In this document: one piece after another, positions 1 to 64,000 of the stretch
How the letters are laid out: the number at the start of each line of letters is the position of its first letter
Position numbering within the stretch: position 1 is the first letter of the stretch
DNA from: a virus
Lineage: Duplodnaviria; Caudoviricetes
Length of the DNA: 64,000 nucleotides
Reading direction: 5' to 3' (one strand)
IMG/VR virus record: IMGVR_UViG_3300025708_000007
Coordinates: 26,968-90,967 of that record
Translations under genes and position numbers: made by a program
The notes under the pieces: model-generated
The model's database searches: none
What the model saw: only the letters and a program-made list of their open reading frames with translations
What the model was told of the DNA's origin: nothing

Positions 1-539
1 TCTTCACCAGCAGCAGGTTCAGCATCTAAACCAGCAGCCATTTCAGCATCACCTGCAGCATCAGCAGCAGCCATTGCATCGCCACTTGCATCTGCAGCAG
101 CAGCGTCTGCGGTAGCAGCGTCTAAATCAGCTACTTTACTTGCAGCTTGGTCAATTTCTTGCCCAGCAACATCTTCTTTTAAAAGCTTGCTACCATTTTT
201 GTTTAACTTGCTGCCAACACTTTCATTGATGGTTGCAAATAACATATTTCTATTCTTATCAGCTTCTGCCAACGATTTGTATTGGAATTCAGTGATGTTT
301 GCCAACCCACCGATATATGCAAAATCAGCAACATTTGGGTCTTGTTTTAAACCAGCCTTTTTGACATAGTAGTGATGGTTTTCTTTGATAATGCCATAAG
401 CAACACCGTCTGCTGCTCTTTTATAATCAATTAAAGTACCCAAATTACGTGTTTTTGATTCTTTTACAGAAACTTTGTTTACTTCTGCTAAGTTTTTTAG
501 CCTTTCGAAATAAGCTTCTTTTGAACTATGATTCTTCAT
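1..539 (-). CDS. Hypothetical protein with acidic Ala/Asp-rich region, truncated by the window edge; possible virion or scaffold protein
   Basis: ATG at 539, MKNHSSKEAYFERLKNLAE..., open to window start; GTATTTAT motif upstream. Confidence 0.7.
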   Translation of the reverse strand, partial: MKNHSSKEAYFERLKNLAEVNKVSVKESKTRNLGTLIDYKRAADGVAYGIIKENHHYYVKKAGLKQDPNVADFAYIGGLANITEFQYKSLAEADKNRNMLFATINESVGSKLNKNGSKLLKEDVAGQEIDQAASKVADLDAATADAAAADASGDAMAAADAAGDAEMAAGLDAEPAAGE

Positions 540-617
540 TTTTATATTTTTATAATAGCTATTATGTACTTTACATTTTTTTATAAATACTTAATTAAGA
601 ACAAAAAAATACTAAAC

Positions 618-863
618 TCATATTATTTCATAGTTTTCGTTTATGATTTTGTGCTTAACAAGCATTTCATATACCCTTGGGGTTATTAATTTTTTTCTCT
701 TGTAATTTTCAATGACAGACTGGTTAGCTTTCTTATGTGAAATGCTTTCGTTCAAAAATTTTGCATTTTTATGCAAATTTTCAACAATCTCATAAAAAAC
801 CTTTTCGGCTTTCTTCTTTTCAACAAACTCGGCTAATTGCTCTTTTGTGACTATAATTTTCAT
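618..863 (-). CDS. Hypothetical protein
   Basis: 81-aa ORF co-oriented with its neighbours. Confidence 0.6.
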   Translation of the reverse strand: MKIIVTKEQLAEFVEKKKAEKVFYEIVENLHKNAKFLNESISHKKANQSVIENYKRKKLITPRVYEMLVKHKIINENYEII

Positions 864-1690
864 AATTCGTTGTCAATAAATTCCTTTAAACTTAATTCTT
901 GTGTTAAGTATTCGTTTTTAAGTTCAATCATCTTGCCAAGATATCCGGTATTTCTTAAAACTTTAAAAACGAGATTTTCAACTGAGTATTCACCCGCTCT
1001 ATCAAGTCCGGTCTGTCTATATTTTTTTACCTTATCCTTAATTTTTTCATATTTTTTCAAAAAATCTTCGCTATTAGCATGCTTTTCCAAATCATCAATT
1101 GCATTCATATAATCGGCAGATTTTAATTGAACATCTGCAGTATCAATATTTACAATCTTCTTTGTTGGCTTATTAATCCATTCATTTCTATATAGCGAAT
1201 ATGTGCCCGATGCATGATGTGGTTCAGCACTGTCTTGAAAATACATTTCAACGTCATGTCCTTTCACTTGAATTGGAAGGGTATCATTCCACAATGTTTT
1301 TTTTAATTTAAAAAAGTCACCGACAAAATCTTTATTTTCTGAAACCTGTCCAAAATCCAAAACAATATGAACATCCAAATCCGAATTTTCATTATAATTG
1401 AAATTTGCCATACTGCCAGTTAGCATAATGTCATTGAATTTAAGATTTTCAACATCACTAAACTCAATGAATCTTTTAGCATTCATCAGCAATGCTTTTC
1501 TAACTTCAGGTTTCATTTTCTCGCTCTCATCCCAAATAAGCGGAGATAATGTATCGTGCATTTGAAGTGATGAAACATCAACGCTATCTGGTTCAATAAC
1601 TTCTTTCAATACGTCAGAAACGTTCTTTTTTGACCAGAATTTACATGACCAGCATCTTGGATTTTTCTTATTCTCAGCTTCGTTATGCAT
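860..1690 (-). CDS. Pol-beta superfamily nucleotidyltransferase
   Basis: GS-x(n)-DLDVH motif (LTGSMANFNYNENSDLDVHI) and downstream DVEMY acidic strand. Confidence 0.75.
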   Translation of the reverse strand: MHNEAENKKNPRCWSCKFWSKKNVSDVLKEVIEPDSVDVSSLQMHDTLSPLIWDESEKMKPEVRKALLMNAKRFIEFSDVENLKFNDIMLTGSMANFNYNENSDLDVHIVLDFGQVSENKDFVGDFFKLKKTLWNDTLPIQVKGHDVEMYFQDSAEPHHASGTYSLYRNEWINKPTKKIVNIDTADVQLKSADYMNAIDDLEKHANSEDFLKKYEKIKDKVKKYRQTGLDRAGEYSVENLVFKVLRNTGYLGKMIELKNEYLTQELSLKEFIDNEL

Positions 1691-1692
1691 GA

Positions 1693-1992
1693 TTATTTTT
1701 TCTTGGTAAATACTTTTAATAATTCTTCAGCTACCATTTGAACATCTTGTTGAACGTTCTGTCCTCTCGGCTTTCTTTCAACAAACAGTCTATATAGTGT
1801 ATCAATCACTTCGTAATCGTATTCTCTCATTAATTCATCAATAACGGCTTTAAGTTTTTCAGCCTTTAATTGATATTCTCTATCATACTCGTCTTCGCTA
1901 CGATTTAAAACACCTTCATTTACTTTGAAATCAGAGTTTAATTTAACCATGTTTTCAAATAATAGCTTTTTTATATCCTTTTGCTTTTTCAT
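1693..1992 (-). CDS. Hypothetical protein with shared LFE-x-M-x-x-L N-terminal leader
   Basis: KKLLFENMVKLNSDFKVNE. Confidence 0.65.
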   Translation of the reverse strand: MKKQKDIKKLLFENMVKLNSDFKVNEGVLNRSEDEYDREYQLKAEKLKAVIDELMREYDYEVIDTLYRLFVERKPRGQNVQQDVQMVAEELLKVFTKKK

Positions 1993-2008
1993 ATAAGATA
2001 AATACTTA

Positions 2009-3133
2009 TTAATGATACAATAAAAAGGTTCTTTTTACATCTTTTCTTTGTGCTGCAATATCACCCTGTCCTTTTGGCAATACAATAACATCAAAAACAC
2101 CTTGAGAACCTTCAGGTATTTTTATTAAGTCATCATACATTATTAAAGTATTGATGTCTGCATTATACTTATCAGCAATTCTTTGCTTTAATGTAGCAAT
2201 GCTGTTTTCGTCTTTTGGTATTAATTTGCCTTTATCGTCCACAGCAAAATGCGGACCTTTTCTAATAAACAAATCATTAAAAATATCTGAGGACACTATT
2301 TCAGATGTTTTTGCTTGCGTTAAATCAACCTTCCCTTTTTCTTTTTCGGTAGCATCGACAGAAAAATTCAAGGTCACATCAGGGTCATTCAAGTTATAAA
2401 CATCACCCATTTTCGTATGCGCATATGAGCCAAAATTATATCCTTTGCTTTTTAATTCACGTGTTATATCTGCAGCAATTTGAAAATATTTTTTTGAGAA
2501 AAAATCACCAGCATCATTCCATCTGAAAAGTAATTTTTTACCTTTATTTTTCAATGCCACTATTTCAATTTCACGCCTCAATATTTCTTTAAATTCATCT
2601 GGTTTATTTAACAACAGGTTTAAAATTCTTGTTTGCTTTACAAATATTGATGGTATTAAAACATATCTTCCACGTCTTGCATAGCACACTCTCTGGCAAG
2701 AACCTGCACCGGGACAAGTGTTTATAATATAAAATTCTTTATTATCCATATCATATACTAACCCACGCAATGCAGGTATGCCGATATTAAATGTTATTGA
2801 ATTATCAGTACCAGATTTTCCCATTTTTTCGTTTTGACTGATAATATTTGGGGGGTATGCTGTTATGTTATCAATAAAAGCCTGTACATCAATTTCTCCT
2901 TTTTCATCAAACGGAATTGCTTTATTGTGTACAAGTAACGATGATTTAGTTCTTTTATCTGAAGGCAATTCCTGATTAGACAATACTTTATTGAGATATT
3001 CTTTCAATGCCTCAACATTCATACATTCTTTTGAAACATCACTGAATTCACCTTCCCAATCAATTTCGTTCAATGACATCCCGCCAACACTTTCCATTAA
3101 TTGAAAAAGTCGTTTCTTATTATCCTTATCCAT
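2009..3133 (-). CDS. GP88-like Cys-cluster (radical-SAM-like) phage protein
   Basis: TCPGAGSCQRVCYA and FRWNDAGDF motifs. Confidence 0.6.
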   Translation of the reverse strand: MDKDNKKRLFQLMESVGGMSLNEIDWEGEFSDVSKECMNVEALKEYLNKVLSNQELPSDKRTKSSLLVHNKAIPFDEKGEIDVQAFIDNITAYPPNIISQNEKMGKSGTDNSITFNIGIPALRGLVYDMDNKEFYIINTCPGAGSCQRVCYARRGRYVLIPSIFVKQTRILNLLLNKPDEFKEILRREIEIVALKNKGKKLLFRWNDAGDFFSKKYFQIAADITRELKSKGYNFGSYAHTKMGDVYNLNDPDVTLNFSVDATEKEKGKVDLTQAKTSEIVSSDIFNDLFIRKGPHFAVDDKGKLIPKDENSIATLKQRIADKYNADINTLIMYDDLIKIPEGSQGVFDVIVLPKGQGDIAAQRKDVKRTFLLYH

Positions 3134-3205
3134 TGAAAATCATTTTTTATAAATACTCATTTCTATTTAAATAGCATTAGTATTTATATTAAATTCCAGT
3201 ACGAA

Positions 3206-5053
3206 ATGAATTTAGAATGCTTAAACGACATAATTACCGACAATTTGGCAATACACATTGATTTAACTAACATTAAATCATGGATTGATTGGAATACGGG
3301 TTTAACTGCATTTAGCTTAACCAAATGGGCAGGTGCAATTTCAGACAATATTAATCTTATTGATTTCGGTTTAACTGGTTTCGATAACGGAAGAACCGAT
3401 ATTATATGGAGCGGATTTACATTAACACCCAACGACACATTATTTTCAATGCACAGGGTTGGTTATAATGAAGTACAAAACCCAACAACCGGACAAACAA
3501 GTGGTATTACGGTAACAACGGAATATCTTCCAATGAGCGCAACTTCAGTAACTGGTGGTACTTCAAATTATTTTGATTTGGCAGGTGGTTATTTGCAAGG
3601 ATTCTTTAAATTGAATGGATTTAATTATCAATTGTTTCCGGCACGCTATAATACGGGTATTACGATTGAAACACTATTATATCTATATCCAGATTCAGAA
3701 GGTATTTTCTTAATGATGGGTGCTCGTGCAGAAGACAAATATAATCCATATTTTTCTGGCGAAACAATGACAGGTATAACAACAACTGGCGTAACAACAA
3801 GTTTTGATAATTACTTGGATGCAATTCAGGAAAATCAAACAATAAAGAGTGGATTTGGTGTTTTTGAGGAAAGAATGGAAGTTACATATTCACAACCCAA
3901 TCCGCTCGATAACATAAAAAATAATGTAATTGCTTTCGAATTAACTGAAGACAAGCATTTGGCTTACAAATATATCAATAAAGACGGCTTAATTGTAACA
4001 AACGCTTCGGGTGCAATAATTGAAAGAACTGGTTTTACATGGATTACAATAACATTCACACCTGATTCAATAATCGAAGACCCGGATTTGCTTGAATGCG
4101 CAAAACAAAGAACTGGCAAATTAAAATTCTTCGTTAACGGACGCAGTGTTTGGACAATTAACGAATTCCCCGAATTTTATTTTAAAGCACTTATTAATGA
4201 CAAAGAAAAACAAATAGGTGTCCCATATTCAATTAGCTGGGGCGGTGGTTCATTTGGCTTAAAACATTCATGGCATTATGATTATCAAACATACGAATTA
4301 TATACGGGACAAGACACAGCATACATTGAAAATAATTTCTTTGTTGAAGCAAATCCAATTCCGGCAGAATGTTATATTCCCCCAACAGGAAGCACATATT
4401 TAAGTGGTTTATCGTTAAGTGCTGACAGTCAAACATTTTATGGCGTTGATGAATGTAATCCAATGGTAATGATTCCAATGACAGTAATGCGCATTGAATT
4501 TACTGGTACAACGGGAAATTCATATTATATCAAATATAATCATCCTGTTTCAGTTTTATCAAACAGGGATTGTGTAGTTGAATTGTCGGTATTTGATGCT
4601 GGTTTCTTCAGAATCGGTGCAACCAAAAAAATATCAATATTGCCATACGGTAATGTTGACGTTAATATTATCAGCGAAACAGTATTTGATTCTGGTTTTG
4701 GTATGTGGAAACCATTGAAATGTGTATTCAGAATAAATGATAATACTGGTCAGCAATTCATCAACATTGGAATATTAATCGAATCCAGTGATACTTTTAA
4801 TGCCGATGTACCGTTATTTGTAACCGGGTTTGGTTATACTGCAGCAGACATATTAGTACAAGACCCAAGAAAAAACAACCTAACAATAGAGCAAAATTTT
4901 GATTCAGCATTTATCGGTGGAATCCAAAAATTGAGGATTTACGATAATGCGTTAACATCATCTGAAGTATTACATAATATATATTGGGAAACGAAAAACA
5001 ACCCATATCAAAATATTGTTGTAAGTAAGGGTGGTAGAATTATCTATCGTTAG
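3206..5053 (+). CDS. Putative virion structural protein with C-terminal LamG/ConA-like domain
   Basis: Thr/Gly-rich 615-aa ORF ending FIGGIQKLRIYDNALTSSEV. Confidence 0.6.
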   Translation: MNLECLNDIITDNLAIHIDLTNIKSWIDWNTGLTAFSLTKWAGAISDNINLIDFGLTGFDNGRTDIIWSGFTLTPNDTLFSMHRVGYNEVQNPTTGQTSGITVTTEYLPMSATSVTGGTSNYFDLAGGYLQGFFKLNGFNYQLFPARYNTGITIETLLYLYPDSEGIFLMMGARAEDKYNPYFSGETMTGITTTGVTTSFDNYLDAIQENQTIKSGFGVFEERMEVTYSQPNPLDNIKNNVIAFELTEDKHLAYKYINKDGLIVTNASGAIIERTGFTWITITFTPDSIIEDPDLLECAKQRTGKLKFFVNGRSVWTINEFPEFYFKALINDKEKQIGVPYSISWGGGSFGLKHSWHYDYQTYELYTGQDTAYIENNFFVEANPIPAECYIPPTGSTYLSGLSLSADSQTFYGVDECNPMVMIPMTVMRIEFTGTTGNSYYIKYNHPVSVLSNRDCVVELSVFDAGFFRIGATKKISILPYGNVDVNIISETVFDSGFGMWKPLKCVFRINDNTGQQFINIGILIESSDTFNADVPLFVTGFGYTAADILVQDPRKNNLTIEQNFDSAFIGGIQKLRIYDNALTSSEVLHNIYWETKNNPYQNIVVSKGGRIIYR

Positions 5054-5057
5054 AAGT

Positions 5058-5270
5058 ATGAGCGCATTAGAAAGATTGACAGAAATTTATCAGGGTTGGA
5101 AGAATTTTGCTTTTCCAAATCCCGAAACTGAAGAAATGGCAAAAAAAAGAATCACAATCTGTGTTGATTGTGATAAACTAAAAAGGAATAATACATGCGC
5201 ACTCTGTGGCTGTTATATGCCAGCAAAGGTAAGAAGTCCAAAATCACATTGCAGATTAAAAAAATGGTAG
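5058..5270 (+). CDS. Small Cys-rich zinc-binding protein
   Basis: CVDC...CALCGC...AK...C..KKW pattern. Confidence 0.65.
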   Translation: MSALERLTEIYQGWKNFAFPNPETEEMAKKRITICVDCDKLKRNNTCALCGCYMPAKVRSPKSHCRLKKW

Positions 5271-5687
5271 TTATACCTTATTGGTTGTAATTAAGTAAGT
5301 ATTTTCCAAAGCCTTGCCATGAAATTCATTATCTTCTAAGCAAATTTTAGTATATGCTTCAAGAAGTACTGTCTTATCCCCAATTTCAAGCTCAAGACCA
5401 CCATTAATACATGTTATACAACCAATATAATCTCTCTTTCTGTGTTCAAGAATTGCACCTTTTGGGATAAAAAAGAATACTACCTTTTCATCTGGTTTGT
5501 TTACGTTAATTATTCTTTTATATCTTATTTTAGTGTTGTCATCACAACTATCCCAATCGGTGAAAAAACGAATAATAAAGCCATCCTCAATTTCATGAAC
5601 TGCCGGAAATCTATCTAACATTTCATTTCTTAATTTAAGAATCTGCTTATTGATTTTGTCTAATATTTGTTTTTTTTCGTCTGTCAT
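5271..5687 (-). CDS. Hypothetical protein
   Basis: ORF; probable start MTDEKKQ. Confidence 0.6.
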   Translation of the reverse strand: MTDEKKQILDKINKQILKLRNEMLDRFPAVHEIEDGFIIRFFTDWDSCDDNTKIRYKRIINVNKPDEKVVFFFIPKGAILEHRKRDYIGCITCINGGLELEIGDKTVLLEAYTKICLEDNEFHGKALENTYLITTNKV

Positions 5688-5688
5688 T

Positions 5689-6333
5689 TTAACAATAAGG
5701 TGATTTTGACATATTATTATAACGACTACTATTGTCTTCAATAGATAGCGTTCTGTTTTCAATAAAACCTTCAGTATATTCTCTAATAAACAGTGTTTGA
5801 ATGTTACGTGGGGCATGTTTAAATGCAAGGAAATCTATTTCATCACCATCGGGACTCCACATGGTCACTTGAATATCATCCCAATTTAAGTGTGTGAAAT
5901 ACGCCTCACCTTCAGCTTCTCTATCAGTATCAGGTGTACCACCAAGTCTTGCAGGTGTATAATAACCACCCTTTCCAATTGAAATTTTGTCTGAATCAAA
6001 AATCAATGTAAATTTTACAGGTGCTTGTGTTTCATCATGTTTATATTCAATTTCAAGACCATAAAATAATGTTAAGTACGATGCGTCACCAAAATCATTT
6101 TCCCAATCACCATCAATTGTTGCATCCGTTACATTAATTTTTATTTTTCTATTTCTTTCAGTTTTTCTATAATCATTGATACTGAGTAATGAATCACAAA
6201 TAAATTGCTTTTGAAAATCTTCACTCGACAACAATCTCAAATCGTTTTCTTCTTGAAGACGTTTTTCACTACCTAAAAAATCAAAATTGGAAATCTCTTC
6301 GTTGATTATTTTTATAAATTCTTTCTTTTTCAC
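5689..6333 (-). CDS. Hypothetical protein with IINEEI N-terminal leader
   Basis: 214-aa ORF. Confidence 0.7.
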   Translation of the reverse strand: MKKKEFIKIINEEISNFDFLGSEKRLQEENDLRLLSSEDFQKQFICDSLLSINDYRKTERNRKIKINVTDATIDGDWENDFGDASYLTLFYGLEIEYKHDETQAPVKFTLIFDSDKISIGKGGYYTPARLGGTPDTDREAEGEAYFTHLNWDDIQVTMWSPDGDEIDFLAFKHAPRNIQTLFIREYTEGFIENRTLSIEDNSSRYNNMSKSPYC

Positions 6334-6534
6334 AAAGCAAAATTTATTATAAATACTTATTACTTTATATAAATGCAGAAAAATTTGTGCTATCCAAGTA
6401 TTTATGAAATGAAAGGGTCATTGCTTAATAGTGATATTAAGTTAGGTCAGATAAAGTTAGATGTGACTTTTAAAATTTTATCGCCTGATAGGGGTTATGT
6501 AAAATTTTAGACTTGACTTTTCAAAAGAAAGATT

Positions 6535-6574
6535 AAACGCACCTTGTTATCATATATAAGGTGCGTTTTTTTTC
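6535..6574 (+). terminator. Intrinsic terminator
   Basis: AAACGCACCTT / AAGGTGCGTTT hairpin followed by a T run. Confidence 0.7.
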
Positions 6575-6611
6575 ACAAAAAAATATTTTTTTGAAAAATT
6601 TTTCGAAAAAG

Positions 6612-6642
6612 TTTGTATTTATGATTTTAAGTGCTATATTTG
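6612..6642 (+). promoter_or_regulatory. Bacteroidota sigma-A type promoter of tRNA operon A
   Basis: TTTG (6612-15), 19 nt, TATATTTG (6635-42). Confidence 0.8.
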
Positions 6643-6675
6643 CACTATCATTTTTTAAGATTTATTGCTATAGTT

Positions 6676-6750
6676 ATGGAGAATTTTGTACATATTCAAC
6701 CCCAGCCACAACAGCATCCACAAGATGGTGAATGGGGAACATGTGCTTAA
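6676..6750 (+). CDS. Leader peptide A, MENFVHIQPQPQQHPQDGEWGTCA (putative attenuator)
   Basis: 10 of 11 consecutive codons are His/Gln/Pro; precedes the Pro/His/Gln tRNA cluster. Confidence 0.8.
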   Translation: MENFVHIQPQPQQHPQDGEWGTCA

Positions 6751-6785
6751 TTTTTCGAAGATGAAGTTTTGAGTTAAACATTGTG

Positions 6786-6816
6786 AACCCCATTCTGAAA
6801 AGAGTGGGGTTTTTTT
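6786..6816 (+). terminator. Attenuator terminator A
   Basis: AACCCCATTC / GAGTGGGGTT plus T run; 5' arm also complementary to GAATGGGG (6730-37). Confidence 0.85.
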
Positions 6817-6829
6817 GTTCTTTGAAATT

Positions 6830-6904
6830 CTGGGTGTTCCGCAGATGGCTATACGGGCGTGCCTTGGAAGCACGTGTTCGCTGGTTCGAATCCAGCTACC
6901 CAGA
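6830..6904 (+). tRNA. tRNA-Pro(TGG)
   Basis: Cloverleaf; CGTGC CT TGG AA GCACG. Confidence 0.9.
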
Positions 6905-6910
6905 CAACAC

Positions 6911-6984
6911 GGTGAGCGTAGTTCAGTTGGCAGAACACCAGATTGTGGTTCTGGTTGTCGCTGGTTCGAATCCAGTCGTTCACC
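6911..6984 (+). tRNA. tRNA-His(GTG)
   Basis: G-1:C73 pair; CCAGA TT GTG GT TCTGG. Confidence 0.9.
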
Positions 6985-7156
6985 CAAAAATATCGATGAT
7001 TTTATCTATATTTTCAAAATATCGATGAATTTATCGATAAAATGAAAATATCGCTTAATTACACGATAATTGTATTTATCACGTAAACAAGTGATAAATA
7101 AGTTCTTTGAATTAATGAAAAAATGGGATTTGAAAAATTTTCAAGTATTTATTTAC

Positions 7157-7564
7157 ATGAAATATCCTAAGATAATAAAACGTTGTCCTATTTGTGATAA
7201 AGAATTTGAAACAAAATCGGGACACCCCAAAGAAAAAACAGTTTGTTCACATTCTTGTGCAAACACATATTTTCGGTCTGGAACTTCAAATCCTAATTAC
7301 AAAAATGATGATGAATTAACTGGTGTTGCGAAATACATTAGAATTTGTTTTCGATATCATCCTAAAAAATGCGTCTGCTGCAATGAAACAAATATTGTGG
7401 AAGTGCATCATTATGATAATAATAAAGAAAATAATTCACCCGAAAACTTAATACCTTTATGTCCAACACATCATCAATATTGGCACAGTAGATTTAGACA
7501 TTTGATTAAAACAAAGATTGATAAATATATTGTGGAATTTAAAAAAAATTTTATCGGGGTGTAG
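7157..7564 (+). CDS. HNH endonuclease
   Basis: CVCC...VEVHHYD...NSPENLIPLCPTHH; stop codon lies inside the next tRNA. Confidence 0.8.
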   Translation: MKYPKIIKRCPICDKEFETKSGHPKEKTVCSHSCANTYFRSGTSNPNYKNDDELTGVAKYIRICFRYHPKKCVCCNETNIVEVHHYDNNKENNSPENLIPLCPTHHQYWHSRFRHLIKTKIDKYIVEFKKNFIGV

Positions 7565-7627
7565 CGCAGTTGGTAGCGTACCTGCTTTGGGAGCAGGGGG
7601 TCGTCAGTTCGAGCCTGACTACCCCGA
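7555..7627 (+). tRNA. tRNA-Pro(TGG)
   Basis: CCTGC TT TGG GA GCAGG. Confidence 0.9.
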
Positions 7628-7629
7628 CT

Positions 7630-7704
7630 GTGTTAGATGAAGATATTGGTTCTCTTCGCCTGATTGTGACTCAGGCTTCTGCGGGTTCGATTCCCGTCTA
7701 ACAC
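7630..7704 (+). tRNA. tRNA-His(GTG)
   Basis: CCTGA TT GTG AC TCAGG; G-1:C73. Confidence 0.85.
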
Positions 7705-7712
7705 CTAATTAT

Positions 7713-7785
7713 TGTCTCGTGGTGTAACGGCTAACATGGCTGACTCTGACTCAGGAGATTGCAGGTTCGAATCCTGCCGAGACAA
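7713..7785 (+). tRNA. tRNA-Gln(CTG)
   Basis: CTGA CT CTG AC TCAG; T1:A72. Confidence 0.9.
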
Positions 7786-7789
7786 CAGT

Positions 7790-7883
7790 GGTGACAGATA
7801 TAAAAAACTGCACGAGAAACAGACACGAGTGGGTTAAGAGTTGTTTTAATACCCGCAATGGTTGCCAGTACCTAATGTCACCC
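7790..7883 (+). ncRNA. Unassigned 94-nt structured RNA, copy 1
   Basis: Near-identical copy at 12760-12853 with compensatory changes. Confidence 0.75.
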
Positions 7884-7887
7884 AAAT

Positions 7888-7970
7888 TGACCTCTGGCAG
7901 AATGGTTATTGCATCGGTCTTTGAAGCCGACACCCTTTGTGGTTTACAGGTTCGAGTCCTGTGGGGTCAA
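7888..7970 (+). tRNA. tRNA-Gln(TTG) with long variable arm
   Basis: TCGGT CT TTG AA GCCGA; ~14-nt variable region. Confidence 0.8.
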
Positions 7971-8043
7971 CAAAATATATTTTTTTGCATATATTTTAAT
8001 ATGTTTGCATAAAATTATATTTATTTACATATATTTGCATAAT

Positions 8044-8198
8044 TATTGTTACGTGACGAAGCGATTCGTAATTAAGCCTTTGACTGTAAACCTTCACAGG
8101 GGTTCGGTTGCTTTCAGGATATAGTTCACTGGTTATGTGGAAAGTAACACTGTGTTAAGTGATAACTTAATGAAAGTAAAGACAGTCCCGTAACAATA
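8044..8198 (+). ncRNA. Unassigned ~155-nt multi-branched RNA
   Basis: TATTGTTACG / CGTAACAATA closing stem with internal hairpins. Confidence 0.5.
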
Positions 8199-8201
8199 CA
8201 T

Positions 8202-8275
8202 TGACCCGTAGTGTAATTGGTTAACACGTCTCACTTTGACTGAGAAGACTACAGGTTCGAGTCCTGTCGGGTCAA
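8202..8275 (+). tRNA. tRNA-Gln(TTG)
   Basis: CTCA CT TTG AC TGAG. Confidence 0.9.
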
Positions 8276-8745
8276 CTTTTTTTACGACAATGCGTTGGTA
8301 ATGTTGCGTTACAGTTAGGACATAAAATTCTTAGATTTTCAATTCTATGGTCTGAATTATCACCATTAATATGGTCGAGAATTAAACTTATATGTTCACC
8401 GTTCCAATTTTCATTCTGACCACATTTTTCACAAATACGTTTTTTTAATCCTTCTTCATATAATCTATTCTTAATATTACCCAAATTTGTATAGGTTGAG
8501 CCAGACACTAAAATTTCGATTGTTGAAATTTTGCGAGAATTATTTAATTTGGTGTTTGTTCTCATATACCGTTCTACTTTTGATTCGAAATGTGAAATAT
8601 CAATATCATATAATTTAATATATTTCTTTAGTGTAGGTCTCGAATTTCCTTTAATTCCCAATCCCAATTTTTGAAGTATTTCGGTATAATTTTTCGAGTT
8701 TTTTACAATAGGTTCAAAATTTTCTCGCAAATATTTTGTTTTCAT
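8272..8745 (-). CDS. HNH endonuclease (paralog of 45572-46246)
   Basis: CEKCG...LILDHINGDNSDHRIENLRILCPNC. Confidence 0.85.
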   Translation of the reverse strand: MKTKYLRENFEPIVKNSKNYTEILQKLGLGIKGNSRPTLKKYIKLYDIDISHFESKVERYMRTNTKLNNSRKISTIEILVSGSTYTNLGNIKNRLYEEGLKKRICEKCGQNENWNGEHISLILDHINGDNSDHRIENLRILCPNCNATLPTHCRKKS

Positions 8746-8810
8746 ATTTTATTTTTTTAACTTCGTGGTTTATTTTAAAATAAATAGTTAAAAATAAAAA
8801 AACAACAACG

Positions 8811-9212
8811 ATGAGTTACAATTTATTTCTTGACGACTTCCGCATGCCAAAAGATGCTTTTGACTACATGCATTTACCAGTCTATATTCAAAAAGAATGG
8901 ATTGTGGTTCGTAATTACCATGCATTTATTTCATTAATTGAAGGAAAAGGAATTCCCGAAATTATATCTTTTGACCATGACCTTGCAGATGAACATTATG
9001 ATTATCAGGAACATCTTGATGGTGATTATTATGATATAATGACTGAAAAAACAGGATACCATTGCGCAAAATGGCTCATTGATTATTGTATTGATAACAA
9101 TAAAGAACTTCCTGCAACGATTCTTATTCATTCGATGAATCCTGCTGGAAGTCTTAATATTAAATCTCTTTTCGATACCTATTATAAGTATCACGAAAAG
9201 GGTTTATTGTAA
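8811..9212 (+). CDS. Cyclic-phosphate processing receiver-domain protein
   Basis: LFLDDFR.P, ISFDHDL, KTGYHCAKWL, HSMNPAG motifs. Confidence 0.7.
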   Translation: MSYNLFLDDFRMPKDAFDYMHLPVYIQKEWIVVRNYHAFISLIEGKGIPEIISFDHDLADEHYDYQEHLDGDYYDIMTEKTGYHCAKWLIDYCIDNNKELPATILIHSMNPAGSLNIKSLFDTYYKYHEKGLL

Positions 9213-10358
9213 TTATCTTCTGCCACCACTTGAACTTCTACCTGCTGAACTGCTGGATGAAGAACTTCCCGAACTTCTACTTGCCCCGGACGAACCAGAA
9301 CTGAAAGAAGAACTGTTTCTGCTTTGATTCGAATAACTACTTGAACTTCTATTGTATGATTGTGGAGTACTTGATGAAGGACGTGAATAGCTGTTCGAAC
9401 TTCTTGAAGTGGATGGTGTCGAATATGACGGTCTGCTACTATTTGTAGAAGGACGAGAATAAATCGGTTTATCCTGATTTGAAGGAGTAGTTGTGCGAGT
9501 TTGCGTTTGGGTACGTGTCTGAGTAGTTGACGATGAACGAGTATATGTGCGATTTGGTGTTGTATTATTATAACTTGGTCTTGTACTCATACGTGGGTTT
9601 TCGTAAGAAGGAGTATATGTTCTTCTACTTTCACTATATGTTGGCTTATTCTGCGGATTAGTGGCAACAGTACGTCTTTCTTGTGTTGCTGTAACAGTAC
9701 GTGTTTGTGTCTGATTTTGAGCAACACTGATTCTTCTTGTTGGTTGACTAAGCGTCATTGTTGAAGGGCGTTCTCTACGACCATATTCAATATTGTTATA
9801 ATACGGCTTTGATTGATTCCAACTATAATAATTGTAATTAATTGTTTGATATCTTGGTGTATACCAATACCTATATGGTTGATGCCAATACCAGTGTGAA
9901 TAATATGGATACCCCCAACTATAATATGGATAATACCAATCATAATAGAATGGGTCATACCATCCATAATTCCAACTCCAATACCATGAATCATAATAAA
10001 ATGGTGAGTAATGATAACTATACCAAAAGCTAAAACTTCCGTGATGATACCTATTAATTAAATTTGCATAGTAATAATCATCGCTGTAATAATAATTGTT
10101 AACGATGGTTTTTTGTTGTTCCTTTTTAATTTCTCTTTTTTCTTGTCTTAAAAATTTTTGTTGCTGTTTGATAGTATCTAATTTAGCGTTATAATAGAGG
10201 TCATCAAACTCTGGTTTTTCTGCAACCTTCAATGTGTCACCAAATTTTGCAGCTTCTTTAGCTTCCCAATACTTCTCGTAATCGGATTTTTCTCTAACTT
10301 GTGCAATTAATGCACCAGTTAAAAGTAATGCAATTATTGTTAAGATTAATCTTTTCAT
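9213..10358 (-). CDS. Secreted Bacteroidota-type protein with Tyr/Trp-rich core and Ser/Arg-rich tail
   Basis: Signal peptide MKRLILTIIALLLTGALIAQ; low-complexity C terminus. Confidence 0.65.
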   Translation of the reverse strand: MKRLILTIIALLLTGALIAQVREKSDYEKYWEAKEAAKFGDTLKVAEKPEFDDLYYNAKLDTIKQQQKFLRQEKREIKKEQQKTIVNNYYYSDDYYYANLINRYHHGSFSFWYSYHYSPFYYDSWYWSWNYGWYDPFYYDWYYPYYSWGYPYYSHWYWHQPYRYWYTPRYQTINYNYYSWNQSKPYYNNIEYGRRERPSTMTLSQPTRRISVAQNQTQTRTVTATQERRTVATNPQNKPTYSESRRTYTPSYENPRMSTRPSYNNTTPNRTYTRSSSTTQTRTQTQTRTTTPSNQDKPIYSRPSTNSSRPSYSTPSTSRSSNSYSRPSSSTPQSYNRSSSSYSNQSRNSSSFSSGSSGASRSSGSSSSSSSAGRSSSGGRR

Positions 10359-10440
10359 ATCTTGTGTGTTTAAATAAATAAAACAATTTTCGTGCCGGAA
10401 TTATTAATATCTTTATGGTATTTATTATAAATATTTGATT

Positions 10441-11154
10441 ATGAAAAATCGGGGTGGTAGACAAAGACTTTTTGAAGTTCTGGCAAAAGTAGACCCAACT
10501 TTCAAACCCAAAGCAGGTACTGGTGCAAAGCTATATGTAAAGCCATCGGATGTGCCGTTACAAATCATTGATTGGGCAAAATCAATTGTTGGCGGTGGCT
10601 TTCAAAACAATATAACAATACAAAAATCAACAGGTGCTGTAAAACTTGGTATGCCTTGGCATGATGCTGATAGAGAAACACACCAATATTTTAAATTAAT
10701 GGATAATGGTGCTGCTGAAATGGGAAATCCAGTATCAAGGTCAGGCTGGTCAGAAGTAAATATGGGTGATAGTTATGGTGAAGTTCCAATACCGTCAGGT
10801 TATGTTTTAGCAACAGTTGGTACATATCCAAAAAGGCTTAGAATAGTAACAAACCCGGATGCGATGGATGTGCTTTCAAATAATGATGAAGCATTAAACA
10901 AACTTTCTGATGAAGCATTGGTTGCGTTACACCAAGCAAAATCATATAAATCGTTTGCCAGACAAAAATTTAATAATAGTGTTTATGAGGAATTATTATC
11001 ATCTGGATTAATGAACAAACAAAGAGCAATAACAATTGATGGAAGAAATTTCATTAGTTCTCCAGAAGCCATTAAAAAATTAAAAAACATTAAAGAAAAA
11101 GATGAAAAGGAAAATGGCAGATGGAGTGCGAAATATTATATGCCAAGTATTTAA
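10441..11154 (+). CDS. Hypothetical protein with RLFEV leader
   Basis: RQRLFEVLAKVDPTFKPK. Confidence 0.7.
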   Translation: MKNRGGRQRLFEVLAKVDPTFKPKAGTGAKLYVKPSDVPLQIIDWAKSIVGGGFQNNITIQKSTGAVKLGMPWHDADRETHQYFKLMDNGAAEMGNPVSRSGWSEVNMGDSYGEVPIPSGYVLATVGTYPKRLRIVTNPDAMDVLSNNDEALNKLSDEALVALHQAKSYKSFARQKFNNSVYEELLSSGLMNKQRAITIDGRNFISSPEAIKKLKNIKEKDEKENGRWSAKYYMPSI

Positions 11155-11169
11155 TATAAAATAAATGTT

Positions 11170-12093
11170 ATGAAAAAAGATAGCAAACAAAGACTTTTCG
11201 AAGTTATGAGCAGACTTGATAAAACATTCAAGCCAAAATTGAATGAAATTTTTGGGGAAGAACCAGAAGAATTCGTCCCACACGGCACATATACTGTTTC
11301 GAATGCAGGTGGTTATGAAATTATGTTAAACGATGCGGGTGATGCTGCCAAAGTACGTGATGCGTTTGGCTCAGACAACCCAAAAACTTCAGATTGGTTA
11401 GAAATAGAATACACGCCTGATAATGAAACTGGCGAAAGTGAACCAGTTATTGACCCAAATGGTTATAACATTCCTTTAAATCAGGTTATGAGATTACAAG
11501 AAGAAGCAAATGTTAATGAAGAACAAACCAGACCATTATATGATATTGCTCAAGAAATCTATCAGGACTGGAGACCAGTTCATCCATATGCAAAACCATA
11601 TCTTGAAGCAATGTCAACATTGAATTCAATAGATGATAACTATATGATGGATTCAGGTAGAAGTATTGTTTCATATTTTCTTTCAAATGCAAGTCAATGG
11701 AAAGGTGAAACAGCAAAACGCATTAAAATTGAATTGAAAAAAATGTTAGGAATGCGAGAAGGTAGTAGATTAAATGAAACTGGTGAATGGGCAGGTGATG
11801 AAGATGATATAGCATGGATAGATGCTCTCAAATCTGAAGTACAAAAAATCGAATCAGAAACTGATGGAAAATTAAAATTGGTCGAAGTCAGGGGTTTCGA
11901 TAAATATCAAGGACCTTACGCCATTGTTGATATTGAAGGAAGAAAATACAAAATCTGGACAGTTGGTGGTGAATATGATAGCGATTTACTTTGGATTGAA
12001 AATTATCCCATTGACAATACTTCAAGTGAGGATATGAATGCTGGTTTTATGGGTACAACAAAAACAATTATTAATATGTTGAAACAGAACTGA
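11170..12093 (+). CDS. Hypothetical multi-segment protein with RLFEVM leader
   Basis: KQRLFEVMSRLDKTFKPKLNE; internal VNEE and LNE junctions. Confidence 0.7.
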   Translation: MKKDSKQRLFEVMSRLDKTFKPKLNEIFGEEPEEFVPHGTYTVSNAGGYEIMLNDAGDAAKVRDAFGSDNPKTSDWLEIEYTPDNETGESEPVIDPNGYNIPLNQVMRLQEEANVNEEQTRPLYDIAQEIYQDWRPVHPYAKPYLEAMSTLNSIDDNYMMDSGRSIVSYFLSNASQWKGETAKRIKIELKKMLGMREGSRLNETGEWAGDEDDIAWIDALKSEVQKIESETDGKLKLVEVRGFDKYQGPYAIVDIEGRKYKIWTVGGEYDSDLLWIENYPIDNTSSEDMNAGFMGTTKTIINMLKQN

Positions 12094-12137
12094 TTGCAAA
12101 ACTTGAAAAATTATTTTTAAAAATAATTGAAAAAAAG

Positions 12138-12168
12138 TTTGTTTATTTTGAAACATTTTTTATCTTTG
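12138..12168 (+). promoter_or_regulatory. Bacteroidota-type promoter of tRNA operon B
   Basis: TTTG, 19 nt, TATCTTTG. Confidence 0.8.
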
Positions 12169-12233
12169 TATCGTATAATTGCAAAACAAATAGTATTTAA
12201 ATAAAAAGTATTAACAATTAAAATTCAAAACGA

Positions 12234-12329
12234 ATGAAAAGAATGCTCGACATATCAGTAATGGCAGTAGCCTTGAACGCAGTCCTATTATGGGATGCAG
12301 TAGAGGATGCGCTATGCAAAGTCGGGTAA
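12234..12329 (+). CDS. Leader peptide B, MKRMLDISVMAVALNAVLLWDAVEDALCKVG (putative attenuator)
   Basis: 20 of 31 residues are L/V/A/D/E/W, matching the downstream tRNAs. Confidence 0.8.
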   Translation: MKRMLDISVMAVALNAVLLWDAVEDALCKVG

Positions 12330-12361
12330 TTTGTATTCATATACAACCTCCTTTCTAAATG

Positions 12362-12398
12362 AAAAGACCCGACTTCCCTACAAGCCGGGTTTTTTTTT
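12362..12398 (+). terminator. Attenuator terminator B
   Basis: ACCCGACTT / AAGCCGGGT plus T run; 5' arm perfectly complementary to AAGTCGGGT (12319-27). Confidence 0.85.
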
Positions 12399-12408
12399 GA
12401 AAGGAGAA

Positions 12409-12426
12409 GTTCTTTGACATGCTGGA
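12409..12426 (+). promoter_or_regulatory. boxA-like antitermination element
   Basis: GTTCTTTGACATGCTGGA, identical at 34045-34062. Confidence 0.6.
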
Positions 12427-12431
12427 AATTT

Positions 12432-12507
12432 GGTGCTGGGGTCTGCTTGGCGTGGACGCATGACTGTCACTCATGATATCAGGAGAGTTCGAATCTCTTC
12501 AGCACCG
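12432..12507 (+). tRNA. tRNA-Asp(GTC)
   Basis: CATGA CT GTC AC TCATG; G73. Confidence 0.9.
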
Positions 12508-12511
12508 CATA

Positions 12512-12629
12512 CGGTCTTATAAATAATTACCCTGAGTAAATCGGGTAGCCGATGTACACGGTTTGGAACGATTCGGAAAGCAAGCATGCATTGCTCGATG
12601 AGGGGGGGTTCGAATCCCTGTAAGACCGC
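12512..12629 (+). ncRNA. tRNA-like RNA: acceptor stem and T arm with a non-tRNA interior
   Basis: CGGTCTTA / TAAGACCG; GGG TTCGAAT CCC. Confidence 0.55.
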
Positions 12630-12634
12630 AATTT

Positions 12635-12706
12635 CGAGGTCGTAGTTTAATGGTTAGAATGCCACCCTGTCACGATGGAGAAGGGGTTCGAATCCCACGG
12701 CTTCGG
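12635..12706 (+). tRNA. tRNA-Asp(GTC), weak T stem
   Basis: CCACC CT GTC AC GATGG. Confidence 0.7.
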
Positions 12707-12759
12707 CAAATTTTACTGTTAAAGCAGTAAAAAGTGCCATATATGATACTAAAGATAGT

Positions 12760-12853
12760 GATGACCGATGTAAAAAACTGCACGAGAAACAGACACGAGT
12801 GGGTTAAGAGTTGTTTTAATACCCGCAACGGTTGCCAGTACCCAAGGTCATCC
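12760..12853 (+). ncRNA. Unassigned 94-nt structured RNA, copy 2
   Basis: 87 of 94 nt identical to 7790-7883. Confidence 0.75.
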
Positions 12854-12857
12854 AGAT

Positions 12858-12931
12858 GCTGCGTTCGGCAAGATGGTTAAGCCGTAAGACCTTCAATCTT
12901 ACATGCATGGGTTCGAGTCCCATACGCAGTA
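12858..12931 (+). tRNA. tRNA-Glu(TTC) with non-canonical C33
   Basis: TAAGA CC TTC AA TCTTA. Confidence 0.7.
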
Positions 12932-13046
12932 CAAGTGAAATCGAAATGTCGTAAGATAGTAGTAGTTAAGTCTACCGATTTTTGTGGTTTTGAGCACGAG
13001 ACGCTCATGTAATAGGGCATACACTCCCTTTCCACCACTTACTTAT

Positions 13047-13118
13047 GCTCGATTCTTCTAACGGTAAGGAAAACTGACTCTCAATCAGTTAATGGCAGTT
13101 CAATTCTGCCATCGAGTA
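13047..13118 (+). tRNA. tRNA-Glu(CTC)
   Basis: ACTGA CT CTC AA TCAGT. Confidence 0.85.
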
Positions 13119-13123
13119 CAATT

Positions 13124-13198
13124 GGTCGGCTCGTCTAATTGGTTAGGACATCACCCTTTCACGGTGAAGATTTACGGGTTCGAGTCCCATACGCAATA
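13124..13198 (+). pseudogene. Chimeric tRNA-Glu(TTC) with unpaired acceptor stem
   Basis: 5' GGTCGGC cannot pair with 3' ACGCAAT; 3' end copies that of the 12858 tRNA. Confidence 0.65.
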
Positions 13199-13199
13199 C

Positions 13200-13292
13200 A
13201 ATGTTGAGGTGGTATTACACAGAGAAAAGAAAGTCTCTGCAGAGAACCTAAAAAATAATGGCTGCATGCGGGTGAAAATCCCGTCAACGTTA
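13200..13292 (+). ncRNA. tRNA-like RNA with TGAAAAT T-loop variant
   Basis: AATGTTG / CAACGTT stem; GCGGG TGAAAAT CCCGT. Confidence 0.5.
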
Positions 13293-13295
13293 AAT

Positions 13296-13367
13296 GTCCG
13301 GTTCGTCTAACGGTTAGGACACCACCCTTTCACGGTGAAAATACGAGTTCGATTCACGTACCGGATA
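13296..13367 (+). tRNA. tRNA-Glu(TTC)
   Basis: CACC CT TTC AC GGTG. Confidence 0.85.
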
Positions 13368-13407
13368 CTATAAATCGGCACTAAATTCAATTTGCTGCCG
13401 AAAATTT

Positions 13408-13481
13408 GCTTCCTTAACTCAGTCCGGGAGAGTGTCTGTTTTACATACAGAAAGTCGCAGGTTCAAACCCTGCAGGAAGCA
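13408..13481 (+). tRNA. tRNA-Val(TAC)
   Basis: TCTGT TT TAC AT ACAGA. Confidence 0.9.
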
Positions 13482-13485
13482 CAAA

Positions 13486-13670
13486 ATGCCAAAGACTTGG
13501 GATAACATTCTCTTAAAGGGAAACCGGAGTAGTGATAGCTTAAACGAAGGGGTTTCATAGTCAATGGTAACAGCGAAAAGATAGCCACTCAGTAACTGTT
13601 GGGTGAGTAATGTAAGGGTTAAGCATGCCGGAGCGAAAGCCGGAAGATAAGGTTCGAATCCCCCACCCCA
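13486..13670 (+). ncRNA. Unassigned ~185-nt structured RNA ending in a T-loop motif
   Basis: CACTCA/TGGGTG and CCGG-GC-GAAA-GC-CGG hairpins; GGTTCGAATCC near the 3' end. Confidence 0.45.
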
Positions 13671-13674
13671 AAAT

Positions 13675-13752
13675 GCACTCTTAGCTCAGTTGGTTCAGAG
13701 CGTGTGCCTTACAAGCACAGGGTCGGGGGTTCGAATCCCTCAGAGTGCACCA
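13675..13752 (+). tRNA. tRNA-Val(TAC), CCA encoded
   Basis: TGTGC CT TAC AA GCACA. Confidence 0.92.
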
Positions 13753-13828
13753 AAATGAAAAATATGCTCAAAAACAAAAAAATATTATACTTTTGAGCAT
13801 ATGTTAGTATTTATTGTAAATTATTATC

Positions 13829-14326
13829 ATGGAAAGCTGTATTTTTTGTGGACATAGCAATATCGTTAGGGCAGGTAAAAATAAAAGGGGTAGTCAAAGA
13901 TATATTTGCAGAAAATGTGGTAAATATTTTAACGAAAATACTGACCCAAACATTGGAGTTATATTAAATGGTAAAAAATATTGTTCTAAGTGTAAAACAT
14001 TTAAGTTAGTATCGGAATTTCAATCAACAAATGGTAGATTACGTTATTGTTGTAAAAAATGTGCATCAAAATCAAGTAAAGCAAGATTCAGAAATCATAA
14101 TATAACTGAATTTGAATTCGTTAATTTAATCGATAGTCAAAAAAATATGTGTCCAATATGTGGGGATAAATTTAAATCATATAAACATGCAATTATTGAC
14201 CATAATCATAAAAATGGTAAAAATAGAGAATTATTATGTTCTAAATGTAATACGTTGTTAGGTATGTGTAATGATAATATTGATATTCTCAATAGTGCAA
14301 TCAATTATTTATTAAAACACAATTAA
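13829..14326 (+). CDS. Endonuclease VII-type HNH endonuclease with N-terminal Zn ribbons
   Basis: CPICG...IIDHNH.NGKNRELLCSKCNTLLG. Confidence 0.85.
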   Translation: MESCIFCGHSNIVRAGKNKRGSQRYICRKCGKYFNENTDPNIGVILNGKKYCSKCKTFKLVSEFQSTNGRLRYCCKKCASKSSKARFRNHNITEFEFVNLIDSQKNMCPICGDKFKSYKHAIIDHNHKNGKNRELLCSKCNTLLGMCNDNIDILNSAINYLLKHN

Positions 14327-14383
14327 TTTATCGGTATATTTGCCTATAAAGATATATTATCGGCTCTACAACCGATAAAATTT

Positions 14384-14466
14384 CCTCAAGTGTTGTAATT
14401 GGGTAGCCAAGCCAGACTAAGAATCTGGTGTCGAAAGATGTGTGGGTTCGAGTCCCACCTTGAGGA
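14384..14466 (+). tRNA. tRNA-Leu(AAG), rare A34 anticodon
   Basis: CCAGA CT AAG AA TCTGG; long variable arm. Confidence 0.85.
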
Positions 14467-14472
14467 CAAAAT

Positions 14473-14559
14473 GCGGATGTGATGGAATGGTAGACATGAT
14501 ACGCTTAGAACGTATTGCGAAGTAATAGTAGCGTGGGGGTTCGAGTCCCTTCATCCGTA
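14473..14559 (+). tRNA. tRNA-Leu(TAG)
   Basis: ATACG CT TAG AA CGTAT; long variable arm. Confidence 0.9.
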
Positions 14560-14565
14560 CTAAAT

Positions 14566-14640
14566 GCTGGTGTAGCCGAATGGTAAAGAGGCAACTGTTT
14601 TAGAAACAGAAATTTGTGGGTTCGACTCCCACCACCAGTA
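14566..14640 (+). tRNA. tRNA-Leu(TAG) with short variable loop
   Basis: CTGT TT TAG AA ACAG; no long arm. Confidence 0.75.
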
Positions 14641-14644
14641 CAAA

Positions 14645-14868
14645 GATGTTAATAAATAGAGTTGAGGGGCAGTAAGAGTGGTAATGAAAAGTCCTGAGAA
14701 CCACCACCAGTTTGTTAACATTGAGAGAGGCGCATGACAGATTCGAGCAGGGATGACTGCGTAGCCTGTACCAAGTGTTCTTAAAAGTGAAGGAGTAATA
14801 CCTTCAGGCGCATTATTTCGAACTGCAAAGGGGTAATGGTCGAATTACTAATAAGGTACTACTCTCAT
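14645..14868 (+). ncRNA. Unassigned structured intergenic RNA(s)
   Basis: ATGTTAATAAA/TTTGTTAACAT domain then TGAGAG/CTCTCA domain; non-coding, inside the tRNA array. Confidence 0.4.
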
Positions 14869-14870
14869 TT

Positions 14871-14944
14871 GGGGTCGTAGCTCAATTGGCAAGAGCACCT
14901 GCCTTGCACGCAGGGGGTTGAGGGTTCGAGTCCCTTCGACTCCA
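14871..14944 (+). tRNA. tRNA-Ala(TGC)
   Basis: CCTGC CT TGC AC GCAGG; G3:U70. Confidence 0.92.
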
Positions 14945-14947
14945 CAA

Positions 14948-15027
14948 AATGAAATACAGAAAGTCTGGGTCAAACCCCAGAGAGACGTAAAATGTCGAGA
15001 AGTGTGACGGCACGTCTGTATTTCATT
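14948..15027 (+). ncRNA. 80-nt cloverleaf-topology RNA with 13-bp closing stem
   Basis: AATGAAATACAGA / TCTGTATTTCATT enclosing three short hairpins. Confidence 0.55.
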
Positions 15028-15031
15028 CTTT

Positions 15032-15103
15032 GGGGCAGTAACTCAACGGCTGAGTGCTTGACTTGCAATCAAGTGTATGCGGGTTCGAATCCCGTCTGCT
15101 CCA
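15032..15103 (+). tRNA. tRNA-Ala(TGC)
   Basis: CTTGA CT TGC AA TCAAG; G3:U70. Confidence 0.9.
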
Positions 15104-15183
15104 CAAAATTGGTTGGAATTATTCCGTCAATTCTGTAATAAGAGCGTCAACAGCTACGGCATTAACTCTTTCCAATTTTAACA

Positions 15184-15266
15184 TGACCCCTTGAATTATG
15201 CAAAATAGGCACAGCAGACAGGCTTAAACCCTGATTCTTTGTGGGTTCGAGTCCCACAGGGGTTAC
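15184..15266 (+). tRNA. Atypical tRNA-Leu(TAA): possible 8-bp acceptor, enlarged D region, short variable loop
   Basis: CAGG CT TAA AC CCTG; TGACCCCT / AGGGGTTA. Confidence 0.6.
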
Positions 15267-15274
15267 AAATTTAC

Positions 15275-15348
15275 GGCACAGTAGTCCAACTGGCAGAGAT
15301 ACCCGCCTCAAAAGCGGTTCAGTGTGGGTTCGAATCCCACCTGTGCTA
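15275..15348 (+). tRNA. tRNA-Leu(CAA) with short variable loop
   Basis: CCGC CT CAA AA GCGG. Confidence 0.8.
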
Positions 15349-15399
15349 CAAGCACGCACACAATGAATCGAAAATAAATTTTCGAAGTATTTATGATAT

Positions 15400-16068
15400 A
15401 TGATACCACTATATACACAAACGGAATTTGATTTAGCAAAAGATAATGATAAATTACCTTGTAAATGTGTTGAATGTGGTAAAATTTTTTATAAACTGAA
15501 AAGGGTGATAAAAAGAACATTCATTGGCTACGATAGAAACATTGGTGATTATTGTTCAAGAAGATGTGCTCGATTATCAAAAAAATCGAGTGCAGATGTT
15601 GTTTGCAGTAATTGTGGAAAATCTTTCAATAAAGTAAAAAGTCAAATTAAAAGAAGCAAAAATCATTTTTGTTCTAAATCATGTTCTGCAATTTATAATA
15701 ACGTCCATAAAAAACATGGAACACGAAAATCCAAACTTGAAAAATGGTTGGAATATAATCTCACCAAAATATACCCAGACTTAAATTTTCATTTTAATTG
15801 CAAAGACACCATTAATTCAGAACTTGATATTTATATTCCATCATTAAAATTAGCTTTTGAATTAAATGGAATATACCATTACGAACCAATATATGGTGAG
15901 GATAAACTTCAACAAATTCAAAGCAATGATAATCGTAAATTTCAAGCCTGTTTGGAAAAAGGTATCGAACTATGTATTATTGATACTTCACAACAAAAAT
16001 ATTTTAAAGAACAAACATCACAAAAATATTTAAAAATCGTACAAGAAATAATAAACACACATCGGTAG
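15400..16068 (+). CDS. Zn-finger repeat plus PD-(D/E)XK (Vsr/DUF559-like) endonuclease
   Basis: CxxC...YCSxxC repeats; ELDIYIPSLKLAFELNG..HY; stop codon inside tRNA-Trp. Confidence 0.8.
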   Translation: MIPLYTQTEFDLAKDNDKLPCKCVECGKIFYKLKRVIKRTFIGYDRNIGDYCSRRCARLSKKSSADVVCSNCGKSFNKVKSQIKRSKNHFCSKSCSAIYNNVHKKHGTRKSKLEKWLEYNLTKIYPDLNFHFNCKDTINSELDIYIPSLKLAFELNGIYHYEPIYGEDKLQQIQSNDNRKFQACLEKGIELCIIDTSQQKYFKEQTSQKYLKIVQEIINTHR

Positions 16069-16130
16069 TTCAGTGGTAGAACGTTGGTCTCCAAAACCAA
16101 ATGTCGGGTGTTCGAATCGCCCCCGGTGTG
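16059..16130 (+). tRNA. tRNA-Trp(CCA)
   Basis: TTGGT CT CCA AA ACCAA. Confidence 0.9.
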
Positions 16131-16136
16131 CTAAAT

Positions 16137-16211
16137 GTGTCTGTCGTCTAATGGCTAAGATATTGGCTTCCAAACCCAAGGATGAAGGTTCGAGTCCTTC
16201 CAGACATGCCA
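16137..16211 (+). tRNA. tRNA-Trp(CCA), CCA end encoded
   Basis: TTGGC TT CCA AA CCCAA; G73. Confidence 0.8.
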
Positions 16212-16244
16212 AAACACGGAATAAAACCGTGCCAATTTTCGTAA

Positions 16245-16369
16245 TGAAACGGTGAAAAAATCGCAGGTGCGAGGCACAATCACCGTTGGAGTCCAAATCC
16301 GACACAGATACCACTGAGGGCAGAAGTGTACCCAAGAGCAATATCAGTTAGTGGTTCGTCACCGTTTCA
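16245..16369 (+). ncRNA. Unassigned ~125-nt RNA
   Basis: Perfect 11-bp TGAAACGGTGA / TCACCGTTTCA closure; alternative internal TCACCGTT. Confidence 0.45.
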
Positions 16370-16686
16370 GAAAGTTTCAGTATTTTGTAACATTTTCAAA
16401 TTTATTTCGTATAATCATTAAAAAGAAAGGAGCATGCCTTCAAAATAACATTTAAATATCGCAAGACTTGGTGGTGGAGATTTGTACATTACAATTATTT
16501 TCACAAGCAATTGTTCAGAAAATATTATGTGCAAAGAAAAAGAGCACTTACCGAAAAGGAAATCAAGAAGTATAAACGATATCAGAAAATCGATGACTTG
16601 ATAACTTTAAGAAAAGTAGATTGGTTGCGAGAATTTATATGGCGATTAGAACCATAATTTTGTATTTATTGATAAAAGTGAAAATT

Positions 16687-17118
16687 ATGAAAAAAATATT
16701 GTTTCTTTTAACTCTGGTGATTATTGCAATGTTTTTGATGTCACAGACACAAACAACAAGGCAGAAAGAAGTTTATTATCAGGATAAATTTGCTGAAATC
16801 ATCAAAGGCAGCACAAGCGTTACATTATGGGATAAAACTGAAGTCGATATTCTTACCGACACATTTGCAATCGAAGTTGATTTTTCTGAGAAATGGGCAG
16901 AAAGCATAGGTCAGTCATTATATTATGCTGAAATGACAAATCGTAAAGCAGGTGTTTTACTTGTTGTAAATAGTAATCTCGATGAAAGATTTATCAGAAG
17001 ACTAATGACCGTTGCTATGAGAAAAGACATTACTGTTTGGTTAATGGACTATACCACAGAAAAATGGTGCAAAGTTGATAGATTTGTTGAATATTCTTAT
17101 TCATACGAATTTAAATAA
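16687..17118 (+). CDS. Signal-peptide protein with PD-(D/E)XK-like motif
   Basis: DILTDTFAIEVDFSEKWAESIGQSLYY. Confidence 0.6.
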   Translation: MKKILFLLTLVIIAMFLMSQTQTTRQKEVYYQDKFAEIIKGSTSVTLWDKTEVDILTDTFAIEVDFSEKWAESIGQSLYYAEMTNRKAGVLLVVNSNLDERFIRRLMTVAMRKDITVWLMDYTTEKWCKVDRFVEYSYSYEFK

Positions 17119-17159
17119 CACTTGTTTGTTTCAGAAAAAAGAATTAAATTTGTCACCCT

Positions 17160-17894
17160 ATGTATATCATTGCAAAGAAAAAGGACTATTATGATGGCGT
17201 TGCTGGAAGTACTGGCATTGACAAAACCATTGTTTATGACCGTCAAATAGTTGAACTTGAAAGGGACGAAATACCCACTGAGTTCAGGAAAAGGGGTTAT
17301 TATACTAAAGAAAACAACCCATTATATCTTTTAAGCAATGCCAGCATAAAAAAAGAATATCAGGAAACATATCCAAAAGGTGCATATTTCATTATTGGAT
17401 TTTGTGGTAAACTTTATCTGGGGTGGAAATTCTATAGTTTCAAAAAGAATTGTGAGTATAATGATTATGAAAACATTAATACTTTAATAACATACGATTT
17501 GGACTATATTAAAGAAATCCTTGAAGAAAAAACTTGGTATGGTGTCACTGCTGACCAAATCGAAAGTGTATTAAATTTTAATGCAACGGATTGGTTCAGA
17601 AAATTTAATGCTCCTTGTTTTGTTTACGATTATGATTATGGCAGAACACACCTTGATGAAAAATATTGGAGAAGTGATAATGTTTCAAAATTTATAATCA
17701 ATCCTCTTTTAAAAGACTACGAATTTTATAAAGTATTTGATTCATTTCAAGCATTTCAGGAAGTTTCGATGTTCATAGGCGGTGTACTTGGCAAGGAAGA
17801 AAAAGATATTGTAGAAGTTGCGGATAAATATAAAATTGCGCAACATGGTTTTGATAAATGGAGTTTCAGAAAAATGCCAAAAAATGAAAAATAG
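17160..17894 (+). CDS. Hypothetical phage protein
   Basis: 244-aa ORF, KDYYD...HGFDKWSFRK. Confidence 0.7.
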   Translation: MYIIAKKKDYYDGVAGSTGIDKTIVYDRQIVELERDEIPTEFRKRGYYTKENNPLYLLSNASIKKEYQETYPKGAYFIIGFCGKLYLGWKFYSFKKNCEYNDYENINTLITYDLDYIKEILEEKTWYGVTADQIESVLNFNATDWFRKFNAPCFVYDYDYGRTHLDEKYWRSDNVSKFIINPLLKDYEFYKVFDSFQAFQEVSMFIGGVLGKEEKDIVEVADKYKIAQHGFDKWSFRKMPKNEK

Positions 17895-18084
17895 TGTTAC
17901 GGATGAAAATGATAATCCAATTGGATTGATGGAACAAATAAGAAAGCAATCTGAAGAGAACAAAAAAATTGAAATTAATCTCGAAGAAAAATTAAGTGAG
18001 CCTTGGAAAAAACCCAATATTGACACAATATATGGTGGAATTGAATTTATTGAAAAATTTAATGAAGAGTTAAATGAAACATAA
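17884..18084 (+). CDS. Hypothetical protein
   Basis: Short ORF overlapping the previous stop. Confidence 0.5.
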   Translation: MKNSVTDENDNPIGLMEQIRKQSEENKKIEINLEEKLSEPWKKPNIDTIYGGIEFIEKFNEELNET

Positions 18085-18154
18085 TTGAAGACTTTATTCA
18101 TGAAGTCAGATACAGTATTTCTTTAATGGATGGTACGCATCCTTGACGTTCTTT

Positions 18155-18527
18155 GGGGCAGTTTGGTTTTGACAGCATGCTTGAATGGTATGTAAGCAAG
18201 TCGTAGTTTGAGCAACACTACGTAAAAACAGGTTCAAAACAATAAATGCAGAGGATATAATGTCCATTCCTACTTCTCTAACGAGAGGTCGCTTATTTGT
18301 AGAGAGTGCTGAACTCGCAATGGTAGCGTAAGGAAGCAGCAAACGCAGCAAAAACCTTCCAAATAAACCCATCTCGATGGAACTTGTTATTTTAACAGAG
18401 AGATAAGGAAGTAAAATAAAACAGTGGATAAAAAATAAATGTTTTGCTGATTTAGAAAAATCAGATAAACTTGTAGAAAACGTATTGGGCACATGACTGC
18501 ACACGGGTTCGAATCCCGTCTGCTCCA
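18155..18527 (+). ncRNA. ssrA: tmRNA
   Basis: GGGGCAG / CTGCTCC-A acceptor with G3:U70, stemless D region, T arm, resume context TAAAT-GCA and a tag ORF ending AMVA. Confidence 0.9.
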
Positions 18528-18552
18528 CTAAAACATTTAAAACATTGAAATT

Positions 18553-18990
18553 ATGAGTGACCATAGTAAACAAATAGAATTACTGGAAAAACTTCTCAAT
18601 TCTGAGGAAGGTAAAGCCTCTATGAAAAAATTTTTCAACGATTTGGCAGATAAGAAAAAAATTGCTGAAGGTCGTTATAGGAAATTTGAAAAATGGCTTG
18701 AAACTCACGATTTAGATGAAATAATGCAACGTCTTGAAAAAGAACATTGTGTTGAATGGCGTAATAAGTGTTATAATAATGGTTATGAACCATATCCAAA
18801 TAACAAACTTGCTTTTTTAATTGATTATGTCGTTCATAATTATTATTCAATTAGCGTACCGCAAATTGAAAGCGAACATTTCGCAAATCAATCTTGGTTT
18901 TTCAAAGGATACTATATTAATATGACTTGGGGTCAGGGAGTGTTCACGCAAATATTTGACAGCAAATTCAATCAAATTATTGCGCTATGA
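18553..18990 (+). CDS. Hypothetical protein
   Basis: 145-aa ORF. Confidence 0.65.
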   Translation: MSDHSKQIELLEKLLNSEEGKASMKKFFNDLADKKKIAEGRYRKFEKWLETHDLDEIMQRLEKEHCVEWRNKCYNNGYEPYPNNKLAFLIDYVVHNYYSISVPQIESEHFANQSWFFKGYYINMTWGQGVFTQIFDSKFNQIIAL

Positions 18991-19301
18991 AAATATATCA
19001 CAACAAATTGGTGAGAGATAAAATACTGAAGACACTAAAAAAATCTGGTGTTGGTCATAAATATCATATTGCAAAAGACGATACTGAATTTCTTGAAAAA
19101 CTTAATGAAAAACTTCGGGAAGAAATACAAGAATTTAATGAAAAACCAAGCATTGAGGAATTTGCGGATATACTACAAGTACTTGAAACCATTGCAAGAT
19201 TTCATAGTTTTGATTTGAATGAAATTAAAGAAGCAAAAGCCAATAAATTCTATAATAAAGGTGGCTTTAATAATAGAATTGTTTTGGAAGAAACGAATTA
19301 A
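18987..19301 (+). CDS. MazG-like / PRA-PH nucleoside triphosphate pyrophosphohydrolase
   Basis: HNKLVRDKI...EEFADILQV...KGGF. Confidence 0.8.
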   Translation: MKIYHNKLVRDKILKTLKKSGVGHKYHIAKDDTEFLEKLNEKLREEIQEFNEKPSIEEFADILQVLETIARFHSFDLNEIKEAKANKFYNKGGFNNRIVLEETN

Positions 19302-19328
19302 CTGAAACTTTTTGCGGTAAAAATAAAC

Positions 19329-19418
19329 GGGGGTGTGATGAAATTGGTAGCACATACGGGACTTAAAATCCCGTGGGCAGTAATGCCCGTGTCGGTTCGA
19401 GTCCGACCACCCCTACCA
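19329..19418 (+). tRNA. tRNA-Leu(TAA), CCA encoded
   Basis: CGGGA CT TAA AA TCCCG; long variable arm. Confidence 0.92.
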
Positions 19419-19423
19419 AAACA

Positions 19424-19526
19424 TTTGGTAGCATTGCTACAAATAAACAAAGGCGGGTGTGGTGTCCCAACATCGGCAATTTAGATGCAATTGTCGGTAG
19501 CATGAGTTCGAGTCTCACCACCAAAT
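19424..19526 (+). ncRNA. tRNA-like RNA with expanded 5' domain and 8-bp anticodon-like stem
   Basis: TTTGGT / ACCAAA; CGGCAATT / AATTGTCG; TGAG TTCGAGT CTCA. Confidence 0.5.
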
Positions 19527-19545
19527 GTTTTTAAATTAAAATGAT

Positions 19546-19728
19546 ATGTTGTCATACGGAAAAAATAAGAAAATGCGTGAAAACTATCCTGACAATCATC
19601 CCAAGAAAGGATATGTAAACTGGTGGGAAGTTGAACTTGGAGATATTGATAAAGGTCGTGAACGTCAAGAAGCAAAACGTAACATAAAAAAAGAATTAAA
19701 TGATGAAACTATTGGCAGGAATGATTGA
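19546..19728 (+). CDS. Hypothetical protein
   Basis: 60-aa ORF, GYVNWWE. Confidence 0.5.
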   Translation: MLSYGKNKKMRENYPDNHPKKGYVNWWEVELGDIDKGRERQEAKRNIKKELNDETIGRND

Positions 19729-19814
19729 AATGTTCAGAATGTTGTTTATTAACAGTTATGATGACCCATACACTGAATACCTTTCGGAACAACCGGGTAT
19801 TTATGTTCACATAA

Positions 19815-20111
19815 GTGATGTTTATGATAATGTTTAGAGAAATGCGTAAAGAAGTTAAGTTTTTATCAAAAGAAATTAAATTTGCAATTCGTAAAGAAAT
19901 TCGCAAAGAATGCCGTCAGGAAGCAATACGAATACTTGAACTTGCAGAGGAAAAAGACCGTGAGGATTTTCTTAAATATCATAAAGAAGACCAAGGAAAC
20001 ATTTGCTGTATGGTGTTGGATTTTGCAAAGAAAAAATTAGTTGAAAAGGGTGTTATGGAACAAAAACCAAACGATTGTTTTGAAGACCCGACAATACATT
20101 TGGAAAAATGA
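19815..20111 (+). CDS. Hypothetical protein
   Basis: 98-aa ORF. Confidence 0.5.
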   Translation: MMFMIMFREMRKEVKFLSKEIKFAIRKEIRKECRQEAIRILELAEEKDREDFLKYHKEDQGNICCMVLDFAKKKLVEKGVMEQKPNDCFEDPTIHLEK

Positions 20112-20229
20112 AAATCAAAAAGAATTTCAATCCCAATGATTGTGGTTGTGGTAAATCTTTAAAAACTAAGGATTCTCGAAGAAAAAATACCACACCAAAA
20201 CGAATAATAAAGAAAAAAAGTAACCTCAA

Positions 20230-20775
20230 GTGATGGATAATAAATCATATTCATATTTGTTGGGGCAGTATTTAGGTGACGGCTGTGTTTCTGAAACAAA
20301 AAGAACGTATAGATTACGTATTTTTAATGACGTTAAATATAATCATTTAAATGACTATATATTTCAAACAATACAAAAAATATTTCCAAACAATAAGGTG
20401 AATACATGTTTTTATCAAAATCATGTTATTACTTATGTTTATTCAAATGAAATTCCCAAATTATTTCCACAACACAATCTGGGATTAAAAAAAAATAGAA
20501 AAATTCAATTATATGACTGGCAAATAAAAATATTGGACTATAAATATTTATTTGCAGGATTGTTGCATTCAGATGGTTGTATTTATTTTGACAGAGGATA
20601 TAAAATGTGTGTATTTACTAACACTTCATTAGACATATTGGACATTTTTAAAGATTGTTGCGATAAATTAAATATTGAATACACCATCAATAAAAATAGG
20701 ATACAAATAAGAAAAAGAAAATCTAATGATTGGATTGAAGAAAATGTTGGTGATAAAAATATAATTAAAATATAA
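20230..20775 (+). CDS. LAGLIDADG homing endonuclease
   Basis: Two motifs, YLLGQYLGDG and LFAGLLHSDG. Confidence 0.85.
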   Translation: MMDNKSYSYLLGQYLGDGCVSETKRTYRLRIFNDVKYNHLNDYIFQTIQKIFPNNKVNTCFYQNHVITYVYSNEIPKLFPQHNLGLKKNRKIQLYDWQIKILDYKYLFAGLLHSDGCIYFDRGYKMCVFTNTSLDILDIFKDCCDKLNIEYTINKNRIQIRKRKSNDWIEENVGDKNIIKI

Positions 20776-20776
20776 T

Positions 20777-20850
20777 GCCCAGATGACGGAATTGGCATAC
20801 GTATTAGATTCAAAACCTAAGTTTTGTGGGTTCGACTCCCACTCTGGGCA
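20777..20850 (+). tRNA. tRNA-Leu(CAA) with short variable loop
   Basis: TTAGA TT CAA AA CCTAA. Confidence 0.75.
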
Positions 20851-20870
20851 CTAAAAAAAATGTATTGGTT

Positions 20871-21374
20871 ATGGCAAAAATACTCAAAGTTCCAATGAAA
20901 GGACAATGGTATGATTTTGATTGCGGTGTTGCTATAACATATTCAATATTAAGATATCTCAAAATAAAGGTTAGTTATGAAGATGTTTTAAAAACATCAA
21001 AAGTGTGCCCGGTAAATGGCATAAAGCCAAACAAGCTTATCAATTTGTTTAAAAAATTTGGATTGAATGCTGTTTGCGAAAACGATAAAAACATTAGATT
21101 CTTAATCAAACAAATAAATGCCAATAATCCAGTAATTGTATTAATTCAATGTAGAAAAGAATATAAAAAGTCTTGGGCGAGTACGTGGGCACACGGACAC
21201 TACGTTGTGGTAATTGGTTACGATAAAAACAGAGTATTTATATTTGACCCGTCAATGGGTGGTAGCATAAAAACATTTACACATAAACAATTTTATGGTC
21301 GTTGGCATGATTATTCAAAAAATAATACTTATATTCGAACCGTAATTTATATTGATGATGAAAATGAGAAATGA
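20871..21374 (+). CDS. C39-family cysteine peptidase
   Basis: DCGVA; GHYVVVIGYD; FDP. Confidence 0.8.
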   Translation: MAKILKVPMKGQWYDFDCGVAITYSILRYLKIKVSYEDVLKTSKVCPVNGIKPNKLINLFKKFGLNAVCENDKNIRFLIKQINANNPVIVLIQCRKEYKKSWASTWAHGHYVVVIGYDKNRVFIFDPSMGGSIKTFTHKQFYGRWHDYSKNNTYIRTVIYIDDENEK

Positions 21375-21409
21375 AAGGGCATCAGTCTTTTAAGTTAATT
21401 ACTTAAAAG

Positions 21410-21733
21410 ATGAAAGCAAAAAAAATCTCAGACGAAACCACTAATCGTGGTGAATTCAATCGTGCATACAAGTTTTATCTTGAGCACAGTGGCAAAATTA
21501 GCTGTAGTTATTGTCGTTACAATCGTGGCGAAAATTCAAATCAAAAATGGTATGGTGGTTATCTTTATGATGACATGGAAATTTGTCGTGGTAAAAGAAA
21601 GGGAACAAATACCAGATTTCCAAACTGGAAACTTGTTTCAAAAAATAAAAAACAGTGGATGGAAAAGCCAATCAAAATGAAAAAAAGATATTTTGGTGGG
21701 TATACCAGAATTTATATCGACATTGTTTGGTAA
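21410..21733 (+). CDS. Hypothetical protein
   Basis: 107-aa basic ORF with CSYC. Confidence 0.6.
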   Translation: MKAKKISDETTNRGEFNRAYKFYLEHSGKISCSYCRYNRGENSNQKWYGGYLYDDMEICRGKRKGTNTRFPNWKLVSKNKKQWMEKPIKMKKRYFGGYTRIYIDIVW

Positions 21734-21745
21734 TGTCGATTATTT

Positions 21746-21818
21746 GGCGGGATAGCTCAGTTGGTAGAGCGATGGAGTCATAACCCATAGGTCGTGAGTT
21801 CGAATCTCACTCCCGCTA
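21746..21818 (+). tRNA. tRNA-Met(CAT) (elongator Met or Ile2)
   Basis: ATGG..GT CAT AA..CCAT; GGCGGGA / TCCCGCT. Confidence 0.85.
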
Positions 21819-21823
21819 CAAAT

Positions 21824-21851
21824 AAAAAAACCCATCGAATTCGATGGGTTT
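21824..21851. terminator. Bidirectional terminator
   Basis: AAACCCATCG / CGATGGGTTT between convergent units. Confidence 0.65.
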
Positions 21852-21866
21852 ATGTTTCCAGTGTGT

Positions 21867-22133
21867 TTACTTTTTCTTTTTTTCTTTTTGCTGTTTGATG
21901 TATGCTTTGATAACTTTATCCAATCCGAAGAATTTCCAGAAAATCCAATATCCCAAAAGGATAAATCCCCAAAGTCCAACCAGTGTTGCAGCACCCGATT
22001 TTCCAGCATCGTCTAATTTACCATATGCAAATAATACAACAAATACGTTTACTATTTGAATCCACGCAACTTTTAACCAAGGCAGTGCGGTTTCTTTTGC
22101 CCATTTTTTAATTTTTTCCCAAAGATTTTTCAT
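21867..22133 (-). CDS. Small two-TM membrane protein
   Basis: Two hydrophobic segments and a basic tail. Confidence 0.65.
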   Translation of the reverse strand: MKNLWEKIKKWAKETALPWLKVAWIQIVNVFVVLFAYGKLDDAGKSGAATLVGLWGFILLGYWIFWKFFGLDKVIKAYIKQQKEKKKK

Positions 22134-22160
22134 TTTATTATTTTTACCATAATGTTATTT

Positions 22161-22559
22161 TTATTTATAATCAGGACTTATTTTGTATGATTTTGCTGTA
22201 ACATACCCGCTTGATGCACTCTTGCCTGTTGGAACAATTGCACCCATATCAATGAGTGATTTTGCAACTGGTTCATTTTCGCTCCAATCTTTCAAGAAAA
22301 ATTCGTCTTCAGCAAGTTGCGCTGATTCCGGCATATTAACCGAAATCATTGCAAATGGTTCGCCATTGGTAGTGATTAGTTCAACGGCAAGTGCATTGTT
22401 GTCCCTATACCTGTCAAATTCGAAATATACTTCATCATCTTCACCCCAAAGATTAAGTGTGAATGTTTTCTGCGGACTTTCATTCAATTTTCTTTTCTTA
22501 AATGTTTTATCAAGTCTGCCCATGACTTCATAAAGTCTTTTTCTATCTGTATTTTTCAT
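22161..22559 (-). CDS. DUF4313-like protein with RLYEVM leader
   Basis: RKRLYEVMGRLDKTFKKRKLNE; YRDNNALAVEL...SGYV. Confidence 0.6.
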   Translation of the reverse strand: MKNTDRKRLYEVMGRLDKTFKKRKLNESPQKTFTLNLWGEDDEVYFEFDRYRDNNALAVELITTNGEPFAMISVNMPESAQLAEDEFFLKDWSENEPVAKSLIDMGAIVPTGKSASSGYVTAKSYKISPDYK

Positions 22560-22563
22560 ATTA

Positions 22564-23397
22564 TTAAATTATTTCAACTAATTCCCACTCACTTGAATTT
22601 TTGGGTGATTGAATTTCTTCCGAAACCACTACGGATGAACCTCTTTTTATTCTTAACTCTTTGATGATATCATCATTCAACAATTGTTCAAGAACCGCAT
22701 CTGATAGTGGCGATGAGGTAAATCCTCTTGCAAATGTCCTTGAAATCCTATAACGTTGTAATTCAGGATTTTTTGATTTAACAACTGTAATTTCCAAATC
22801 ACTCAATCTTCCTTGATTTACAAATTTTTCCATTAAGTTGAATAGATGGTCAGATTCTTTATTATAAACTTCCGGTGTCGTTACAGTAACACTATATTGT
22901 TTATTCATGTGAATAATTATTGCAATCAAATCTTTTTGTCTGACATTATCAGACACGTTGATTTCACCTTCATGTGTTGCAGTTATTTTAAATCCATATC
23001 CCATACCATTTATTCTTCTTGCTTCACGTTCAAACGAAAATCCATGATTTCCGTTTTCCTTAAAAATAAGAAATTGCTTCACGTGAATCATTTCGTGTGC
23101 AAATGTATTTAAAAATTCTCTATATGGCAACTTATAAAAGGTGGAAATTGCTAAATTTTTTACAATTATTTCACGTGTGTATCTATTAATCAATGCCTGT
23201 ACCTTACCAAGCGGTCTCATTTTCATTAACACCAATGGAACTTTTGGTAATTGATTATCAAAAAGCAATAGATTTAATCTATCGTATTCCTCTTGCAGAT
23301 TAATCTTGTTCAAATCAACGATTTCATCATCAGCATACTTGCCATATTCAGTAATAAAACCACCGATTTCTTCTTTTATGATTACATTTAATTTCAT
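22564..23397 (-). CDS. SprT-like zinc metalloprotease
   Basis: FAHEMIH...HGFSF; IIKEEI leader. Confidence 0.75.
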   Translation of the reverse strand: MKLNVIIKEEIGGFITEYGKYADDEIVDLNKINLQEEYDRLNLLLFDNQLPKVPLVLMKMRPLGKVQALINRYTREIIVKNLAISTFYKLPYREFLNTFAHEMIHVKQFLIFKENGNHGFSFEREARRINGMGYGFKITATHEGEINVSDNVRQKDLIAIIIHMNKQYSVTVTTPEVYNKESDHLFNLMEKFVNQGRLSDLEITVVKSKNPELQRYRISRTFARGFTSSPLSDAVLEQLLNDDIIKELRIKRGSSVVVSEEIQSPKNSSEWELVEII

Positions 23398-23400
23398 CTA

Positions 23401-23859
23401 TTAACCAAATATTACATCACATTTCATTGTACTGAAATCTATTTCAACTTCTGTTGGATATACTCCATCACCAAAAACTCTGTCTGTAATTGAAGTATTA
23501 AATTCCCACTGATACTTCGCAACATCAAGCTGTGCTTCTTGGTCGGGTACATTTTCATCTGATGATACGATTTCATAATATATTGTGCCTACAATGCCAT
23601 CAATCATAACCATCATGCTTTTAATTCCATAATCCCTGATTTCTGGTATAATGTGCCATTTCACATCAACCTTCTGACGATAAGCATCAACATATTCTGC
23701 TTGTGGATAAAATTTTTCTTTTAAGCCGTCAATATGAACCTCAACATTTTTTGAATAAAATGACCAATCATCATCAGTCATTTCATTCATTTTGGGTTTA
23801 TACGATTTATCAATAGCTTGCATAACTTCAACAAGCCTTTGTTTTTTATTGCCTTTCAT
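23401..23859 (-). CDS. Hypothetical protein with RLVEVM leader
   Basis: KQRLVEVMQAIDKSYKPKMNE. Confidence 0.65.
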   Translation of the reverse strand: MKGNKKQRLVEVMQAIDKSYKPKMNEMTDDDWSFYSKNVEVHIDGLKEKFYPQAEYVDAYRQKVDVKWHIIPEIRDYGIKSMMVMIDGIVGTIYYEIVSSDENVPDQEAQLDVAKYQWEFNTSITDRVFGDGVYPTEVEIDFSTMKCDVIFG

Positions 23860-23923
23860 GTCGTGGAATAACAATTTTTTATAAATACTTGACAACGATT
23901 AAAATTCTATATAAATTCGCAGC

Positions 23924-24430
23924 ATGTTACAAGAATACACTTCAGCAAAATCATGCATTAAACAAGTTCCGGCTGGTTTTAAAATTGTTCACAAATATTT
24001 TGGCTGGGAAGAAAATACCGTTAATCTTGATATTGGCGGTGGAAAATATGATTTAATGACTAATAGATTAAAAGAATTGGGTGTGACAAATTTAGTGTTT
24101 GACCCATATAACCGAAGTATCACCCACAATATCAAAGTTGTGAATAAGATATTCAATAATGATGTGGATACGGTTACAATCTTTAATGTTTTAAATGTAA
24201 TAAAAGAACGTGAAATTCAATTAAACGTATTAAAGCTTGGATTTAACGCACTTAAAAAGGGTGGAATGGTATTTGTCAGGTCAACATATATGAACTCAAA
24301 TAAAGCCTCTGGTGTGACAAAATCGGGCACATTTCAACATTACCTCACCCAAGGACAATATCTCGAAATAGTAAAAGAAGTTTTTCCAAACGCCCAATTA
24401 AAATACGGCATAATTTACGCAACAAAATGA
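23924..24430 (+). CDS. Class I SAM-dependent methyltransferase
   Basis: VNLDIGGGKYD; FNVLNVI. Confidence 0.75.
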   Translation: MLQEYTSAKSCIKQVPAGFKIVHKYFGWEENTVNLDIGGGKYDLMTNRLKELGVTNLVFDPYNRSITHNIKVVNKIFNNDVDTVTIFNVLNVIKEREIQLNVLKLGFNALKKGGMVFVRSTYMNSNKASGVTKSGTFQHYLTQGQYLEIVKEVFPNAQLKYGIIYATK

Positions 24431-25291
24431 TTAGAGATTACAATAAAGACCATTGCTGGCAATATGATATCAGATTAAATAACCTTGAAGAAGATTTAAT
24501 ATTGGCTGGTTTAACTGCAGATGATGTAAGTAATCTTAATGTCACTGATTTTGTTTTACAGCACGAAGACAAGGAAATCTGCTATGAGGAAGTAAAGTCT
24601 TTCATTGAAAGGCACGAATGGCTTGGAAGAATGAGTTTATATCCAACAAATATTTTTACCGCAAGATATAATGGCATTTTAGCGGGTGTGGTTATAATGG
24701 ATATGCCAAGTGTGTTTTCAAAAATGCTTGGCGATGAAACAAGAAAAATTGAAAGATTAATAAGCAGGGGGGGCATGTATCAGTTGGTCGCCAAAAAATT
24801 TGGGAAGTTCTTTAATTATGTTTGCCATAAAATGGATGGTAAAAAACACCAGATTTCGTTTGTTTGTGGCGTATTCGGATATTGAGGCAAAAGAATTGGG
24901 AACAATATATCAAGCATGCAACTTTTATTATATTGGTAAGAAATCTGGTGCAAAGAAACAATATAAAATAGAATCAGGCAGGTGGGTTTCCGATAGATAT
25001 TTCAGAGCAAGGTCTGTATATAAAAGACTGGCGAAAGAAGATGGAATTGTTTGGCAGGATGAATGGCAAATTGGTGATAGTGTTAAATTTGATAAAATGC
25101 CGGAAGATGTTGCCAAAAGAATAAAAATGCTATCGAAAAATTATCTCAATTCTTGTGAGAGTAGGGAAATAATGCCAAAGCATAAATATGTTTATGTCTT
25201 AGGCGAAAACAAGGCAGAAACGAAGTATTTAAGAAAAATGTTTATAAGTAGAAATAAAATTTACCCTTATCCGAAAGAAAGAGGTAATTAA
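24427..25291 (+). pseudogene. Mom-like (GNAT) DNA modification gene split by a frameshift in a G7 tract
   Basis: Removing one G at 24767-73 joins ERLISRG to ACISWSPKNLGS...AYSD..GTIYQACNFYYIG. Confidence 0.65.
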
Positions 25292-25328
25292 TTGTAACAT
25301 TTTTAAATATTCTTCGTATAATTGCATT

Positions 25329-26423
25329 ATGAAGTTAAATTACAAAATATTAGAAAAGGTCGATTGGAAAGTCTTGCAGACTTACATTGATAACAGTCTT
25401 ATTGTCGCAAATAAGCATCCAGAATATGACATTTGGATATTGAACTATTCACCAAAAGTTCAATCTAAGAAATTCTGGGATGAATATACTTTATCTGCAC
25501 GTGGACTCGTTATTGATGCAGAGGGTAATATTGTTGCACGTCCATATCAGAAGTTCATGAACCTTGAAGAACATGACCCAGCAGACATTGATATGTCTCA
25601 GGAATATGAGGTTTTTGAAAAGGTAGATGGGTCATTAATCATCCTTTTCTATTACGAACCACGTATGCAATGGATTTTTGCTTCAAGAGGCTCATTCATT
25701 TCAGAACAGGCATTGGAAGCACAGAAAATGTTCAACCACACTGTTCAGGAAAAAATGAGTTCAAAATATACTTATTTGTTTGAAGTCTTATATCCAGAAA
25801 ACCGTATTGTGGTTGATTATGGTAGCAGAAGGGAACTTGTGTTACTTGGAAAAATGAACACCACTACGGGTGAAGAATGCCCATACGAATATCTTGTTGA
25901 CAAATATTCAAAGCATTTTACTGTCGTGAAAAGAATTGACGTAAGACTCGATAATTTATCCGAATTAAAAAGGCTTGAAGAAGACAACAAGGAAGGGTTC
26001 GTGGTGAGATTCAAGAACGGTTTCAGGGTTAAAGTCAAATTTAACGAATACGTTAGATTGCATGGTATTCTAACAAATGTTTCAAACATAACTGTTTGGG
26101 AACATTTGGTGAATAACTACAATTTTGACCAGTTACTTGACAGAGTGCCAGACGAATTTTATGGTTGGCTACAAAGAGTCGTAGCGTCATTGCAAGGAAA
26201 ATACGATGAAATTGAAAAAGAATCGTTGAAAGAATTCGTGAGAATTTACCACACCAATGGTATTATTGAACGTAAGGATTTTGCAATGGAAGCTTTGAAA
26301 TCGGACTACCGTTCGATTCTTTTCAAAATGTACGACAAAAAACCATATGAATCGATAATCTGGAATATGGTGCGTCCTGTATATAGTAAGCCATTCAAGG
26401 ATGGTTTCGAATATAGTATATAA
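25329..26423 (+). CDS. T4 Rnl1-type RNA ligase
   Basis: KVDGS motif I, EGFVV motif IV, RVKVK. Confidence 0.88.
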   Translation: MKLNYKILEKVDWKVLQTYIDNSLIVANKHPEYDIWILNYSPKVQSKKFWDEYTLSARGLVIDAEGNIVARPYQKFMNLEEHDPADIDMSQEYEVFEKVDGSLIILFYYEPRMQWIFASRGSFISEQALEAQKMFNHTVQEKMSSKYTYLFEVLYPENRIVVDYGSRRELVLLGKMNTTTGEECPYEYLVDKYSKHFTVVKRIDVRLDNLSELKRLEEDNKEGFVVRFKNGFRVKVKFNEYVRLHGILTNVSNITVWEHLVNNYNFDQLLDRVPDEFYGWLQRVVASLQGKYDEIEKESLKEFVRIYHTNGIIERKDFAMEALKSDYRSILFKMYDKKPYESIIWNMVRPVYSKPFKDGFEYSI

Positions 26424-26452
26424 AAAAAAGCTACCAAACGGTAGCTTTTTTT
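26423..26452. terminator. Bidirectional terminator
   Basis: AAAAGCTACC / GGTAGCTTTT. Confidence 0.75.
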
Positions 26453-26454
26453 AT

Positions 26455-27024
26455 TTATCGTATTCTTTCTTTATTGTCACCCATGTAGGTGTATTTAAAT
26501 GCCGGATTCTTTAATAATGCACTTCCTGCAGCAATTGCAGCAATTCTTTCTTCCAACATTGGAATTATAGGGGGTGGCGTACCAGAAGGTATTGAAATAT
26601 ATTGTGCAATTTCTTCGTAAGGCACAACTTCCCAATCCAACGTATATACAGTATGAAATGTTGCATCTTCCTGTGGAACAATTGGGAAATATCTACCGTT
26701 AGGTCCTTCCACCATTATTTTCACACCCTCAATTGGCTTGTATTCAGTTGTACCGCCAACAAATTGGAAATTAGGGTCTTTACGCAACATTGATTCTTTG
26801 TATGTTTCTGCCCATCTGAACTTATAGGGTTTGTGTTTAAAAATCCTACCAAAATATGGATTTGGGTTTGTTCTTGAACCCAATGTCTTTGGTGCTCGTG
26901 CTGGATATGTATAATATACGTATCCAAAAGAATATTTTTGTGGGTCTCTACCCATAAATTCGAGAAAATCCTCTACGGTTGTAATTTCACGACCTTCACT
27001 AAGTTCGTATATAAAATTTCCCAT
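26455..27024 (-). CDS. Hypothetical protein
   Basis: 189-aa ORF. Confidence 0.65.
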   Translation of the reverse strand: MGNFIYELSEGREITTVEDFLEFMGRDPQKYSFGYVYYTYPARAPKTLGSRTNPNPYFGRIFKHKPYKFRWAETYKESMLRKDPNFQFVGGTTEYKPIEGVKIMVEGPNGRYFPIVPQEDATFHTVYTLDWEVVPYEEIAQYISIPSGTPPPIIPMLEERIAAIAAGSALLKNPAFKYTYMGDNKERIR

Positions 27025-27096
27025 AAATCTTTAATTTTTCTATAAATACTTTCGACTCACTGAAAACAATTTTGTATTTATATTAAAAGCAACACT

Positions 27097-27900
27097 ATGA
27101 AACTATTTAATTTTTTAAAAAGAAAAAACAAAATCGAACCACAGGTTAGTGGAAATAAATTAGGACTTGGTTGGAAACGTGATTTACCTGACCCAAGAGA
27201 CTTTAAATTTAAAGTAACTGCACCAATTCCATTACCAAGTTTGGTTGATTTAAGACCAAAATGCCCACCAATTTATAACCAATATGAACTTGGTTCATGT
27301 ACAGCAAATGCAATGGGTGCTGCATTTCAATTTGAACAAATGAAGCAGGGAAAGAAAAATTTCATGCCTTCAAGACTTTTTATTTATTATAATACCAGAG
27401 CAATTGAGGGTACAATTAATTCCGATGCAGGTGCAACCATGAGAAATACAATGAAAAGTTTGGTTGATAAAGGCACTTGCCCTGAAACAAAATGGGATTA
27501 TAATACCAGCAAATTTGCAGAAAAACCAAATTTCTGTTGCTATCAGATAGCAAAGGATAATCAAGTTCTTCAATATTTGAGAGTAACGCATGATTTAACA
27601 GAAATAAAACAATGCCTTGCTTTGGGATACACCGTTGCATTCGGTATGATACTATTTAATTCATTCATGTCAAACGATACTGCTGCAAACGGAAATGTAA
27701 TTATGCCATTGCCAAATGAATCATCAATTGGCGGTCATGCAGTACTTGCTGTTGGATATGATGAAGAGAAGAAAGTATTGATAATGAGGAATAGTTGGGG
27801 CGTAGAATGGGGTGATAAGGGTTATTTTTATCTACCATACGAATATATAACAACACCCAACTTAGCTGCTGACTTTTGGACAATTAGACTGGTTGAATAA
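27097..27900 (+). CDS. C1 (papain-like) cysteine peptidase
   Basis: QYELGSCTANA; GGHAV; RNSWG. Confidence 0.9.
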   Translation: MKLFNFLKRKNKIEPQVSGNKLGLGWKRDLPDPRDFKFKVTAPIPLPSLVDLRPKCPPIYNQYELGSCTANAMGAAFQFEQMKQGKKNFMPSRLFIYYNTRAIEGTINSDAGATMRNTMKSLVDKGTCPETKWDYNTSKFAEKPNFCCYQIAKDNQVLQYLRVTHDLTEIKQCLALGYTVAFGMILFNSFMSNDTAANGNVIMPLPNESSIGGHAVLAVGYDEEKKVLIMRNSWGVEWGDKGYFYLPYEYITTPNLAADFWTIRLVE

Positions 27901-27928
27901 AAAAATATTGAAAATTTTGTAACATTTA

Positions 27929-27959
27929 TTTGTTTTTATCGTATTTATCCTTACATTTG
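27929..27959 (+). promoter_or_regulatory. Bacteroidota-type promoter of tRNA operon C
   Basis: TTTG, 19 nt, TACATTTG. Confidence 0.8.
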
Positions 27960-27987
27960 TAACCTCAAACTTTGTAAAAACATTTTT

Positions 27988-28077
27988 ATGATGACTATTT
28001 TTGGAACATATTATTACGGTAAAAAATCTTATAAGAAACAACTTATAGGAATCGGGAATACTATGTCCAAAAATTAA
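27988..28077 (+). CDS. Leader peptide C, MMTIFGTYYYGKKSYKKQLIGIGNTMSKN (putative attenuator)
   Basis: YYYGKKSYKK run precedes a cluster containing only Tyr and Lys tRNAs. Confidence 0.82.
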   Translation: MMTIFGTYYYGKKSYKKQLIGIGNTMSKN

Positions 28078-28105
28078 ATGGTTTTGATTTTAATCTGACA
28101 TGAAC

Positions 28106-28134
28106 AACCCGATTCCGAAAGAGTCGGGTTTTTT
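28106..28134 (+). terminator. Attenuator terminator C
   Basis: AACCCGATTC / GAGTCGGGTT plus T run; CCCGATTCC also pairs perfectly with GGAATCGGG (28048-56). Confidence 0.85.
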
Positions 28135-28146
28135 ATTTTGTATATT

Positions 28147-28228
28147 CGGCAGAATGGTAAGTGGGTGAAATCACAGGTCTGTAAAACCTTCGCCATTGGC
28201 TATGGGGGTTCGAATCCCTCTCTGCCGA
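28147..28228 (+). tRNA. tRNA-Tyr(GTA) with apparent C1:G72
   Basis: AGGT CT GTA AA ACCT; long variable arm. Confidence 0.8.
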
Positions 28229-28277
28229 CTGAAAGAGTTTAGGCATTTTCTGTATCGCTGACTGAAATATCCAAATT

Positions 28278-28351
28278 GACTTCGTATCCGTAGTGGCTTT
28301 CGGACTTGACTCTTAATCAAGGATACGTGGGTTCGAATCCCACCGAGGTCA
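28278..28351 (+). tRNA. tRNA-Lys(CTT)
   Basis: CTTGA CT CTT AA TCAAG. Confidence 0.88.
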
Positions 28352-28356
28352 CAAAT

Positions 28357-28439
28357 GGGAGTGCGCTATCGTTGGAGAGATAGGCTTGTCTGTAAAACAA
28401 GTGCCATTGGCTGAGTTGGTTCGAATCCTATCGCTCCCA
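28357..28439 (+). tRNA. tRNA-Tyr(GTA)
   Basis: CTTGT CT GTA AA ACAAG. Confidence 0.85.
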
Positions 28440-28446
28440 CAAATTT

Positions 28447-28519
28447 GCGCTTGTAACTCAGTTGGTAGAGTAACGGACCTTTAATCCGTGAGTCGTGGGT
28501 TCGACCCCCACCGGGCGCA
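28447..28519 (+). tRNA. tRNA-Lys(TTT) with non-canonical C33
   Basis: ACGGA CC TTT AA TCCGT. Confidence 0.85.
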
Positions 28520-28526
28520 CAAATAT

Positions 28527-28600
28527 TCTCCTATAGCAAACAGGATGTATTGCCCCGCTCTTTTAAAGCGGTGGGTCTGGTTCGATTCCAGATAGGAGAA
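28527..28600 (+). tRNA. tRNA-Lys(TTT)
   Basis: CCGCT CT TTT AA AGCGG. Confidence 0.8.
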
Positions 28601-28688
28601 CAGACAAGCATTGTGTTCATACTAACATTTAATTAATGAATATAATGCTTTTTCGTTTTGCAATGTATTTATCATAAAAGTATTTTTT

Positions 28689-29333
28689 ATGTATCATTGC
28701 AATAAATGTGATAAAAACTTCGAAAATCGGTATTCTTATATAGCACATTGCCGAATTCATTCCAATTATGTAAGACCCAAAAATCCAAATTCAAGACGAA
28801 ATAAACCACCCAAAACAATATGTATATATTGTGGTAAAACTTTTCAGAATGGACGTAGTTTAGGTGGACACATGACCCATTGCGAATTAAATCCAAATCA
28901 TAATCTTATTTTACAAAACATGTCCAAAGCAAGTCCAAAACGAAAATGGTCAGAAGAAGATAAAAAGAAAATTAGTAGAAGAATGATTGAATTTTTAATG
29001 AAAAATCCAGACAAAGTACCATATAAATTAAATCATTCAAGTAAAATGAGTTATCCTGAAAGAGTATTTGAAAATGCATTAAAATCAGCAAATATTTCAG
29101 GTTGGACATACAATTACCAAAATGGAATTTATTCATATGACTTTGCGTTTCCAGTTTTGAAAATAGATGTGGAAATTGATGGAAATACACATATCCAAGA
29201 AAAGGTGAGAAATATTGATAAACGCAGGGATAAATTTAGTACCAATAATGGTTGGATTGTAATTCGTTTTACCGCAAATGAAATTAAAGAAGATGTTTTG
29301 AAATGTATAAATACATTAAAAACATTTCTTTAA
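28689..29333 (+). CDS. C2H2 zinc-finger plus DUF559/Vsr-like endonuclease
   Basis: CNKC..H...H; YDFAFPVLKIDVEIDGNTH; GWIVIRF. Confidence 0.8.
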   Translation: MYHCNKCDKNFENRYSYIAHCRIHSNYVRPKNPNSRRNKPPKTICIYCGKTFQNGRSLGGHMTHCELNPNHNLILQNMSKASPKRKWSEEDKKKISRRMIEFLMKNPDKVPYKLNHSSKMSYPERVFENALKSANISGWTYNYQNGIYSYDFAFPVLKIDVEIDGNTHIQEKVRNIDKRRDKFSTNNGWIVIRFTANEIKEDVLKCINTLKTFL

Positions 29334-29445
29334 GTATTTATATTCCCCATTGTTTTTATTTAGTCTAAATAAAAATAACTTGCATTTTTAAATAAAAGAT
29401 GTTATATTTGGGGAAAATAACTTTTAAGTTTAAGTATTATGAAGC

Positions 29446-30270
29446 ATGACTAAAAAGAAAAAAGTAACGACAACCGTTACGACTACCGTTACTGAAGAAA
29501 TAATTTCTTCGAACGAAAAAACTCAAATTATCTGTATTCTTGACCGTTCTGGCTCTATGTCAGAGAACGGTGTAATTTATGAAGCAATCAATGGCTTCAA
29601 CGAGTTCCTTAAAAAACAAAGGGAGCTAAAAGACAAAGCAACACTCACTGTTGCACTATTCGATGACCAATATCAGTTACTTTATGATGATGTTGACGTA
29701 AAAGATGTTCCAGACATCACATACGACACTTGGACACCAAGAGGGATGACAGCATTGCTTGATGCAATTGGTAAAACAATCAACGCTGTAAAGGCAAACC
29801 GTATTAAATTAGGCTCAGAAAAACCCGATAAAGTATTGGTTTGCATTGTTACTGACGGCAAAGAAAATGCAAGTCAGGAATATGTTGCAAGACAAGGCAA
29901 TAAAGGCGATGTGATAAAAAAACTTATTAAAGAATGTGAAAATGAAGGCTGGAATTTCATTTATCTTGCTGCAAATCAGGACGCATTTGATGTTGGCAGC
30001 ACATTTGGTGTAAGTTATGGAAATACCTACAATTTTGCTGCAACTGCTGCTGGCGCATCTGCAATGAGCATGACGTTAAATAACGCTACTGTATCATACA
30101 GAAGCATGAGCACACAAGACGCTGGCTATCAGAAAAAAGCAAAAAATCTTATTGCTGATTTAGGCGAACAGGATGAAAAAGATGACTCACAAGATAGTGA
30201 TAATAATACTGTAACTGGTACGGCTACAGGTAATGTTACTTTTGATGTAAATAATATGTCACACACATAA
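29446..30270 (+). CDS. von Willebrand factor A domain protein
   Basis: ILDRSGSM MIDAS; TALLDAIG; VTDGKENAS. Confidence 0.88.
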   Translation: MTKKKKVTTTVTTTVTEEIISSNEKTQIICILDRSGSMSENGVIYEAINGFNEFLKKQRELKDKATLTVALFDDQYQLLYDDVDVKDVPDITYDTWTPRGMTALLDAIGKTINAVKANRIKLGSEKPDKVLVCIVTDGKENASQEYVARQGNKGDVIKKLIKECENEGWNFIYLAANQDAFDVGSTFGVSYGNTYNFAATAAGASAMSMTLNNATVSYRSMSTQDAGYQKKAKNLIADLGEQDEKDDSQDSDNNTVTGTATGNVTFDVNNMSHT

Positions 30271-30307
30271 TTATTTTTCTGTTTTTTTTCGTATCTATTT
30301 CCGTTTT

Positions 30308-30335
30308 AAAGGGTGTTTTCCGACACCCTTTTTTT
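30308..30335 (+). terminator. Intrinsic terminator
   Basis: AAAGGGTGT / ACACCCTTT plus T run. Confidence 0.7.
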
Positions 30336-30479
30336 GTTAAAAGTTTCAGCCATAGTGGATTAAAAAAACGTGAAAAATTTTTTTAAAAATAATTGTGAAA
30401 TGTCAAGAATCCCTTGTATTTATGGTTGCCTTTGCATATATTTGCAAACATAAAATTTCATAAAAAATTATAAAAAATT

Positions 30480-33047
30480 ATGACAGAAAAATCGCAAAAA
30501 ATTTATTCAAAACAGGAAATAGAAAAATCAACATTACAGTATTTTAAGGGTGACGAACTGGCAACAAAAGTCTGGCTTACAAAATACTGCTTAAAGGACG
30601 AAAAAAACTATTACGAATTAAACCCGGATGAGATGCACAGAAGACTTGCCAAAGAACTCGCAAGAATCGAAGCAAAATATCCAAACCCTCTCACAGAAGA
30701 ACAAATTTATGAAACATTAAAAAATTTCAATAGAATTGTACCACAAGGGTCTCCAATGTCAGGTATTGGCAATGATTTCCAAGTGGTATCTTTATCCAAT
30801 TGTTTCGTTATTGGTAATAAGGGTGAATCAGATTCCTATGGTGGAATATTAAAAATAGACCAAGAACAAATACAATTAATGAAACGCAGAGGCGGTGTCG
30901 GACACGATTTGTCCCACATTCGTCCAAAAGGAAGTCCGGTGAAAAATAGTGCAATTACCAGTACGGGTGTTGTACCTTTCATGGAAAGATATTCAAATAG
31001 CACAAGAGAAGTCGCACAAGACGGTAGACGTGGCGCACTTATGCTTAGTATTTCAATAAAACATCCAGATTCCGAAGCATTTATTGATGCAAAAATGACA
31101 CCGGGAAAAATAACTGGCGCAAACGTATCGGTAAAAATTGATAATGATTTCATGGAGTGTGCAATGCAAGGGACTACATACACTCAAATGTTTCCTACAA
31201 AGGGACATCCAAAAATGATTAAAGATATTGATGCGCAAAAACTTTGGAAAAAAATTATTCACAATGCTTGGAAATCTGCCGAACCGGGAATACTTTTCTG
31301 GGATAAGATTATGGAAGAAAGTGTTCCAGATTGTTATGCTGATGAAGGATTCACAACCGTAAGCACAAATCCTTGTGGCGAAATTCCACTATGTCCATAC
31401 GATAGTTGTCGATTGTTAGCAATTAATTTGTTTGGATATATTAAAAATCCTTTCACCAAGGAAGCAGAATTTGATTGGGATTTGTTTGAAAAAGATGTCA
31501 TTATTGCTATGAGATATATGGATGACATCATTGACTTGGAAGTTGAAAAAATTGATGCAATTCTTGAAAAAATCAAGTCTGACCCCGAAGATGAATTTCT
31601 TAAATTAACTGAAATCAACCTTTGGAATAATATCAAGGAAATGACGCTTAAAGGTAGAAGAACCGGACTTGGTGTAACTGCTGAAGGTGACATGCTTGCA
31701 GCTTTGAATTTACGTTATGGAACTGATGAAGCAACAGATTTTAGTGAAAAAGTACATAGAACATTAAAATTAAAAGCATATCGTTCAAGTGTTATTATGG
31801 CAGAAGAACGTGGCGCATTCTCCGTTTGGAATGGCGAACGTGAAACAAAAAATCCTTTCATTCTTAGAATAGCTGCTGAAGACCCAGAATTGTTTGAAGA
31901 TATGATGAAATATGGACGTAGAAATATTTCATTACTCACAATTGCACCAACTGGTACTGTTTCAATCATGACACAAACAACTTCGGGTATTGAACCAGCA
32001 TTTGAAGTGTTTTACAAACGTAGACGTAAAATTAATCCACAGGAAAAAGATGTTCGCATTGATTTTGTTGATGAAGAAGGAATTGCGTGGACTGAATATC
32101 CAGTCTTTCACCATAAATTCGAAACATGGCTTGAATTGAATGGATATGACGTTAATGTTGTAAGAACAATGGATAATGCGCAACTCGATGAAGTTGTGAA
32201 AAAATCGCCATATTATAAAGCAACGGCAAATGATGTCGATTGGTTAAAAAAGGTTGAAATGCAGGGTCGTTTACAAAGACACGTAGACCACTCAATTTCA
32301 GTGACAGTCAATCTCCCAAGTGACATTACTGAAGAAATGGTGGCAAAAGTTTATGAAACCGCATGGAAATCTGGCTGTAAGGGTTGTACTGTCTATCGTG
32401 ATGGTTCACGCAGTGGTGTGTTAATCACTGAAGAAAAGAAAACAAAAGAAAGTGAATTTCATGATACGCATGCGCCAAAACGTCCTAAGAGATTAAAAGG
32501 TGAAATTCATCGTTTTCAAAACAGTCTTGAAAAATGGATTGCAGTTGTTGGATTAAAAGACGGCAGACCATATGAAATTTTCACAGGTAAAAATGAAAAC
32601 GGCTTGAGTTATCTGCCAAACAATTTAAAAGAATGTGAAATTGTTAAGCAAATCTTTGAAGTTGAAGAACCAGATGAAAATGGTAAATTGGTTAAAGTCA
32701 GAAAAAAAAGATATGACATTGAATATATTGACGCTAATGGCGAAAGACAAGTACATACTGGCTTAAATCATGCATTCAATCCTGAATTCTGGAACTATGC
32801 AAAATTCATATCTGCAGTTCTCAGGCATGGAATGCCACTTCTTTATACGTGGGAATTAATTGATTCATTGAACTTTAAAGAAGACTATATCAACACTTGG
32901 AAAAATGGTGTTGCTCGTGTGATAAAGAAATACATTAAAGATGGTATTGAAGTAAATAAAAAATGCCCGAATTGTGGTAGTGACCATTTGGAATTTAAAG
33001 AAGGTTGCCTCACATGTATGGCATGTGGAAACAGTAAATGCGGTTAA
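30480..33047 (+). CDS. nrdJ: Class II (adenosylcobalamin-dependent) ribonucleotide reductase
   Basis: TNPCGE, RRGGVG, TIAPTG, GCKGCTVYRDGS and C-terminal CPNC...CMAC. Confidence 0.92.
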   Translation: MTEKSQKIYSKQEIEKSTLQYFKGDELATKVWLTKYCLKDEKNYYELNPDEMHRRLAKELARIEAKYPNPLTEEQIYETLKNFNRIVPQGSPMSGIGNDFQVVSLSNCFVIGNKGESDSYGGILKIDQEQIQLMKRRGGVGHDLSHIRPKGSPVKNSAITSTGVVPFMERYSNSTREVAQDGRRGALMLSISIKHPDSEAFIDAKMTPGKITGANVSVKIDNDFMECAMQGTTYTQMFPTKGHPKMIKDIDAQKLWKKIIHNAWKSAEPGILFWDKIMEESVPDCYADEGFTTVSTNPCGEIPLCPYDSCRLLAINLFGYIKNPFTKEAEFDWDLFEKDVIIAMRYMDDIIDLEVEKIDAILEKIKSDPEDEFLKLTEINLWNNIKEMTLKGRRTGLGVTAEGDMLAALNLRYGTDEATDFSEKVHRTLKLKAYRSSVIMAEERGAFSVWNGERETKNPFILRIAAEDPELFEDMMKYGRRNISLLTIAPTGTVSIMTQTTSGIEPAFEVFYKRRRKINPQEKDVRIDFVDEEGIAWTEYPVFHHKFETWLELNGYDVNVVRTMDNAQLDEVVKKSPYYKATANDVDWLKKVEMQGRLQRHVDHSISVTVNLPSDITEEMVAKVYETAWKSGCKGCTVYRDGSRSGVLITEEKKTKESEFHDTHAPKRPKRLKGEIHRFQNSLEKWIAVVGLKDGRPYEIFTGKNENGLSYLPNNLKECEIVKQIFEVEEPDENGKLVKVRKKRYDIEYIDANGERQVHTGLNHAFNPEFWNYAKFISAVLRHGMPLLYTWELIDSLNFKEDYINTWKNGVARVIKKYIKDGIEVNKKCPNCGSDHLEFKEGCLTCMACGNSKCG

Positions 33048-33048
33048 T

Positions 33049-33231
33049 ATGATAATATTGGAAAACAAAATTATTGGTGAAAAGTACGTTGCAGGATATT
33101 ACCTGACAATGGAAGATTTAAAAAGGCTTGTAAGAGATTTTCAAGCAGATTGTCACGATGGATTCATAAGTAATGATGAAGCATATCTTGAACAGTGGCT
33201 TAAAAAGCACGAACGAATCGAAAAAAAATAA
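33049..33231 (+). CDS. Hypothetical protein
   Basis: 60-aa ORF after nrdJ. Confidence 0.55.
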   Translation: MIILENKIIGEKYVAGYYLTMEDLKRLVRDFQADCHDGFISNDEAYLEQWLKKHERIEKK

Positions 33232-33233
33232 GC

Positions 33234-33269
33234 AAAAACCCCGGAAAGCCAGTATTTTCGGGGTTTTTT
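33234..33269 (+). terminator. Intrinsic terminator
   Basis: AAAACCCCGGAAA / TTTTCGGGGTTTT. Confidence 0.7.
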
Positions 33270-33308
33270 ATTGTTTGTTGTAGTATTTATTATAAAAAAT
33301 TATAAATC

Positions 33309-33524
33309 ATGGAAACTGTGTTAACAATATTGTTACTTTACATATTGGGAGTGACAATTTATACTATCTTGGTAAGAAAAAGTCCAACAAATAAACATGT
33401 GCCGAACTTTAATTATAAGTCAACAATAATTGATGGAATGAAAGGGATGGCTATTGGTTTTGCAGTTGTCGGTGCATTATATTTTATCTTAGGACAAATT
33501 TTAACTTGGGTTCATATACATTGA
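33309..33524 (+). CDS. Small membrane protein
   Basis: Two hydrophobic segments. Confidence 0.55.
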   Translation: METVLTILLLYILGVTIYTILVRKSPTNKHVPNFNYKSTIIDGMKGMAIGFAVVGALYFILGQILTWVHIH

Positions 33525-33579
33525 ATATTAACGAGTTAGATTTTTTCTGTAAAAAAAATGAAAAAAATATTGAAAATAA

Positions 33580-33610
33580 TTTGGTATTTATGAAACATTT
33601 TATACCTTTG
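33580..33610 (+). promoter_or_regulatory. Bacteroidota-type promoter of tRNA operon D
   Basis: TTTG, 19 nt, TACCTTTG. Confidence 0.8.
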
Positions 33611-33679
33611 CATCGTATTTAGGTAAAAATGAGTTTATGAAAAAACCTTTTTATTATTAAAAACAAAAAAAATAAAACA

Positions 33680-33814
33680 ATGAAACGAATAGCGTACATA
33701 TTAGTATCGAGTCTAACGACAACCAGTCGTATTGGAGAAGGTACATTTTGCTCAGATTTCGGCAGAAATAATATTGCGGATACGGGTTCAGGTTTTATTG
33801 ACTTAAAAAGATAA
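33680..33814 (+). CDS. Leader peptide D, MKRIAYILVSSLTTTSRIGEGTFCSDFGRNNIADTGSGFIDLKR (putative attenuator)
   Basis: 30 of 44 residues are S/T/G/I/R/F/N/C, matching the downstream tRNAs. Confidence 0.8.
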   Translation: MKRIAYILVSSLTTTSRIGEGTFCSDFGRNNIADTGSGFIDLKR

Positions 33815-33847
33815 GTAGGTAGTAAAATAAAACTGAAATAAAATCAG

Positions 33848-33879
33848 AACCCGGAATCCAAAAAAGTTCCGGGTTTTTT
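33848..33879 (+). terminator. Attenuator terminator D
   Basis: AACCCGGAAT / GTTCCGGGTT plus T run; alternative pairing with 33778-33799. Confidence 0.85.
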
Positions 33880-33904
33880 GTTTTTAATGCGTTCTTTACA
33901 TATT

Positions 33905-33976
33905 GCCAAGTTAGTTTAACGGATAGAATCTCTGTGTGGTATTCAGGGGATACAAGTTCGATTCTTGTACTTGGCT
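33905..33976 (+). tRNA. tRNA-Thr(GGT)
   Basis: GCCAAGT / ACTTGGC; loop GT GGT AT. Confidence 0.75.
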
Positions 33977-34044
33977 CAAAAATATAAGTCTTACAGCTTA
34001 TAAACACCGAATATAAGGTTTATGTCTTATATTTACCGTAAGAT

Positions 34045-34062
34045 GTTCTTTGACATGCTGGA
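34045..34062 (+). promoter_or_regulatory. boxA-like element
   Basis: GTTCTTTGACATGCTGGA, identical to 12409-26. Confidence 0.6.
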
Positions 34063-34068
34063 TTACCT

Positions 34069-34153
34069 GTCGGGTTGCCTGAGTGGTTGAAAGGGGCGGT
34101 CTGCAAAACCGTTTGCTTAATTGCACACGTGGGTTCGAATCCCACATCCGACT
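34069..34153 (+). tRNA. tRNA-Cys(GCA) with long variable arm
   Basis: GCGGT CT GCA AA ACCGT; U73; TGC TTAATT GCA arm. Confidence 0.85.
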
Positions 34154-34243
34154 CTACGGTTCAACAAACTAATGGCGTTGAATTTTATACGCATGCATGC
34201 CAATACGTATGAAAGGAAGGGTGAAACCCCCTTCACTGCACTT

Positions 34244-34329
34244 GTTCGGGTTGCTTTAGTTGGTCGAAAAGTCCTGCCTGTTAAGCAGACGGAGAAATCC
34301 CACCGCAGGTTCGAATCCTGCCCCGAACG
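34244..34329 (+). tRNA. tRNA-Asn(GTT) with long variable arm
   Basis: CTGC CT GTT AA GCAG; G73. Confidence 0.8.
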
Positions 34330-34392
34330 CAAATCTTTTTCATACTTTCGACTATTTATTATAAATAATGAGATAATTAATTAATCGAAAGT

Positions 34393-34986
34393 ATGAAAAC
34401 AAAAGATAGTGTAATTAAACTAAGACTTTCTGGAAAAAGTTATGGCGAAATAAGTAAAATGCTGAACATTTCTAAACCCACAGTATCCTACCATTGTATA
34501 AATGCCGGATTGAATGAACCAATTGATGGTCGTAAAATATTGAATGAGGCTGAGAAAATTGAACTTAATGAATATTATAAATCACATACTATTTTCGAAA
34601 CAGCAGAAAAATTTAAGATATCAAGAACAACTGTTCTTGCAAACACTGAAAATAAGAGACTGGTATTGTGTGAAATTGAAAAAAGAAAAAGAAATTATGA
34701 AAAGGTAAAAAATAGGCGACAACGGCTTAAAGAGATGGGTGTTGAATATTTAGGTGGAAAATGTATGAAATGTGGGTATGATAAATGTATTGCTGCGTTA
34801 GAATTTCACCATAGAAACCCAGAAGAAAAAGAATTTGGAATATCACGTTATCAAAATTTGAGTTGGTCAAGAATTATTGTTGAATTAGATAAATGTGATT
34901 TACTGTGTTCTAATTGTCATAAAGAATTACATTATGAGGAACATTGGGATGTATCACCTCTGCCTGATAAGCAGTCGAAAGTGTAG
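34393..34986 (+). CDS. HTH plus HNH endonuclease
   Basis: GGKCMKCGY...LEFHH...ELDKCDLLCSNCHKELH. Confidence 0.85.
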   Translation: MKTKDSVIKLRLSGKSYGEISKMLNISKPTVSYHCINAGLNEPIDGRKILNEAEKIELNEYYKSHTIFETAEKFKISRTTVLANTENKRLVLCEIEKRKRNYEKVKNRRQRLKEMGVEYLGGKCMKCGYDKCIAALEFHHRNPEEKEFGISRYQNLSWSRIIVELDKCDLLCSNCHKELHYEEHWDVSPLPDKQSKV

Positions 34987-35022
34987 TTTGGTTGCACGTG
35001 GGTTCAAATCCCACCTTCCCAA
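34945..35022 (+). tRNA. D-armless tRNA-Ile(GAT)-like RNA overlapping the HNH 3' end
   Basis: TGGGATG / CTTCCCA; CTGC CT GAT AA GCAG; 6-bp hairpin in the variable position. Confidence 0.5.
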
Positions 35023-35065
35023 CAAACCTTGACGAAGGTTTAACGTTGCAACGTTGAAATGGCTA

Positions 35066-35137
35066 CCTGTGGTTAGCATAGCTGGCAATGCTGCCCCCTG
35101 AAATGGGTGAAGGTGAGTTCAAGTCTCACACGCAGGA
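35066..35137 (+). tRNA. Atypical tRNA, probable Phe(GAA)
   Basis: GCAT/ATGC D stem; CCC CT GAA AT GGG; bulged acceptor stem. Confidence 0.5.
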
Positions 35138-35148
35138 GTCATTTATTT

Positions 35149-35233
35149 GGAGAAGTGTCCGAGTGGTTTATGGTGGCAGTCTTGAAAACTGCTGGATGTA
35201 ACAGTCCCGTGGGTTCGAATCCTACCTTCTCCG
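35149..35233 (+). tRNA. tRNA-Ser(TGA)
   Basis: GCAGT CT TGA AA ACTGC; long variable arm; G73. Confidence 0.92.
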
Positions 35234-35307
35234 CAAAGTCGTGTGCATTGGACTATCATCACACGATTTTCACATCAAAAAGGAGTCATGACCCGGTTTG
35301 ATGTCAG

Positions 35308-35462
35308 GGTTCTGGGTTGCATAAGAGGCTGCCCTGATGTTCAGTGGCGAAATCATGTACTCGCATTTGGCAGTGCGAATAGTACACGATAAGTAGTTGA
35401 GAGACATCCAAGTTAGTTGAAATACTTTCGGGGGACGTGAGTATGAGGCTCACACCAGAACC
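35308..35462 (+). ncRNA. Unassigned ~155-nt structured RNA
   Basis: GGTTCTGG / CCAGAACC closure; long internal hairpin TGTACT-TCGCA / TGCGA-AGTACA. Confidence 0.5.
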
Positions 35463-35467
35463 AAAAT

Positions 35468-35539
35468 GGAGCGGTAACTCAATGGTAGAGTGTCTGCCTG
35501 AAGAGCAGATGGTTGCAGGTTCAAGTCCTGCCCGTTCCA
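35468..35539 (+). tRNA. tRNA-Phe(GAA)
   Basis: TCTGC CT GAA GA GCAGA. Confidence 0.88.
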
Positions 35540-35545
35540 CCGAAA

Positions 35546-35585
35546 CGGTTCGCACTACACGATATGGAGAGTAGGAAGTGCAAAT
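35546..35585 (+). repeat. Inter-tRNA hairpin repeat, copy 1 of 3
   Basis: CGGTTCGCACTACACG-Nx-AGGAAGTGCAAA; also at 35754-35792 and 36119-36151. Confidence 0.8.
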
Positions 35586-35747
35586 GGGGAGATAGGGTTA
35601 TTTGGTAGACTCGTCAGTGTGAAAACTGAACTACGAAAGTAGGTAGTCCTCATGAGGGTTGTTGTTAACGTGCGCACAATTCTAACAACGCTTCCACTGA
35701 ATGTGAGTAATGACGAGAGGTTGGTGGTTCAAATCCATCTCTCCCCA
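35586..35747 (+). ncRNA. 162-nt tRNA-like RNA with a 94-nt insert at the anticodon
   Basis: GGGGAGA / TCTCCCC-A; D loop TGGTAG; CTCGTCA / TGACGAG; T arm. Confidence 0.65.
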
Positions 35748-35793
35748 CCGCAACGGTTCGCACTACACGGTGATTAACGAGGAAGTGCAAAAT

Positions 35794-35868
35794 TGTTGGG
35801 TAGTTTACAATGGGCAAAACGTCTGCCATGCGCAGGTGGACAAGAGGGTTCAAATCCTTCTCCAACAG
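35794..35868 (+). pseudogene. tRNA-like gene with a 5-nt anticodon loop (CATGC)
   Basis: Good acceptor, D and T arms; TCTGC CATGC GCAGG. Confidence 0.55.
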
Positions 35869-36033
35869 CAATTAAGAACTGGTCGCACGGGTGTTTGTCC
35901 TAACCAGAAAAACATTGTTCACCGAATAGGTGAGTATCCGAAAGTGGGCGATTCGGAGTGTGAAAATTTTTTATAGGTCGGGTCACAGAGGGCGTGGCTT
36001 GGGTAACTGTCTCACAAGGCATCCTGTAAATAC

Positions 36034-36106
36034 GGTGCGGTAGCTCAGTTGGTAGAGCAATGGACTGAAAATCCATGTGTCGGCAGTTCGATTCTGCCCC
36101 GTACCA
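36034..36106 (+). tRNA. tRNA-Phe(GAA)
   Basis: ATGGA CT GAA AA TCCAT. Confidence 0.92.
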
Positions 36107-36151
36107 CCCCCATCCATGCGGTTCGCACTACACGAAGTAGGAAGTGCAAAT

Positions 36152-36224
36152 GCAGGAATAACTCAATTGGCAGAGCGTCAGCCTTCCAAGCTGAAAGTTG
36201 CGGGTTCGAATCCCGCTTCCTGCT
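36152..36224 (+). tRNA. tRNA-Gly(TCC)
   Basis: TCAGC CT TCC AA GCTGA; U73. Confidence 0.92.
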
Positions 36225-36278
36225 CAAAATGGGTCTGAGGGAGTCCCTTAAAGGTATAAATAACCTGTCCCTCTCCAT

Positions 36279-36352
36279 AGTGGTGTAGCTCAATTGGTTA
36301 GAGCACTCGGCTTATACCCAAGAGGTTGGGGGTTCAAGTCCCTTCACCACTA
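36279..36352 (+). tRNA. tRNA-Ile(TAT), rare anticodon
   Basis: CTCGG CT TAT AC CCAAG; A73. Confidence 0.85.
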
Positions 36353-36471
36353 CAAACGCAGTGCTCACAGTCTCGCAAACTGTTATAAAGGAGTAGTTAA
36401 ACCCGAAATCGGTTCTCGAAATCGGCTGCGTTTTATTTTTTTGGTTAACAATTTGTGTTAACCACGTATTT

Positions 36472-36834
36472 ATGCATAAATTGTATTTTATGATTAAAGA
36501 ATGTAAAAAACATGGGTTAACTGAATTTAGTTGTGTTGGAAATGGTAATGGCACAAAAAGATGGCGATGCAAAAAATGTGTTGTTGATGCAGTAACCAAA
36601 AGACGAAGAGTTTTAAAAGAAAAAGCAGTTGCATATAAAGGTGGAAAATGTGAAAAGTGTGGATATGATAAATATATTGGAGCACTTGAATTTCATCATC
36701 CTGAAAATAATAAAGAATTTGGAATCGGTCAAAAAGGATATACAAAAAGTTGGGAAGCAATAAAAAAAGAATTGGATAAATGTATGCTTGTTTGTTCTAA
36801 TTGTCATAAAGAAATTGCTGCTGGTATAATATAA
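36472..36834 (+). CDS. HNH endonuclease (paralog of 34393-34986)
   Basis: GGKCEKCGYDKYIGALEFHH...CSNCHKEI. Confidence 0.85.
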   Translation: MHKLYFMIKECKKHGLTEFSCVGNGNGTKRWRCKKCVVDAVTKRRRVLKEKAVAYKGGKCEKCGYDKYIGALEFHHPENNKEFGIGQKGYTKSWEAIKKELDKCMLVCSNCHKEIAAGII

Positions 36835-36908
36835 GCTTCGGTAGCTCAGTTGGTAGTAGCATCTGACTGTTAATCAGAGGGTCGCAGGTTCAAGTCCTGC
36901 CCGGAGCG
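36835..36908 (+). tRNA. tRNA-Asn(GTT)
   Basis: TCTGA CT GTT AA TCAGA; G73. Confidence 0.92.
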
Positions 36909-37055
36909 CAAAAAAGATTTGGAATCATCATTTTAATTATTATCTTTGTTTTTTAATTTTTATAAAATGTACGAATATCCAAAGCTTAGTGAACGGTACT
37001 TTTTCTGGAAAAGATTGTATCAAAAATTGAAAAAGGGCAATAAATTCTATCACAC

Positions 37056-37547
37056 ATGATTATAACAGTAATATTATTATGCCTAATTGTTGTTTTTGTT
37101 GTTTTCGAAAAACTCAATTTCGATTTAAAAGACCCGTTTTATATTTTAAAACAAGCAAATATTTTTTTCAATGAATTGTGTCGTGACGATAATGTTTTCA
37201 TGGTCGAAAAACCACGTCCTGTTTTATATTCGTATTATCTAAACGATAAGGGTAAAATCAACAAAAATACAATTGCTTTCGGACAATATTTTCCATTTAA
37301 ATTCTTAAACCATGAAAATGATGAGAAAAAAAAGTATTTGACCTTAATTGCAATAAGATTATTAGAATGGCTTAAATTATATTATTCTGGAAGAATTTTA
37401 ATAGAAAATGGAAAACGAATTTCATCAAATAATATTGTCATCAAATTTAATGGTTTCACGTTATTTGGAAAATATGTGGTAAACAATGGTGGAATCTATA
37501 CGATATTTCTTTTGTTTTTATTTTTTTTATTAGATAAAATTATATGA
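37056..37547 (+). CDS. Hypothetical membrane protein
   Basis: Hydrophobic N and C termini. Confidence 0.55.
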   Translation: MIITVILLCLIVVFVVFEKLNFDLKDPFYILKQANIFFNELCRDDNVFMVEKPRPVLYSYYLNDKGKINKNTIAFGQYFPFKFLNHENDEKKKYLTLIAIRLLEWLKLYYSGRILIENGKRISSNNIVIKFNGFTLFGKYVVNNGGIYTIFLLFLFFLLDKII

Positions 37548-37888
37548 AAAAATACCTTTTTGTTGGTGAACGCAGAAGTCCAACTGCAATTCGAATGAAT
37601 GTTACATGGGTAGATAAACGCCTTGCTGCAGGACACCTTTATAAAGCATTAAAAAATCTTGATATTTGTTGGGATGAATGTGCATTCGCAAACGTCTTCG
37701 AAGACAAAATCGAGGACATTTTGTCCTTCAAAGGTGTGGTTATTGCAATGGGCAGAAAAGTTGAAAGAGAACTCAAAAAACACCAAATACAACACGAATT
37801 TATTTATCATCCCGCAACTCGTGGAGCGGTAAGAAACATTGAAAAATATAAAAATCACGTTAAAGAAAGAATCGGTCATATTGCTTGA
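37544..37888 (+). CDS. Hypothetical protein (uracil-DNA-glycosylase-like fold possible)
   Basis: FVGE, IAMG, IYHPA motifs. Confidence 0.45.
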   Translation: MKKYLFVGERRSPTAIRMNVTWVDKRLAAGHLYKALKNLDICWDECAFANVFEDKIEDILSFKGVVIAMGRKVERELKKHQIQHEFIYHPATRGAVRNIEKYKNHVKERIGHIA

Positions 37889-37910
37889 GTATTTATATTA
37901 AACTCGCAAC

Positions 37911-38180
37911 ATGAAAAAGATACTTAAAGCAATACAACGCTGGTTCGAACATTACGGATTGGTTAAAATCCTTGCTGCATTCATAATCTTGGCACTTGCT
38001 GTCGCAATTGGAAGAAGATTTCCTGAAACACAAACAGTTTGTGGATGGATTGGTGCAATTTCCGGTGGATATTTATTACTTACATTTGTTGTATTTTTTA
38101 TTGCAGGAATTGTTAATACAATAAAAGACATAATTGCAGTCAGAAAAGAAAAAAATGAAGAAAATAATACCGAAGAATAA
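37911..38180 (+). CDS. Small membrane protein
   Basis: Two TM segments. Confidence 0.6.
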   Translation: MKKILKAIQRWFEHYGLVKILAAFIILALAVAIGRRFPETQTVCGWIGAISGGYLLLTFVVFFIAGIVNTIKDIIAVRKEKNEENNTEE

Positions 38181-38679
38181 GAGAAGACCATTTCCGTACT
38201 TTGATTTCTTCATACCAGTATTAATCAACAGGAATAAAGATTATTCAATTATCAGATATTTTAAATTCACTGAAACTGCAATTTATTTGTTTAATGATGA
38301 AGACCAACACGATGTGAATAAATTATTTGGTTTCAGTTTTGGTTGGCATCACAAAAATTCAGTGAGGTTTGGTTGGAGACCCAACGAAACTCTGGATAAA
38401 ATTGAAATTGTTGGATATGAATATATTAATAAATTAAGAGTACCAACAATACCAATTTGTGATATTGAATTAAACAAATGGTATGGATTTGAATTGAAAT
38501 ATAAAAGTGGTGTTTTTGGACAAATTGAATATACCGTAACTGATGGTATTGAACATCATAGCACAGTTCATCCAATCACATTAAAAAATACTTGGAATTT
38601 AGGTTATAAACTTTTCCTCTATTTTGGTGGAAATAAAAAAGCACCACACGATATTTTAATATATCAAGCAAATAAATAA
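38155..38679 (+). CDS. Hypothetical protein
   Basis: NKLFGFS...NSVRFGWR...LYFGGNKKAPH. Confidence 0.65.
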   Translation: MKKIIPKNKRRPFPYFDFFIPVLINRNKDYSIIRYFKFTETAIYLFNDEDQHDVNKLFGFSFGWHHKNSVRFGWRPNETLDKIEIVGYEYINKLRVPTIPICDIELNKWYGFELKYKSGVFGQIEYTVTDGIEHHSTVHPITLKNTWNLGYKLFLYFGGNKKAPHDILIYQANK

Positions 38680-38681
38680 AT

Positions 38682-38765
38682 GCCGAAGTCGCTTAGTGGT
38701 CGATAGCACTGGTTTTGTAAACCAGAGGATAATATCCCACGTGGGTTCGAATCCCACCTTCGGCT
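38682..38765 (+). tRNA. tRNA-Thr(TGT) with long variable arm
   Basis: CTGGT TT TGT AA ACCAG; GGAT AAT ATCC arm. Confidence 0.85.
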
Positions 38766-38771
38766 CTCATT

Positions 38772-38845
38772 GCCGACATGGTTTCAGTGGCAACAACACC
38801 ACTTTCGTAAAGTGACAATCGTGAGTTCGAATCTCACTGTCGGCT
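38772..38845 (+). tRNA. tRNA-Thr(CGT)
   Basis: CACT TT CGT AA AGTG. Confidence 0.85.
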
Positions 38846-38914
38846 CAAAAAGGAGCAACTTTTCAAGATTTCTTCGTTTCATTCGTATTAGTATTTATAT
38901 GAAATACGATTGTA

Positions 38915-39646
38915 ATGAAGCCAGAGAATAAAGTATTATCCATCATCAATGAAGAAATTAATCTTTTTGAAACTGATATTAGCGGACACGCTTTTGACCA
39001 GATGAGAAAAAGATTGGATAGGATGAAATCTGGTGGTGACATTACACCGGAAGAAGATGCTGAAATAAGAAAAAATTTAAATAGCATTTTAACACACGAA
39101 TTTGATTCAAAAGATTATGGCATTTTTTTGGGTGCGTTTAAGCCAAATCCAAAATCACCACTTTATACCATAACAAATCCATATGACCCCGGAATACCAT
39201 TCTATCAAATATTTTCTGATGATGGTGTTTTCGCAAAAGATTCAACTGGCGATGAAATGTGGGCAATCATAAGAAACAATGTGTTAAAGACGGTGATGCT
39301 TAGAAAGAGTGTTCAACGCAGGTCAATGAATAAAGAAAGAAATGTTGACGGTGGATTGGGTGTTGATATAGCAATTCCAAATTTGGAAAAATTCTTAGCA
39401 AACGAAAAACAAAAAAAGGAATTGTTTCAACAAAAAATGTTGCAAAGGCAGCAAGAAGAAAAAAGCACAATCAATGTGGATGGTGTCATCTGGGCAATTG
39501 ATACAAAAAACCAAAAACTTTATAAGAAAAATAATCCAAATGTTTTTGTAACATTTGATAACATATTAAATCATCCTGCATGGAATGAAAATACGCAAGA
39601 GAAAGTATTTAATTATGTAACCGATTATCTCGATACTTTAAAGTAA
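38915..39646 (+). CDS. Hypothetical protein with IINEEI leader
   Basis: 243-aa ORF; SGHAFDQM. Confidence 0.7.
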   Translation: MKPENKVLSIINEEINLFETDISGHAFDQMRKRLDRMKSGGDITPEEDAEIRKNLNSILTHEFDSKDYGIFLGAFKPNPKSPLYTITNPYDPGIPFYQIFSDDGVFAKDSTGDEMWAIIRNNVLKTVMLRKSVQRRSMNKERNVDGGLGVDIAIPNLEKFLANEKQKKELFQQKMLQRQQEEKSTINVDGVIWAIDTKNQKLYKKNNPNVFVTFDNILNHPAWNENTQEKVFNYVTDYLDTLK

Positions 39647-39679
39647 AAATAATAATTATTAATCCTAAAACTATGGAAA

Positions 39680-39916
39680 GTGATGAAGGTGGTAAACAGG
39701 GAAAAAACAGCAACCTTATTTCTGTTCTTAGGGACTTTTTTCAATCCCTTGGGATACGATGCTTTACTCAAATGGCTAATGGATACAACAGGCAGTTATT
39801 GGTTTTCAATTTCTATTTTTTACCTTGTTTCAGCCTCATGCTTTATTTCATACTTCTTGTTGGCTAAAGTAAATCCATTTGCTTGGTTGAAAAATAAAAG
39901 GAAAAAGAGTGAATAA
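39680..39916 (+). CDS. Small membrane protein
   Basis: GTFFNPLGYD plus hydrophobic segments. Confidence 0.6.
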   Translation: MMKVVNREKTATLFLFLGTFFNPLGYDALLKWLMDTTGSYWFSISIFYLVSASCFISYFLLAKVNPFAWLKNKRKKSE

Positions 39917-39948
39917 TTTCACTCTTTTTTCATATCTTTGTAATCTAT

Positions 39949-40022
39949 GCACCCGTAGCTCATTTGGATAGAGCATCGGTCTTCTAAACCGAGGGTGGTG
40001 AGTTCGAATCTCACCGGGTGTA
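39949..40022 (+). tRNA. tRNA-Arg(TCT)
   Basis: TCGGT CT TCT AA ACCGA. Confidence 0.92.
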
Positions 40023-40133
40023 CAAAAACACACAAAATGAAAACAGTTATTTGTCCAAAATGTGGAAAAGTAATTGCAGTGCCGGAAGGAAAAGATTTTG
40101 TAATTTGCTGCGATGAAGTAATTTATGTGATTA

Positions 40134-40358
40134 ATGAAGTTCACGATTGAAAACATGCCACCACTTATAGTGCTGGATGAAAAAGGTAAAGAAGTAAAAT
40201 TAAATGGTTATGCTTTTATGGATGAATATAAGCATTGCATTATAATCCGATATGGAGAGGGAAGTAGAGATGCAATGGCAAAGTATTTAACTGAAGAAGG
40301 CGACCCATTAGGAATTAAATACCACTATGTTAATATGCTCCCATCGTCCAACGGATAG
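40134..40358 (+). CDS. Hypothetical protein
   Basis: 74-aa ORF ending inside the next tRNA. Confidence 0.45.
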   Translation: MKFTIENMPPLIVLDEKGKEVKLNGYAFMDEYKHCIIIRYGEGSRDAMAKYLTEEGDPLGIKYHYVNMLPSSNG

Positions 40359-40408
40359 GGTGAAGGTTTCCTAAACCTTAGATGCAGGTTCGATTCCTGC
40401 TGGGAGTA
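40337..40408 (+). tRNA. tRNA-Arg(CCT)
   Basis: AAGGT TT CCT AA ACCTT. Confidence 0.88.
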
Positions 40409-40420
40409 CAAAAAATAAAT

Positions 40421-40494
40421 GCCCTTGTAGTTCAATGGATAGAATGCTTGGTTTCGACCCAAGAGGTTTGCGGGTTCGAGTCCTGCCAAGGGTA
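40421..40494 (+). tRNA. tRNA-Arg(TCG)
   Basis: CTTGG TT TCG AC CCAAG. Confidence 0.88.
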
Positions 40495-40499
40495 CAAAT

Positions 40500-40577
40500 G
40501 CATCTGTGGCGCAATTGGATTAGCGCATTGGTCTACGAAACCAAAGGTTGTGAGTTCGAATCTCACCAGATGTACCA
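40500..40577 (+). tRNA. tRNA-Arg(ACG), CCA encoded
   Basis: TTGGT CT ACG AA ACCAA. Confidence 0.92.
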
Positions 40578-40601
40578 AAGTATTTATGGTAAAAGATTAA
40601 T

Positions 40602-40952
40602 ATGTGTCTAAAACCAAAAGTAAAAAAAATGAACGGCTTCGTGAGTTTTATCACGTTTGGCTTTGCAGCAGGAATTACATTAGCACCATTCGGTATTTAC
40701 ATCAAAGAAAAATATTTGACGTTAAAACGAATGGTAAACCACGAAAAAATTCATTGGCAACAGCAATTAGAAATGCTGATAATCTTTTTCTACATTTGGT
40801 ATTTTGTTGAATGGTTGATTAAATTATTTTTTTATGGAAGTAAAGCATATTATAATCTTTCATTTGAACGTGAAGCCAATGAATATGAAAATGATTTCGA
40901 GTATTTGAAAAAAAGAAAACATTTTGCTTGGATTAAAAGAATTTTTAAGTAA
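40602..40952 (+). CDS. HExxH zincin-like membrane protein
   Basis: NHEKIHWQQQLE; SFEREA. Confidence 0.7.
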   Translation: MCLKPKVKKMNGFVSFITFGFAAGITLAPFGIYIKEKYLTLKRMVNHEKIHWQQQLEMLIIFFYIWYFVEWLIKLFFYGSKAYYNLSFEREANEYENDFEYLKKRKHFAWIKRIFK

Positions 40953-41015
40953 TTTTGCATACATGAAGAAAACAAACACATCGTAAATCAGTCCTGCTAC
41001 TGATTAATTACGATT

Positions 41016-41267
41016 ATGTTGTTCAGAGAAACAAAGAAGCAGGAACAACCAGAAGAAGTAATCAAGGATGATGCCTATTATAGAAAGCATCCGAAAATTG
41101 CAAGACTCTGGCTCGTGGAAATTACCTCTACGGATGGTGAAATCTACAAATTTTACGTTAATGCCTTAACACAATTTGATGCTTATGAAAAAGCAGATGG
41201 TTATGTTTACTGGCTTGAAAACGAAAAACTAAGGAATATACTGAAAACTTTTCGGTTGATGCCTTAA
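41016..41267 (+). CDS. Hypothetical protein
   Basis: 83-aa ORF. Confidence 0.55.
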   Translation: MLFRETKKQEQPEEVIKDDAYYRKHPKIARLWLVEITSTDGEIYKFYVNALTQFDAYEKADGYVYWLENEKLRNILKTFRLMP

Positions 41268-41276
41268 CAAAAAAAG

Positions 41277-41364
41277 TGAGTTGTATGCATGGAGTGTGAA
41301 GTCTGCTCCGGTAACTTAAAACTGCGGTAACGTGCAGAGACCGATGGTGCTCCACACAACTTAT
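41277..41364 (+). ncRNA. Candidate ~88-nt structured RNA upstream of tRNA-Gly
   Basis: GAGTTGT/ACAACTT, TGGAGT/GCTCCA and TCTGC/GCAGA nested stems. Confidence 0.4.
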
Positions 41365-41372
41365 TTTAAAAT

Positions 41373-41444
41373 GCGAGATTAGCTCAGTGGTAGAGCACGA
41401 CTTTGCCAAAGTCGGGGTCGTGGGTTCAAATCCCATATCTCGCT
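41373..41444 (+). tRNA. tRNA-Gly(GCC)
   Basis: CGACT TT GCC AA AGTCG. Confidence 0.92.
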
Positions 41445-41495
41445 CAATTTTGTAACATTTTTAAATTTTTATTCGTATAATGAGAAAAACTTAAT

Positions 41496-41801
41496 ATGAA
41501 TTACAAGGGTAAGAAATATAAAAAGGTGAATTTGTTCTGGAAACAACATCTAAACCCAATTAAAAAAGGTGATTTAGTTGTTGTACATTGCAAACCCAGC
41601 AGTGATTATTTCAAATATAATGGAATATATACTATTGTAGATGATTGGAGAGGTATTGATATTGAAAATTATGATGGCGAAGGTCATACGCTCTGTTTGA
41701 AACTTGGATATAATATCAGTTACAGAGATTTTTCTAAATTGGTTGAAGTCGAAAGAAAGAAAAATCTTCCAATGCCACTAAAAGAAAAACAAGAATATTA
41801 G
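41496..41801 (+). CDS. Hypothetical protein
   Basis: 101-aa ORF. Confidence 0.55.
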   Translation: MNYKGKKYKKVNLFWKQHLNPIKKGDLVVVHCKPSSDYFKYNGIYTIVDDWRGIDIENYDGEGHTLCLKLGYNISYRDFSKLVEVERKKNLPMPLKEKQEY

Positions 41802-41953
41802 TGTGGTTATACAAAAATCGACTACCCCGCCACACAAAAAAATAACACAGAGGATTCATCGCTTATAGGACATTTTATAGGACAAAGTGTCTCATAAGAG
41901 GAACTTCAGAACATCGCTTTTATTAAAAATCATTGTATTTATAATAAAAAACT

Positions 41954-42577
41954 ATGGCAAAATATTATCATAAGTGTTCAATATGCAATAAAAGAGTAAA
42001 AAGAAAAAAACCAAATTTTAATGGTAAAATAATTTGTAATCCTTGTAAGAAAAATGAAAATACTGTAAAATGTTTATGTTGTGGAAAATATTTTAAAAAA
42101 AGAGTTTCTAAACGTAAATTTTGTTCACGAGCATGTTCTGGAAAATATCTTGGTGAGCATACATTAAAAGGTAGAAAACTTTCAACAATTACAAAAGAAA
42201 AACTTTCAAAAATTGCATCTGGAAATAACAACGGAATCATAAAAACCAAATATTATAAAATATTTTCACCACATATGAATAAATTTGTTGCCGTTCAGGG
42301 AACATATGAATTGAAATATGCTAAATATCTTAATGAAAATAATGTTGATTGGATAAGGTCAAAAGAAATTTCAATGCAATATAAAAAAGCCGATAATGTG
42401 ACAAGAAATTATTTTCCAGATTTTTATCTTCCAAATACAGATGAGTATATTGAAATTAAAGGATATTTTTTTCCTAAAGATAAAGAAAAAATGAAATTGG
42501 TTCAAAAACAAAATAACAATAAAAACATTCGGATTTTATTTAAAGAAGACTTGGAAAAACTAAACATTATTTTATAG
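41954..42577 (+). CDS. NUMOD3 plus TnsA-like PD-(D/E)XK endonuclease
   Basis: GRKLSTITKEKLS; YFPDFYL...YIEIKG. Confidence 0.8.
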   Translation: MAKYYHKCSICNKRVKRKKPNFNGKIICNPCKKNENTVKCLCCGKYFKKRVSKRKFCSRACSGKYLGEHTLKGRKLSTITKEKLSKIASGNNNGIIKTKYYKIFSPHMNKFVAVQGTYELKYAKYLNENNVDWIRSKEISMQYKKADNVTRNYFPDFYLPNTDEYIEIKGYFFPKDKEKMKLVQKQNNNKNIRILFKEDLEKLNIIL

Positions 42578-42787
42578 ATATTCATTATAAGTGAGTAGTA
42601 GCGTGTATTTTACATGAGAAAACTCCGAACACCGTTGCTGGACGCAGGAGACCTAAACAGTCGTTAATACTGCGGAGTGGTGCAAGCCAAATAGACTTAG
42701 AGGGAAAGCAACTCAGTGATAGTCGGGTTGGTGCATTAGATAAATTACTACATAAAGCAGAATTCGGGTTACGGCTGTAATGAATAT
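42578..42787 (+). ncRNA. rnpB: Minimal RNase P RNA candidate
   Basis: P1, P2, P3, P4 with bulged U (AAC-U-CCGAA / TTCGGGTT), GCAAGCCAAATAG, TAGATAAAT and GCAGAATTCGGGTTAC conserved-region motifs in the correct order. Confidence 0.75.
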
Positions 42788-42864
42788 TTATAAAATTCTG
42801 GGTACGCTCACGTTATTTTTATTTTTTTTGTAACATATTCAAATTTATTTCGTATATTTGCCGA

Positions 42865-43182
42865 ATGGAAAATGAATTATGGGAAATATTAGTCCCTGCG
42901 TCAAACAATAAAGACCAGAAATTCAGCTTTGAACACCACAAAGCATGGGATGCTTTTGTAAAAAAGACAACTGGTGGTGTTACAATAATGAAAACAGCCA
43001 AAGGTCAGTGGGTTAGTCCTACTGGAAAACTTTATATTGACAGAATGATACCCTGCAGAATTGTTTGTACTGAAGAACAGATGTCAGAGATTATTGACTT
43101 TACACTGGAACACTATAATCAGGAAGCAGTTCTGGCTTACAGGATTTCAACGAATGTAATTTTACGTTATAAAAATAAATAA
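42865..43182 (+). CDS. Hypothetical protein
   Basis: 105-aa ORF. Confidence 0.65.
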   Translation: MENELWEILVPASNNKDQKFSFEHHKAWDAFVKKTTGGVTIMKTAKGQWVSPTGKLYIDRMIPCRIVCTEEQMSEIIDFTLEHYNQEAVLAYRISTNVILRYKNK

Positions 43183-43184
43183 TC

Positions 43185-43448
43185 ATGAAACTTTATCATT
43201 TTAATCACAATGGCTATGGTGAAGAATTTTATGTAATGGCAGAAAATAAAATTGATGCACATAAATATCTTCTTAAATATCTACAAGAAAAAATTGATGA
43301 CCCAAGAAATCATGTCTATAAAAGCATGTATAAACAAGACCTAAATGATTGGATAAATGTGAATCCAGAAGACCCAGATACTTTTCCAAGTTCGTTTACT
43401 TTAGACGAATATGAGGAAGGTTTTGTTATTCAATCAGAAGTGGCTTGA
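43185..43448 (+). CDS. Hypothetical protein
   Basis: 87-aa ORF. Confidence 0.6.
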   Translation: MKLYHFNHNGYGEEFYVMAENKIDAHKYLLKYLQEKIDDPRNHVYKSMYKQDLNDWINVNPEDPDTFPSSFTLDEYEEGFVIQSEVA

Positions 43449-43453
43449 TTATT

Positions 43454-43538
43454 GGAGAGATGGGTGAGTGGCTTAAACCACCAGTTTGCTAAACTGACGT
43501 ATGTAACAGTACCGAGGGTTCGAATCCCTCTCTCTCCG
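43454..43538 (+). tRNA. tRNA-Ser(GCT)
   Basis: CAGT TT GCT AA ACTG; long variable arm. Confidence 0.92.
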
Positions 43539-43575
43539 CAAACATAATTTTTCGTATTTATATTAAACGAATGTT

Positions 43576-43749
43576 ATGTGGGAATATAAAATGGTTTACG
43601 TCAAATATAAATTATTTCAAGAATTAAATGATAAATTAAACGAATTTGGTGCAGATAATTGGGAAGTAATTTATTATCAAGAGAATAAACCCAAAGAGTG
43701 GGGCAATGAGCACGAAGCAAAAATATTATTTAAGAAACAAAAAAATTAA
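43576..43749 (+). CDS. DUF4177-like small protein
   Basis: MWEYK...LNEFGADNWEV...FKK (below the ORF-track cutoff). Confidence 0.6.
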   Translation: MWEYKMVYVKYKLFQELNDKLNEFGADNWEVIYYQENKPKEWGNEHEAKILFKKQKN

Positions 43750-43755
43750 TCCAGC

Positions 43756-43971
43756 ATGTACACACCGAGAAAAGCAATAACTATTAATAGTGATGGCGAT
43801 AGCGCATTGACGTTAGTTAAGCCATTTTCAAATGAACATCCCGATGATTTGTTTGTAATATATGAAGACGCATATGGCGAAATGTATGGGATATTAACAC
43901 CAATCAGTATCGTCAGAGAAAAATTCAATGGAACTGATGAAGAATTCAGTGAAATCTTAGAACGGCTATGA
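43756..43971 (+). CDS. Hypothetical protein
   Basis: 71-aa ORF. Confidence 0.55.
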   Translation: MYTPRKAITINSDGDSALTLVKPFSNEHPDDLFVIYEDAYGEMYGILTPISIVREKFNGTDEEFSEILERL

Positions 43972-44540
43972 ATGTAACTGCAACAAACATACCTGATGTA
44001 TTAATAATAACACCGCACATTTATCGTGATGAAAGAGGATATTTTTTTGAGACATTCAATCACGAAAAACTTGAAAATTACATAGGTGAGTTCAATGTAG
44101 TTCAAGAAAATCAATCCAAATCATATCGTGGCGTTGTAAGAGGATTTCATTTTCAAAAACCACCATATAATCAAGCTAAAATAGTGTCAGTGGTTAAAGG
44201 AATGGTATTGGATGTTGTGGTAGATATACGTGTCGATTCTCCGACATTTGGTGAGTGGGTATCGATTATTTTGGATGGTACAAATAAATTAAGCTTATTT
44301 ATTCCGAGAGGATTTGCACACGGCTTTATCACATTATCCAAAGACGCAATATTTCAATATAAGGTGGATAATAAATATTCACCCACTCACGAAACTGGCA
44401 TTAAATATGATGATAAAGTATTAAATGTTGATTGGAAAATGAAGGCAAGATTGATGGTCAGCCAAAAAGATAAAATGTTGCCAATCTTTAATCAATGTGA
44501 ATTTTATAAGAAAGGAGAATATCATGAAAATCCTAAATGA
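43968..44540 (+). CDS. rmlC: dTDP-4-dehydrorhamnose 3,5-epimerase
   Basis: DERGYFFE; RGFHFQ; QAKIV; GFAHGF. Confidence 0.92.
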   Translation: MNVTATNIPDVLIITPHIYRDERGYFFETFNHEKLENYIGEFNVVQENQSKSYRGVVRGFHFQKPPYNQAKIVSVVKGMVLDVVVDIRVDSPTFGEWVSIILDGTNKLSLFIPRGFAHGFITLSKDAIFQYKVDNKYSPTHETGIKYDDKVLNVDWKMKARLMVSQKDKMLPIFNQCEFYKKGEYHENPK

Positions 44541-54465: not shown

Positions 54466-54795
54466 ATGAATATCAGCGAATTGTTTGAAGAGATTCAAAA
54501 TAAATTTCTCCCCGAAGATTTAAATGGTGAATTGACACTACATGGAAATTGCATAATTTGGACATATAATCTTGATGAAGAAGAAGTTGAGATTATTGTT
54601 CCTAATGATGACGAAGATGAAGATGCGCCATTGTTTGACTTCGAATCTTCAAGTTCAGAAGAATTATTGCAAGATGCATACGATGAAGATATTTTACTTA
54701 TTGAACAACTTTTGGATGAATTAGAAGAAAGCGGTAATTGGTCGTTCTCAGAACCAGAAATAAGTGAAAATATCATATCCTTTAAAATTTTTTAA
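54466..54795 (+). CDS. Highly acidic hypothetical protein
   Basis: D/E-rich 109 aa. Confidence 0.6.
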   Translation: MNISELFEEIQNKFLPEDLNGELTLHGNCIIWTYNLDEEEVEIIVPNDDEDEDAPLFDFESSSSEELLQDAYDEDILLIEQLLDELEESGNWSFSEPEISENIISFKIF

Positions 54796-54849
54796 AAAAC
54801 ATGTAACAATTTGATTTGTTTTTCGTATAATTGCAAAAACAAATCAGTA

Positions 54850-55857
54850 ATGGGCGGTAAAGCATTAAATAAGTACGGTGTATTCACCGAAAGGAAAAAT
54901 ACTGACGAATTCAAGCAGATAGGTACTGAATTGAAAAATAAGGTGCTTACCGAATTGGCATTGGAGTGTACTGTGGTTCAGTGTTACCACACTAAAGAAA
55001 CACATGGTGATTTGGATTTATTGATAAAAATGCCAAAAGACAGGCAAATAGCTTGGAGAGAATTCATAGCATATAGATTGCAACCGCAAGCTATACACAA
55101 CAATGGTGGTGTATATTCTTTCGATTACAAAAATTTCCAAGTTGACTTTATTCCAATAAAGGAAGATAAATGGGAAATAGCGCAAACCTATTACTCATAC
55201 GACCCGCTTGGAAACATAATGGGTAAAACTTTCCACAAATTTGGATTGTCATATGGATGGGACGGATTGTTCTATAAGTACAGGAACTTTCGTGGTACAA
55301 ATTCTGCTGATATATTATTGACTACCGATGCAAAAAGAATATTTGATTTTGGTGGCTACAATTATGATAGATATTTGCAAGGCTTTGATACTTTGGAAGA
55401 CATATTCAAATTTGCAATTGACGGTATAAACTTTGATGCTGAAATGTTTAAAATAGAAAACCTTAAAAGCATCGATAAAAAAAGAAACCGTAAACGTGGC
55501 TCATACCATTTATTTTTGAATTATCTGGAAGAAAATGACATACGGACAAAAAAGGATTTTAATCCCGATAAGTCAGTATATATAACCGCAATTGATTTCT
55601 TCTTTCCTGAAGTGAATCTTAAAAATAAGCTTCAGGAATTGCAGGAAAAGGATAGTCTTGATATGTTCATATCGCAAAAATTTAATGGTGATATTGTAAT
55701 GTCATGGCTTCCAAATCTTAAAGGAAAGGAATTGGGTGAAGCGATGTCGAAATTCAAAAGTCAATTCGAAGGCAATGATTTTAAAACATTTATCTTAACT
55801 GCTGATTATCAAACAATATACAAGAAATTCATGCAAGTCTATAATGGGGAGCGTTAG
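54850..55857 (+). CDS. Pol-beta superfamily nucleotidyltransferase (possible tRNA end-repair or CCA-adding enzyme)
   Basis: HGDLDLL and FQVDFI acidic triad. Confidence 0.6.
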   Translation: MGGKALNKYGVFTERKNTDEFKQIGTELKNKVLTELALECTVVQCYHTKETHGDLDLLIKMPKDRQIAWREFIAYRLQPQAIHNNGGVYSFDYKNFQVDFIPIKEDKWEIAQTYYSYDPLGNIMGKTFHKFGLSYGWDGLFYKYRNFRGTNSADILLTTDAKRIFDFGGYNYDRYLQGFDTLEDIFKFAIDGINFDAEMFKIENLKSIDKKRNRKRGSYHLFLNYLEENDIRTKKDFNPDKSVYITAIDFFFPEVNLKNKLQELQEKDSLDMFISQKFNGDIVMSWLPNLKGKELGEAMSKFKSQFEGNDFKTFILTADYQTIYKKFMQVYNGER

Positions 55858-56731
55858 TCAAAATAAGGAGAGGAACAATATCCTTAAAGTTGGAAGCAAA
55901 AATCTGAATGCTGAAAACTGGCTCGTTTTCCACCCCAATGGAAGGCATATGTTTACTTGTGGTGAGAAGAAGGCGTTCTGGTATTTGGAAAGAGAATTAG
56001 CCAAACAAATTGGTGAAAGAGAAATTGAACTCACTTTTGTTCCAAAAGGAAATGGCTTTGAGGATAACGAAGAATTTGGTCGGAGTATCCGTGAATCCAG
56101 ATGTGTTGTAACCGGGATGGAAGAAGGACTGCAACGGCATCATATTGTGCCGTACTGCTACCGTTCTTACTTCCCGGAACAATACAAATCCAAAAATCAT
56201 CACGATGTGGTGCTTGTTAATCACGAAATACATTCAGAATACGAGCAAAAAGCAAATGAATATAAAGATGTTATTGCCGAAATGTATGGGGTGAAAACAA
56301 TAAGCGAACTTAATGCCGAATATACCAGAAATTTACGTGAGAGAGGCAAAGGAAATTCTATTTTGCTGAATGCAATTCATTCACTATTTAAATCATATGG
56401 AAAAATGCCTGATGAAATAAAATTCGAAAAATTGCGTTTTATATCGGAACACACCAATATCCCTTACAGCACAATAGGAAGCTTCAGTTACATTCAAATG
56501 TATAAACTATATCTCCTACTGAAAGAGGAACATTTGACGCAAATGTACGTATTTAAAGAAGAAAATAGAAAATATTACGACCACGGATATCATGTAGTAC
56601 AAAAACTTGACACTGAAGATAAAATTGAAGAGTTTGTTAAGCTGTGGAGAAATCATTTTATCGATACAATGAACCCAATGTATATGCCAAACGGCTGGTC
56701 AATTGATTTTAGAATAAAAACAAAAATTTAA
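55844..56731 (+). CDS. HNH-like protein
   Basis: CVVTG...HHIVPYCYR...HDVVLV...H. Confidence 0.55.
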   Translation: MGSVSQNKERNNILKVGSKNLNAENWLVFHPNGRHMFTCGEKKAFWYLERELAKQIGEREIELTFVPKGNGFEDNEEFGRSIRESRCVVTGMEEGLQRHHIVPYCYRSYFPEQYKSKNHHDVVLVNHEIHSEYEQKANEYKDVIAEMYGVKTISELNAEYTRNLRERGKGNSILLNAIHSLFKSYGKMPDEIKFEKLRFISEHTNIPYSTIGSFSYIQMYKLYLLLKEEHLTQMYVFKEENRKYYDHGYHVVQKLDTEDKIEEFVKLWRNHFIDTMNPMYMPNGWSIDFRIKTKI

Positions 56732-56786
56732 AAACATTTGCATAATCAAAATAATATGCTTATACTTGCATTGAAAAAATAAAAGC

Positions 56787-57047
56787 ATGGGAACTATATT
56801 TCAAATCATTTTAACAATCATTGCTTGGAATCGTGGATGGAGATGGCTATCATTAATTCCAATTGCTGTTGGATTAGTATTGGGATTTTTGATTGGTGCT
56901 ATTGGTATTAGCATGGGATACTCCATTGAAGATTTGAGATGGTCAATCATTCTTGACCTTTTGCTTTATGCCGTTTTAATTTATATGTACTTAAAGCCGA
57001 AACAGAATAATACTGAAAAATTACCGGAAGAAAATAATAAACAATAA
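56787..57047 (+). CDS. Small membrane protein
   Basis: Hydrophobic segments. Confidence 0.6.
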   Translation: MGTIFQIILTIIAWNRGWRWLSLIPIAVGLVLGFLIGAIGISMGYSIEDLRWSIILDLLLYAVLIYMYLKPKQNNTEKLPEENNKQ

Positions 57048-57051
57048 GAAT

Positions 57052-57552
57052 ATGAAACTTTACAAAGCATTAAAGCTAAGAAAAAAACTCATTGGCGAAA
57101 TCGCTCAGTTGAAATCGAAGATTCAACAGAAGAACTCATACATGGTGGGTTCATTAAATCCTGAAAAATATAACGTACAGAAGCTTTACGATGAACTTGT
57201 TGGCAAAATCGACCTGCTCACTGGTCTGAAATTTGCAATCAATGAGGCAAATCGTGAAATTCAGTCAAAAATATACGTTATCGCTGAATACAAAGCATTA
57301 ATTGCTTTCTGGAATAGCGTAAATACCACAGAAGGTATGCAGGAAGCCGGAAGATTCGGTTCTGAGTCTCTGAGGGAATATAAGGCACAGGTTGATGACG
57401 AAACCCGCAATAAATATGTTGCTGATTTCCAAAAGCGTGTTGATGCAATTCAGGAAGAAATCGACACTTATAACTACACCACCGAAATTCCTTGGGATGA
57501 GCCGGGTGAAGATGAAAAAATTCCTTTCATCGAAGAACCAAAAGCCGAATAA
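57052..57552 (+). CDS. DIP1984-like coiled-coil protein
   Basis: MKLYKALKLRKKL...IQEEIDTYNYTT. Confidence 0.55.
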   Translation: MKLYKALKLRKKLIGEIAQLKSKIQQKNSYMVGSLNPEKYNVQKLYDELVGKIDLLTGLKFAINEANREIQSKIYVIAEYKALIAFWNSVNTTEGMQEAGRFGSESLREYKAQVDDETRNKYVADFQKRVDAIQEEIDTYNYTTEIPWDEPGEDEKIPFIEEPKAE

Positions 57553-57761
57553 TACAACTGGAGTGTTGTGCTGAGTAACTTAGTGAGTTGATTCTGCGCA
57601 AGATTTGCGTTCTGACAATTATGGTAAAAGATAATGACATTGAGTTTTCAAGATTTATGCTCTCATGATTATCAAGATTTAAGCATCATACCTCAAGCCT
57701 CATTTACCATCAATTTCATTTCGAGAAAAGCACACACTTCTTTTTTTCTTAGACCGTAAAA

Positions 57762-58832
57762 ATGGAAAATATAAAAGCTAAATTCGATTTTGATGATATC
57801 CTCATCGTTCCAAGTGTAAACACACACGTTACAAGCAGATACAAAGATATTAAACTTCCAAAAAAACTTCCATTATTTACCGCACCAATGGACACTGTGG
57901 TAAATCTTGATAATTTTAACACTTTTTTAGAAAATGGGATTCATGTTACGCTTCCACGTACAATTAAATATGACCAATTTTTGGCACGTGAAATTGTGAG
58001 TGGGTCGAAAAGTGATAAAGGCGTGTTTGTAAGTATGGGTTTTGAAGATTTGGATAGATATTACAAAACCAATTTTAAAGATTTCCATAAAAATGCACAT
58101 ATTTTAATTGATATCGCCAATGGTCATATGCAAAAAATTGTTGACTATTGCCGGGAAATGAAAAGATTAAGACCAGATATTATTATTATGGTTGGCAATA
58201 TTGCCAATCCTGAGACATATCGCTGGTATTGCCAAAATAACTGCGTTGATTATATTCGAATTGGTATTGGGAATGGAAATGGTTGTCTTACAACGAAGCA
58301 GTCTGGAATTGGTTATCCAATGGCATCGCTAATTCATGAAATCAAACAAATAAAAAATGAATTTGAAAGCGATGATGTTGATATAGTTCCCCCGGAAATC
58401 GTTGCTGATGGTGGAATGAAAGATTATTCCGATGTGATAAAATCATTAGCACTTGGTGCTGATTATGTCATGATTGGCTCAATATTCAATAAAGCATTCG
58501 AAAGTGCTGCAGATAACTATCTTTACGGTTTTAAATTAAGCAAAAATTTTGCAGAGAAACTTTTTGACAGAGGATATCCAATAAAGAAATATTTCAGAGG
58601 TATGAGTACCAAGGAAGCGCAAAAAGCAATGGGAAAGACCAGTTTTAAGACTTCTGAAGGCGTTGTAAGAATCAGACGAGTAGAATATCACCTGAGTGGT
58701 TGGGTTGAAAATTTCGAGCATTATTTACGTAATATGATGAGTTATGTAAATGCGAAAGAATTAGATGAATTTATAGGAAATGTTCAGATTTGTCAAATTT
58801 CAAAAAACGCATATGATAGATTTAACAAATAA
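57762..58832 (+). CDS. IMP dehydrogenase / GMP reductase family protein
   Basis: APMDTV; DIANGH; GIGNGNGCLT; ADGG; FRGMS. Confidence 0.9.
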   Translation: MENIKAKFDFDDILIVPSVNTHVTSRYKDIKLPKKLPLFTAPMDTVVNLDNFNTFLENGIHVTLPRTIKYDQFLAREIVSGSKSDKGVFVSMGFEDLDRYYKTNFKDFHKNAHILIDIANGHMQKIVDYCREMKRLRPDIIIMVGNIANPETYRWYCQNNCVDYIRIGIGNGNGCLTTKQSGIGYPMASLIHEIKQIKNEFESDDVDIVPPEIVADGGMKDYSDVIKSLALGADYVMIGSIFNKAFESAADNYLYGFKLSKNFAEKLFDRGYPIKKYFRGMSTKEAQKAMGKTSFKTSEGVVRIRRVEYHLSGWVENFEHYLRNMMSYVNAKELDEFIGNVQICQISKNAYDRFNK

Positions 58833-59205
58833 AAGTGTTGAAGAAATAAACGGACTTATTCAAAAATACGCTCCCTTATTGGAATTAACTAAGAATAAAA
58901 AGGAAATTCCATATTTAGCATATGTATTAGATATTGCCATCAAACACATTGAAACAAATCATAATGAAAAACATAAAGACCAAAAAGCGTGGGCAGCAAC
59001 AATTGTTAGGTCACAATATTTGGATGGGAAAATAAAAAGAGAATCTGAGATTACACAAACAATTGATGAATTTTTTCAGTACATTGAAGATGAACTTGAA
59101 AGATATCTCAGCAATATGGTTGGTACTGATTTAGAGGCAGGGTTTGCACATCAATTCATGGAGAAAAAAAATCGGCAACCAAAGATTGCCGACTTCCATT
59201 TGTAG
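58813..59205 (+). CDS. Hypothetical protein
   Basis: 130-aa ORF. Confidence 0.6.
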   Translation: MIDLTNKSVEEINGLIQKYAPLLELTKNKKEIPYLAYVLDIAIKHIETNHNEKHKDQKAWAATIVRSQYLDGKIKRESEITQTIDEFFQYIEDELERYLSNMVGTDLEAGFAHQFMEKKNRQPKIADFHL

Positions 59206-59217
59206 TTTCGTATCTAA

Positions 59218-59397
59218 TTAATAATCACCCGTTTGTTCTACTTCTTCGAGCCACAATTCATATCTTGCTTGCTTTTCTTCCATTTTATCAATTTTCTTCT
59301 GTGAAATGCCACATTTTTTCATTTCTGCAACTTTTTGTTTAAATTTCTTAGCTCTGTGGTCTAAAACTTTCAAGTCTCTGTCTTTTTTTGCGCCCAT
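59218..59397 (-). CDS. Small basic hypothetical protein
   Basis: MGAKKDRDLKVLDHRAKK...; GTATTTAT motif upstream. Confidence 0.45.
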   Translation of the reverse strand: MGAKKDRDLKVLDHRAKKFKQKVAEMKKCGISQKKIDKMEEKQARYELWLEEVEQTGDY

Positions 59398-59494
59398 GAT
59401 AGTATTGTTTTATATTAAATTATTTTCTTATAAATACTAAAAGACTTGCATTCCAATCCAAATTTTATTATATTTGGGAAAAGATATTTTCTAA

Positions 59495-59704
59495 ATGGAA
59501 AGATTCATTAAATATAAAAGAATTGAAGAAAAATTAACATTACCAGAACTACAAGTCCTCTTTGATGAATTAATTACAGATGGATTTGAAATTATCTATT
59601 ACAACGAAAAAAAAGAAGAAGTAAATAATGTTTGGGGTAAACCTGAGATTAATGTTGTAATTGTGGCTGGTAAGAAGCAAAATGATTTAAAATCAGTCTT
59701 ATGA
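59495..59704 (+). CDS. Hypothetical protein
   Basis: 69-aa ORF. Confidence 0.55.
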   Translation: MERFIKYKRIEEKLTLPELQVLFDELITDGFEIIYYNEKKEEVNNVWGKPEINVVIVAGKKQNDLKSVL

Positions 59705-59883
59705 GTACAGATAGAAATCCGGGTTATCTGGTAGAAACCAAAACCGGGAAAAAGGGGAAAACATATCATCGTGAACCGTTGGTAAATAAAAAGCAAGTTG
59801 TTCATGTTGAAGATGAAACAGGCAAAGAATATAAACTTCTTTGTGACCCTAAAACAGTAAAAATAATTGGATATTTTGATTAA
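59701..59883 (+). CDS. Hypothetical protein
   Basis: 60-aa ORF. Confidence 0.55.
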   Translation: MSTDRNPGYLVETKTGKKGKTYHREPLVNKKQVVHVEDETGKEYKLLCDPKTVKIIGYFD

Positions 59884-59887
59884 CAAC

Positions 59888-60277
59888 ATGGATACTGAAC
59901 TTAGAAATTTACAAAAGGGTCACACATACTTGCTTTTACGCAATCATGGTAGCGTATTTGCAGCAAAAATTCTTTTAATTACAGATAAGGCATATCATAT
60001 TCGTTGGGACAGTGGAAACGAAACGTGGGAACTCAAAGAAAGTTTGTACATTCAGTATAGTTTAATTGAAGATATTAGCGATTATGTAACATCAGAAAAA
60101 AAGGATGTTGAGCCAGTAGTATTAGAAGCCAAGACAGAACTGGTGCAATGTTATATTTGTCACGGCATGGGAACAATTCCTGAACCAAGTTCAACTGCCG
60201 GAAAAAAAACATGTCCCGCATGTAATGGAGCTAAATTAGTTCCTAAAGTGATAAGTGTTGCACCGAAAATAGAGTAA
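59888..60277 (+). CDS. Protein with C-terminal DnaJ-type CxxCxGxG zinc finger
   Basis: CYICHGMG...CPACNGAK. Confidence 0.65.
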   Translation: MDTELRNLQKGHTYLLLRNHGSVFAAKILLITDKAYHIRWDSGNETWELKESLYIQYSLIEDISDYVTSEKKDVEPVVLEAKTELVQCYICHGMGTIPEPSSTAGKKTCPACNGAKLVPKVISVAPKIE

Positions 60278-60316
60278 TTCATCTGATTGAAACGTATTTA
60301 TTAAAAAGAACTTTTA

Positions 60317-60892
60317 ATGAAACGTTCCGTTTTTCAAGTTATAAAAGAAGAAGTCCAGAACTTTTTTTCTGATTGGCAAATGGGTGATGAACCAAGCATC
60401 GCTGATAAGTACTATGAAAAATATCACGGTATAGATGCTGGCGACCCAAATAAAGAAGCCAAGCAAGTAGACGCAGAAGTGATTGGCTATGTTACAACTG
60501 ATTGGGGTAGAAGAAAATTAGAAACCGCAATTCCAATATATAAAAATCCAAGGTCGCTTGAAGGTATCGGTAAAACTGCAAGAGGAATTTTAATGCAAAA
60601 TGGCGATTTTTATGTTGCAAAAACATATTATGGCGCACATGAAATTATTCTGGAAGAACTTGCAAAAAAAGGAATTGTTCCCCAAGGATTGGATACTGAT
60701 TATATGCATGAATTACCCGATGAATTTATTGCTGTACAGAGAAATGAAAGTACCAATGTATTTGTACAATCAGATGCTTATCGACAATTCCCGGAGAAAT
60801 ATCAACAAATTTTCAATAATGCTAATAGGCTGCATCCATATAAGTTTGAATTTATGAAAATTGTTGACGAATATGTTGAAAAGCGCAAATAG
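60317..60892 (+). CDS. Hypothetical protein with VIKEEV leader
   Basis: 191-aa ORF. Confidence 0.65.
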   Translation: MKRSVFQVIKEEVQNFFSDWQMGDEPSIADKYYEKYHGIDAGDPNKEAKQVDAEVIGYVTTDWGRRKLETAIPIYKNPRSLEGIGKTARGILMQNGDFYVAKTYYGAHEIILEELAKKGIVPQGLDTDYMHELPDEFIAVQRNESTNVFVQSDAYRQFPEKYQQIFNNANRLHPYKFEFMKIVDEYVEKRK

Positions 60893-61298
60893 AAGAAAAG
60901 TCCTACTTATTTTAGAATGGTGCATCTCAAATTTTGGAATATCAAAGTATTGTGACGATTTTCCGTCACTTAGAGTATATAAATCAAAAGGAACTTCAGA
61001 GTACTATGCCGATGAATCAGGTGTGCGTGGAACTTATGGCGATGGATTAATTACCATATATTTGGGCACAATTTCATCATATAGAGATTTATGTGCAACA
61101 GTCATACACGAATACAAGCATTATCTTATGAACAATGAAGAATACTTAAAAATTGAGAAAAAAATGTTTAAAGTGTGCCCGGACAATGATTATGTATATG
61201 AAAATCATCCACACGAAAAACGTGCTTTTAAAGCAGAAGAAAAATGGGGTGGTGTTTGTTACGAAGAATTAAAAACAGAATTTCGTAAACGAAAGTGA
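60873..61298 (+). CDS. HExxH zincin-like protein
   Basis: VIHEYKH...YENHPHEKRA. Confidence 0.7.
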   Translation: MLKSANRRKVLLILEWCISNFGISKYCDDFPSLRVYKSKGTSEYYADESGVRGTYGDGLITIYLGTISSYRDLCATVIHEYKHYLMNNEEYLKIEKKMFKVCPDNDYVYENHPHEKRAFKAEEKWGGVCYEELKTEFRKRK

Positions 61299-61318
61299 CT
61301 ATTTTTTTTAATTTTTTC

Positions 61319-61699
61319 TTATTTTCCGAGCATTTCTAATGCTTTCTGTAAGCCAAACTCCATTGCATCTTCATATGTTTGGTATTCTTCATCACGTGCA
61401 TCATTTTGTGGTATACCATTAATATAAGCAACATAATCACGATATTCTCCATTTCCGTTCTTTGTGGAAGAATAAGCATAAACCTGAAGATTGTGCATAT
61501 CTCTCAACCATTTGGCAAGATGTGATTGTGTTGGTGCTGTAAACCAAATGTCAGGATTGGACTTGTTATGATTATCATAGTGGTGTAAACCCTCATATCC
61601 ATCAAATACACCCCATAGATGACTACAATACTCATCAAAGCCACATTTCCTTGCAAGTTTTGCTGTCTCGTAATTAATTCTTCTTTCTTGTATTAACAT
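61319..61699 (-). CDS. Hypothetical protein
   Basis: APTQSHLAKWLRD...YEDAMEFGL. Confidence 0.7.
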   Translation of the reverse strand: MLIQERRINYETAKLARKCGFDEYCSHLWGVFDGYEGLHHYDNHNKSNPDIWFTAPTQSHLAKWLRDMHNLQVYAYSSTKNGNGEYRDYVAYINGIPQNDARDEEYQTYEDAMEFGLQKALEMLGK

Positions 61700-61710
61700 G
61701 ATGGTACGTG

Positions 61711-62187
61711 TTAAAGTGTATCAAATTCCGGTATCCAACGTTTCGGTAATCTCTTGAAAACAAGATTAACCTCTTTTTCTTTTTTCAGGTCAGAGAAGTC
61801 TTTATAAACTCCACCCTCACCAGACTTGTGAACAGTATATTTGTCACGCCTGTCCGAACGCCTTCTGCTTCTACGTGGTTCAAAAATGTAAACACGTTCT
61901 TTCCAGAATTTCCAATGTCCTCTGGAACGACCTTCACTCCACATTGAAATATAGCAGAAATAATGTGTGTAATGTTTTTTGAGATATTTTTCAACTTCTC
62001 CCCGGAAACCACGAAGAATAAAATTACCGTGATGCTTCGAATATACAAATATCATTGTACGTGCACCTTCAAACCAATCGGGTTTACCTGTGGCTGGAAC
62101 ATCAATGATTGGATATTTGCCCTTTTCTGCGGGAAATTTCTGTGTCATCGACACTTCGAATTTTACATTTTCACCTACGTTGTCCAT
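61711..62187 (-). CDS. Hypothetical protein
   Basis: 158-aa ORF. Confidence 0.6.
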   Translation of the reverse strand: MDNVGENVKFEVSMTQKFPAEKGKYPIIDVPATGKPDWFEGARTMIFVYSKHHGNFILRGFRGEVEKYLKKHYTHYFCYISMWSEGRSRGHWKFWKERVYIFEPRRSRRRSDRRDKYTVHKSGEGGVYKDFSDLKKEKEVNLVFKRLPKRWIPEFDTL

Positions 62188-62334
62188 AATTTTAAGTTAA
62201 AAGTTTAGGCAGGTGCGGGAACATATCGACCATTGTTAAGCATTATATATTTGAGCCAGATTCCCGCACCATCGGATTTGTTATGCAATCTATTAAAGAA
62301 CCACCATCTGCCGAAGCAGAACCCAAACAGTTTG

Positions 62335-62500
62335 TGAGGGCAGAGGGAGTCGAACCCCCACGAAGACCGGACACTTCAAAAACAAACAATTGCGCACTCA
62401 TTCATTAAATTCGCATCCAATCTTTCCGTTAACGTGCTGTACATCACAACGGAACTCCACCCAAAACAGGTGGCAACTCTACCAATTCGTCTACACCCTC
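62335..62500 (-). ncRNA. 166-nt tRNA-like RNA with ~95-nt insertion in the variable region
   Basis: Minus strand: GAGGGTG / TGCCCTC-A, D loop AATTGGTAG, CCACC/GGTGG arm, GGGGG TTCGACT CCCTC. Confidence 0.65.
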
Positions 62501-62510
62501 ATTAATTCAA

Positions 62511-62612
62511 TGAACCGGGACGGTGGGGACTTTTACCCCAGCGAAGGAAGTTTACGTTTCCTTTTGCAACCTTACGTTAGGCTTAACCATCTTGGATTGC
62601 CGTCCGTTTCTT
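62511..62612 (-). ncRNA. Candidate tRNA-like RNA (closing stem plus T-like arm)
   Basis: Minus strand: GGACGG / CCGTCC; TGGGG TAAAAGT CCCCA. Confidence 0.4.
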
Positions 62613-62653
62613 TTTGCAATTATACGAATATTTTTTTAATTTGTTACAAAAAA

Positions 62654-63040
62654 TCAAATTTTTTTCACTTTAATTTCGAAATTCATTTCATTGGTGCTGG
62701 AACACAACCCATTAGGACTAACATACAAATAATTTCTTTTTGAATTTGCATACAGTGGAAGCTCACGAATCTTTACTGAATAGTCAGTACTGAGATTAAA
62801 AAACATCGACCCAACACTTTCTGGTAAACCATCCGGGTATGGTGTTGCGATGTTAAATTCAATTCCATTACATATTCGACTTCCTTCAATACGAAACGAA
62901 TTATTCTTTATTAAGCTAAGTGCAAGTGAAAGTTGTTCATATAATTGAATCTCTTCTTTTGTGCCAGAATTAGTTTGCCTTGCTTTTTCAATAACATCCA
63001 TTCTCGCATCCTCTATTTCGTCATCATCGTCATAAAACAT
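62654..63040 (-). CDS. Hypothetical protein
   Basis: ORF; start uncertain. Confidence 0.5.
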   Translation of the reverse strand: MFYDDDDEIEDARMDVIEKARQTNSGTKEEIQLYEQLSLALSLIKNNSFRIEGSRICNGIEFNIATPYPDGLPESVGSMFFNLSTDYSVKIRELPLYANSKRNYLYVSPNGLCSSTNEMNFEIKVKKI

Positions 63041-63155
63041 AGCAATAAATATTACAAACAAATATAGCATTTTTAATTCAGAATTCATAGGATTTTATAA
63101 AAAATTATACTTTTGGAAAGGTTGATGTATTTATATATGTGGGATTCAAAGTAAT

Positions 63156-63440
63156 ATGACAAAACTCACGTTAAGCAATATAAGGGAAGGTATTATTTTA
63201 TTTGGTGCACAAATGACATCATTTGCGGTTATCAGTATCAATTACAGAGCAATTGCACAGGCAAATTATCTATGGTCGGTGCTTACTGATATTGTGGTGG
63301 CAAGTATATCATTTTTTGTTGTAAGAAGAATCGCCAAATCAAATGCAAATAGCATTGCACAATGGATTGGATTTACAGTTGGCAGTGCAGTTGGAACGGT
63401 TATTGGAATCTTCATTTCCAAGCTAATTCTTGGGGGGTGA
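63156..63440 (+). CDS. Small multi-TM membrane protein
   Basis: Three hydrophobic segments; GSAVGTVIG. Confidence 0.65.
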   Translation: MTKLTLSNIREGIILFGAQMTSFAVISINYRAIAQANYLWSVLTDIVVASISFFVVRRIAKSNANSIAQWIGFTVGSAVGTVIGIFISKLILGG

Positions 63441-63480
63441 GAATTTATTATAATTAGTATTTATGTGAAAAATATACTAT

Positions 63481-64000
63481 ATGTTAAATGATTTTTTATT
63501 AATACTTGTGAAAAACGATGGGAATGTCGTTTATGACATATTTGCCACTTCGCATAAAGATTTGGTGAATAAATACATTACTCCTGAAGATGAAAAACAA
63601 AAAACGTATTTTAAAGCAGTTTTCGTTCCAAAAGATGGTCACAGACTTGATGAGGTAAATGAATATGTTTTAAGAAATGCAGAGGTTTCATACCCACATT
63701 GGTTTACATCTGAAGTTGAGAAAACAGCAATCAACAACCTCAAAAATATCATCAATTCAATGATAGTTAAGGGTCGTAAACAATTATTATTGCATGAAGG
63801 TGCAATACTCGCTGGAAATGCTGTTATTGACGAATCAAAACATTCAGTAATTTTTGCAATGTATGATAATGCACACATTAAAATTGTTGACAATAGTTCT
63901 GAAATTCAAAGAATGACAGATGAAAGTTTTGTTGACAAACTTTGTGATAATTCAAAAATTGAGGAAGTTTGGGGATTTGCAAAAATCAAAGAAATGCGAG
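63481..64000 (+). CDS. Hypothetical protein, truncated by the window edge
   Basis: ATG at 63481, open to the window end. Confidence 0.6.
   Translation, partial: MLNDFLLILVKNDGNVVYDIFATSHKDLVNKYITPEDEKQKTYFKAVFVPKDGHRLDEVNEYVLRNAEVSYPHWFTSEVEKTAINNLKNIINSMIVKGRKQLLLHEGAILAGNAVIDESKHSVIFAMYDNAHIKIVDNSSEIQRMTDESFVDKLCDNSKIEEVWGFAKIKEMR

What the first reader, a model, noticed from the sequence alone, without database searches (positions are those of the whole stretch)
27988..28147. Attenuator C: YYYGKKSYKK leader before a Tyr/Lys-only tRNA cluster
8 of 10 consecutive codons are Tyr or Lys (TAT, TAC, AAA, AAG), and the five downstream tRNAs are Tyr x2, Lys(CTT) and Lys(TTT) x2. GGAATCGGG (28048-56) pairs perfectly with CCCGATTCC (28108-16) of the terminator. 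Established: tRNA-Lys and tRNA-Tyr are frequent targets of anticodon nucleases (PrrC, PARIS AriB, colicin E5, retron-associated PtuAB). Inference: this leader could act as a sensor of such an attack.
Basis: partly seen in the sequence, partly recalled or inferred. Interest (0 to 1): 0.9.

Follow-up and report, generated by a model that had tools for sequence, protein, structure and literature searches.

The report
Tyr/Lys leader attenuator gating phage tRNAs
A huge uncultured sludge phage places a tiny Tyr/Lys-rich test gene and a switchable transcription stop in front of its Tyr and Lys tRNA genes, so it probably makes these tRNAs only when ribosomes read Tyr/Lys codons slowly, a control not described for tRNA genes.

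Summary
The order is a Bacteroidota-type promoter (27929-27959), a 29-codon ORF (27988-28077) with 8 Tyr/Lys in 10 codons, an intrinsic terminator (28106-28130 plus T tract), then tRNA-Tyr 17 nt after the stem.

The 9-mer at 28048-56 and its complement at 28108-16 each occur once in the 91-kb contig.

27 distinct relatives from huge phages (complete genomes 328-363 kb) keep these features:
- the open frame (26-31 codons);
- 6-8 Tyr/Lys per 10 codons;
- a leader hairpin with compensatory changes;
- the invariant antiterminator pairing and the terminator;
- downstream tRNAs that are Tyr or Lys in 77 of 79 cases.

Three relatives shift frame after the Tyr/Lys run. They keep the RNA and an open frame, so the peptide itself is not the product.

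Best reading (0.72): a trp/his-style ribosome-mediated attenuator that feeds back on the tRNAs it senses. It is one of four such units in this window.

The anticodon-nuclease "attack sensor" idea is untested. A conserved Rnl1-type RNA ligase neighbour and recurrent C33 tRNA-Lys(UUU) variants are only circumstantial.

This scan has reported the same kind of attenuator on at least eight other phage genomes. I found no paper describing it.

The parts
27929..27959 (+). Promoter of Bacteroidota type (TTTG, 19 nt, TAnnTTTG) containing the clade-conserved CGTATTTAT element at 27940-27948. The predicted transcript start is near 27966.
   Evidence: Pattern search: 4 of the 5 + strand matches in the window lie just upstream of the four leader ORFs; 17 of 25 relatives keep the strict motif. 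Read from the listing, 22 of the 25 carry CGTATTTAT and 3 carry GGTATTTAT. The start site is inferred.
27988..28077 (+). Leader ORF of 29 codons with a TAA stop. It is the sensor that a ribosome reads.
   Evidence: An open frame of 26-31 codons is kept in 27 distinct relatives, including three with a 1-nt deletion that changes the C-terminal peptide.
28009..28038 (+). Regulatory run, codons 8-17, with 8 of 10 Tyr or Lys.
   Evidence: Relatives hold 6-8 Tyr/Lys per 10 codons (mean 7.6), although the positions shift.
27997..28074 (+). Leader hairpin, the anti-antiterminator. The 5' arm (27997-28035) carries the Tyr/Lys codons. The 3' arm (28042-28074) carries the antiterminator strand. The core helix pairs 28027-28035 with 28042-28050.
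   Evidence: Folding gives -21.9 kcal/mol. On alignment A1, 88% of cells pair, 12 pairs have changes on both sides, and 0 of 500 shuffles do as well. Core pair 28035/28042 is G-C in 20, A-U in 6 and G-U in 1.
28048..28056 (+). Antiterminator 5' strand (region 2), lying inside codons 21-23 of the ORF.
   Evidence: It is a perfect 9-nt complement of 28108-28116 and is unique in the contig. The 8-bp core can pair in 27 of 27 relatives. RNAalifold recovers it as a consensus helix without being told.
28106..28130 (+). Intrinsic terminator hairpin (regions 3 and 4), followed by the T tract 28129-28139.
   Evidence: 10 pairs, 5 G-C; -13.7 kcal/mol. It is present in all 27 relatives.
28147..28601 (+). 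Controlled genes: tRNA-Tyr, tRNA-Lys(CTT), tRNA-Tyr, tRNA-Lys(TTT, C33 variant) and tRNA-Lys(TTT). The first tRNA starts 17 nt after the terminator stem, which leaves no room for a separate promoter.
   Evidence: In relatives, 77 of 79 tRNAs within 1 kb downstream are Tyr or Lys.
25329..26423 (+). Context gene: Rnl1-type RNA ligase (T4 RNA ligase 1 family). It is not part of the attenuator.
   Evidence: Pfam PF09511, E = 1.4e-21. It lies upstream of the Tyr/Lys leader in 26 fetched loci at 51-72% identity, apart from near-identical copies of this phage.

Best explanation
This is a ribosome-mediated (leader-peptide) transcription attenuator that gates a phage tRNA-Tyr/tRNA-Lys operon.

**Proposed sequence of events**
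1. Transcription starts at the promoter 27929-27959, and the 29-codon leader is translated while RNA polymerase moves on.
2. If charged Tyr and Lys tRNAs are plentiful, the ribosome runs through the Tyr/Lys run and covers region 2 (28048-28056). Region 3 then pairs with region 4, the terminator forms, and the transcript ends before tRNA-Tyr.
3. If no ribosome loads, the leader hairpin holds region 2 and the result is again termination.
4. If decoding of Tyr or Lys codons is slow, the ribosome stalls on codons 8-16. This melts the 5' arm of the leader hairpin but leaves region 2 free. Region 2 pairs with region 3, the terminator cannot form, and the five tRNA genes are transcribed.
5. The new tRNAs relieve the stall, so the unit is a negative-feedback supply controller. 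It is one of four in this window that together partition the amino acids.

**Shown here:** the anatomy, its conservation, compensatory changes in the leader hairpin, retention of Tyr/Lys content, and the association with Tyr/Lys tRNAs.

**Inferred:** translation of the ORF, coupling to transcription, and the direction and size of the response.
For: **Anatomy.** The order is promoter, ORF, terminator, tRNA, with only 17 nt between the terminator stem and tRNA-Tyr.

**Alternative pairing.** The two complementary 9-mers are each unique in 91 kb. Duplex energy is -17.5 kcal/mol, against -13.7 for the terminator and -21.9 for the leader hairpin.

**Occlusion model.** With a 28-nt ribosome footprint, the minimum-energy fold of the full leader switches from terminator to antiterminator only when the A site is on codons 10-16. 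It switches back from codon 17, once region 2 is covered. When folding only up to region 3, the antiterminator forms unless the ribosome has passed the run.

**Relatives.** 27 distinct relatives were found by protein synteny and by two different DNA patterns.
- All have an ORF of 26-31 codons with 6-8 Tyr/Lys per 10 codons.
- The last Tyr/Lys codon lies 8-14 nt before region 2, and the stop codon 12-28 nt after it.

**Structure statistics.** The leader hairpin plus terminator pair in 88% of cells, against 38-52% when partners are slid. 12 pairs show changes on both sides, and 0 of 500 shuffles reach this. A synonymous Lys AAG/AAA change goes with a Leu/Phe CTT/TTT change in the partner codon.

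**Frame-shifted relatives.** L022, L024 and L033 carry a 1-nt deletion that changes the peptide after the run but keeps the RNA and an open frame.

**Downstream tRNAs.** 77 of 79 are Tyr or Lys, in varied order and copy number.

**Internal replication.** Three sister units in the window each have their own antiterminator/terminator complement and a leader enriched in its own cluster's amino acids. Observed versus expected fractions are 0.43/0.09, 0.67/0.34 and 0.70/0.41, and 0.32/0.14 for this unit. Orthologues of the sister units occur in L022, L031 and L035, and the L022 and L035 leaders are followed by matching tRNA runs.

**Known families.** No Rfam family matches the leader.

**Activity.** RNA-library contigs from activated sludge cover the region; one spans 27112-28149. 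This is weak evidence only.
Against: - There is no experimental evidence, and contigs cannot show RNA ends.
- The antiterminator helix is invariant in the family, so it has no covariation of its own. Support for it comes from uniqueness and from the differently spelled sister units.
- The 7-bp core of the leader hairpin can coexist with the antiterminator. Exclusion therefore rests on the outer, weaker helices, which pair in 83% of cells.
- The full-length equilibrium model gave a clean switch for this unit only: sister unit A never left the terminator state, and B and D switched at places that do not track their cognate codons.
- Several relatives have well over 100 nt between the terminator and the first tRNA, for example L009, L013, L015, L026 and L031. 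A second promoter could lie there.
- The X17 RNA contig runs from the upstream peptidase gene through the promoter, leader and terminator. Read-through from upstream, or DNA in the library, is therefore possible.
- The host is unknown. Transcription-translation coupling in Bacteroidota is assumed, not shown.
- Extra tRNA would not help if the amino acid itself were limiting.
Confidence: 0.72

Rival explanations
1. This is an anticodon-nuclease attack sensor. The unit exists mainly to detect cleavage of host tRNA-Lys or tRNA-Tyr by a defence nuclease. It answers with a burst of phage tRNAs, some of them nuclease-resistant.
For: - Lys and Tyr tRNAs are documented targets of PrrC, AriB, colicin E5-type nucleases and PtuB (PMC12409363).
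- An Rnl1-type RNA ligase sits upstream of the operon in 26 fetched loci. T4 RNA ligase 1 repairs PrrC-cut tRNA-Lys; this is my own knowledge, not checked here.
- tRNA-Lys(UUU) 28447-28520 has C33, while 48 of 50 tRNAs in the window have U33.
- 15 of 35 Lys(UUU) genes in relatives have C33 on varied anticodon stems.
- Tyr and Lys share an operon of their own.
Against: - The same architecture gates all four arrays and covers most amino acids, so no special link to nuclease targets is needed.
- No T4-type 3'-phosphatase domain (PF08645) was found in this contig or in four complete relatives.
- Gene order is broadly conserved in this clade, so synteny alone says little.
- The host and its defence systems are unknown.
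- The effect of C33 on any nuclease is untested.
Confidence: 0.15
2. This is a constitutive or leaky terminator plus a structured 5' leader that serves only transcript processing or stability. The small ORF is then a by-product of A/T-rich RNA structure and is not translated for regulation.
For: - Both arms of the leader hairpin lie in the ORF, so peptide conservation partly reflects RNA constraints.
- There is no direct evidence of translation.
- One RNA contig crosses the terminator.
Against: - RNA structure alone does not explain why four differently spelled leaders are each enriched in the amino acids of their own downstream tRNAs.
- It does not explain why Tyr/Lys content is kept when positions shift.
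- It does not explain why the frame stays open in all 27 sequences, including the frame-shifted ones, in a genome of 33.5% G+C.
- It does not explain why the antiterminator strand always lies 8-14 nt beyond the last Tyr/Lys codon.
Confidence: 0.08
3. The ORF is a small-protein gene with its own terminator. The peptide acts in trans, and the tRNAs are made by passive read-through or from another promoter.
For: The N-terminal half of the peptide is well conserved. Some relatives have over 100 nt between the terminator and the first tRNA.
Against: - Three relatives replace the C-terminal third by another frame while keeping the nucleotide sequence.
- In the window there are only 17 nt between the terminator stem and tRNA-Tyr.
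- The peptide has no matching sequence in GenBank phages at DNA level.
- Its composition tracks the tRNAs downstream.
Confidence: 0.05

Closest known systems
Leader-peptide attenuators of amino-acid operons (trpL, hisL, pheL, leuL; multivalent thrL and the ilvGMEDA leader)
   Same: - A short translated ORF with a run of regulatory codons.
- A leader hairpin, an antiterminator and an intrinsic terminator in mutually exclusive pairings.
- A ribosome position that decides the outcome.
- Two amino acids sensed by one leader, as in the multivalent thr and ilv leaders.

The family knowledge is my own; the anatomy was tested.
   Different: - The genes controlled are tRNA genes, not biosynthetic enzymes, so the sensed molecule and the product are the same kind of thing.
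- It is carried by a phage.
- There is no sequence relation to any Rfam leader family.
- The stop codon lies 18 nt beyond region 2, rather than before it as in trpL.
The pheST attenuator with the pheM leader of E. coli
   Same: A gene of the translation apparatus is controlled by a leader rich in the cognate codon, so expression follows the charging of one tRNA species (my own knowledge).
   Different: There the product is the synthetase, which raises charging. Here the product is the tRNA itself. The host is a different lineage and there is no sequence similarity.
T-box riboswitches
   Same: Both give transcription attenuation that reads the state of a specific tRNA and controls genes serving that tRNA's amino acid.
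   Different: A T-box binds uncharged tRNA directly through a specifier codon and the T-box motif, without a ribosome. No T-box match was found at E up to 10. The leader here is about 150 nt and contains an ORF.
Phage tRNAs as counter-defence (T5 tRNA-Lys against PARIS AriB; T4 Rnl1 with Pnkp against PrrC)
   Same: The phage carries its own tRNA-Lys, including copies with an altered anticodon loop (C33), next to an Rnl1-family ligase (PMC12409363).
   Different: Those systems have no known demand-sensing control of tRNA transcription. Resistance of the C33 copy is untested, and no Pnkp-type phosphatase was found.

Membership tests
Ribosome-mediated leader-peptide transcription attenuators | A short ORF with a start codon lies between the promoter and the structural genes. 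| tested here: met
   The 29-codon ATG ORF is 27988-28077, 28 nt after the promoter motif. It is kept open in 27 relatives.
Ribosome-mediated leader-peptide transcription attenuators | Codons of the sensed amino acids are clustered. | tested here: met
   8 of 10 codons are Tyr or Lys. It is the only such ORF among 869 short ORFs. Relatives hold 6-8 of 10.
Ribosome-mediated leader-peptide transcription attenuators | An intrinsic terminator lies between the leader ORF and the controlled genes. | tested here: met
   The hairpin 28106-28130 plus T tract ends 17 nt before tRNA-Tyr. It is conserved in 27 of 27 relatives.
Ribosome-mediated leader-peptide transcription attenuators | An antiterminator pairing uses the terminator's 5' arm. 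| tested here: met
   28048-56 pairs with 28108-16 over 9 bp, and each 9-mer is unique in 91 kb. The 8-bp core can pair in 27 of 27 relatives, but it is invariant and so shows no covariation.
Ribosome-mediated leader-peptide transcription attenuators | An upstream hairpin overlaps the regulatory codons and sequesters the antiterminator strand. | tested here: met
   This is the leader hairpin 27997-28074, with 12 compensatory pairs and 0 of 500 shuffles as good. Caveat: its 7-bp core can coexist with the antiterminator.
Ribosome-mediated leader-peptide transcription attenuators | A ribosome stalled at the regulatory codons leaves the antiterminator strand free, while a ribosome further on covers it. 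| tested here: met
   The occlusion model shows this. The gap from the last Tyr/Lys codon to region 2 is 8-14 nt in all relatives. This is a model only.
Ribosome-mediated leader-peptide transcription attenuators | Read-through rises when the cognate charged tRNA is scarce. | not testable with these tools
   This needs reporter or 3'-end mapping experiments. RNA contigs cannot show transcript ends.
T-box riboswitch | Conserved T-box sequence and specifier-loop architecture (Rfam T-box model). | tested here: not met
   cmscan of 27900-28700 at E up to 10 found only tRNAs and chance matches.
Rfam amino-acid leader families (His, Trp, Thr, Leu and similar leaders) | A match to the family covariance model. 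| tested here: not met
   No leader family was reported at E up to 10.

The most novel reading that the evidence does not exclude
The Tyr/Lys unit is a phage counter-defence circuit. When a host anticodon nuclease depletes tRNA-Lys or tRNA-Tyr, ribosomes stall on the leader. The phage then switches on an operon that includes nuclease-resistant C33 tRNA-Lys copies, backed by the neighbouring Rnl1 ligase. More broadly, huge phages would run a set of codon-specific sensors that rebuild the cell's tRNA pool on demand.
Probability: 0.15. Interest if true: 0.92.

Novelty: new variant of a known kind. Interest (0 to 1): 0.8.

Why it matters
**New target for a known mechanism.** Leader-peptide attenuation is a textbook mechanism, but by my own knowledge only for amino-acid biosynthesis and a few synthetase genes. 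Here it appears to control tRNA genes, so the sensed quantity (decoding capacity for given codons) and the output (the tRNAs that read them) form a direct feedback loop.

**What it would show if confirmed**
- Huge phages do not simply add tRNAs to the cell. They meter them by demand.
- It would explain why tRNA arrays in these phages are sorted by amino acid.
- It would provide natural, compact, codon-specific sensors of translation that could be reused as reporters of tRNA depletion, including depletion by tRNA-targeting defence systems.

**What makes it testable.** The Tyr/Lys family is a small, well-conserved unit of about 150 nt with 27 natural variants, including built-in compensatory and frame-shift variants.

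Tried and rejected
- **Rfam.** A scan of 27900-28700 at E up to 10 found no known leader, T-box or riboswitch.
- **GenBank phages.** blastn of the leader against them gave no match.
- **Bacterial and archaeal genomes.** The scan found a single hit, a 362,763-base contig filed as a Candidatus Paceibacterota MAG. Its length equals that of the IMG/VR phage record behind L038, so it is probably that phage and gives no host clue.
- **Covariation in the antiterminator.** None exists, because the helix is invariant. Invariance also held in hits found with a pattern that did not include it.
- **Full-length equilibrium occlusion model.** It gave a clean switch for this unit only. Sister unit A stayed in the terminator state throughout, and B and D switched at places unrelated to their cognate codons. 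I do not use it as support for them.
- **Metatranscriptome contigs.**
  - They cover the locus but cannot show RNA ends or strand.
  - The gaps in cover at 27468-28001 in three of the four runs prove nothing.
  - Two RNA contigs from different studies end at 33865/33866, inside the terminator of sister unit D. This is at most a weak hint.
- **T4-type end-healing partner for the ligase.** The PF08645 phosphatase was absent from this contig and from four complete relatives. An AAA_33 kinase ORF exists at contig position 3900-4310 but was not examined.
- **Chance matches.** Three of the 32 hits to the peptide-based pattern (L045, L046, L048) are A/T-rich chance matches with neither terminator nor tRNAs, and were discarded.
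- **Literature.** Seven searches found no paper linking leader peptides or attenuators to tRNA genes, arrays or phage tRNAs. Naville and Gautheret 2010 has no occurrence of 'tRNA gene', 'tRNA operon' or 'upstream of tRNA'.

Full report
**Setting.** The window is part of a 90,967-base IMG/VR virus record, estimated 28% complete and 33.5% G+C.
- It carries 50 tRNA genes and a tmRNA, all on the + strand and sorted by amino acid.
- Its ribonucleotide reductase is closest to uncultured huge phages (62.8% identity to a 634,780-base record), and next to crAss-like phages of Bacteroides at about 40%.
- The DNA occurs in activated-sludge, wastewater and digester metagenomes from many studies.
- Four relatives that carry the same leader are complete genomes of 328-363 kb.

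**Observation.**
- ORF 27988-28077 has 29 codons, and codons 8-17 read YYYGKKSYKK.
- The segment 28048-56 is the exact complement of 28108-16. Each 9-mer occurs once in the whole contig, and a complement that long arose in 7 of 20,000 shuffles.
- The terminator 28106-28130 has 10 pairs and a T tract.
- tRNA-Tyr begins at 28147, followed by Lys(CTT), Tyr, Lys(TTT) and Lys(TTT). No other Tyr or Lys tRNA exists in the window.
- Among 869 short ORFs of the contig in six frames, this is the only one with 7 or more Tyr/Lys in ten codons.

**Anatomy beyond the finding.**
- A Bacteroidota-type promoter (TTTG, 19 nt, TAnnTTTG) lies at 27929-27959. Of the five + strand matches to that pattern in the window, four sit directly before the four leader ORFs.
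- The leader ORF folds into a long imperfect hairpin (27997-28074, -21.9 kcal/mol). Its 5' arm holds the Tyr/Lys codons and its 3' arm holds the antiterminator strand.
- The unit therefore has the four classical segments: the regulatory codons in arm 1, region 2 at 28048-56, and regions 3 and 4 forming the terminator.

**How it would work.** I modelled a ribosome as a 28-nt block.
- On the full leader transcript, the lowest-energy fold holds the terminator for every ribosome position except A-site codons 10-16. There the antiterminator replaces it. From codon 17 on, the ribosome covers region 2 and the terminator returns.
- Folding only what exists before region 4 is made gives the same boundary.
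- The stop codon lies 18 nt beyond region 2, so an unhindered ribosome must pass over it.
- Without a ribosome, the full transcript folds into leader hairpin plus terminator.
- These are equilibrium models, not measurements.

**Relatives.** I found them through the neighbouring peptidase gene and through two DNA patterns, one of which did not include the antiterminator. This gave 27 distinct leader-terminator sequences.
- All keep an ORF of 26-31 codons with 6-8 Tyr/Lys per ten codons. The last Tyr/Lys codon lies 8-14 nt before region 2, and the stop 12-28 nt after it.
- Where residues change, Tyr/Lys content is kept by shifting positions.
- The leader hairpin and terminator pair in 88% of cells, against 38-52% for slid partners. 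12 pairs have changes on both sides, and no shuffle does as well.
- The clearest case is a synonymous Lys AAG/AAA change that goes with a Leu/Phe change (CTT/TTT) in the partner codon. The pair is G-C in 20, A-U in 6 and G-U in 1.
- Three relatives (L022, L024, L033) lost one base just before region 2. Their peptide ends differently, yet the RNA and an open frame are kept. This points to selection on RNA structure and on translation as such, not on a peptide product.
- The antiterminator core can pair in all 27 but never varies. RNAalifold finds it unprompted.
- Downstream, 77 of 79 tRNAs are Tyr or Lys, in many orders and copy numbers.

**Replication inside the genome.**
- Three more units, at 6676-6750, 12234-12329 and 33680-33814, have the same layout. 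Each has its own antiterminator/terminator spelling and a leader enriched in the amino acids of its own tRNA block.
- Orthologues of two of them turned up in the fetched loci with different spellings again, and the L022 and L035 leaders are followed by matching tRNA runs.
- These sister units act as natural covariation for the pairing that is invariant within the Tyr/Lys family.

**The nuclease idea.**
- Two things I noticed fit a tRNA-damage theme. An Rnl1-type RNA ligase lies 1.6 kb upstream, and this arrangement recurs in 26 loci. One tRNA-Lys(UUU) copy has C33 where 48 of 50 tRNAs in the window have U33. The same variant recurs in 15 of 35 Lys(UUU) genes of relatives, on diverse anticodon stems.
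- Against a dedicated role: the same control covers most amino acids, no Pnkp-type phosphatase was found, and nothing about the host is known.
- I rate it a minority reading at 0.15. The attenuator would nevertheless respond to such an attack as to any other shortage.

**Expression.** Six metatranscriptome runs hold parts of the stretch. Contigs from four of them cover the locus, and one spans 27112-28149, ending 3 nt into tRNA-Tyr. Contigs cannot show RNA ends and may include DNA, so this shows at most that the phage was present in RNA libraries.

**Known or new.**
- No Rfam family matches, and there is no match in GenBank phages.
- Seven full-text searches found nothing that links leader peptides or attenuators to tRNA genes.
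- This scan has already reported the same kind of unit on at least eight other phage genomes, and the whole four-unit system on this one. One of those reports was later re-rated at 93/100 for what was seen and 30/100 for the bold reading.
- I class it as a new variant of a known kind: the mechanism is classical, but the controlled genes and the closed feedback on the sensed tRNAs are not described.

**Verdict.** Attenuator reading: 0.72. Attack-sensor reading: 0.15. Interest: 0.8.

Noticed in passing
window 28447-28520 and 12858-12932; relatives: tRNA-Lys(UUU) and tRNA-Glu(UUC) each have one copy with C33 instead of U33, beside a normal U33 copy. The other 48 tRNAs have U33. In relatives, 15 of 35 Lys(UUU), 2 of 12 Lys(CUU) and 2 of 30 Tyr genes have C33, on varied stems. 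This could be an anticodon-loop variant that escapes a nuclease.
   Followed up: partly
window 25329-26423: A T4 Rnl1-family RNA ligase (PF09511) lies upstream of the Tyr/Lys operon. The same ligase lies upstream of the Tyr/Lys leader in 26 fetched loci. No PF08645 phosphatase was found in this contig or in four complete relatives. An AAA_33 kinase ORF lies at contig position 3900-4310, outside the window.
   Followed up: partly
L009 8040-8210; also L013, L015, L021, L034, L038, L040, L042 just after the terminator: In some relatives, more than 100 nt separate the terminator from the first tRNA. This spacer begins with repeated GCATAAAAACG-like and TGAAAAACGTTTA-like motifs. These could be a protein-binding array or a second promoter.
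   Followed up: no
window 28689-29333: A C2H2 zinc-finger plus DUF559 ORF (endonuclease-like) lies directly after the tRNA block. It is present in only 6 of the fetched loci, so it is probably a mobile insertion.
   Followed up: partly
L049 (JBAZIW010000001.1): A 362,763-base contig filed as a Candidatus Paceibacterota MAG carries the leader and has the same length as the IMG/VR phage record behind L038. It is probably a phage genome binned as a bacterium.
   Followed up: no
window 33560-33866: RNA-library contigs from two different studies (X15, X16) both end at 33865/33866, inside the terminator hairpin of sister attenuator D. A third (X17) runs through to 34005.
   Followed up: no
window 29446-30270: The vWA-domain gene after the tRNA block has the highest contig depth in all four RNA libraries (5-42, against about 2-9 nearby). 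It is syntenic in 27 loci.
   Followed up: no
L004 2810-2900: A tRNA-like sequence ending in a T-arm and acceptor-like motif lies between the terminator and the first called tRNA-Lys. ARAGORN did not call it.
   Followed up: no
window 27940-27948 and relatives: A near-invariant CGTATTTAT element lies between the two promoter hexamers in all relatives. It also occurs before other genes of the contig, for example near 28666. It may be a phage-specific promoter element.
   Followed up: partly

What the first reader, a model, noticed from the sequence alone, without database searches (positions are those of the whole stretch)
33680..33905. Attenuator D: 44-codon leader listing the anticodons of the largest cluster
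The leader has consecutive ACG ACA ACC codons, matching the Thr anticodons CGT, TGT and GGT downstream. It also has CGA/CGT/AGA (Arg TCG, ACG, TCT), ATA (Ile TAT), TCA/AGT (Ser TGA, GCT), GGA/GGC/GGT (Gly TCC, GCC), TGC, AAT and TTT/TTC. An extended antiterminator can form: GGAT-AC-GGGTTC-A-GGTTTTATT (33778-99) with AATAAAATC-A-GAACCC-GGA-ATCC (33837-59). The match to Thr, Arg, Gly and Ser tRNAs at 38.7-43.5 kb suggests a transcript of up to ~10 kb, or that genes were inserted later.
Basis: partly seen in the sequence, partly recalled or inferred. Interest (0 to 1): 0.86.

Follow-up and report, generated by a model that had tools for sequence, protein, structure and literature searches.

The report
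Leader-peptide attenuator gating phage tRNA genes
A giant uncultured phage puts a 44-codon test gene, written mostly in the amino acids whose tRNA genes follow, and a switchable transcription stop in front of its largest tRNA block, so it probably makes these tRNAs when ribosomes read those codons slowly; I found no paper describing such control of tRNA genes.

Summary
The sequence facts hold: a Bacteroidota-type promoter motif (33580-33610), a 44-codon ORF (33680-33814), an intrinsic terminator (33847-33876 plus T-run) and tRNA-Thr 29 nt later. The proposed antiterminator (33778-99 with 33837-59) is real and far stronger than in shuffles.

The amino-acid match is real but modest for D alone: 30 of 43 residues are cognate, and 4% of random short ORFs reach that. 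Comparison makes it convincing:
- 17 homologous leaders in related ~330-kb phages keep the frame open (0 stops, against 49 and 52 in the other frames).
- All 17 are enriched in cognate residues.
- 16 of 17 keep the region 2/3/4 three-way complementarity.
- Where the cluster is split (L071, L040), two leaders divide the amino acids accordingly.
- A public 635-kb phage (LR745206.1) groups its tRNAs differently, and its leaders follow that grouping.

Two claims fail. The codon-by-codon "anticodon list" is not beyond chance (P=0.21). A single 10-kb transcript is unsupported, because promoter-like motifs and a terminator lie inside the cluster.

Best reading: a trp-like, multivalent, ribosome-mediated attenuator. 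No RNA data were available. This scan has reported the same design before, for attenuators A and C of this genome and on other phage DNA. No publication was found.

The parts
33580..33610 (+). Promoter-like motif TTTG-N19-TAnnTTTG (-33 box 33580-33583, -7 box 33603-33610), of the Bacteroidota sigma-A type. The transcription start about 7-12 nt downstream is inferred.
   Evidence: 6 exact matches in the window against 1.16 expected; four of them lie before the four leader ORFs; the motif is present 38-70 nt before the ATG in 11 of the 17 D-type leaders (19 nt in a twelfth, L040b).
33611..33679 (+). A-rich 5' untranslated region with no Shine-Dalgarno sequence. It holds two mini-ORFs (33629-33640 and 33637-33660) of unknown relevance.
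   Evidence: sequence. Bacteroidota commonly initiate translation on A-rich, unstructured leaders (my own knowledge, not tested here).
33680..33814 (+). Leader ORF D, 44 codons plus TAA. 30 of the 43 residues after Met are T,C,N,F,S,R,G or I, the amino acids of the downstream tRNAs.
   Evidence: The frame is conserved in 17 homologs: 0 stops against 49 and 52 in the other two frames. All homologs rank in the top 0-4.5% of short ORFs of their own locus for cognate content.
33693..33778 (+). Structured domain inside the ORF: outer helix 33693-33703 with 33769-33778, hairpin 33712-33736 over the Thr-Thr-Thr-Ser-Arg codons, and hairpin 33746-33767. Possibly an RNA polymerase pause or synchronising element (inferred).
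   Evidence: centroid structure; whole leader z -4.8. Equivalent hairpins appear in the homologs.
33778..33799 (+). Region 2, the 5' strand of the antiterminator. It lies in codons 33-40 of the leader ORF and ends 13-15 nt before the stop codon.
   Evidence: Region 2 ends between 4 nt past and 21 nt before the first base of the stop codon in all 16 homologs measured.
33837..33859 (+). Region 3, the 3' strand of the antiterminator. It overlaps the 5' arm of the terminator (33847-33857).
33847..33886 (+). Intrinsic terminator: 11-bp stem 33847-33857 with 33866-33876, 8-nt loop, T-run reaching 33886.
   Evidence: A terminator of the form AAACCCG...CGGGTTT plus T-run precedes the first tRNA of the clusters throughout the phage family.
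33905..36909 (+). Proximal part of cluster D: tRNAs Thr(ggt), Cys, Asn, Phe, Ser(tga), Phe, Arg(gcg), Phe, Gly(tcc), Ile(tat), Asn. It is interrupted by HNH-type ORFs at 34393-34986 and 36472-36834. No promoter motif lies between the terminator and this stretch.
   Evidence: Only 29 nt separate the terminator stem from tRNA-Thr.
36918..43539 (+). Distal part of cluster D: Thr(tgt), Thr(cgt), Arg(tct, cct, tcg, acg), Gly(gcc), Ser(gct), among about a dozen ORFs. It contains a promoter-like motif (36918-36948), GTATTTAT motifs and a terminator (39904-39927), so how far it depends on leader D is open.
   Evidence: The tRNA order is collinear with the compact clusters of L053 and L067.

Best explanation
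Element D is a multivalent, ribosome-mediated (leader-peptide) transcription attenuator that gates a phage tRNA operon.

Proposed sequence of events:
1. Transcription starts at the promoter at 33580-33610 and runs through the 44-codon leader.
2. If ribosomes translate the leader quickly, they occupy or unwind region 2 (codons 33-40) while RNA polymerase makes regions 3 and 4. The terminator 33847-33876 then forms and transcription stops 20-30 nt before tRNA-Thr.
3. If the ribosome lags at any of the many Thr, Ser, Arg, Ile, Gly, Phe, Cys or Asn codons in codons 2-28, region 2 stays free. It pairs with region 3 as soon as that emerges, the terminator cannot form, and polymerase reads into the tRNA genes.
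4. The new tRNAs speed up decoding of the leader and shut the unit down again. This gives negative feedback on tRNA supply.

Shown here: the parts, their conservation, the mutually exclusive pairings, and the covariation of leader composition with cluster content. Inferred: translation of the ORF, the kinetic coupling, the direction of the response and the feedback.

The unit surely covers the proximal 3 kb (11 tRNAs). The distal tRNAs were probably once in the same compact operon and may now also be fed by internal promoters.
For: Layout:
- The order is promoter motif, short ORF, terminator, first tRNA.
- Only 29 nt separate the terminator stem from the tRNA, and 10-47 nt in 15 of 17 homologs. 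There is no room for a separate promoter, so the first tRNAs can only be made by reading through the terminator.

Composition:
- 30 of 43 residues are cognate (p 1.6e-4 against long ORFs).
- The four leader-by-cluster counts of the window give chi-square p 1.7e-14, and 0 of 200000 shuffles reach the observed diagonal.
- In relatives, the leader's own cluster scores best in 24 of 27 modules, against 10 expected.
- All 17 D-type leaders are in the top 0-4.5% of short ORFs of their own locus.

Covariation:
- In L071 and L040 the cluster is split. A Thr/Arg/Ile-rich leader precedes Thr, Arg and Ile tRNAs. A leader rich in Asn/Leu/Ser/Phe/Gly/Cys and poor in Thr/Arg precedes those tRNAs (Fisher p 3e-4 and 7e-4).
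- In the public record LR745206.1 the amino acids are grouped differently (Pro/Asp/Gln; His/Phe/Trp/Lys/Arg/Ser; Asn/Arg/Leu/Val/Ile/Thr/Met). Its three leaders follow that grouping: 54 of 97 residues on the diagonal, reached by 0 of 200000 shuffles.

Reading frame:
- 0 stops against 49 and 52 in the other frames over 17 leaders, while DNA identity to the window falls to 44-85%.

RNA structure:
- Before region 4 exists, the terminator's 5' arm pairs with the last codons of the ORF in 16 of 17 homologs.
- A phage's own region 2:3 duplex averages -17.8 kcal/mol, against -12.9 for pairs taken from different phages; 0 of 100000 permutations reach the observed sum.
- The terminated and antiterminated states of the window's leader differ by only 3.5 kcal/mol.
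- With a ribosome placed on the stop codon, the terminator forms in 16 of 17.
- Modelling ribosome position gives the expected switch in L019, L005, L014 and L049.
Against:
- On composition alone, D is the weakest of the four leaders. Its cognate set of eight amino acids is 41-47% of the background, and 4% of random short ORFs match it.
- Conserved hairpins inside the ORF constrain some codons, for example ACG ACA and AGT CGT, and could inflate the apparent match.
- Cognate codons also lie inside region 2 (codons 35-40). A stall there would favour termination, not read-through.
- In equilibrium folding of the window's own leader, the terminator stays favoured (P >= 0.6) wherever the ribosome is placed, so the switch must be kinetic.
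- No clear, conserved anti-antiterminator (region 1:2) was found, so without any translation the element may default to read-through.
- The sensor cannot tell scarce tRNA from uncharged tRNA.
- The homologs share ancestry, so the counts over them are not independent events.
Confidence: 0.7

Rival explanations
1. The terminator is constitutive and leaky. It simply sets a low, fixed level of tRNA transcription or insulates the cluster. The short ORF is untranslated or irrelevant, and its composition comes from AT-rich sequence and conserved RNA hairpins.
For: - D alone is only marginally enriched: 4% of random short ORFs reach its cognate fraction.
- The codon-level match is at chance.
- Conserved hairpins constrain codons.
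- The terminator is favoured at equilibrium for every ribosome position in the window's leader.
Against: - The frame is open in all 17 homologs, with about 50 stops in each other frame.
- Leader composition follows cluster content when clusters are split or regrouped.
- Region 2 covaries with region 3 and always sits in the last codons of the ORF.
- None of these is expected for a plain terminator.
Confidence: 0.1
2. The leader is a structured, non-translated RNA switch that senses something else: a protein, a small molecule, or a tRNA bound directly as in T-box leaders.
For: - The leader is strongly structured (z -4.8).
- It has conserved internal hairpins.
- It has a clear terminator/antiterminator alternative.
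Against: - No Rfam family, T-box included, matches the leader at E <= 1.
- Frame conservation and the conserved ATG-AAA start are unexplained by a pure RNA sensor.
- So is leader composition tracking tRNA identity across differently grouped clusters.
Confidence: 0.07
3. The leader is translated but works as a general translation-stress sensor. Any global slowing of ribosomes de-represses all tRNA blocks, without specificity for the eight cognate amino acids.
For: - With eight amino acids making up 70% of the codons, almost any slowing of elongation would delay the ribosome.
- No region 1:2 pairing enforces termination in the absence of translation.
Against: - The four leaders of the window divide the amino acids almost without overlap and match their own clusters.
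- The split and regrouped leaders do the same.
- That partition would be pointless for a purely global sensor.
Confidence: 0.1

Closest known systems
Multivalent leader-peptide attenuators of enterobacterial amino-acid operons (thr leader with Thr and Ile codons, ilvGMEDA leader with Ile, Leu and Val codons; also trpL, hisL, pheL). The general mechanism is analysed in PMC1183508.
   Same: A short translated leader rich in cognate codons, an intrinsic terminator, and an antiterminator that shares a strand with the terminator. The ribosome's position decides which structure forms. Several amino acids are sensed by one leader.
   Different: - The regulated genes are tRNA genes, not biosynthetic enzymes, so the product feeds back directly on the decoding step being sensed.
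- Eight amino acids are sensed by scattered codons, not by a tight run.
- Region 2 lies inside the ORF.
- No clear 1:2 anti-antiterminator was found.
- The element is in a phage and uses a Bacteroidota-type promoter.
Leader-peptide attenuation of the E. coli pheST (phenylalanyl-tRNA synthetase) operon (recalled from memory, not checked here)
   Same: A gene of the translation apparatus, not of biosynthesis, is gated by a leader rich in the cognate codon.
   Different: That target is a synthetase protein and the leader senses one amino acid. Here the targets are the tRNAs themselves and the leader is multivalent.
T-box riboswitches
   Same: Both sense the state of a specific tRNA and switch between a terminator and an antiterminator ahead of translation-related genes.
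   Different: T-boxes bind uncharged tRNA directly and need no ribosome. No T-box or other Rfam family matches here, and a conserved translated frame is present instead.
The same design reported earlier in this scan: attenuators A and C of this genome, and leader-gated tRNA blocks in other giant phages
   Same: Promoter, cognate-rich short ORF, terminator and tRNA block, with the amino acids partitioned among blocks.
   Different: D is the largest and most multivalent unit. It is the weakest on composition alone, and its tRNA block has been stretched to 9.6 kb by inserted genes.

Membership tests
Ribosome-mediated (leader-peptide) transcription attenuator | A short ORF lies between a promoter and the regulated genes | tested here: met
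   The promoter motif is at 33580-33610 and the ORF at 33680-33814. The same layout occurs in the homologs.
Ribosome-mediated (leader-peptide) transcription attenuator | The leader ORF is translated | tested here: inconclusive
   The frame is conserved (0 stops against 49 and 52 in the other frames over 17 homologs) and the ATG-AAA start and A-rich upstream region are conserved. Translation itself is not shown; no RNA or ribosome data were available.
Ribosome-mediated (leader-peptide) transcription attenuator | The leader is enriched in codons cognate to the regulated product | tested here: met
   Met at the amino-acid level. Not met at the level of individual codons and anticodons.
Ribosome-mediated (leader-peptide) transcription attenuator | An intrinsic terminator lies between the leader ORF and the first regulated gene | tested here: met
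   An 11-bp GC-rich stem plus T-run at 33847-33886, 29 nt before tRNA-Thr. It is conserved across the family.
Ribosome-mediated (leader-peptide) transcription attenuator | An antiterminator is mutually exclusive with the terminator, and its upstream strand is within reach of the translating ribosome | tested here: met
   The pairing 33778-99 with 33837-59 has a duplex energy of -20.5 kcal/mol and z -5.6 for the segment fold. It is present in 16 of 17 homologs and covaries.
Ribosome-mediated (leader-peptide) transcription attenuator | An anti-antiterminator (region 1:2) makes termination the default when the leader is not translated | tested here: inconclusive
   In the minimum-energy fold, region 2 pairs with the start-codon region, but this is absent from the centroid structure and I did not find it conserved.
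Ribosome-mediated (leader-peptide) transcription attenuator | Read-through rises when the cognate charged tRNA is scarce | not testable with these tools
   This needs reporter assays or RNA 3'-end mapping.
Ribosome-mediated (leader-peptide) transcription attenuator | The regulated genes encode amino-acid biosynthesis enzymes or synthetases, as in all described members I know of | tested here: not met
   The regulated genes are tRNA genes. This is the point of novelty, not a failure of the mechanism.
T-box riboswitch | A specifier loop and the conserved T-box sequence, detectable with the Rfam model | tested here: not met
   No Rfam match on 33580-33904 at E <= 1.
Bacteroidota sigma-A promoter (-33 TTTG, -7 TAnnTTTG) | Both boxes are present with about 19 nt between them | tested here: met
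   6 exact matches against 1.16 expected, four of them before the four leaders. The consensus is from my own knowledge, and the start site is not mapped.

The most novel reading that the evidence does not exclude
Leader D is one of four sensors by which this phage measures the decoding speed of its ribosomes, amino-acid group by amino-acid group. Each sensor switches on exactly the matching block of its own tRNA genes. Together they would form a self-contained tRNA homeostat covering all 20 amino acids. Such a system could keep phage translation going when host tRNAs decay or are cut by anticodon nucleases (context: PMC10264068).
Probability: 0.55. Interest if true: 0.9.

Novelty: new variant of a known kind. 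Interest (0 to 1): 0.8.

Why it matters
Leader-peptide attenuation is textbook for amino-acid operons, but I found no description of it controlling tRNA genes in seven full-text searches.

If it works as read, it would show three things:
- Giant phages regulate their tRNA genes on demand, not constitutively.
- The sorting of phage tRNA genes into amino-acid groups has a regulatory reason.
- tRNA supply can be controlled by a direct feedback loop, in which the sensed quantity is the speed of decoding by the product itself.

It also bears on why phages carry tRNAs at all: codon compensation or escape from tRNA-targeting defences. It offers compact natural sensors of the supply of specific tRNAs, and the idea is directly testable with reporters.

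Tried and rejected
- **Codon-level anticodon listing:** tested and not beyond chance.
- **Equilibrium model:** a model with a 30-nt ribosome mask gave no switch for the window's own leader, though it did for four relatives. I therefore treat the switch as kinetic.
- **Formal pair counting:** the MAFFT alignment of regions 2-4 put the CCCG cores of several sequences out of register. I did not run pair counts on it, and used own-versus-cross duplex energies instead. An ungapped register table was uninformative outside the invariant core.
- **Rfam:** no family matches the leader.
- **LR756500.1:** no tRNAs near its ribonucleotide reductase gene.
- **LR745206.1:** one cluster (L083 23371-25075, Met/Glu/Tyr/Ile/Gly) shows no leader in the 330 nt upstream.
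- **Other candidate leaders in the window:** the terminator-preceded tRNAs at 39949 and 43454 are not leader modules. The ORF before 39949 is a conserved 77-residue hydrophobic protein, and the ORF before 43454 is not enriched in Ser.

Full report
**Context.** The window is the 3' 64 kb of a 90,967-base IMG/VR virus contig judged about 28% complete, with 33% G+C. It carries 50 tRNA genes, one of them an amber-suppressor type, plus a tmRNA, all on the + strand. The tRNAs are sorted by amino acid into four blocks:
- A: Pro/His/Gln, at 6830-8276.
- B: Asp/Glu/Val/Leu/Ala/Trp, at 12432-16211.
- C: Tyr/Lys, at 28147-28601.
- D: Thr/Cys/Asn/Phe/Ser/Arg/Gly/Ile, at 33905-43539.

The ribonucleotide reductase gene next to the finding (30480-33047) has relatives on 78 viral contigs, several from genomes of 320-360 kb. 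Distant DNA matches go to uncultured huge phages LR745206.1 and LR756500.1.

**Check of the observation.**
- The antiterminator duplex (33777-97 with the region before and in the terminator's 5' arm) has -20.5 kcal/mol, against -6.6 +/- 2.4 for shuffles.
- The segment 33770-33865 adopts it as its minimum-energy and centroid fold: -25.5 kcal/mol, z -5.6.
- The whole leader is unusually structured (z -4.8).

**Is the codon match more than chance?**
- *Amino-acid level.* 30 of 43 residues belong to the eight amino acids of block D. That set is 41% of residues in the contig's long ORFs (p 1.6e-4), but 4% of its 569 random short ORFs do as well. D alone is therefore only suggestive.
- *Codon level.* The claim fails: 26 codons have an exact phage anticodon against 23.2 expected from synonymous usage (P=0.21). 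The rare ACG codon lies in the stem of a conserved hairpin.
- *All four leaders together.* I found the same module in front of blocks A, B and C. The leader-by-cluster table gives chi-square p 1.7e-14, and no shuffle of 200000 reaches the observed diagonal of 69 of 124.

**Comparative evidence.** In the related contigs the layout Lys/Tyr block, reductase gene, Thr/Cys/... block is conserved. The first tRNA of a block is preceded by a terminator of the form AAACCCG...CGGGTTT plus T-run and by a short ORF that ends 13-43 nt before it. For D I collected 17 leaders, with 44-85% DNA identity to the window's.
- All 17 start with a conserved ATG-AAA in an A-rich context.
- All keep the frame open: 0 stops in frame against 49 and 52 in the other two frames, over 656 codons.
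- All are among the top 0-4.5% of short ORFs of their own locus for cognate residues, at 70-88%.
- Across all module types, the leader's own cluster scores best in 24 of 27 cases, against 10 expected.

These sequences share ancestry, so the strongest evidence comes from rearrangements.
- *Split clusters.* In L071 and L040, block D is split in two. A short leader with a core such as ITRITRKRR precedes Thr, Arg and Ile tRNAs. A second leader, rich in Asn, Leu, Ser, Phe, Gly and Cys but with one Thr and no Arg, precedes exactly those tRNAs, including two Leu tRNAs that have moved there (Fisher p 3e-4 and 7e-4).
- *A differently grouped phage.* In the public 635-kb record LR745206.1 the amino acids are grouped quite differently. 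Its three leaders follow that grouping, for example a PQPQDQDP core before Pro, Asp and Gln tRNAs. The diagonal is 54 of 97, reached by 0 of 200000 shuffles.

**RNA switch.**
- In all 16 D-type leaders folded without region 4, the terminator's 5' arm pairs with an xCGGGTTx segment in the last codons of the ORF.
- With the 3' arm made unavailable, the same holds in 16 of 17. With a ribosome placed on the stop codon, the terminator forms in 16 of 17.
- Region 2 ends between 4 nt past and 21 nt before the stop codon in every case measured.
- Regions 2 and 3 covary: a phage's own pair averages -17.8 kcal/mol, pairs taken across phages -12.9, and no permutation of 100000 does as well.
- The two states of the window's leader differ by only 3.5 kcal/mol.
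- An equilibrium model with a moving ribosome mask gives the expected switch in L019, L005, L014 and L049, but not in the window's own leader, where the terminator stays favoured. As in the trp operon, the decision would have to be kinetic: whichever partner of region 3 is available first wins.

**Mechanism proposed.** The promoter motif TTTG-N19-TAnnTTTG occurs six times in the window against 1.16 expected, and four of the six lie in front of the four leaders. Eleven of the 17 D-type leaders have it 38-70 nt before the ATG, and a twelfth (L040b) has it 19 nt before. Only 29 nt separate the terminator stem from tRNA-Thr (10-47 nt in 15 of 17 homologs), so the first tRNAs can be made only by read-through.
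- Fast translation carries the ribosome onto region 2 while polymerase makes regions 3 and 4. The result is termination.
- A ribosome delayed at cognate codons 2-28 leaves region 2 free to capture region 3. The result is read-through, more tRNA, faster translation, and shut-off.
- The parts and their conservation are shown. Translation, kinetic coupling, the direction of the response and the feedback are inferred.

**Extent of the unit.** A single 10-kb transcript is not supported.
- A fifth exact promoter motif lies at 36918-36948, right after the eleventh tRNA.
- The motif GTATTTAT (32 on the + strand, 10 on the - strand) sits about 15-40 nt before most of the inserted ORFs.
- A terminator at 39904-39927 precedes tRNA-Arg(tct), as it also does in L019.

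The same tRNA order is packed into 1.3 kb in L067 and 2.6 kb in L053 behind one leader. In the window, the ORFs at 34393-34986, 36472-36834 and 41954-42577 are HNH or other homing-type endonucleases, and most of the others match no family. The leader's Thr and Arg codons are already served by the proximal Thr(ggt) and Arg(gcg) genes.

**Comparison with what is known.** The element works like the multivalent leader-peptide attenuators of amino-acid operons (mechanism: PMC1183508). It differs in its target, which is tRNA genes, in sensing eight amino acids through scattered codons, in having region 2 inside the ORF, and in lacking a clear 1:2 pairing. No Rfam family, T-box included, matches it. 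Seven full-text searches found no paper on leader-peptide control of tRNA genes, and a large attenuator survey does not mention tRNA genes. Earlier notes of this scan describe the same design for attenuators A and C of this genome and in other giant phages. I tested A-C only in part and the other genomes not at all.

**Caveats.**
- There are no expression data.
- D is compositionally the weakest leader.
- Conserved hairpins inside the ORF constrain some codons.
- Cognate codons also lie within region 2.
- The sensor cannot separate tRNA scarcity from amino-acid starvation.
- The homologs are not independent samples.

**Verdict.** The attenuator reading is well supported. The anticodon-list claim and the 10-kb-transcript claim are not. 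It is a new variant of a known mechanism, of high interest.

Noticed in passing
window 33283, 33584, 36466, 37889, 38891, 40580, 41935, 43554 (and 24 more on the + strand): The motif GTATTTAT occurs 32 times on the + strand and 10 times on the - strand. It usually sits about 15-40 nt before an ORF start, which looks like a phage-specific promoter element. It also overlaps the -33 region of the promoters of leaders A and D.
   Followed up: partly
window 34393-34986, 36472-36834, 41954-42577: HNH or other homing-type endonuclease ORFs lie between the tRNA genes. The first sits where relatives (L019, L005, L020, L049, L058) carry one or two tRNA-Ile(gat) genes. The window has no tRNA-Ile(gat), although leader D has three ATT codons.
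   Followed up: partly
window 39683-39927: A conserved 77-residue hydrophobic ORF ends inside a terminator-like hairpin (39904-39927), 22 nt before tRNA-Arg(tct). The same arrangement occurs in L019 (16840-17082). Its function is unknown, and it is not a cognate-rich leader.
   Followed up: partly
window 36918-36948: A fifth exact TTTG-N19-TAnnTTTG motif lies directly after tRNA-Asn and before a run of unknown ORFs leading to tRNA-Thr(tgt) and tRNA-Thr(cgt). It is a possible internal promoter of block D.
   Followed up: no
window 33629-33660: Two mini-ORFs of 3 and 7 codons lie in the predicted 5' untranslated region of leader D. They may be chance in AT-rich sequence.
   Followed up: no
window 34069-34154 and 34244-34330: tRNA-Cys (86 nt) and tRNA-Asn (87 nt) are unusually long for these identities. 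The Rfam tRNA scores are 55.8 and 39.1 bits.
   Followed up: no
L081 8280-8540; L083 780-1055 and 46100-46399 (LR745206.1): A published but unannotated 635-kb phage genome carries the same promoter, leader, terminator and tRNA modules, with a different grouping of amino acids. One further cluster there (L083 23371-25075) shows no leader within the 330 nt upstream.
   Followed up: partly
window 18155-18528 and 46324-46399: A phage-encoded tmRNA and a tRNA with anticodon CTA (amber-suppressor type). All four leader ORFs end in TAA.
   Followed up: no

What the first reader, a model, noticed from the sequence alone, without database searches (positions are those of the whole stretch)
42578..42787. 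Phage-encoded minimal (~210 nt) RNase P RNA with reduced specificity domain
All catalytic-domain landmarks occur in order: P1 (ATATTCATTAT / GTAATGAATAT), GA linker, P2 (GTAGTA / TTACTAC), P3 hairpin, GAGAAAACTCCGAAC pairing with TTCGGGTT to give P4 with the bulged U, P5 ACC/GGT, GCAAGCCAAATAG, P15-like GGGTTGGTGC, TAGATAAAT and GCAGAATTCGGGTTAC. The S-domain is only ~45 nt and P18 is missing. The GGAAAGUCC signature has become GAAAACUCC with compensating changes, so standard models may miss it. Inference: it processes the phage pre-tRNAs, including atypical ones.
Basis: partly seen in the sequence, partly recalled or inferred. Interest (0 to 1): 0.82.

Follow-up and report, generated by a model that had tools for sequence, protein, structure and literature searches.

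The report
Phage mini RNase P, endonuclease-invaded
A large sludge phage with about 50 tRNA genes carries a real, half-size copy of the tRNA-trimming ribozyme RNase P, sitting inside the split remains of an older copy next to a mobile endonuclease gene; I found no paper describing this phage RNA family.

Summary
Window 42578-42787 (+) is a 210-nt homolog of bacterial type-A RNase P RNA: RF00010 scores 48.7 bits, E 5e-14, end-to-end, when 551 nt are searched. Routine scans of the whole window miss it.

It has every catalytic-domain helix (P1-P6, P15-P17), the bulged U in P4 and the GGU of L15. It lacks P18 and P7-P14; a 32-nt hairpin stub stands in their place.

In 30 distinct relatives from phage and metagenome contigs, 98.6% of pair cells are canonical and 27 of 35 pairs show compensatory changes, including 6 of 8 in P4.

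One relative lies in a published 642-kb phage genome that also encodes the protein subunit RnpA. Catalysis on phage pre-tRNAs is inferred, not shown.

New here: the gene is a mosaic.
- An older, intact outer shell lies at 41836-41913 and 42792-42820.
- It flanks an endonuclease gene (41954-42577) and the working inner gene.
- The inner shell comes from another allele; its core comes from the resident allele.

This scan has reported phage mini RNase P RNAs many times on other DNA. I found none in six literature searches.

The parts
42578..42787 (+). Inner mini RNase P RNA gene, 210 nt. P1 could extend to 42571-42795.
   Evidence: RF00010 48.7 bits, E 5e-14, global. All helices canonical. Family covariation. 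Versus L031, P1 keeps 12/12 pairs through 7 double changes.
42621..42629 (+). P4 5' strand, with bulged U at 42624. It pairs with 42763-42770.
   Evidence: 8/8 pairs. In the family, 6 of 8 P4 pairs show changes on both sides and 98.8% of cells are paired.
42763..42770 (+). P4 3' strand, preceded by the conserved J2/4 stretch 42752-42762.
42635..42639 (+). P6 pseudoknot 5' strand. It pairs with the L17 loop at 42707-42711. P6 is a type-A hallmark.
   Evidence: 5/5 pairs. 4 of 5 pairs covary and 100% of cells are paired.
42643..42674 (+). Specificity-domain stub. Outer stem 42643-42647/42670-42674, inner stem 42650-42652/42660-42662, with the conserved 17-mer at 42647-42663.
   Evidence: The outer stem covaries in 4 of 5 pairs. 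The 17-mer retrieves RNase P-like genes in 5 of 6 viral and 45 of 63 metagenome hits, and 0 of 10 prokaryote-genome hits. With a stub-independent probe the middle hairpin varies but the flanking unpaired strands persist.
42686..42732 (+). P15 (42686-42688/42730-42732), P16 (42694-42697/42721-42724), P17 (42700-42702/42712-42714) and L15 with invariant GGU at 42726-42728.
   Evidence: P15 covaries in 3/3 pairs, P16 in 3/4, P17 in 3/3. GGU is invariant in 30 sequences.
41954..42577 (+). Endonuclease gene, 207 aa, with a NUMOD3 motif (below Pfam's cut-off) and a PD-(D/E)XK nuclease domain. Likely a homing endonuclease. Its stop codon abuts the RNA gene.
   Evidence: Pfam PF05367 33.5 bits (cut-off 29.1); NUMOD3 17.7 bits, below its 20.4 cut-off. 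PHROG 945 endonuclease, 2.2e-13. Intact in L080, with 15 synonymous and 8 non-synonymous codon differences.
41836..41913 (+). Outer (older) 5' shell: P1 5', P2 5', a P3 hairpin and the P4 5' strand of the resident L053/L070/L105-type allele.
   Evidence: Aligns with the 5' ends of the L070 and L105 genes. P3 folds at -10.4 kcal/mol, and outer P4 is 8/8 with 42796-42803.
42792..42820 (+). Outer (older) 3' shell: the P4 3' strand and P1 3' strand of the resident allele.
   Evidence: 96.6% identical to L070:745-773. Aligned in A4. Outer P1 is 9/10 plus 3/3 pairs.
41822..42820 (+). A 999-bp block shared at 96% identity with L080 and L100, whose flanks are only 70-79% identical. It looks like a recently exchanged mobile block.
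   Evidence: blastn. Difference map.

Best explanation
Shown: 42578-42787 encodes a structurally conserved, phage-borne derivative of bacterial type-A RNase P RNA. It keeps the whole catalytic domain: P1-P6, P15-P17, the bulged U of P4, J5/15, the L15 GGU, J15/2 and J2/4. The tRNA-elbow-reading domain (P7-P14) is reduced to a 32-nt hairpin, and P18 is absent. Inferred: the RNA is made during infection. It then pairs with an RnpA protein (the host's, or a phage copy in the unsequenced 72% of the genome) and cuts the 5' leaders off the phage's own tightly packed pre-tRNAs. Substrate recognition would rest mainly on the acceptor stem, the leader and the 3' end rather than on the T-loop. Also shown: the gene is a mosaic. 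A resident allele was split after its P4 5' strand by an endonuclease gene. A matched 5' and 3' shell pair from a different allele now encloses the resident core, and the old shell halves remain outside. Inferred: the imported shell pair restored a foldable ribozyme after the invasion.
For: Homology: RF00010 global alignment, 48.7 bits, E 5e-14; relatives L031 and L043 match RNase P models. Structure: 62 canonical pairs in the window. On 30 distinct relatives, 98.6% of cells are paired against 25-45% when partners are slid; 27 of 35 pairs have double changes, and 0 of 500 shuffles reach that. All 30 have P1, P2 (21 distinct strands) and P3. Selection: the 7 differences from L080 fall in 6 unpaired positions and 1 loop-closing pair; by my hand binomial, p is about 0.02. 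Context: 50 tRNA genes and a tmRNA on the same strand, some tRNAs 4-6 nt apart; an RNA ligase gene lies nearby. Partner: LR756502.1, which holds family member L043, encodes RnpA (PF00825 53 bits). Presence in RNA libraries: identical contigs from four activated-sludge metatranscriptomes span the gene. Mosaic. Inner P4 is 8/8 and outer P4 is 8/8, but the crosses are 6/8; the outer P2 5' strand against the inner P2 3' strand is 2/6.
Against: No cleavage assay exists. No rnpA is in the 91-kb record, but it is only 28% complete. The score is under Rfam's gathering cut-off of 100 bits. The sequences in A3 were picked partly by requiring at least 7 of 8 P4 pairs, which inflates the percentage paired for P4; it does not inflate the double changes or the other helices. 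The stub 17-mer is invariant in A3 by construction. The RNA-library contigs cannot show ends, strand or level, and may be DNA carry-over. Only 4 of 47 tRNA genes encode CCA, so the role of the conserved GGU is unclear. The outer shell has decayed little (1 difference in 107 nt against L080), so I cannot exclude that it still matters.
Confidence: 0.78

Rival explanations
1. A non-catalytic decoy. The RNA keeps the RnpA-binding face of the catalytic domain and soaks up host RnpA or pre-tRNA, shutting down host tRNA maturation rather than processing phage tRNAs.
For: The specificity domain is lost. No rnpA is in the record. There is a precedent: a poxvirus RNase P-like RNA with no activity in vitro (PMC3001073).
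Against: The positions tied to chemistry and substrate docking, not only to protein binding, are invariant or covary: the bulged U, J5/15, the L15 GGU and P6. A relative's genome carries its own RnpA, which fits an enzyme better than a sponge. The phage itself needs about 50 pre-tRNAs processed.
Confidence: 0.08
2. The outer shell plus the shared core is the working ribozyme. The endonuclease gene and inner shell are carried as a tolerated internal insertion, or the RNA is assembled from pieces, and the inner shell is the passenger.
For: The outer P1, P2, P3 and P4 strands are all still complementary and barely diverged from L080. Relatives L108 and L142 carry a GIY-YIG gene inside the RNA gene with no duplicated shell.
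Against: The outer fold would need a 717-nt insert between P4 and P5 and a 34-nt insert before P2 3'. The inner shell is contiguous and 100% paired, and its P1 is kept through 7 compensatory changes against L031. In three RNA-library runs no single contig bridges 41918-41950, between the outer 5' shell and the rest; this is weak.
Confidence: 0.07
3. It is an active RNase P-type ribozyme whose main substrates are not ordinary tRNAs. With no elbow reader, it could cut tRNA-like or hairpin substrates, the phage tmRNA precursor, or host RNAs.
For: Loss of the T-loop-reading domain should relax substrate choice (established for catalytic-domain-only constructs; my own knowledge). The window holds a tmRNA gene and several odd tRNA-like genes.
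Against: The family sits beside or inside tRNA arrays in many contigs. Nothing points to another target.
Confidence: 0.07

Closest known systems
Bacterial type-A RNase P RNA (E. coli M1 RNA / rnpB; Rfam RF00010)
   Same: Helices P1-P6 and P15-P17 occur in the same order. The P4 pseudoknot has a bulged U. The P6 pseudoknot, L15 GGU, J5/15, J15/2 and J2/4 conserved stretches are present. The Rfam alignment is global.
   Different: 210 nt instead of about 350-400. P7-P14 are replaced by a 32-nt hairpin and P18 is absent. It is encoded by a phage. It scores 48.7 bits against a cut-off of 100 and is invisible to routine scans.
Naturally reduced cellular RNase P RNAs: Pyrobaculum/Thermoproteaceae type T, Mycoplasma fermentans, and CPR bacteria lacking P12-P14 and P18 (PMC8172020; PMC13462272 listed)
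   Same: All shrink or lose specificity-domain helices while keeping the catalytic core. All need lowered thresholds to be found.
   Different: Those are the sole, essential RNase P RNAs of cells. This one is an extra, virus-borne copy of bacterial type-A ancestry, and the reduction goes further than the CPR cases described.
Engineered catalytic-domain-only RNase P RNAs (my own knowledge: the C-domain alone cleaves pre-tRNA at high salt or with the protein)
   Same: The same retained part. This shows the architecture can be catalytically competent.
   Different: This one is natural, under selection, and keeps a conserved stub.
[quoted passage not shown]
   Same: A virus-encoded RNA resembling RNase P RNA.
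   Different: That RNA showed only partial structural likeness and no pre-tRNA cleavage. Here the full catalytic-domain structure covaries.
Free-standing homing endonuclease genes of T4-like phages that sit in or split conserved genes, for example in the T4 tRNA region (my own knowledge)
   Same: NUMOD-type endonuclease genes lie next to or inside a conserved gene. A high-identity block sits in diverged flanks.
   Different: The invaded gene is a ribozyme gene. Function seems to have been kept by importing both halves of a matching helix shell.

Membership tests
Bacterial type-A RNase P RNA (RF00010) | P4 long-range helix with a bulged U, flanked by the conserved J3/4 and J2/4 stretches | tested here: met
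   8/8 pairs, U42624 bulged. 6 of 8 pairs covary in 30 sequences.
Bacterial type-A RNase P RNA (RF00010) | P1, P2, P3, P5 and P15 of the catalytic domain | tested here: met
Bacterial type-A RNase P RNA (RF00010) | Type-A-specific P6 pseudoknot with P16/P17 | tested here: met
   P6 5/5, 4 of 5 pairs covary. P16 and P17 covary.
Bacterial type-A RNase P RNA (RF00010) | L15 GGU motif that binds the tRNA 3' end | tested here: met
   Invariant in 30 sequences. However, only 4 of 47 phage tRNA genes encode CCA.
Bacterial type-A RNase P RNA (RF00010) | Specificity domain P7-P14 with the T-loop-binding module | tested here: not met
   Only 45 nt lie between the P5 strands, and the stub is 32 nt.
Bacterial type-A RNase P RNA (RF00010) | P18 | tested here: not met
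   Absent in the window. About a third of relatives carry one or two hairpins at that place.
Bacterial type-A RNase P RNA (RF00010) | Rfam gathering score | tested here: not met
   48.7 bits against 100. Not listed.
Bacterial type-A RNase P RNA (RF00010) | Pre-tRNA 5'-leader cleavage | not testable with these tools
   Needs an assay.
Bacterial RNase P holoenzyme | RnpA protein partner | tested here: inconclusive
   None in the 91-kb, 28%-complete record. Present in LR756502.1, which holds a family member.
Homing endonuclease gene | Nuclease domain plus a NUMOD-type DNA-binding motif; presence/absence polymorphism at one locus; a high-identity block in diverged flanks | tested here: met
   (the NUMOD3 match is below Pfam's cut-off). 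L053 is syntenic without the gene. 96% block against 70-79% flanks. Cleavage itself is not testable here.

The most novel reading that the evidence does not exclude
The locus records a conflict between a selfish endonuclease gene and a ribozyme gene. In this conflict RNA structure dictated the repair. P1, P2 and P4 each need a 5' and a 3' strand that match, so the invaded gene could be rescued only by importing two non-adjacent shell halves from another allele. The result is a working ribozyme gene nested inside the split halves of the old one. More broadly, phage mini RNase P genes would be modular (shell, core, specificity module) and a recurrent homing target.
Probability: 0.4. Interest if true: 0.85.

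Novelty: new variant of a known kind. Interest (0 to 1): 0.78.

Why it matters
RNase P RNA is a textbook universal ribozyme and is thought of as cellular. A widespread, phage-borne half-size version would matter in several ways.
- It shows that viruses carry their own tRNA 5'-maturation catalyst alongside tRNAs, tmRNA and RNA ligase.
- It gives a natural minimal bacterial-type ribozyme for asking what the specificity domain is really needed for.
- It exposes a blind spot of standard annotation.
- The double-shell mosaic gives a ready-made natural experiment on helix compatibility and on how selfish endonucleases and structured-RNA genes coexist.

Tried and rejected
- **Folding energy.** The single-sequence energy gave no signal (z -1.05). 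The two pseudoknots are not modelled, so I dropped it as evidence.
- **Own-genome and whole-window Rfam scans**. They gave no RNase P hit. This is a filter effect, not absence, because the 551-nt search finds it.
- **Own covariance model.** I used a MAFFT alignment from the P4 5' strand to the P4 3' strand instead.
- **Scan with the 15-nt P4 5' strand**. 41 of 42 hits were chance; only L031 was real.
I located boundaries by algorithm instead.
- **rnpA.** No match in the own record or in two partial relatives. The records are fragments, so this says nothing about absence.
- **Endonuclease relatives in viral contigs.** None by the close-relative search, so I could not test whether this endonuclease family always sits beside RNase P genes.
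- **RNA-library contigs**. They show presence only. Gaps at 41918-41950 and breaks near 42777-42784 are at most weak hints. No raw reads were available and no silent control stretch was laid.
- **Group I intron around the inserted genes.** No Rfam match in the window or in L108.
- **Captured dead bacterial fragment.** Rejected, because helices covary and recent differences avoid paired positions.

Full report
**1. What is there**

The window is 64 kb of a 90,967-bp IMG/VR virus record, judged 28% complete. It has 33% G+C. It carries 50 tRNA genes and a tmRNA gene, all on the + strand. It also carries a T4-type RNA ligase gene, a ribonucleotide reductase gene and a DNA-polymerase-like gene.

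The stretch 42578-42787 lies between an ORF that ends at 42577 and an ORF that starts at 42865. At Rfam's gathering thresholds the window yields only tRNAs and the tmRNA. A whole-window scan at E <= 0.001 also lists no RNase P. When only 551 nt are searched, with laxer filters, RF00010 (bacterial class A RNase P) aligns 42582-42787 end-to-end (model 1-367) at 48.7 bits, E 5e-14.

**2. Anatomy**

Every helix I wrote down is fully canonical in the window.

| Element | Coordinates | Note |
|---|---|---|
| P1 | 42578-42589 / 42776-42787 | 12 bp, plus three inner pairs; could extend to 42571-42795 |
| P2 | 42595-42600 / 42746-42751 | 6 bp |
| P3 | 42602-42616 | hairpin |
| P4 | 42621-42623 and 42625-42629 / 42763-42770 | U42624 bulged |
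| P5 | 42630-42633 / 42679-42682 | |
| P6 | 42635-42639 / 42707-42711 | pseudoknot with the L17 loop |
| Stub | 42643-42674 | two stems |
| P15 | 42686-42688 / 42730-42732 | |
| P16 | 42694-42697 / 42721-42724 | |
| P17 | 42700-42702 / 42712-42714 | |
| L15 | GGU at 42726-42728 | |

P6, P16 and P17 mark type-A ancestry. P18 and P7-P14 are absent.

The minimum-free-energy fold is no better than shuffles (z -1.05). That is expected for an RNA with two pseudoknots, so I do not use it as evidence.

**3. Relatives and covariation**

A scan with the 15-nt P4 5' strand found one true relative among 42 hits, L031, a 275-nt version. BLAST against deposited phages found L043 in LR756502.1, a 642-kb genome. 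Such a genome is listed among the four largest in PMC7162821.

The window and L043 share a 17-mer in the stub loop (42647-42663). That 17-mer retrieved RNase P-like genes as follows:
- 5 of 6 viral-contig hits;
- 45 of 63 metagenome hits;
- 0 of 10 hits in 185,579 species-representative prokaryote genomes.

I aligned 30 distinct sequences from the P4 5' strand to the P4 3' strand (A3) and counted the window's structure on them.
- 98.6% of 1037 pair cells are canonical. With partners slid by 1-3 columns the figure is 25-45%.
- 27 of 35 pairs have changes on both sides, and 0 of 500 shuffles reach that.
- Covarying pairs per helix: P4 6 of 8, P5 4 of 4, P6 4 of 5, stub outer stem 4 of 5, P15 3 of 3, P16 3 of 4, P17 3 of 3.

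Two caveats apply. I admitted sequences only if my parser found at least 7 of 8 P4 pairs, which biases the percentage paired for P4 but not the other helices or the double changes. The 17-mer is invariant by construction.

A parser that does not use the alignment found P2 of at least 5 bp (21 distinct strands), a P3 hairpin and P1 of at least 6 bp in all 30.

Against L031, the window's P1 keeps 12 of 12 pairs through 7 double changes, and P2 keeps its pairs through one. Against the 96%-identical L080, the seven differences inside the RNA fall in six unpaired positions and one loop-closing pair. With 124 of 210 positions paired, my hand binomial gives p of about 0.02.

**4. The stub**

I used a probe that does not include the stub: L15, the P15 3' strand and J15/2. 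Of 18 hits, 16 are RNase P-like. Their middle hairpin varies, including GNRA-capped versions and versions of about 110 nt. The purine-rich strand before it and the U/A-rich strand after it persist.

L135 carries the L053-type shell with a large specificity module like that of L031. Module size is therefore polymorphic among near-identical alleles. What the stub does is unknown. From memory, its two conserved strands resemble the conserved joining regions that read the tRNA elbow in full-size RNAs. This is a lead, not a test.

**5. The mosaic, which is new in this report**

Relatives L053, L070 and L105 have a one-piece gene with a different shell and a long P3. L108 has the same allele but split (see below). 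L053 is syntenic with the window on both sides.

The window keeps that allele's 5' shell intact at 41836-41913: the P1 5' strand, the P2 5' strand, a well-folded P3 and the P4 5' strand. It keeps that allele's P4 3' and P1 3' strands at 42792-42820.

Between the two lie three things:
- a 207-aa ORF (41954-42577), with a PD-(D/E)XK nuclease domain and a sub-threshold NUMOD3 motif;
- the inner 5' shell, which matches L031's;
- the core, which matches the resident allele at 86-93%, followed by the inner 3' shell.

| Strand combination | P4 pairs |
|---|---|
| Inner 5' with inner 3' | 8/8 |
| Outer 5' with outer 3' | 8/8 |
| Inner 5' with outer 3' | 6/8 |
| Outer 5' with inner 3' | 6/8 |

The outer P2 5' strand pairs only 2 of 6 with the inner P2 3' strand. 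The two shells are each self-consistent and mutually incompatible. That explains why both halves had to come together.

The block 41822-42820 is 96% identical to L080 and L100, while the flanks are 70-79% identical. This is the signature of a recently exchanged mobile block. The endonuclease ORF is intact in L080, with 15 synonymous and 8 non-synonymous codon differences.

Other family members are invaded at other sites:
- a GIY-YIG/NUMOD3 gene between P2 3' and P4 3' in L108, and a similar ORF with GIY-YIG and NUMOD3 motifs by eye in L142;
- an HNH-motif ORF (by eye) ending just before the P17 region in L136 and L137.

**6. How it most likely works**

Shown: a conserved catalytic-domain fold, retention of the residues that matter for chemistry and substrate docking, and a location in a tRNA array.

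Inferred: it is a working RNase P RNA that, with an RnpA protein, trims phage pre-tRNAs.

Three observations support the inference.
- LR756502.1 encodes both a family member (L043) and a full-length RnpA: PF00825 53 bits, covering profile positions 4-104 of 109.
- Two more viral contigs encode RnpA relatives.
- Contigs identical to the window, assembled from four activated-sludge metatranscriptome libraries, span the gene: 41951-42779, 42005-42777, 41957-43439 and 42573-42862. This shows presence in RNA libraries only.

One fact does not fit neatly. Only 4 of 47 tRNA genes encode CCA and 27 are followed by CAA, yet the L15 GGU is invariant.

**7. Known or new**

Six full-text searches found no paper describing a phage-encoded RNase P RNA. 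The huge-phage paper does not mention RNase P.

The nearest published cases are:
- reduced cellular RNase P RNAs, namely CPR bacteria lacking P12-P14 and P18, M. fermentans and Thermoproteaceae (PMC8172020);
- an inactive poxvirus RNase P-like RNA (PMC3001073).

This scan has reported phage mini RNase P RNAs on many other genomes, some with endonuclease genes inside them. Those are unchecked notes. I re-derived the family here independently. I did not see the two-shell layout among them.

**8. Verdict**

The function is inferred with fair confidence. I class it as a new variant of a known kind. The endonuclease-driven double-shell mosaic is an added, directly testable feature.

Noticed in passing
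window-wide; for example 41445-41447 after the tRNA at 41373-41444: After the discriminator base, 27 of 47 tRNA genes continue with CAA and only 4 with CCA. This may be a shared 3'-processing or repair signal.
   Followed up: partly
L123:1498-1800 (LR756502.1 525189-525473): The 642-kb published phage genome encodes an RnpA homolog with an intact RNR-type motif. It lies about 90 kb from its mini RNase P RNA gene. Two further viral contigs, L124 and L125, have relatives.
   Followed up: yes
L108:1520-2170; L142:5523-6146; L136:7754-8164 (- strand); L142:4571-5284: Other family members carry endonuclease genes inside or abutting the RNase P RNA gene at different sites. L108 has a GIY-YIG/NUMOD3 gene by Pfam; L142 and L136 show GIY-YIG or HNH motifs by eye. 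None has a duplicated shell. Rfam finds no group I intron in L108; L142 and L136 were not scanned for introns.
   Followed up: partly
L135 (- strand, about 7187-7457 in reversed coordinates) versus L070 and L031: An allele with the L053-type shell carries a specificity module of about 110 nt like that of L031. Shell type and specificity-module size occur in all four combinations among close relatives.
   Followed up: partly
L047:3202-3405 (-), the upstream relic near L047:3476, and L047:7430-7900 (-): A contig with about 27 tRNA genes has a decayed first RNase P RNA copy followed by a complete second copy of another subtype. It also has a GOLLD RNA (191.6 bits). The same layout occurs in L085, L089 and L099, and probably in L062 and L075, which gave the same anomalous parse.
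   Followed up: partly
window 41452-41481 and 42830-42858: A recurring promoter-like motif follows the tRNA at 41445 and the RNase P locus. Several relatives have a TAnnTTTG-like box a few bases before P1. From my own knowledge this resembles Bacteroidota promoters and may hint at the host.
   Followed up: no
window 25329-26420 and 18155-18530: A T4-type RNA ligase 1 homolog (phrog_562, 237 bits) and a tmRNA gene (105.7 bits) lie in the same tRNA-rich region. Together with the RNase P RNA they form a tRNA maintenance toolkit.
   Followed up: no
window 42865-43179: The 105-aa ORF after the locus is conserved next to the RNase P RNA gene in L031 and L053. It belongs to phrog_3543, of unknown function.
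   Followed up: no
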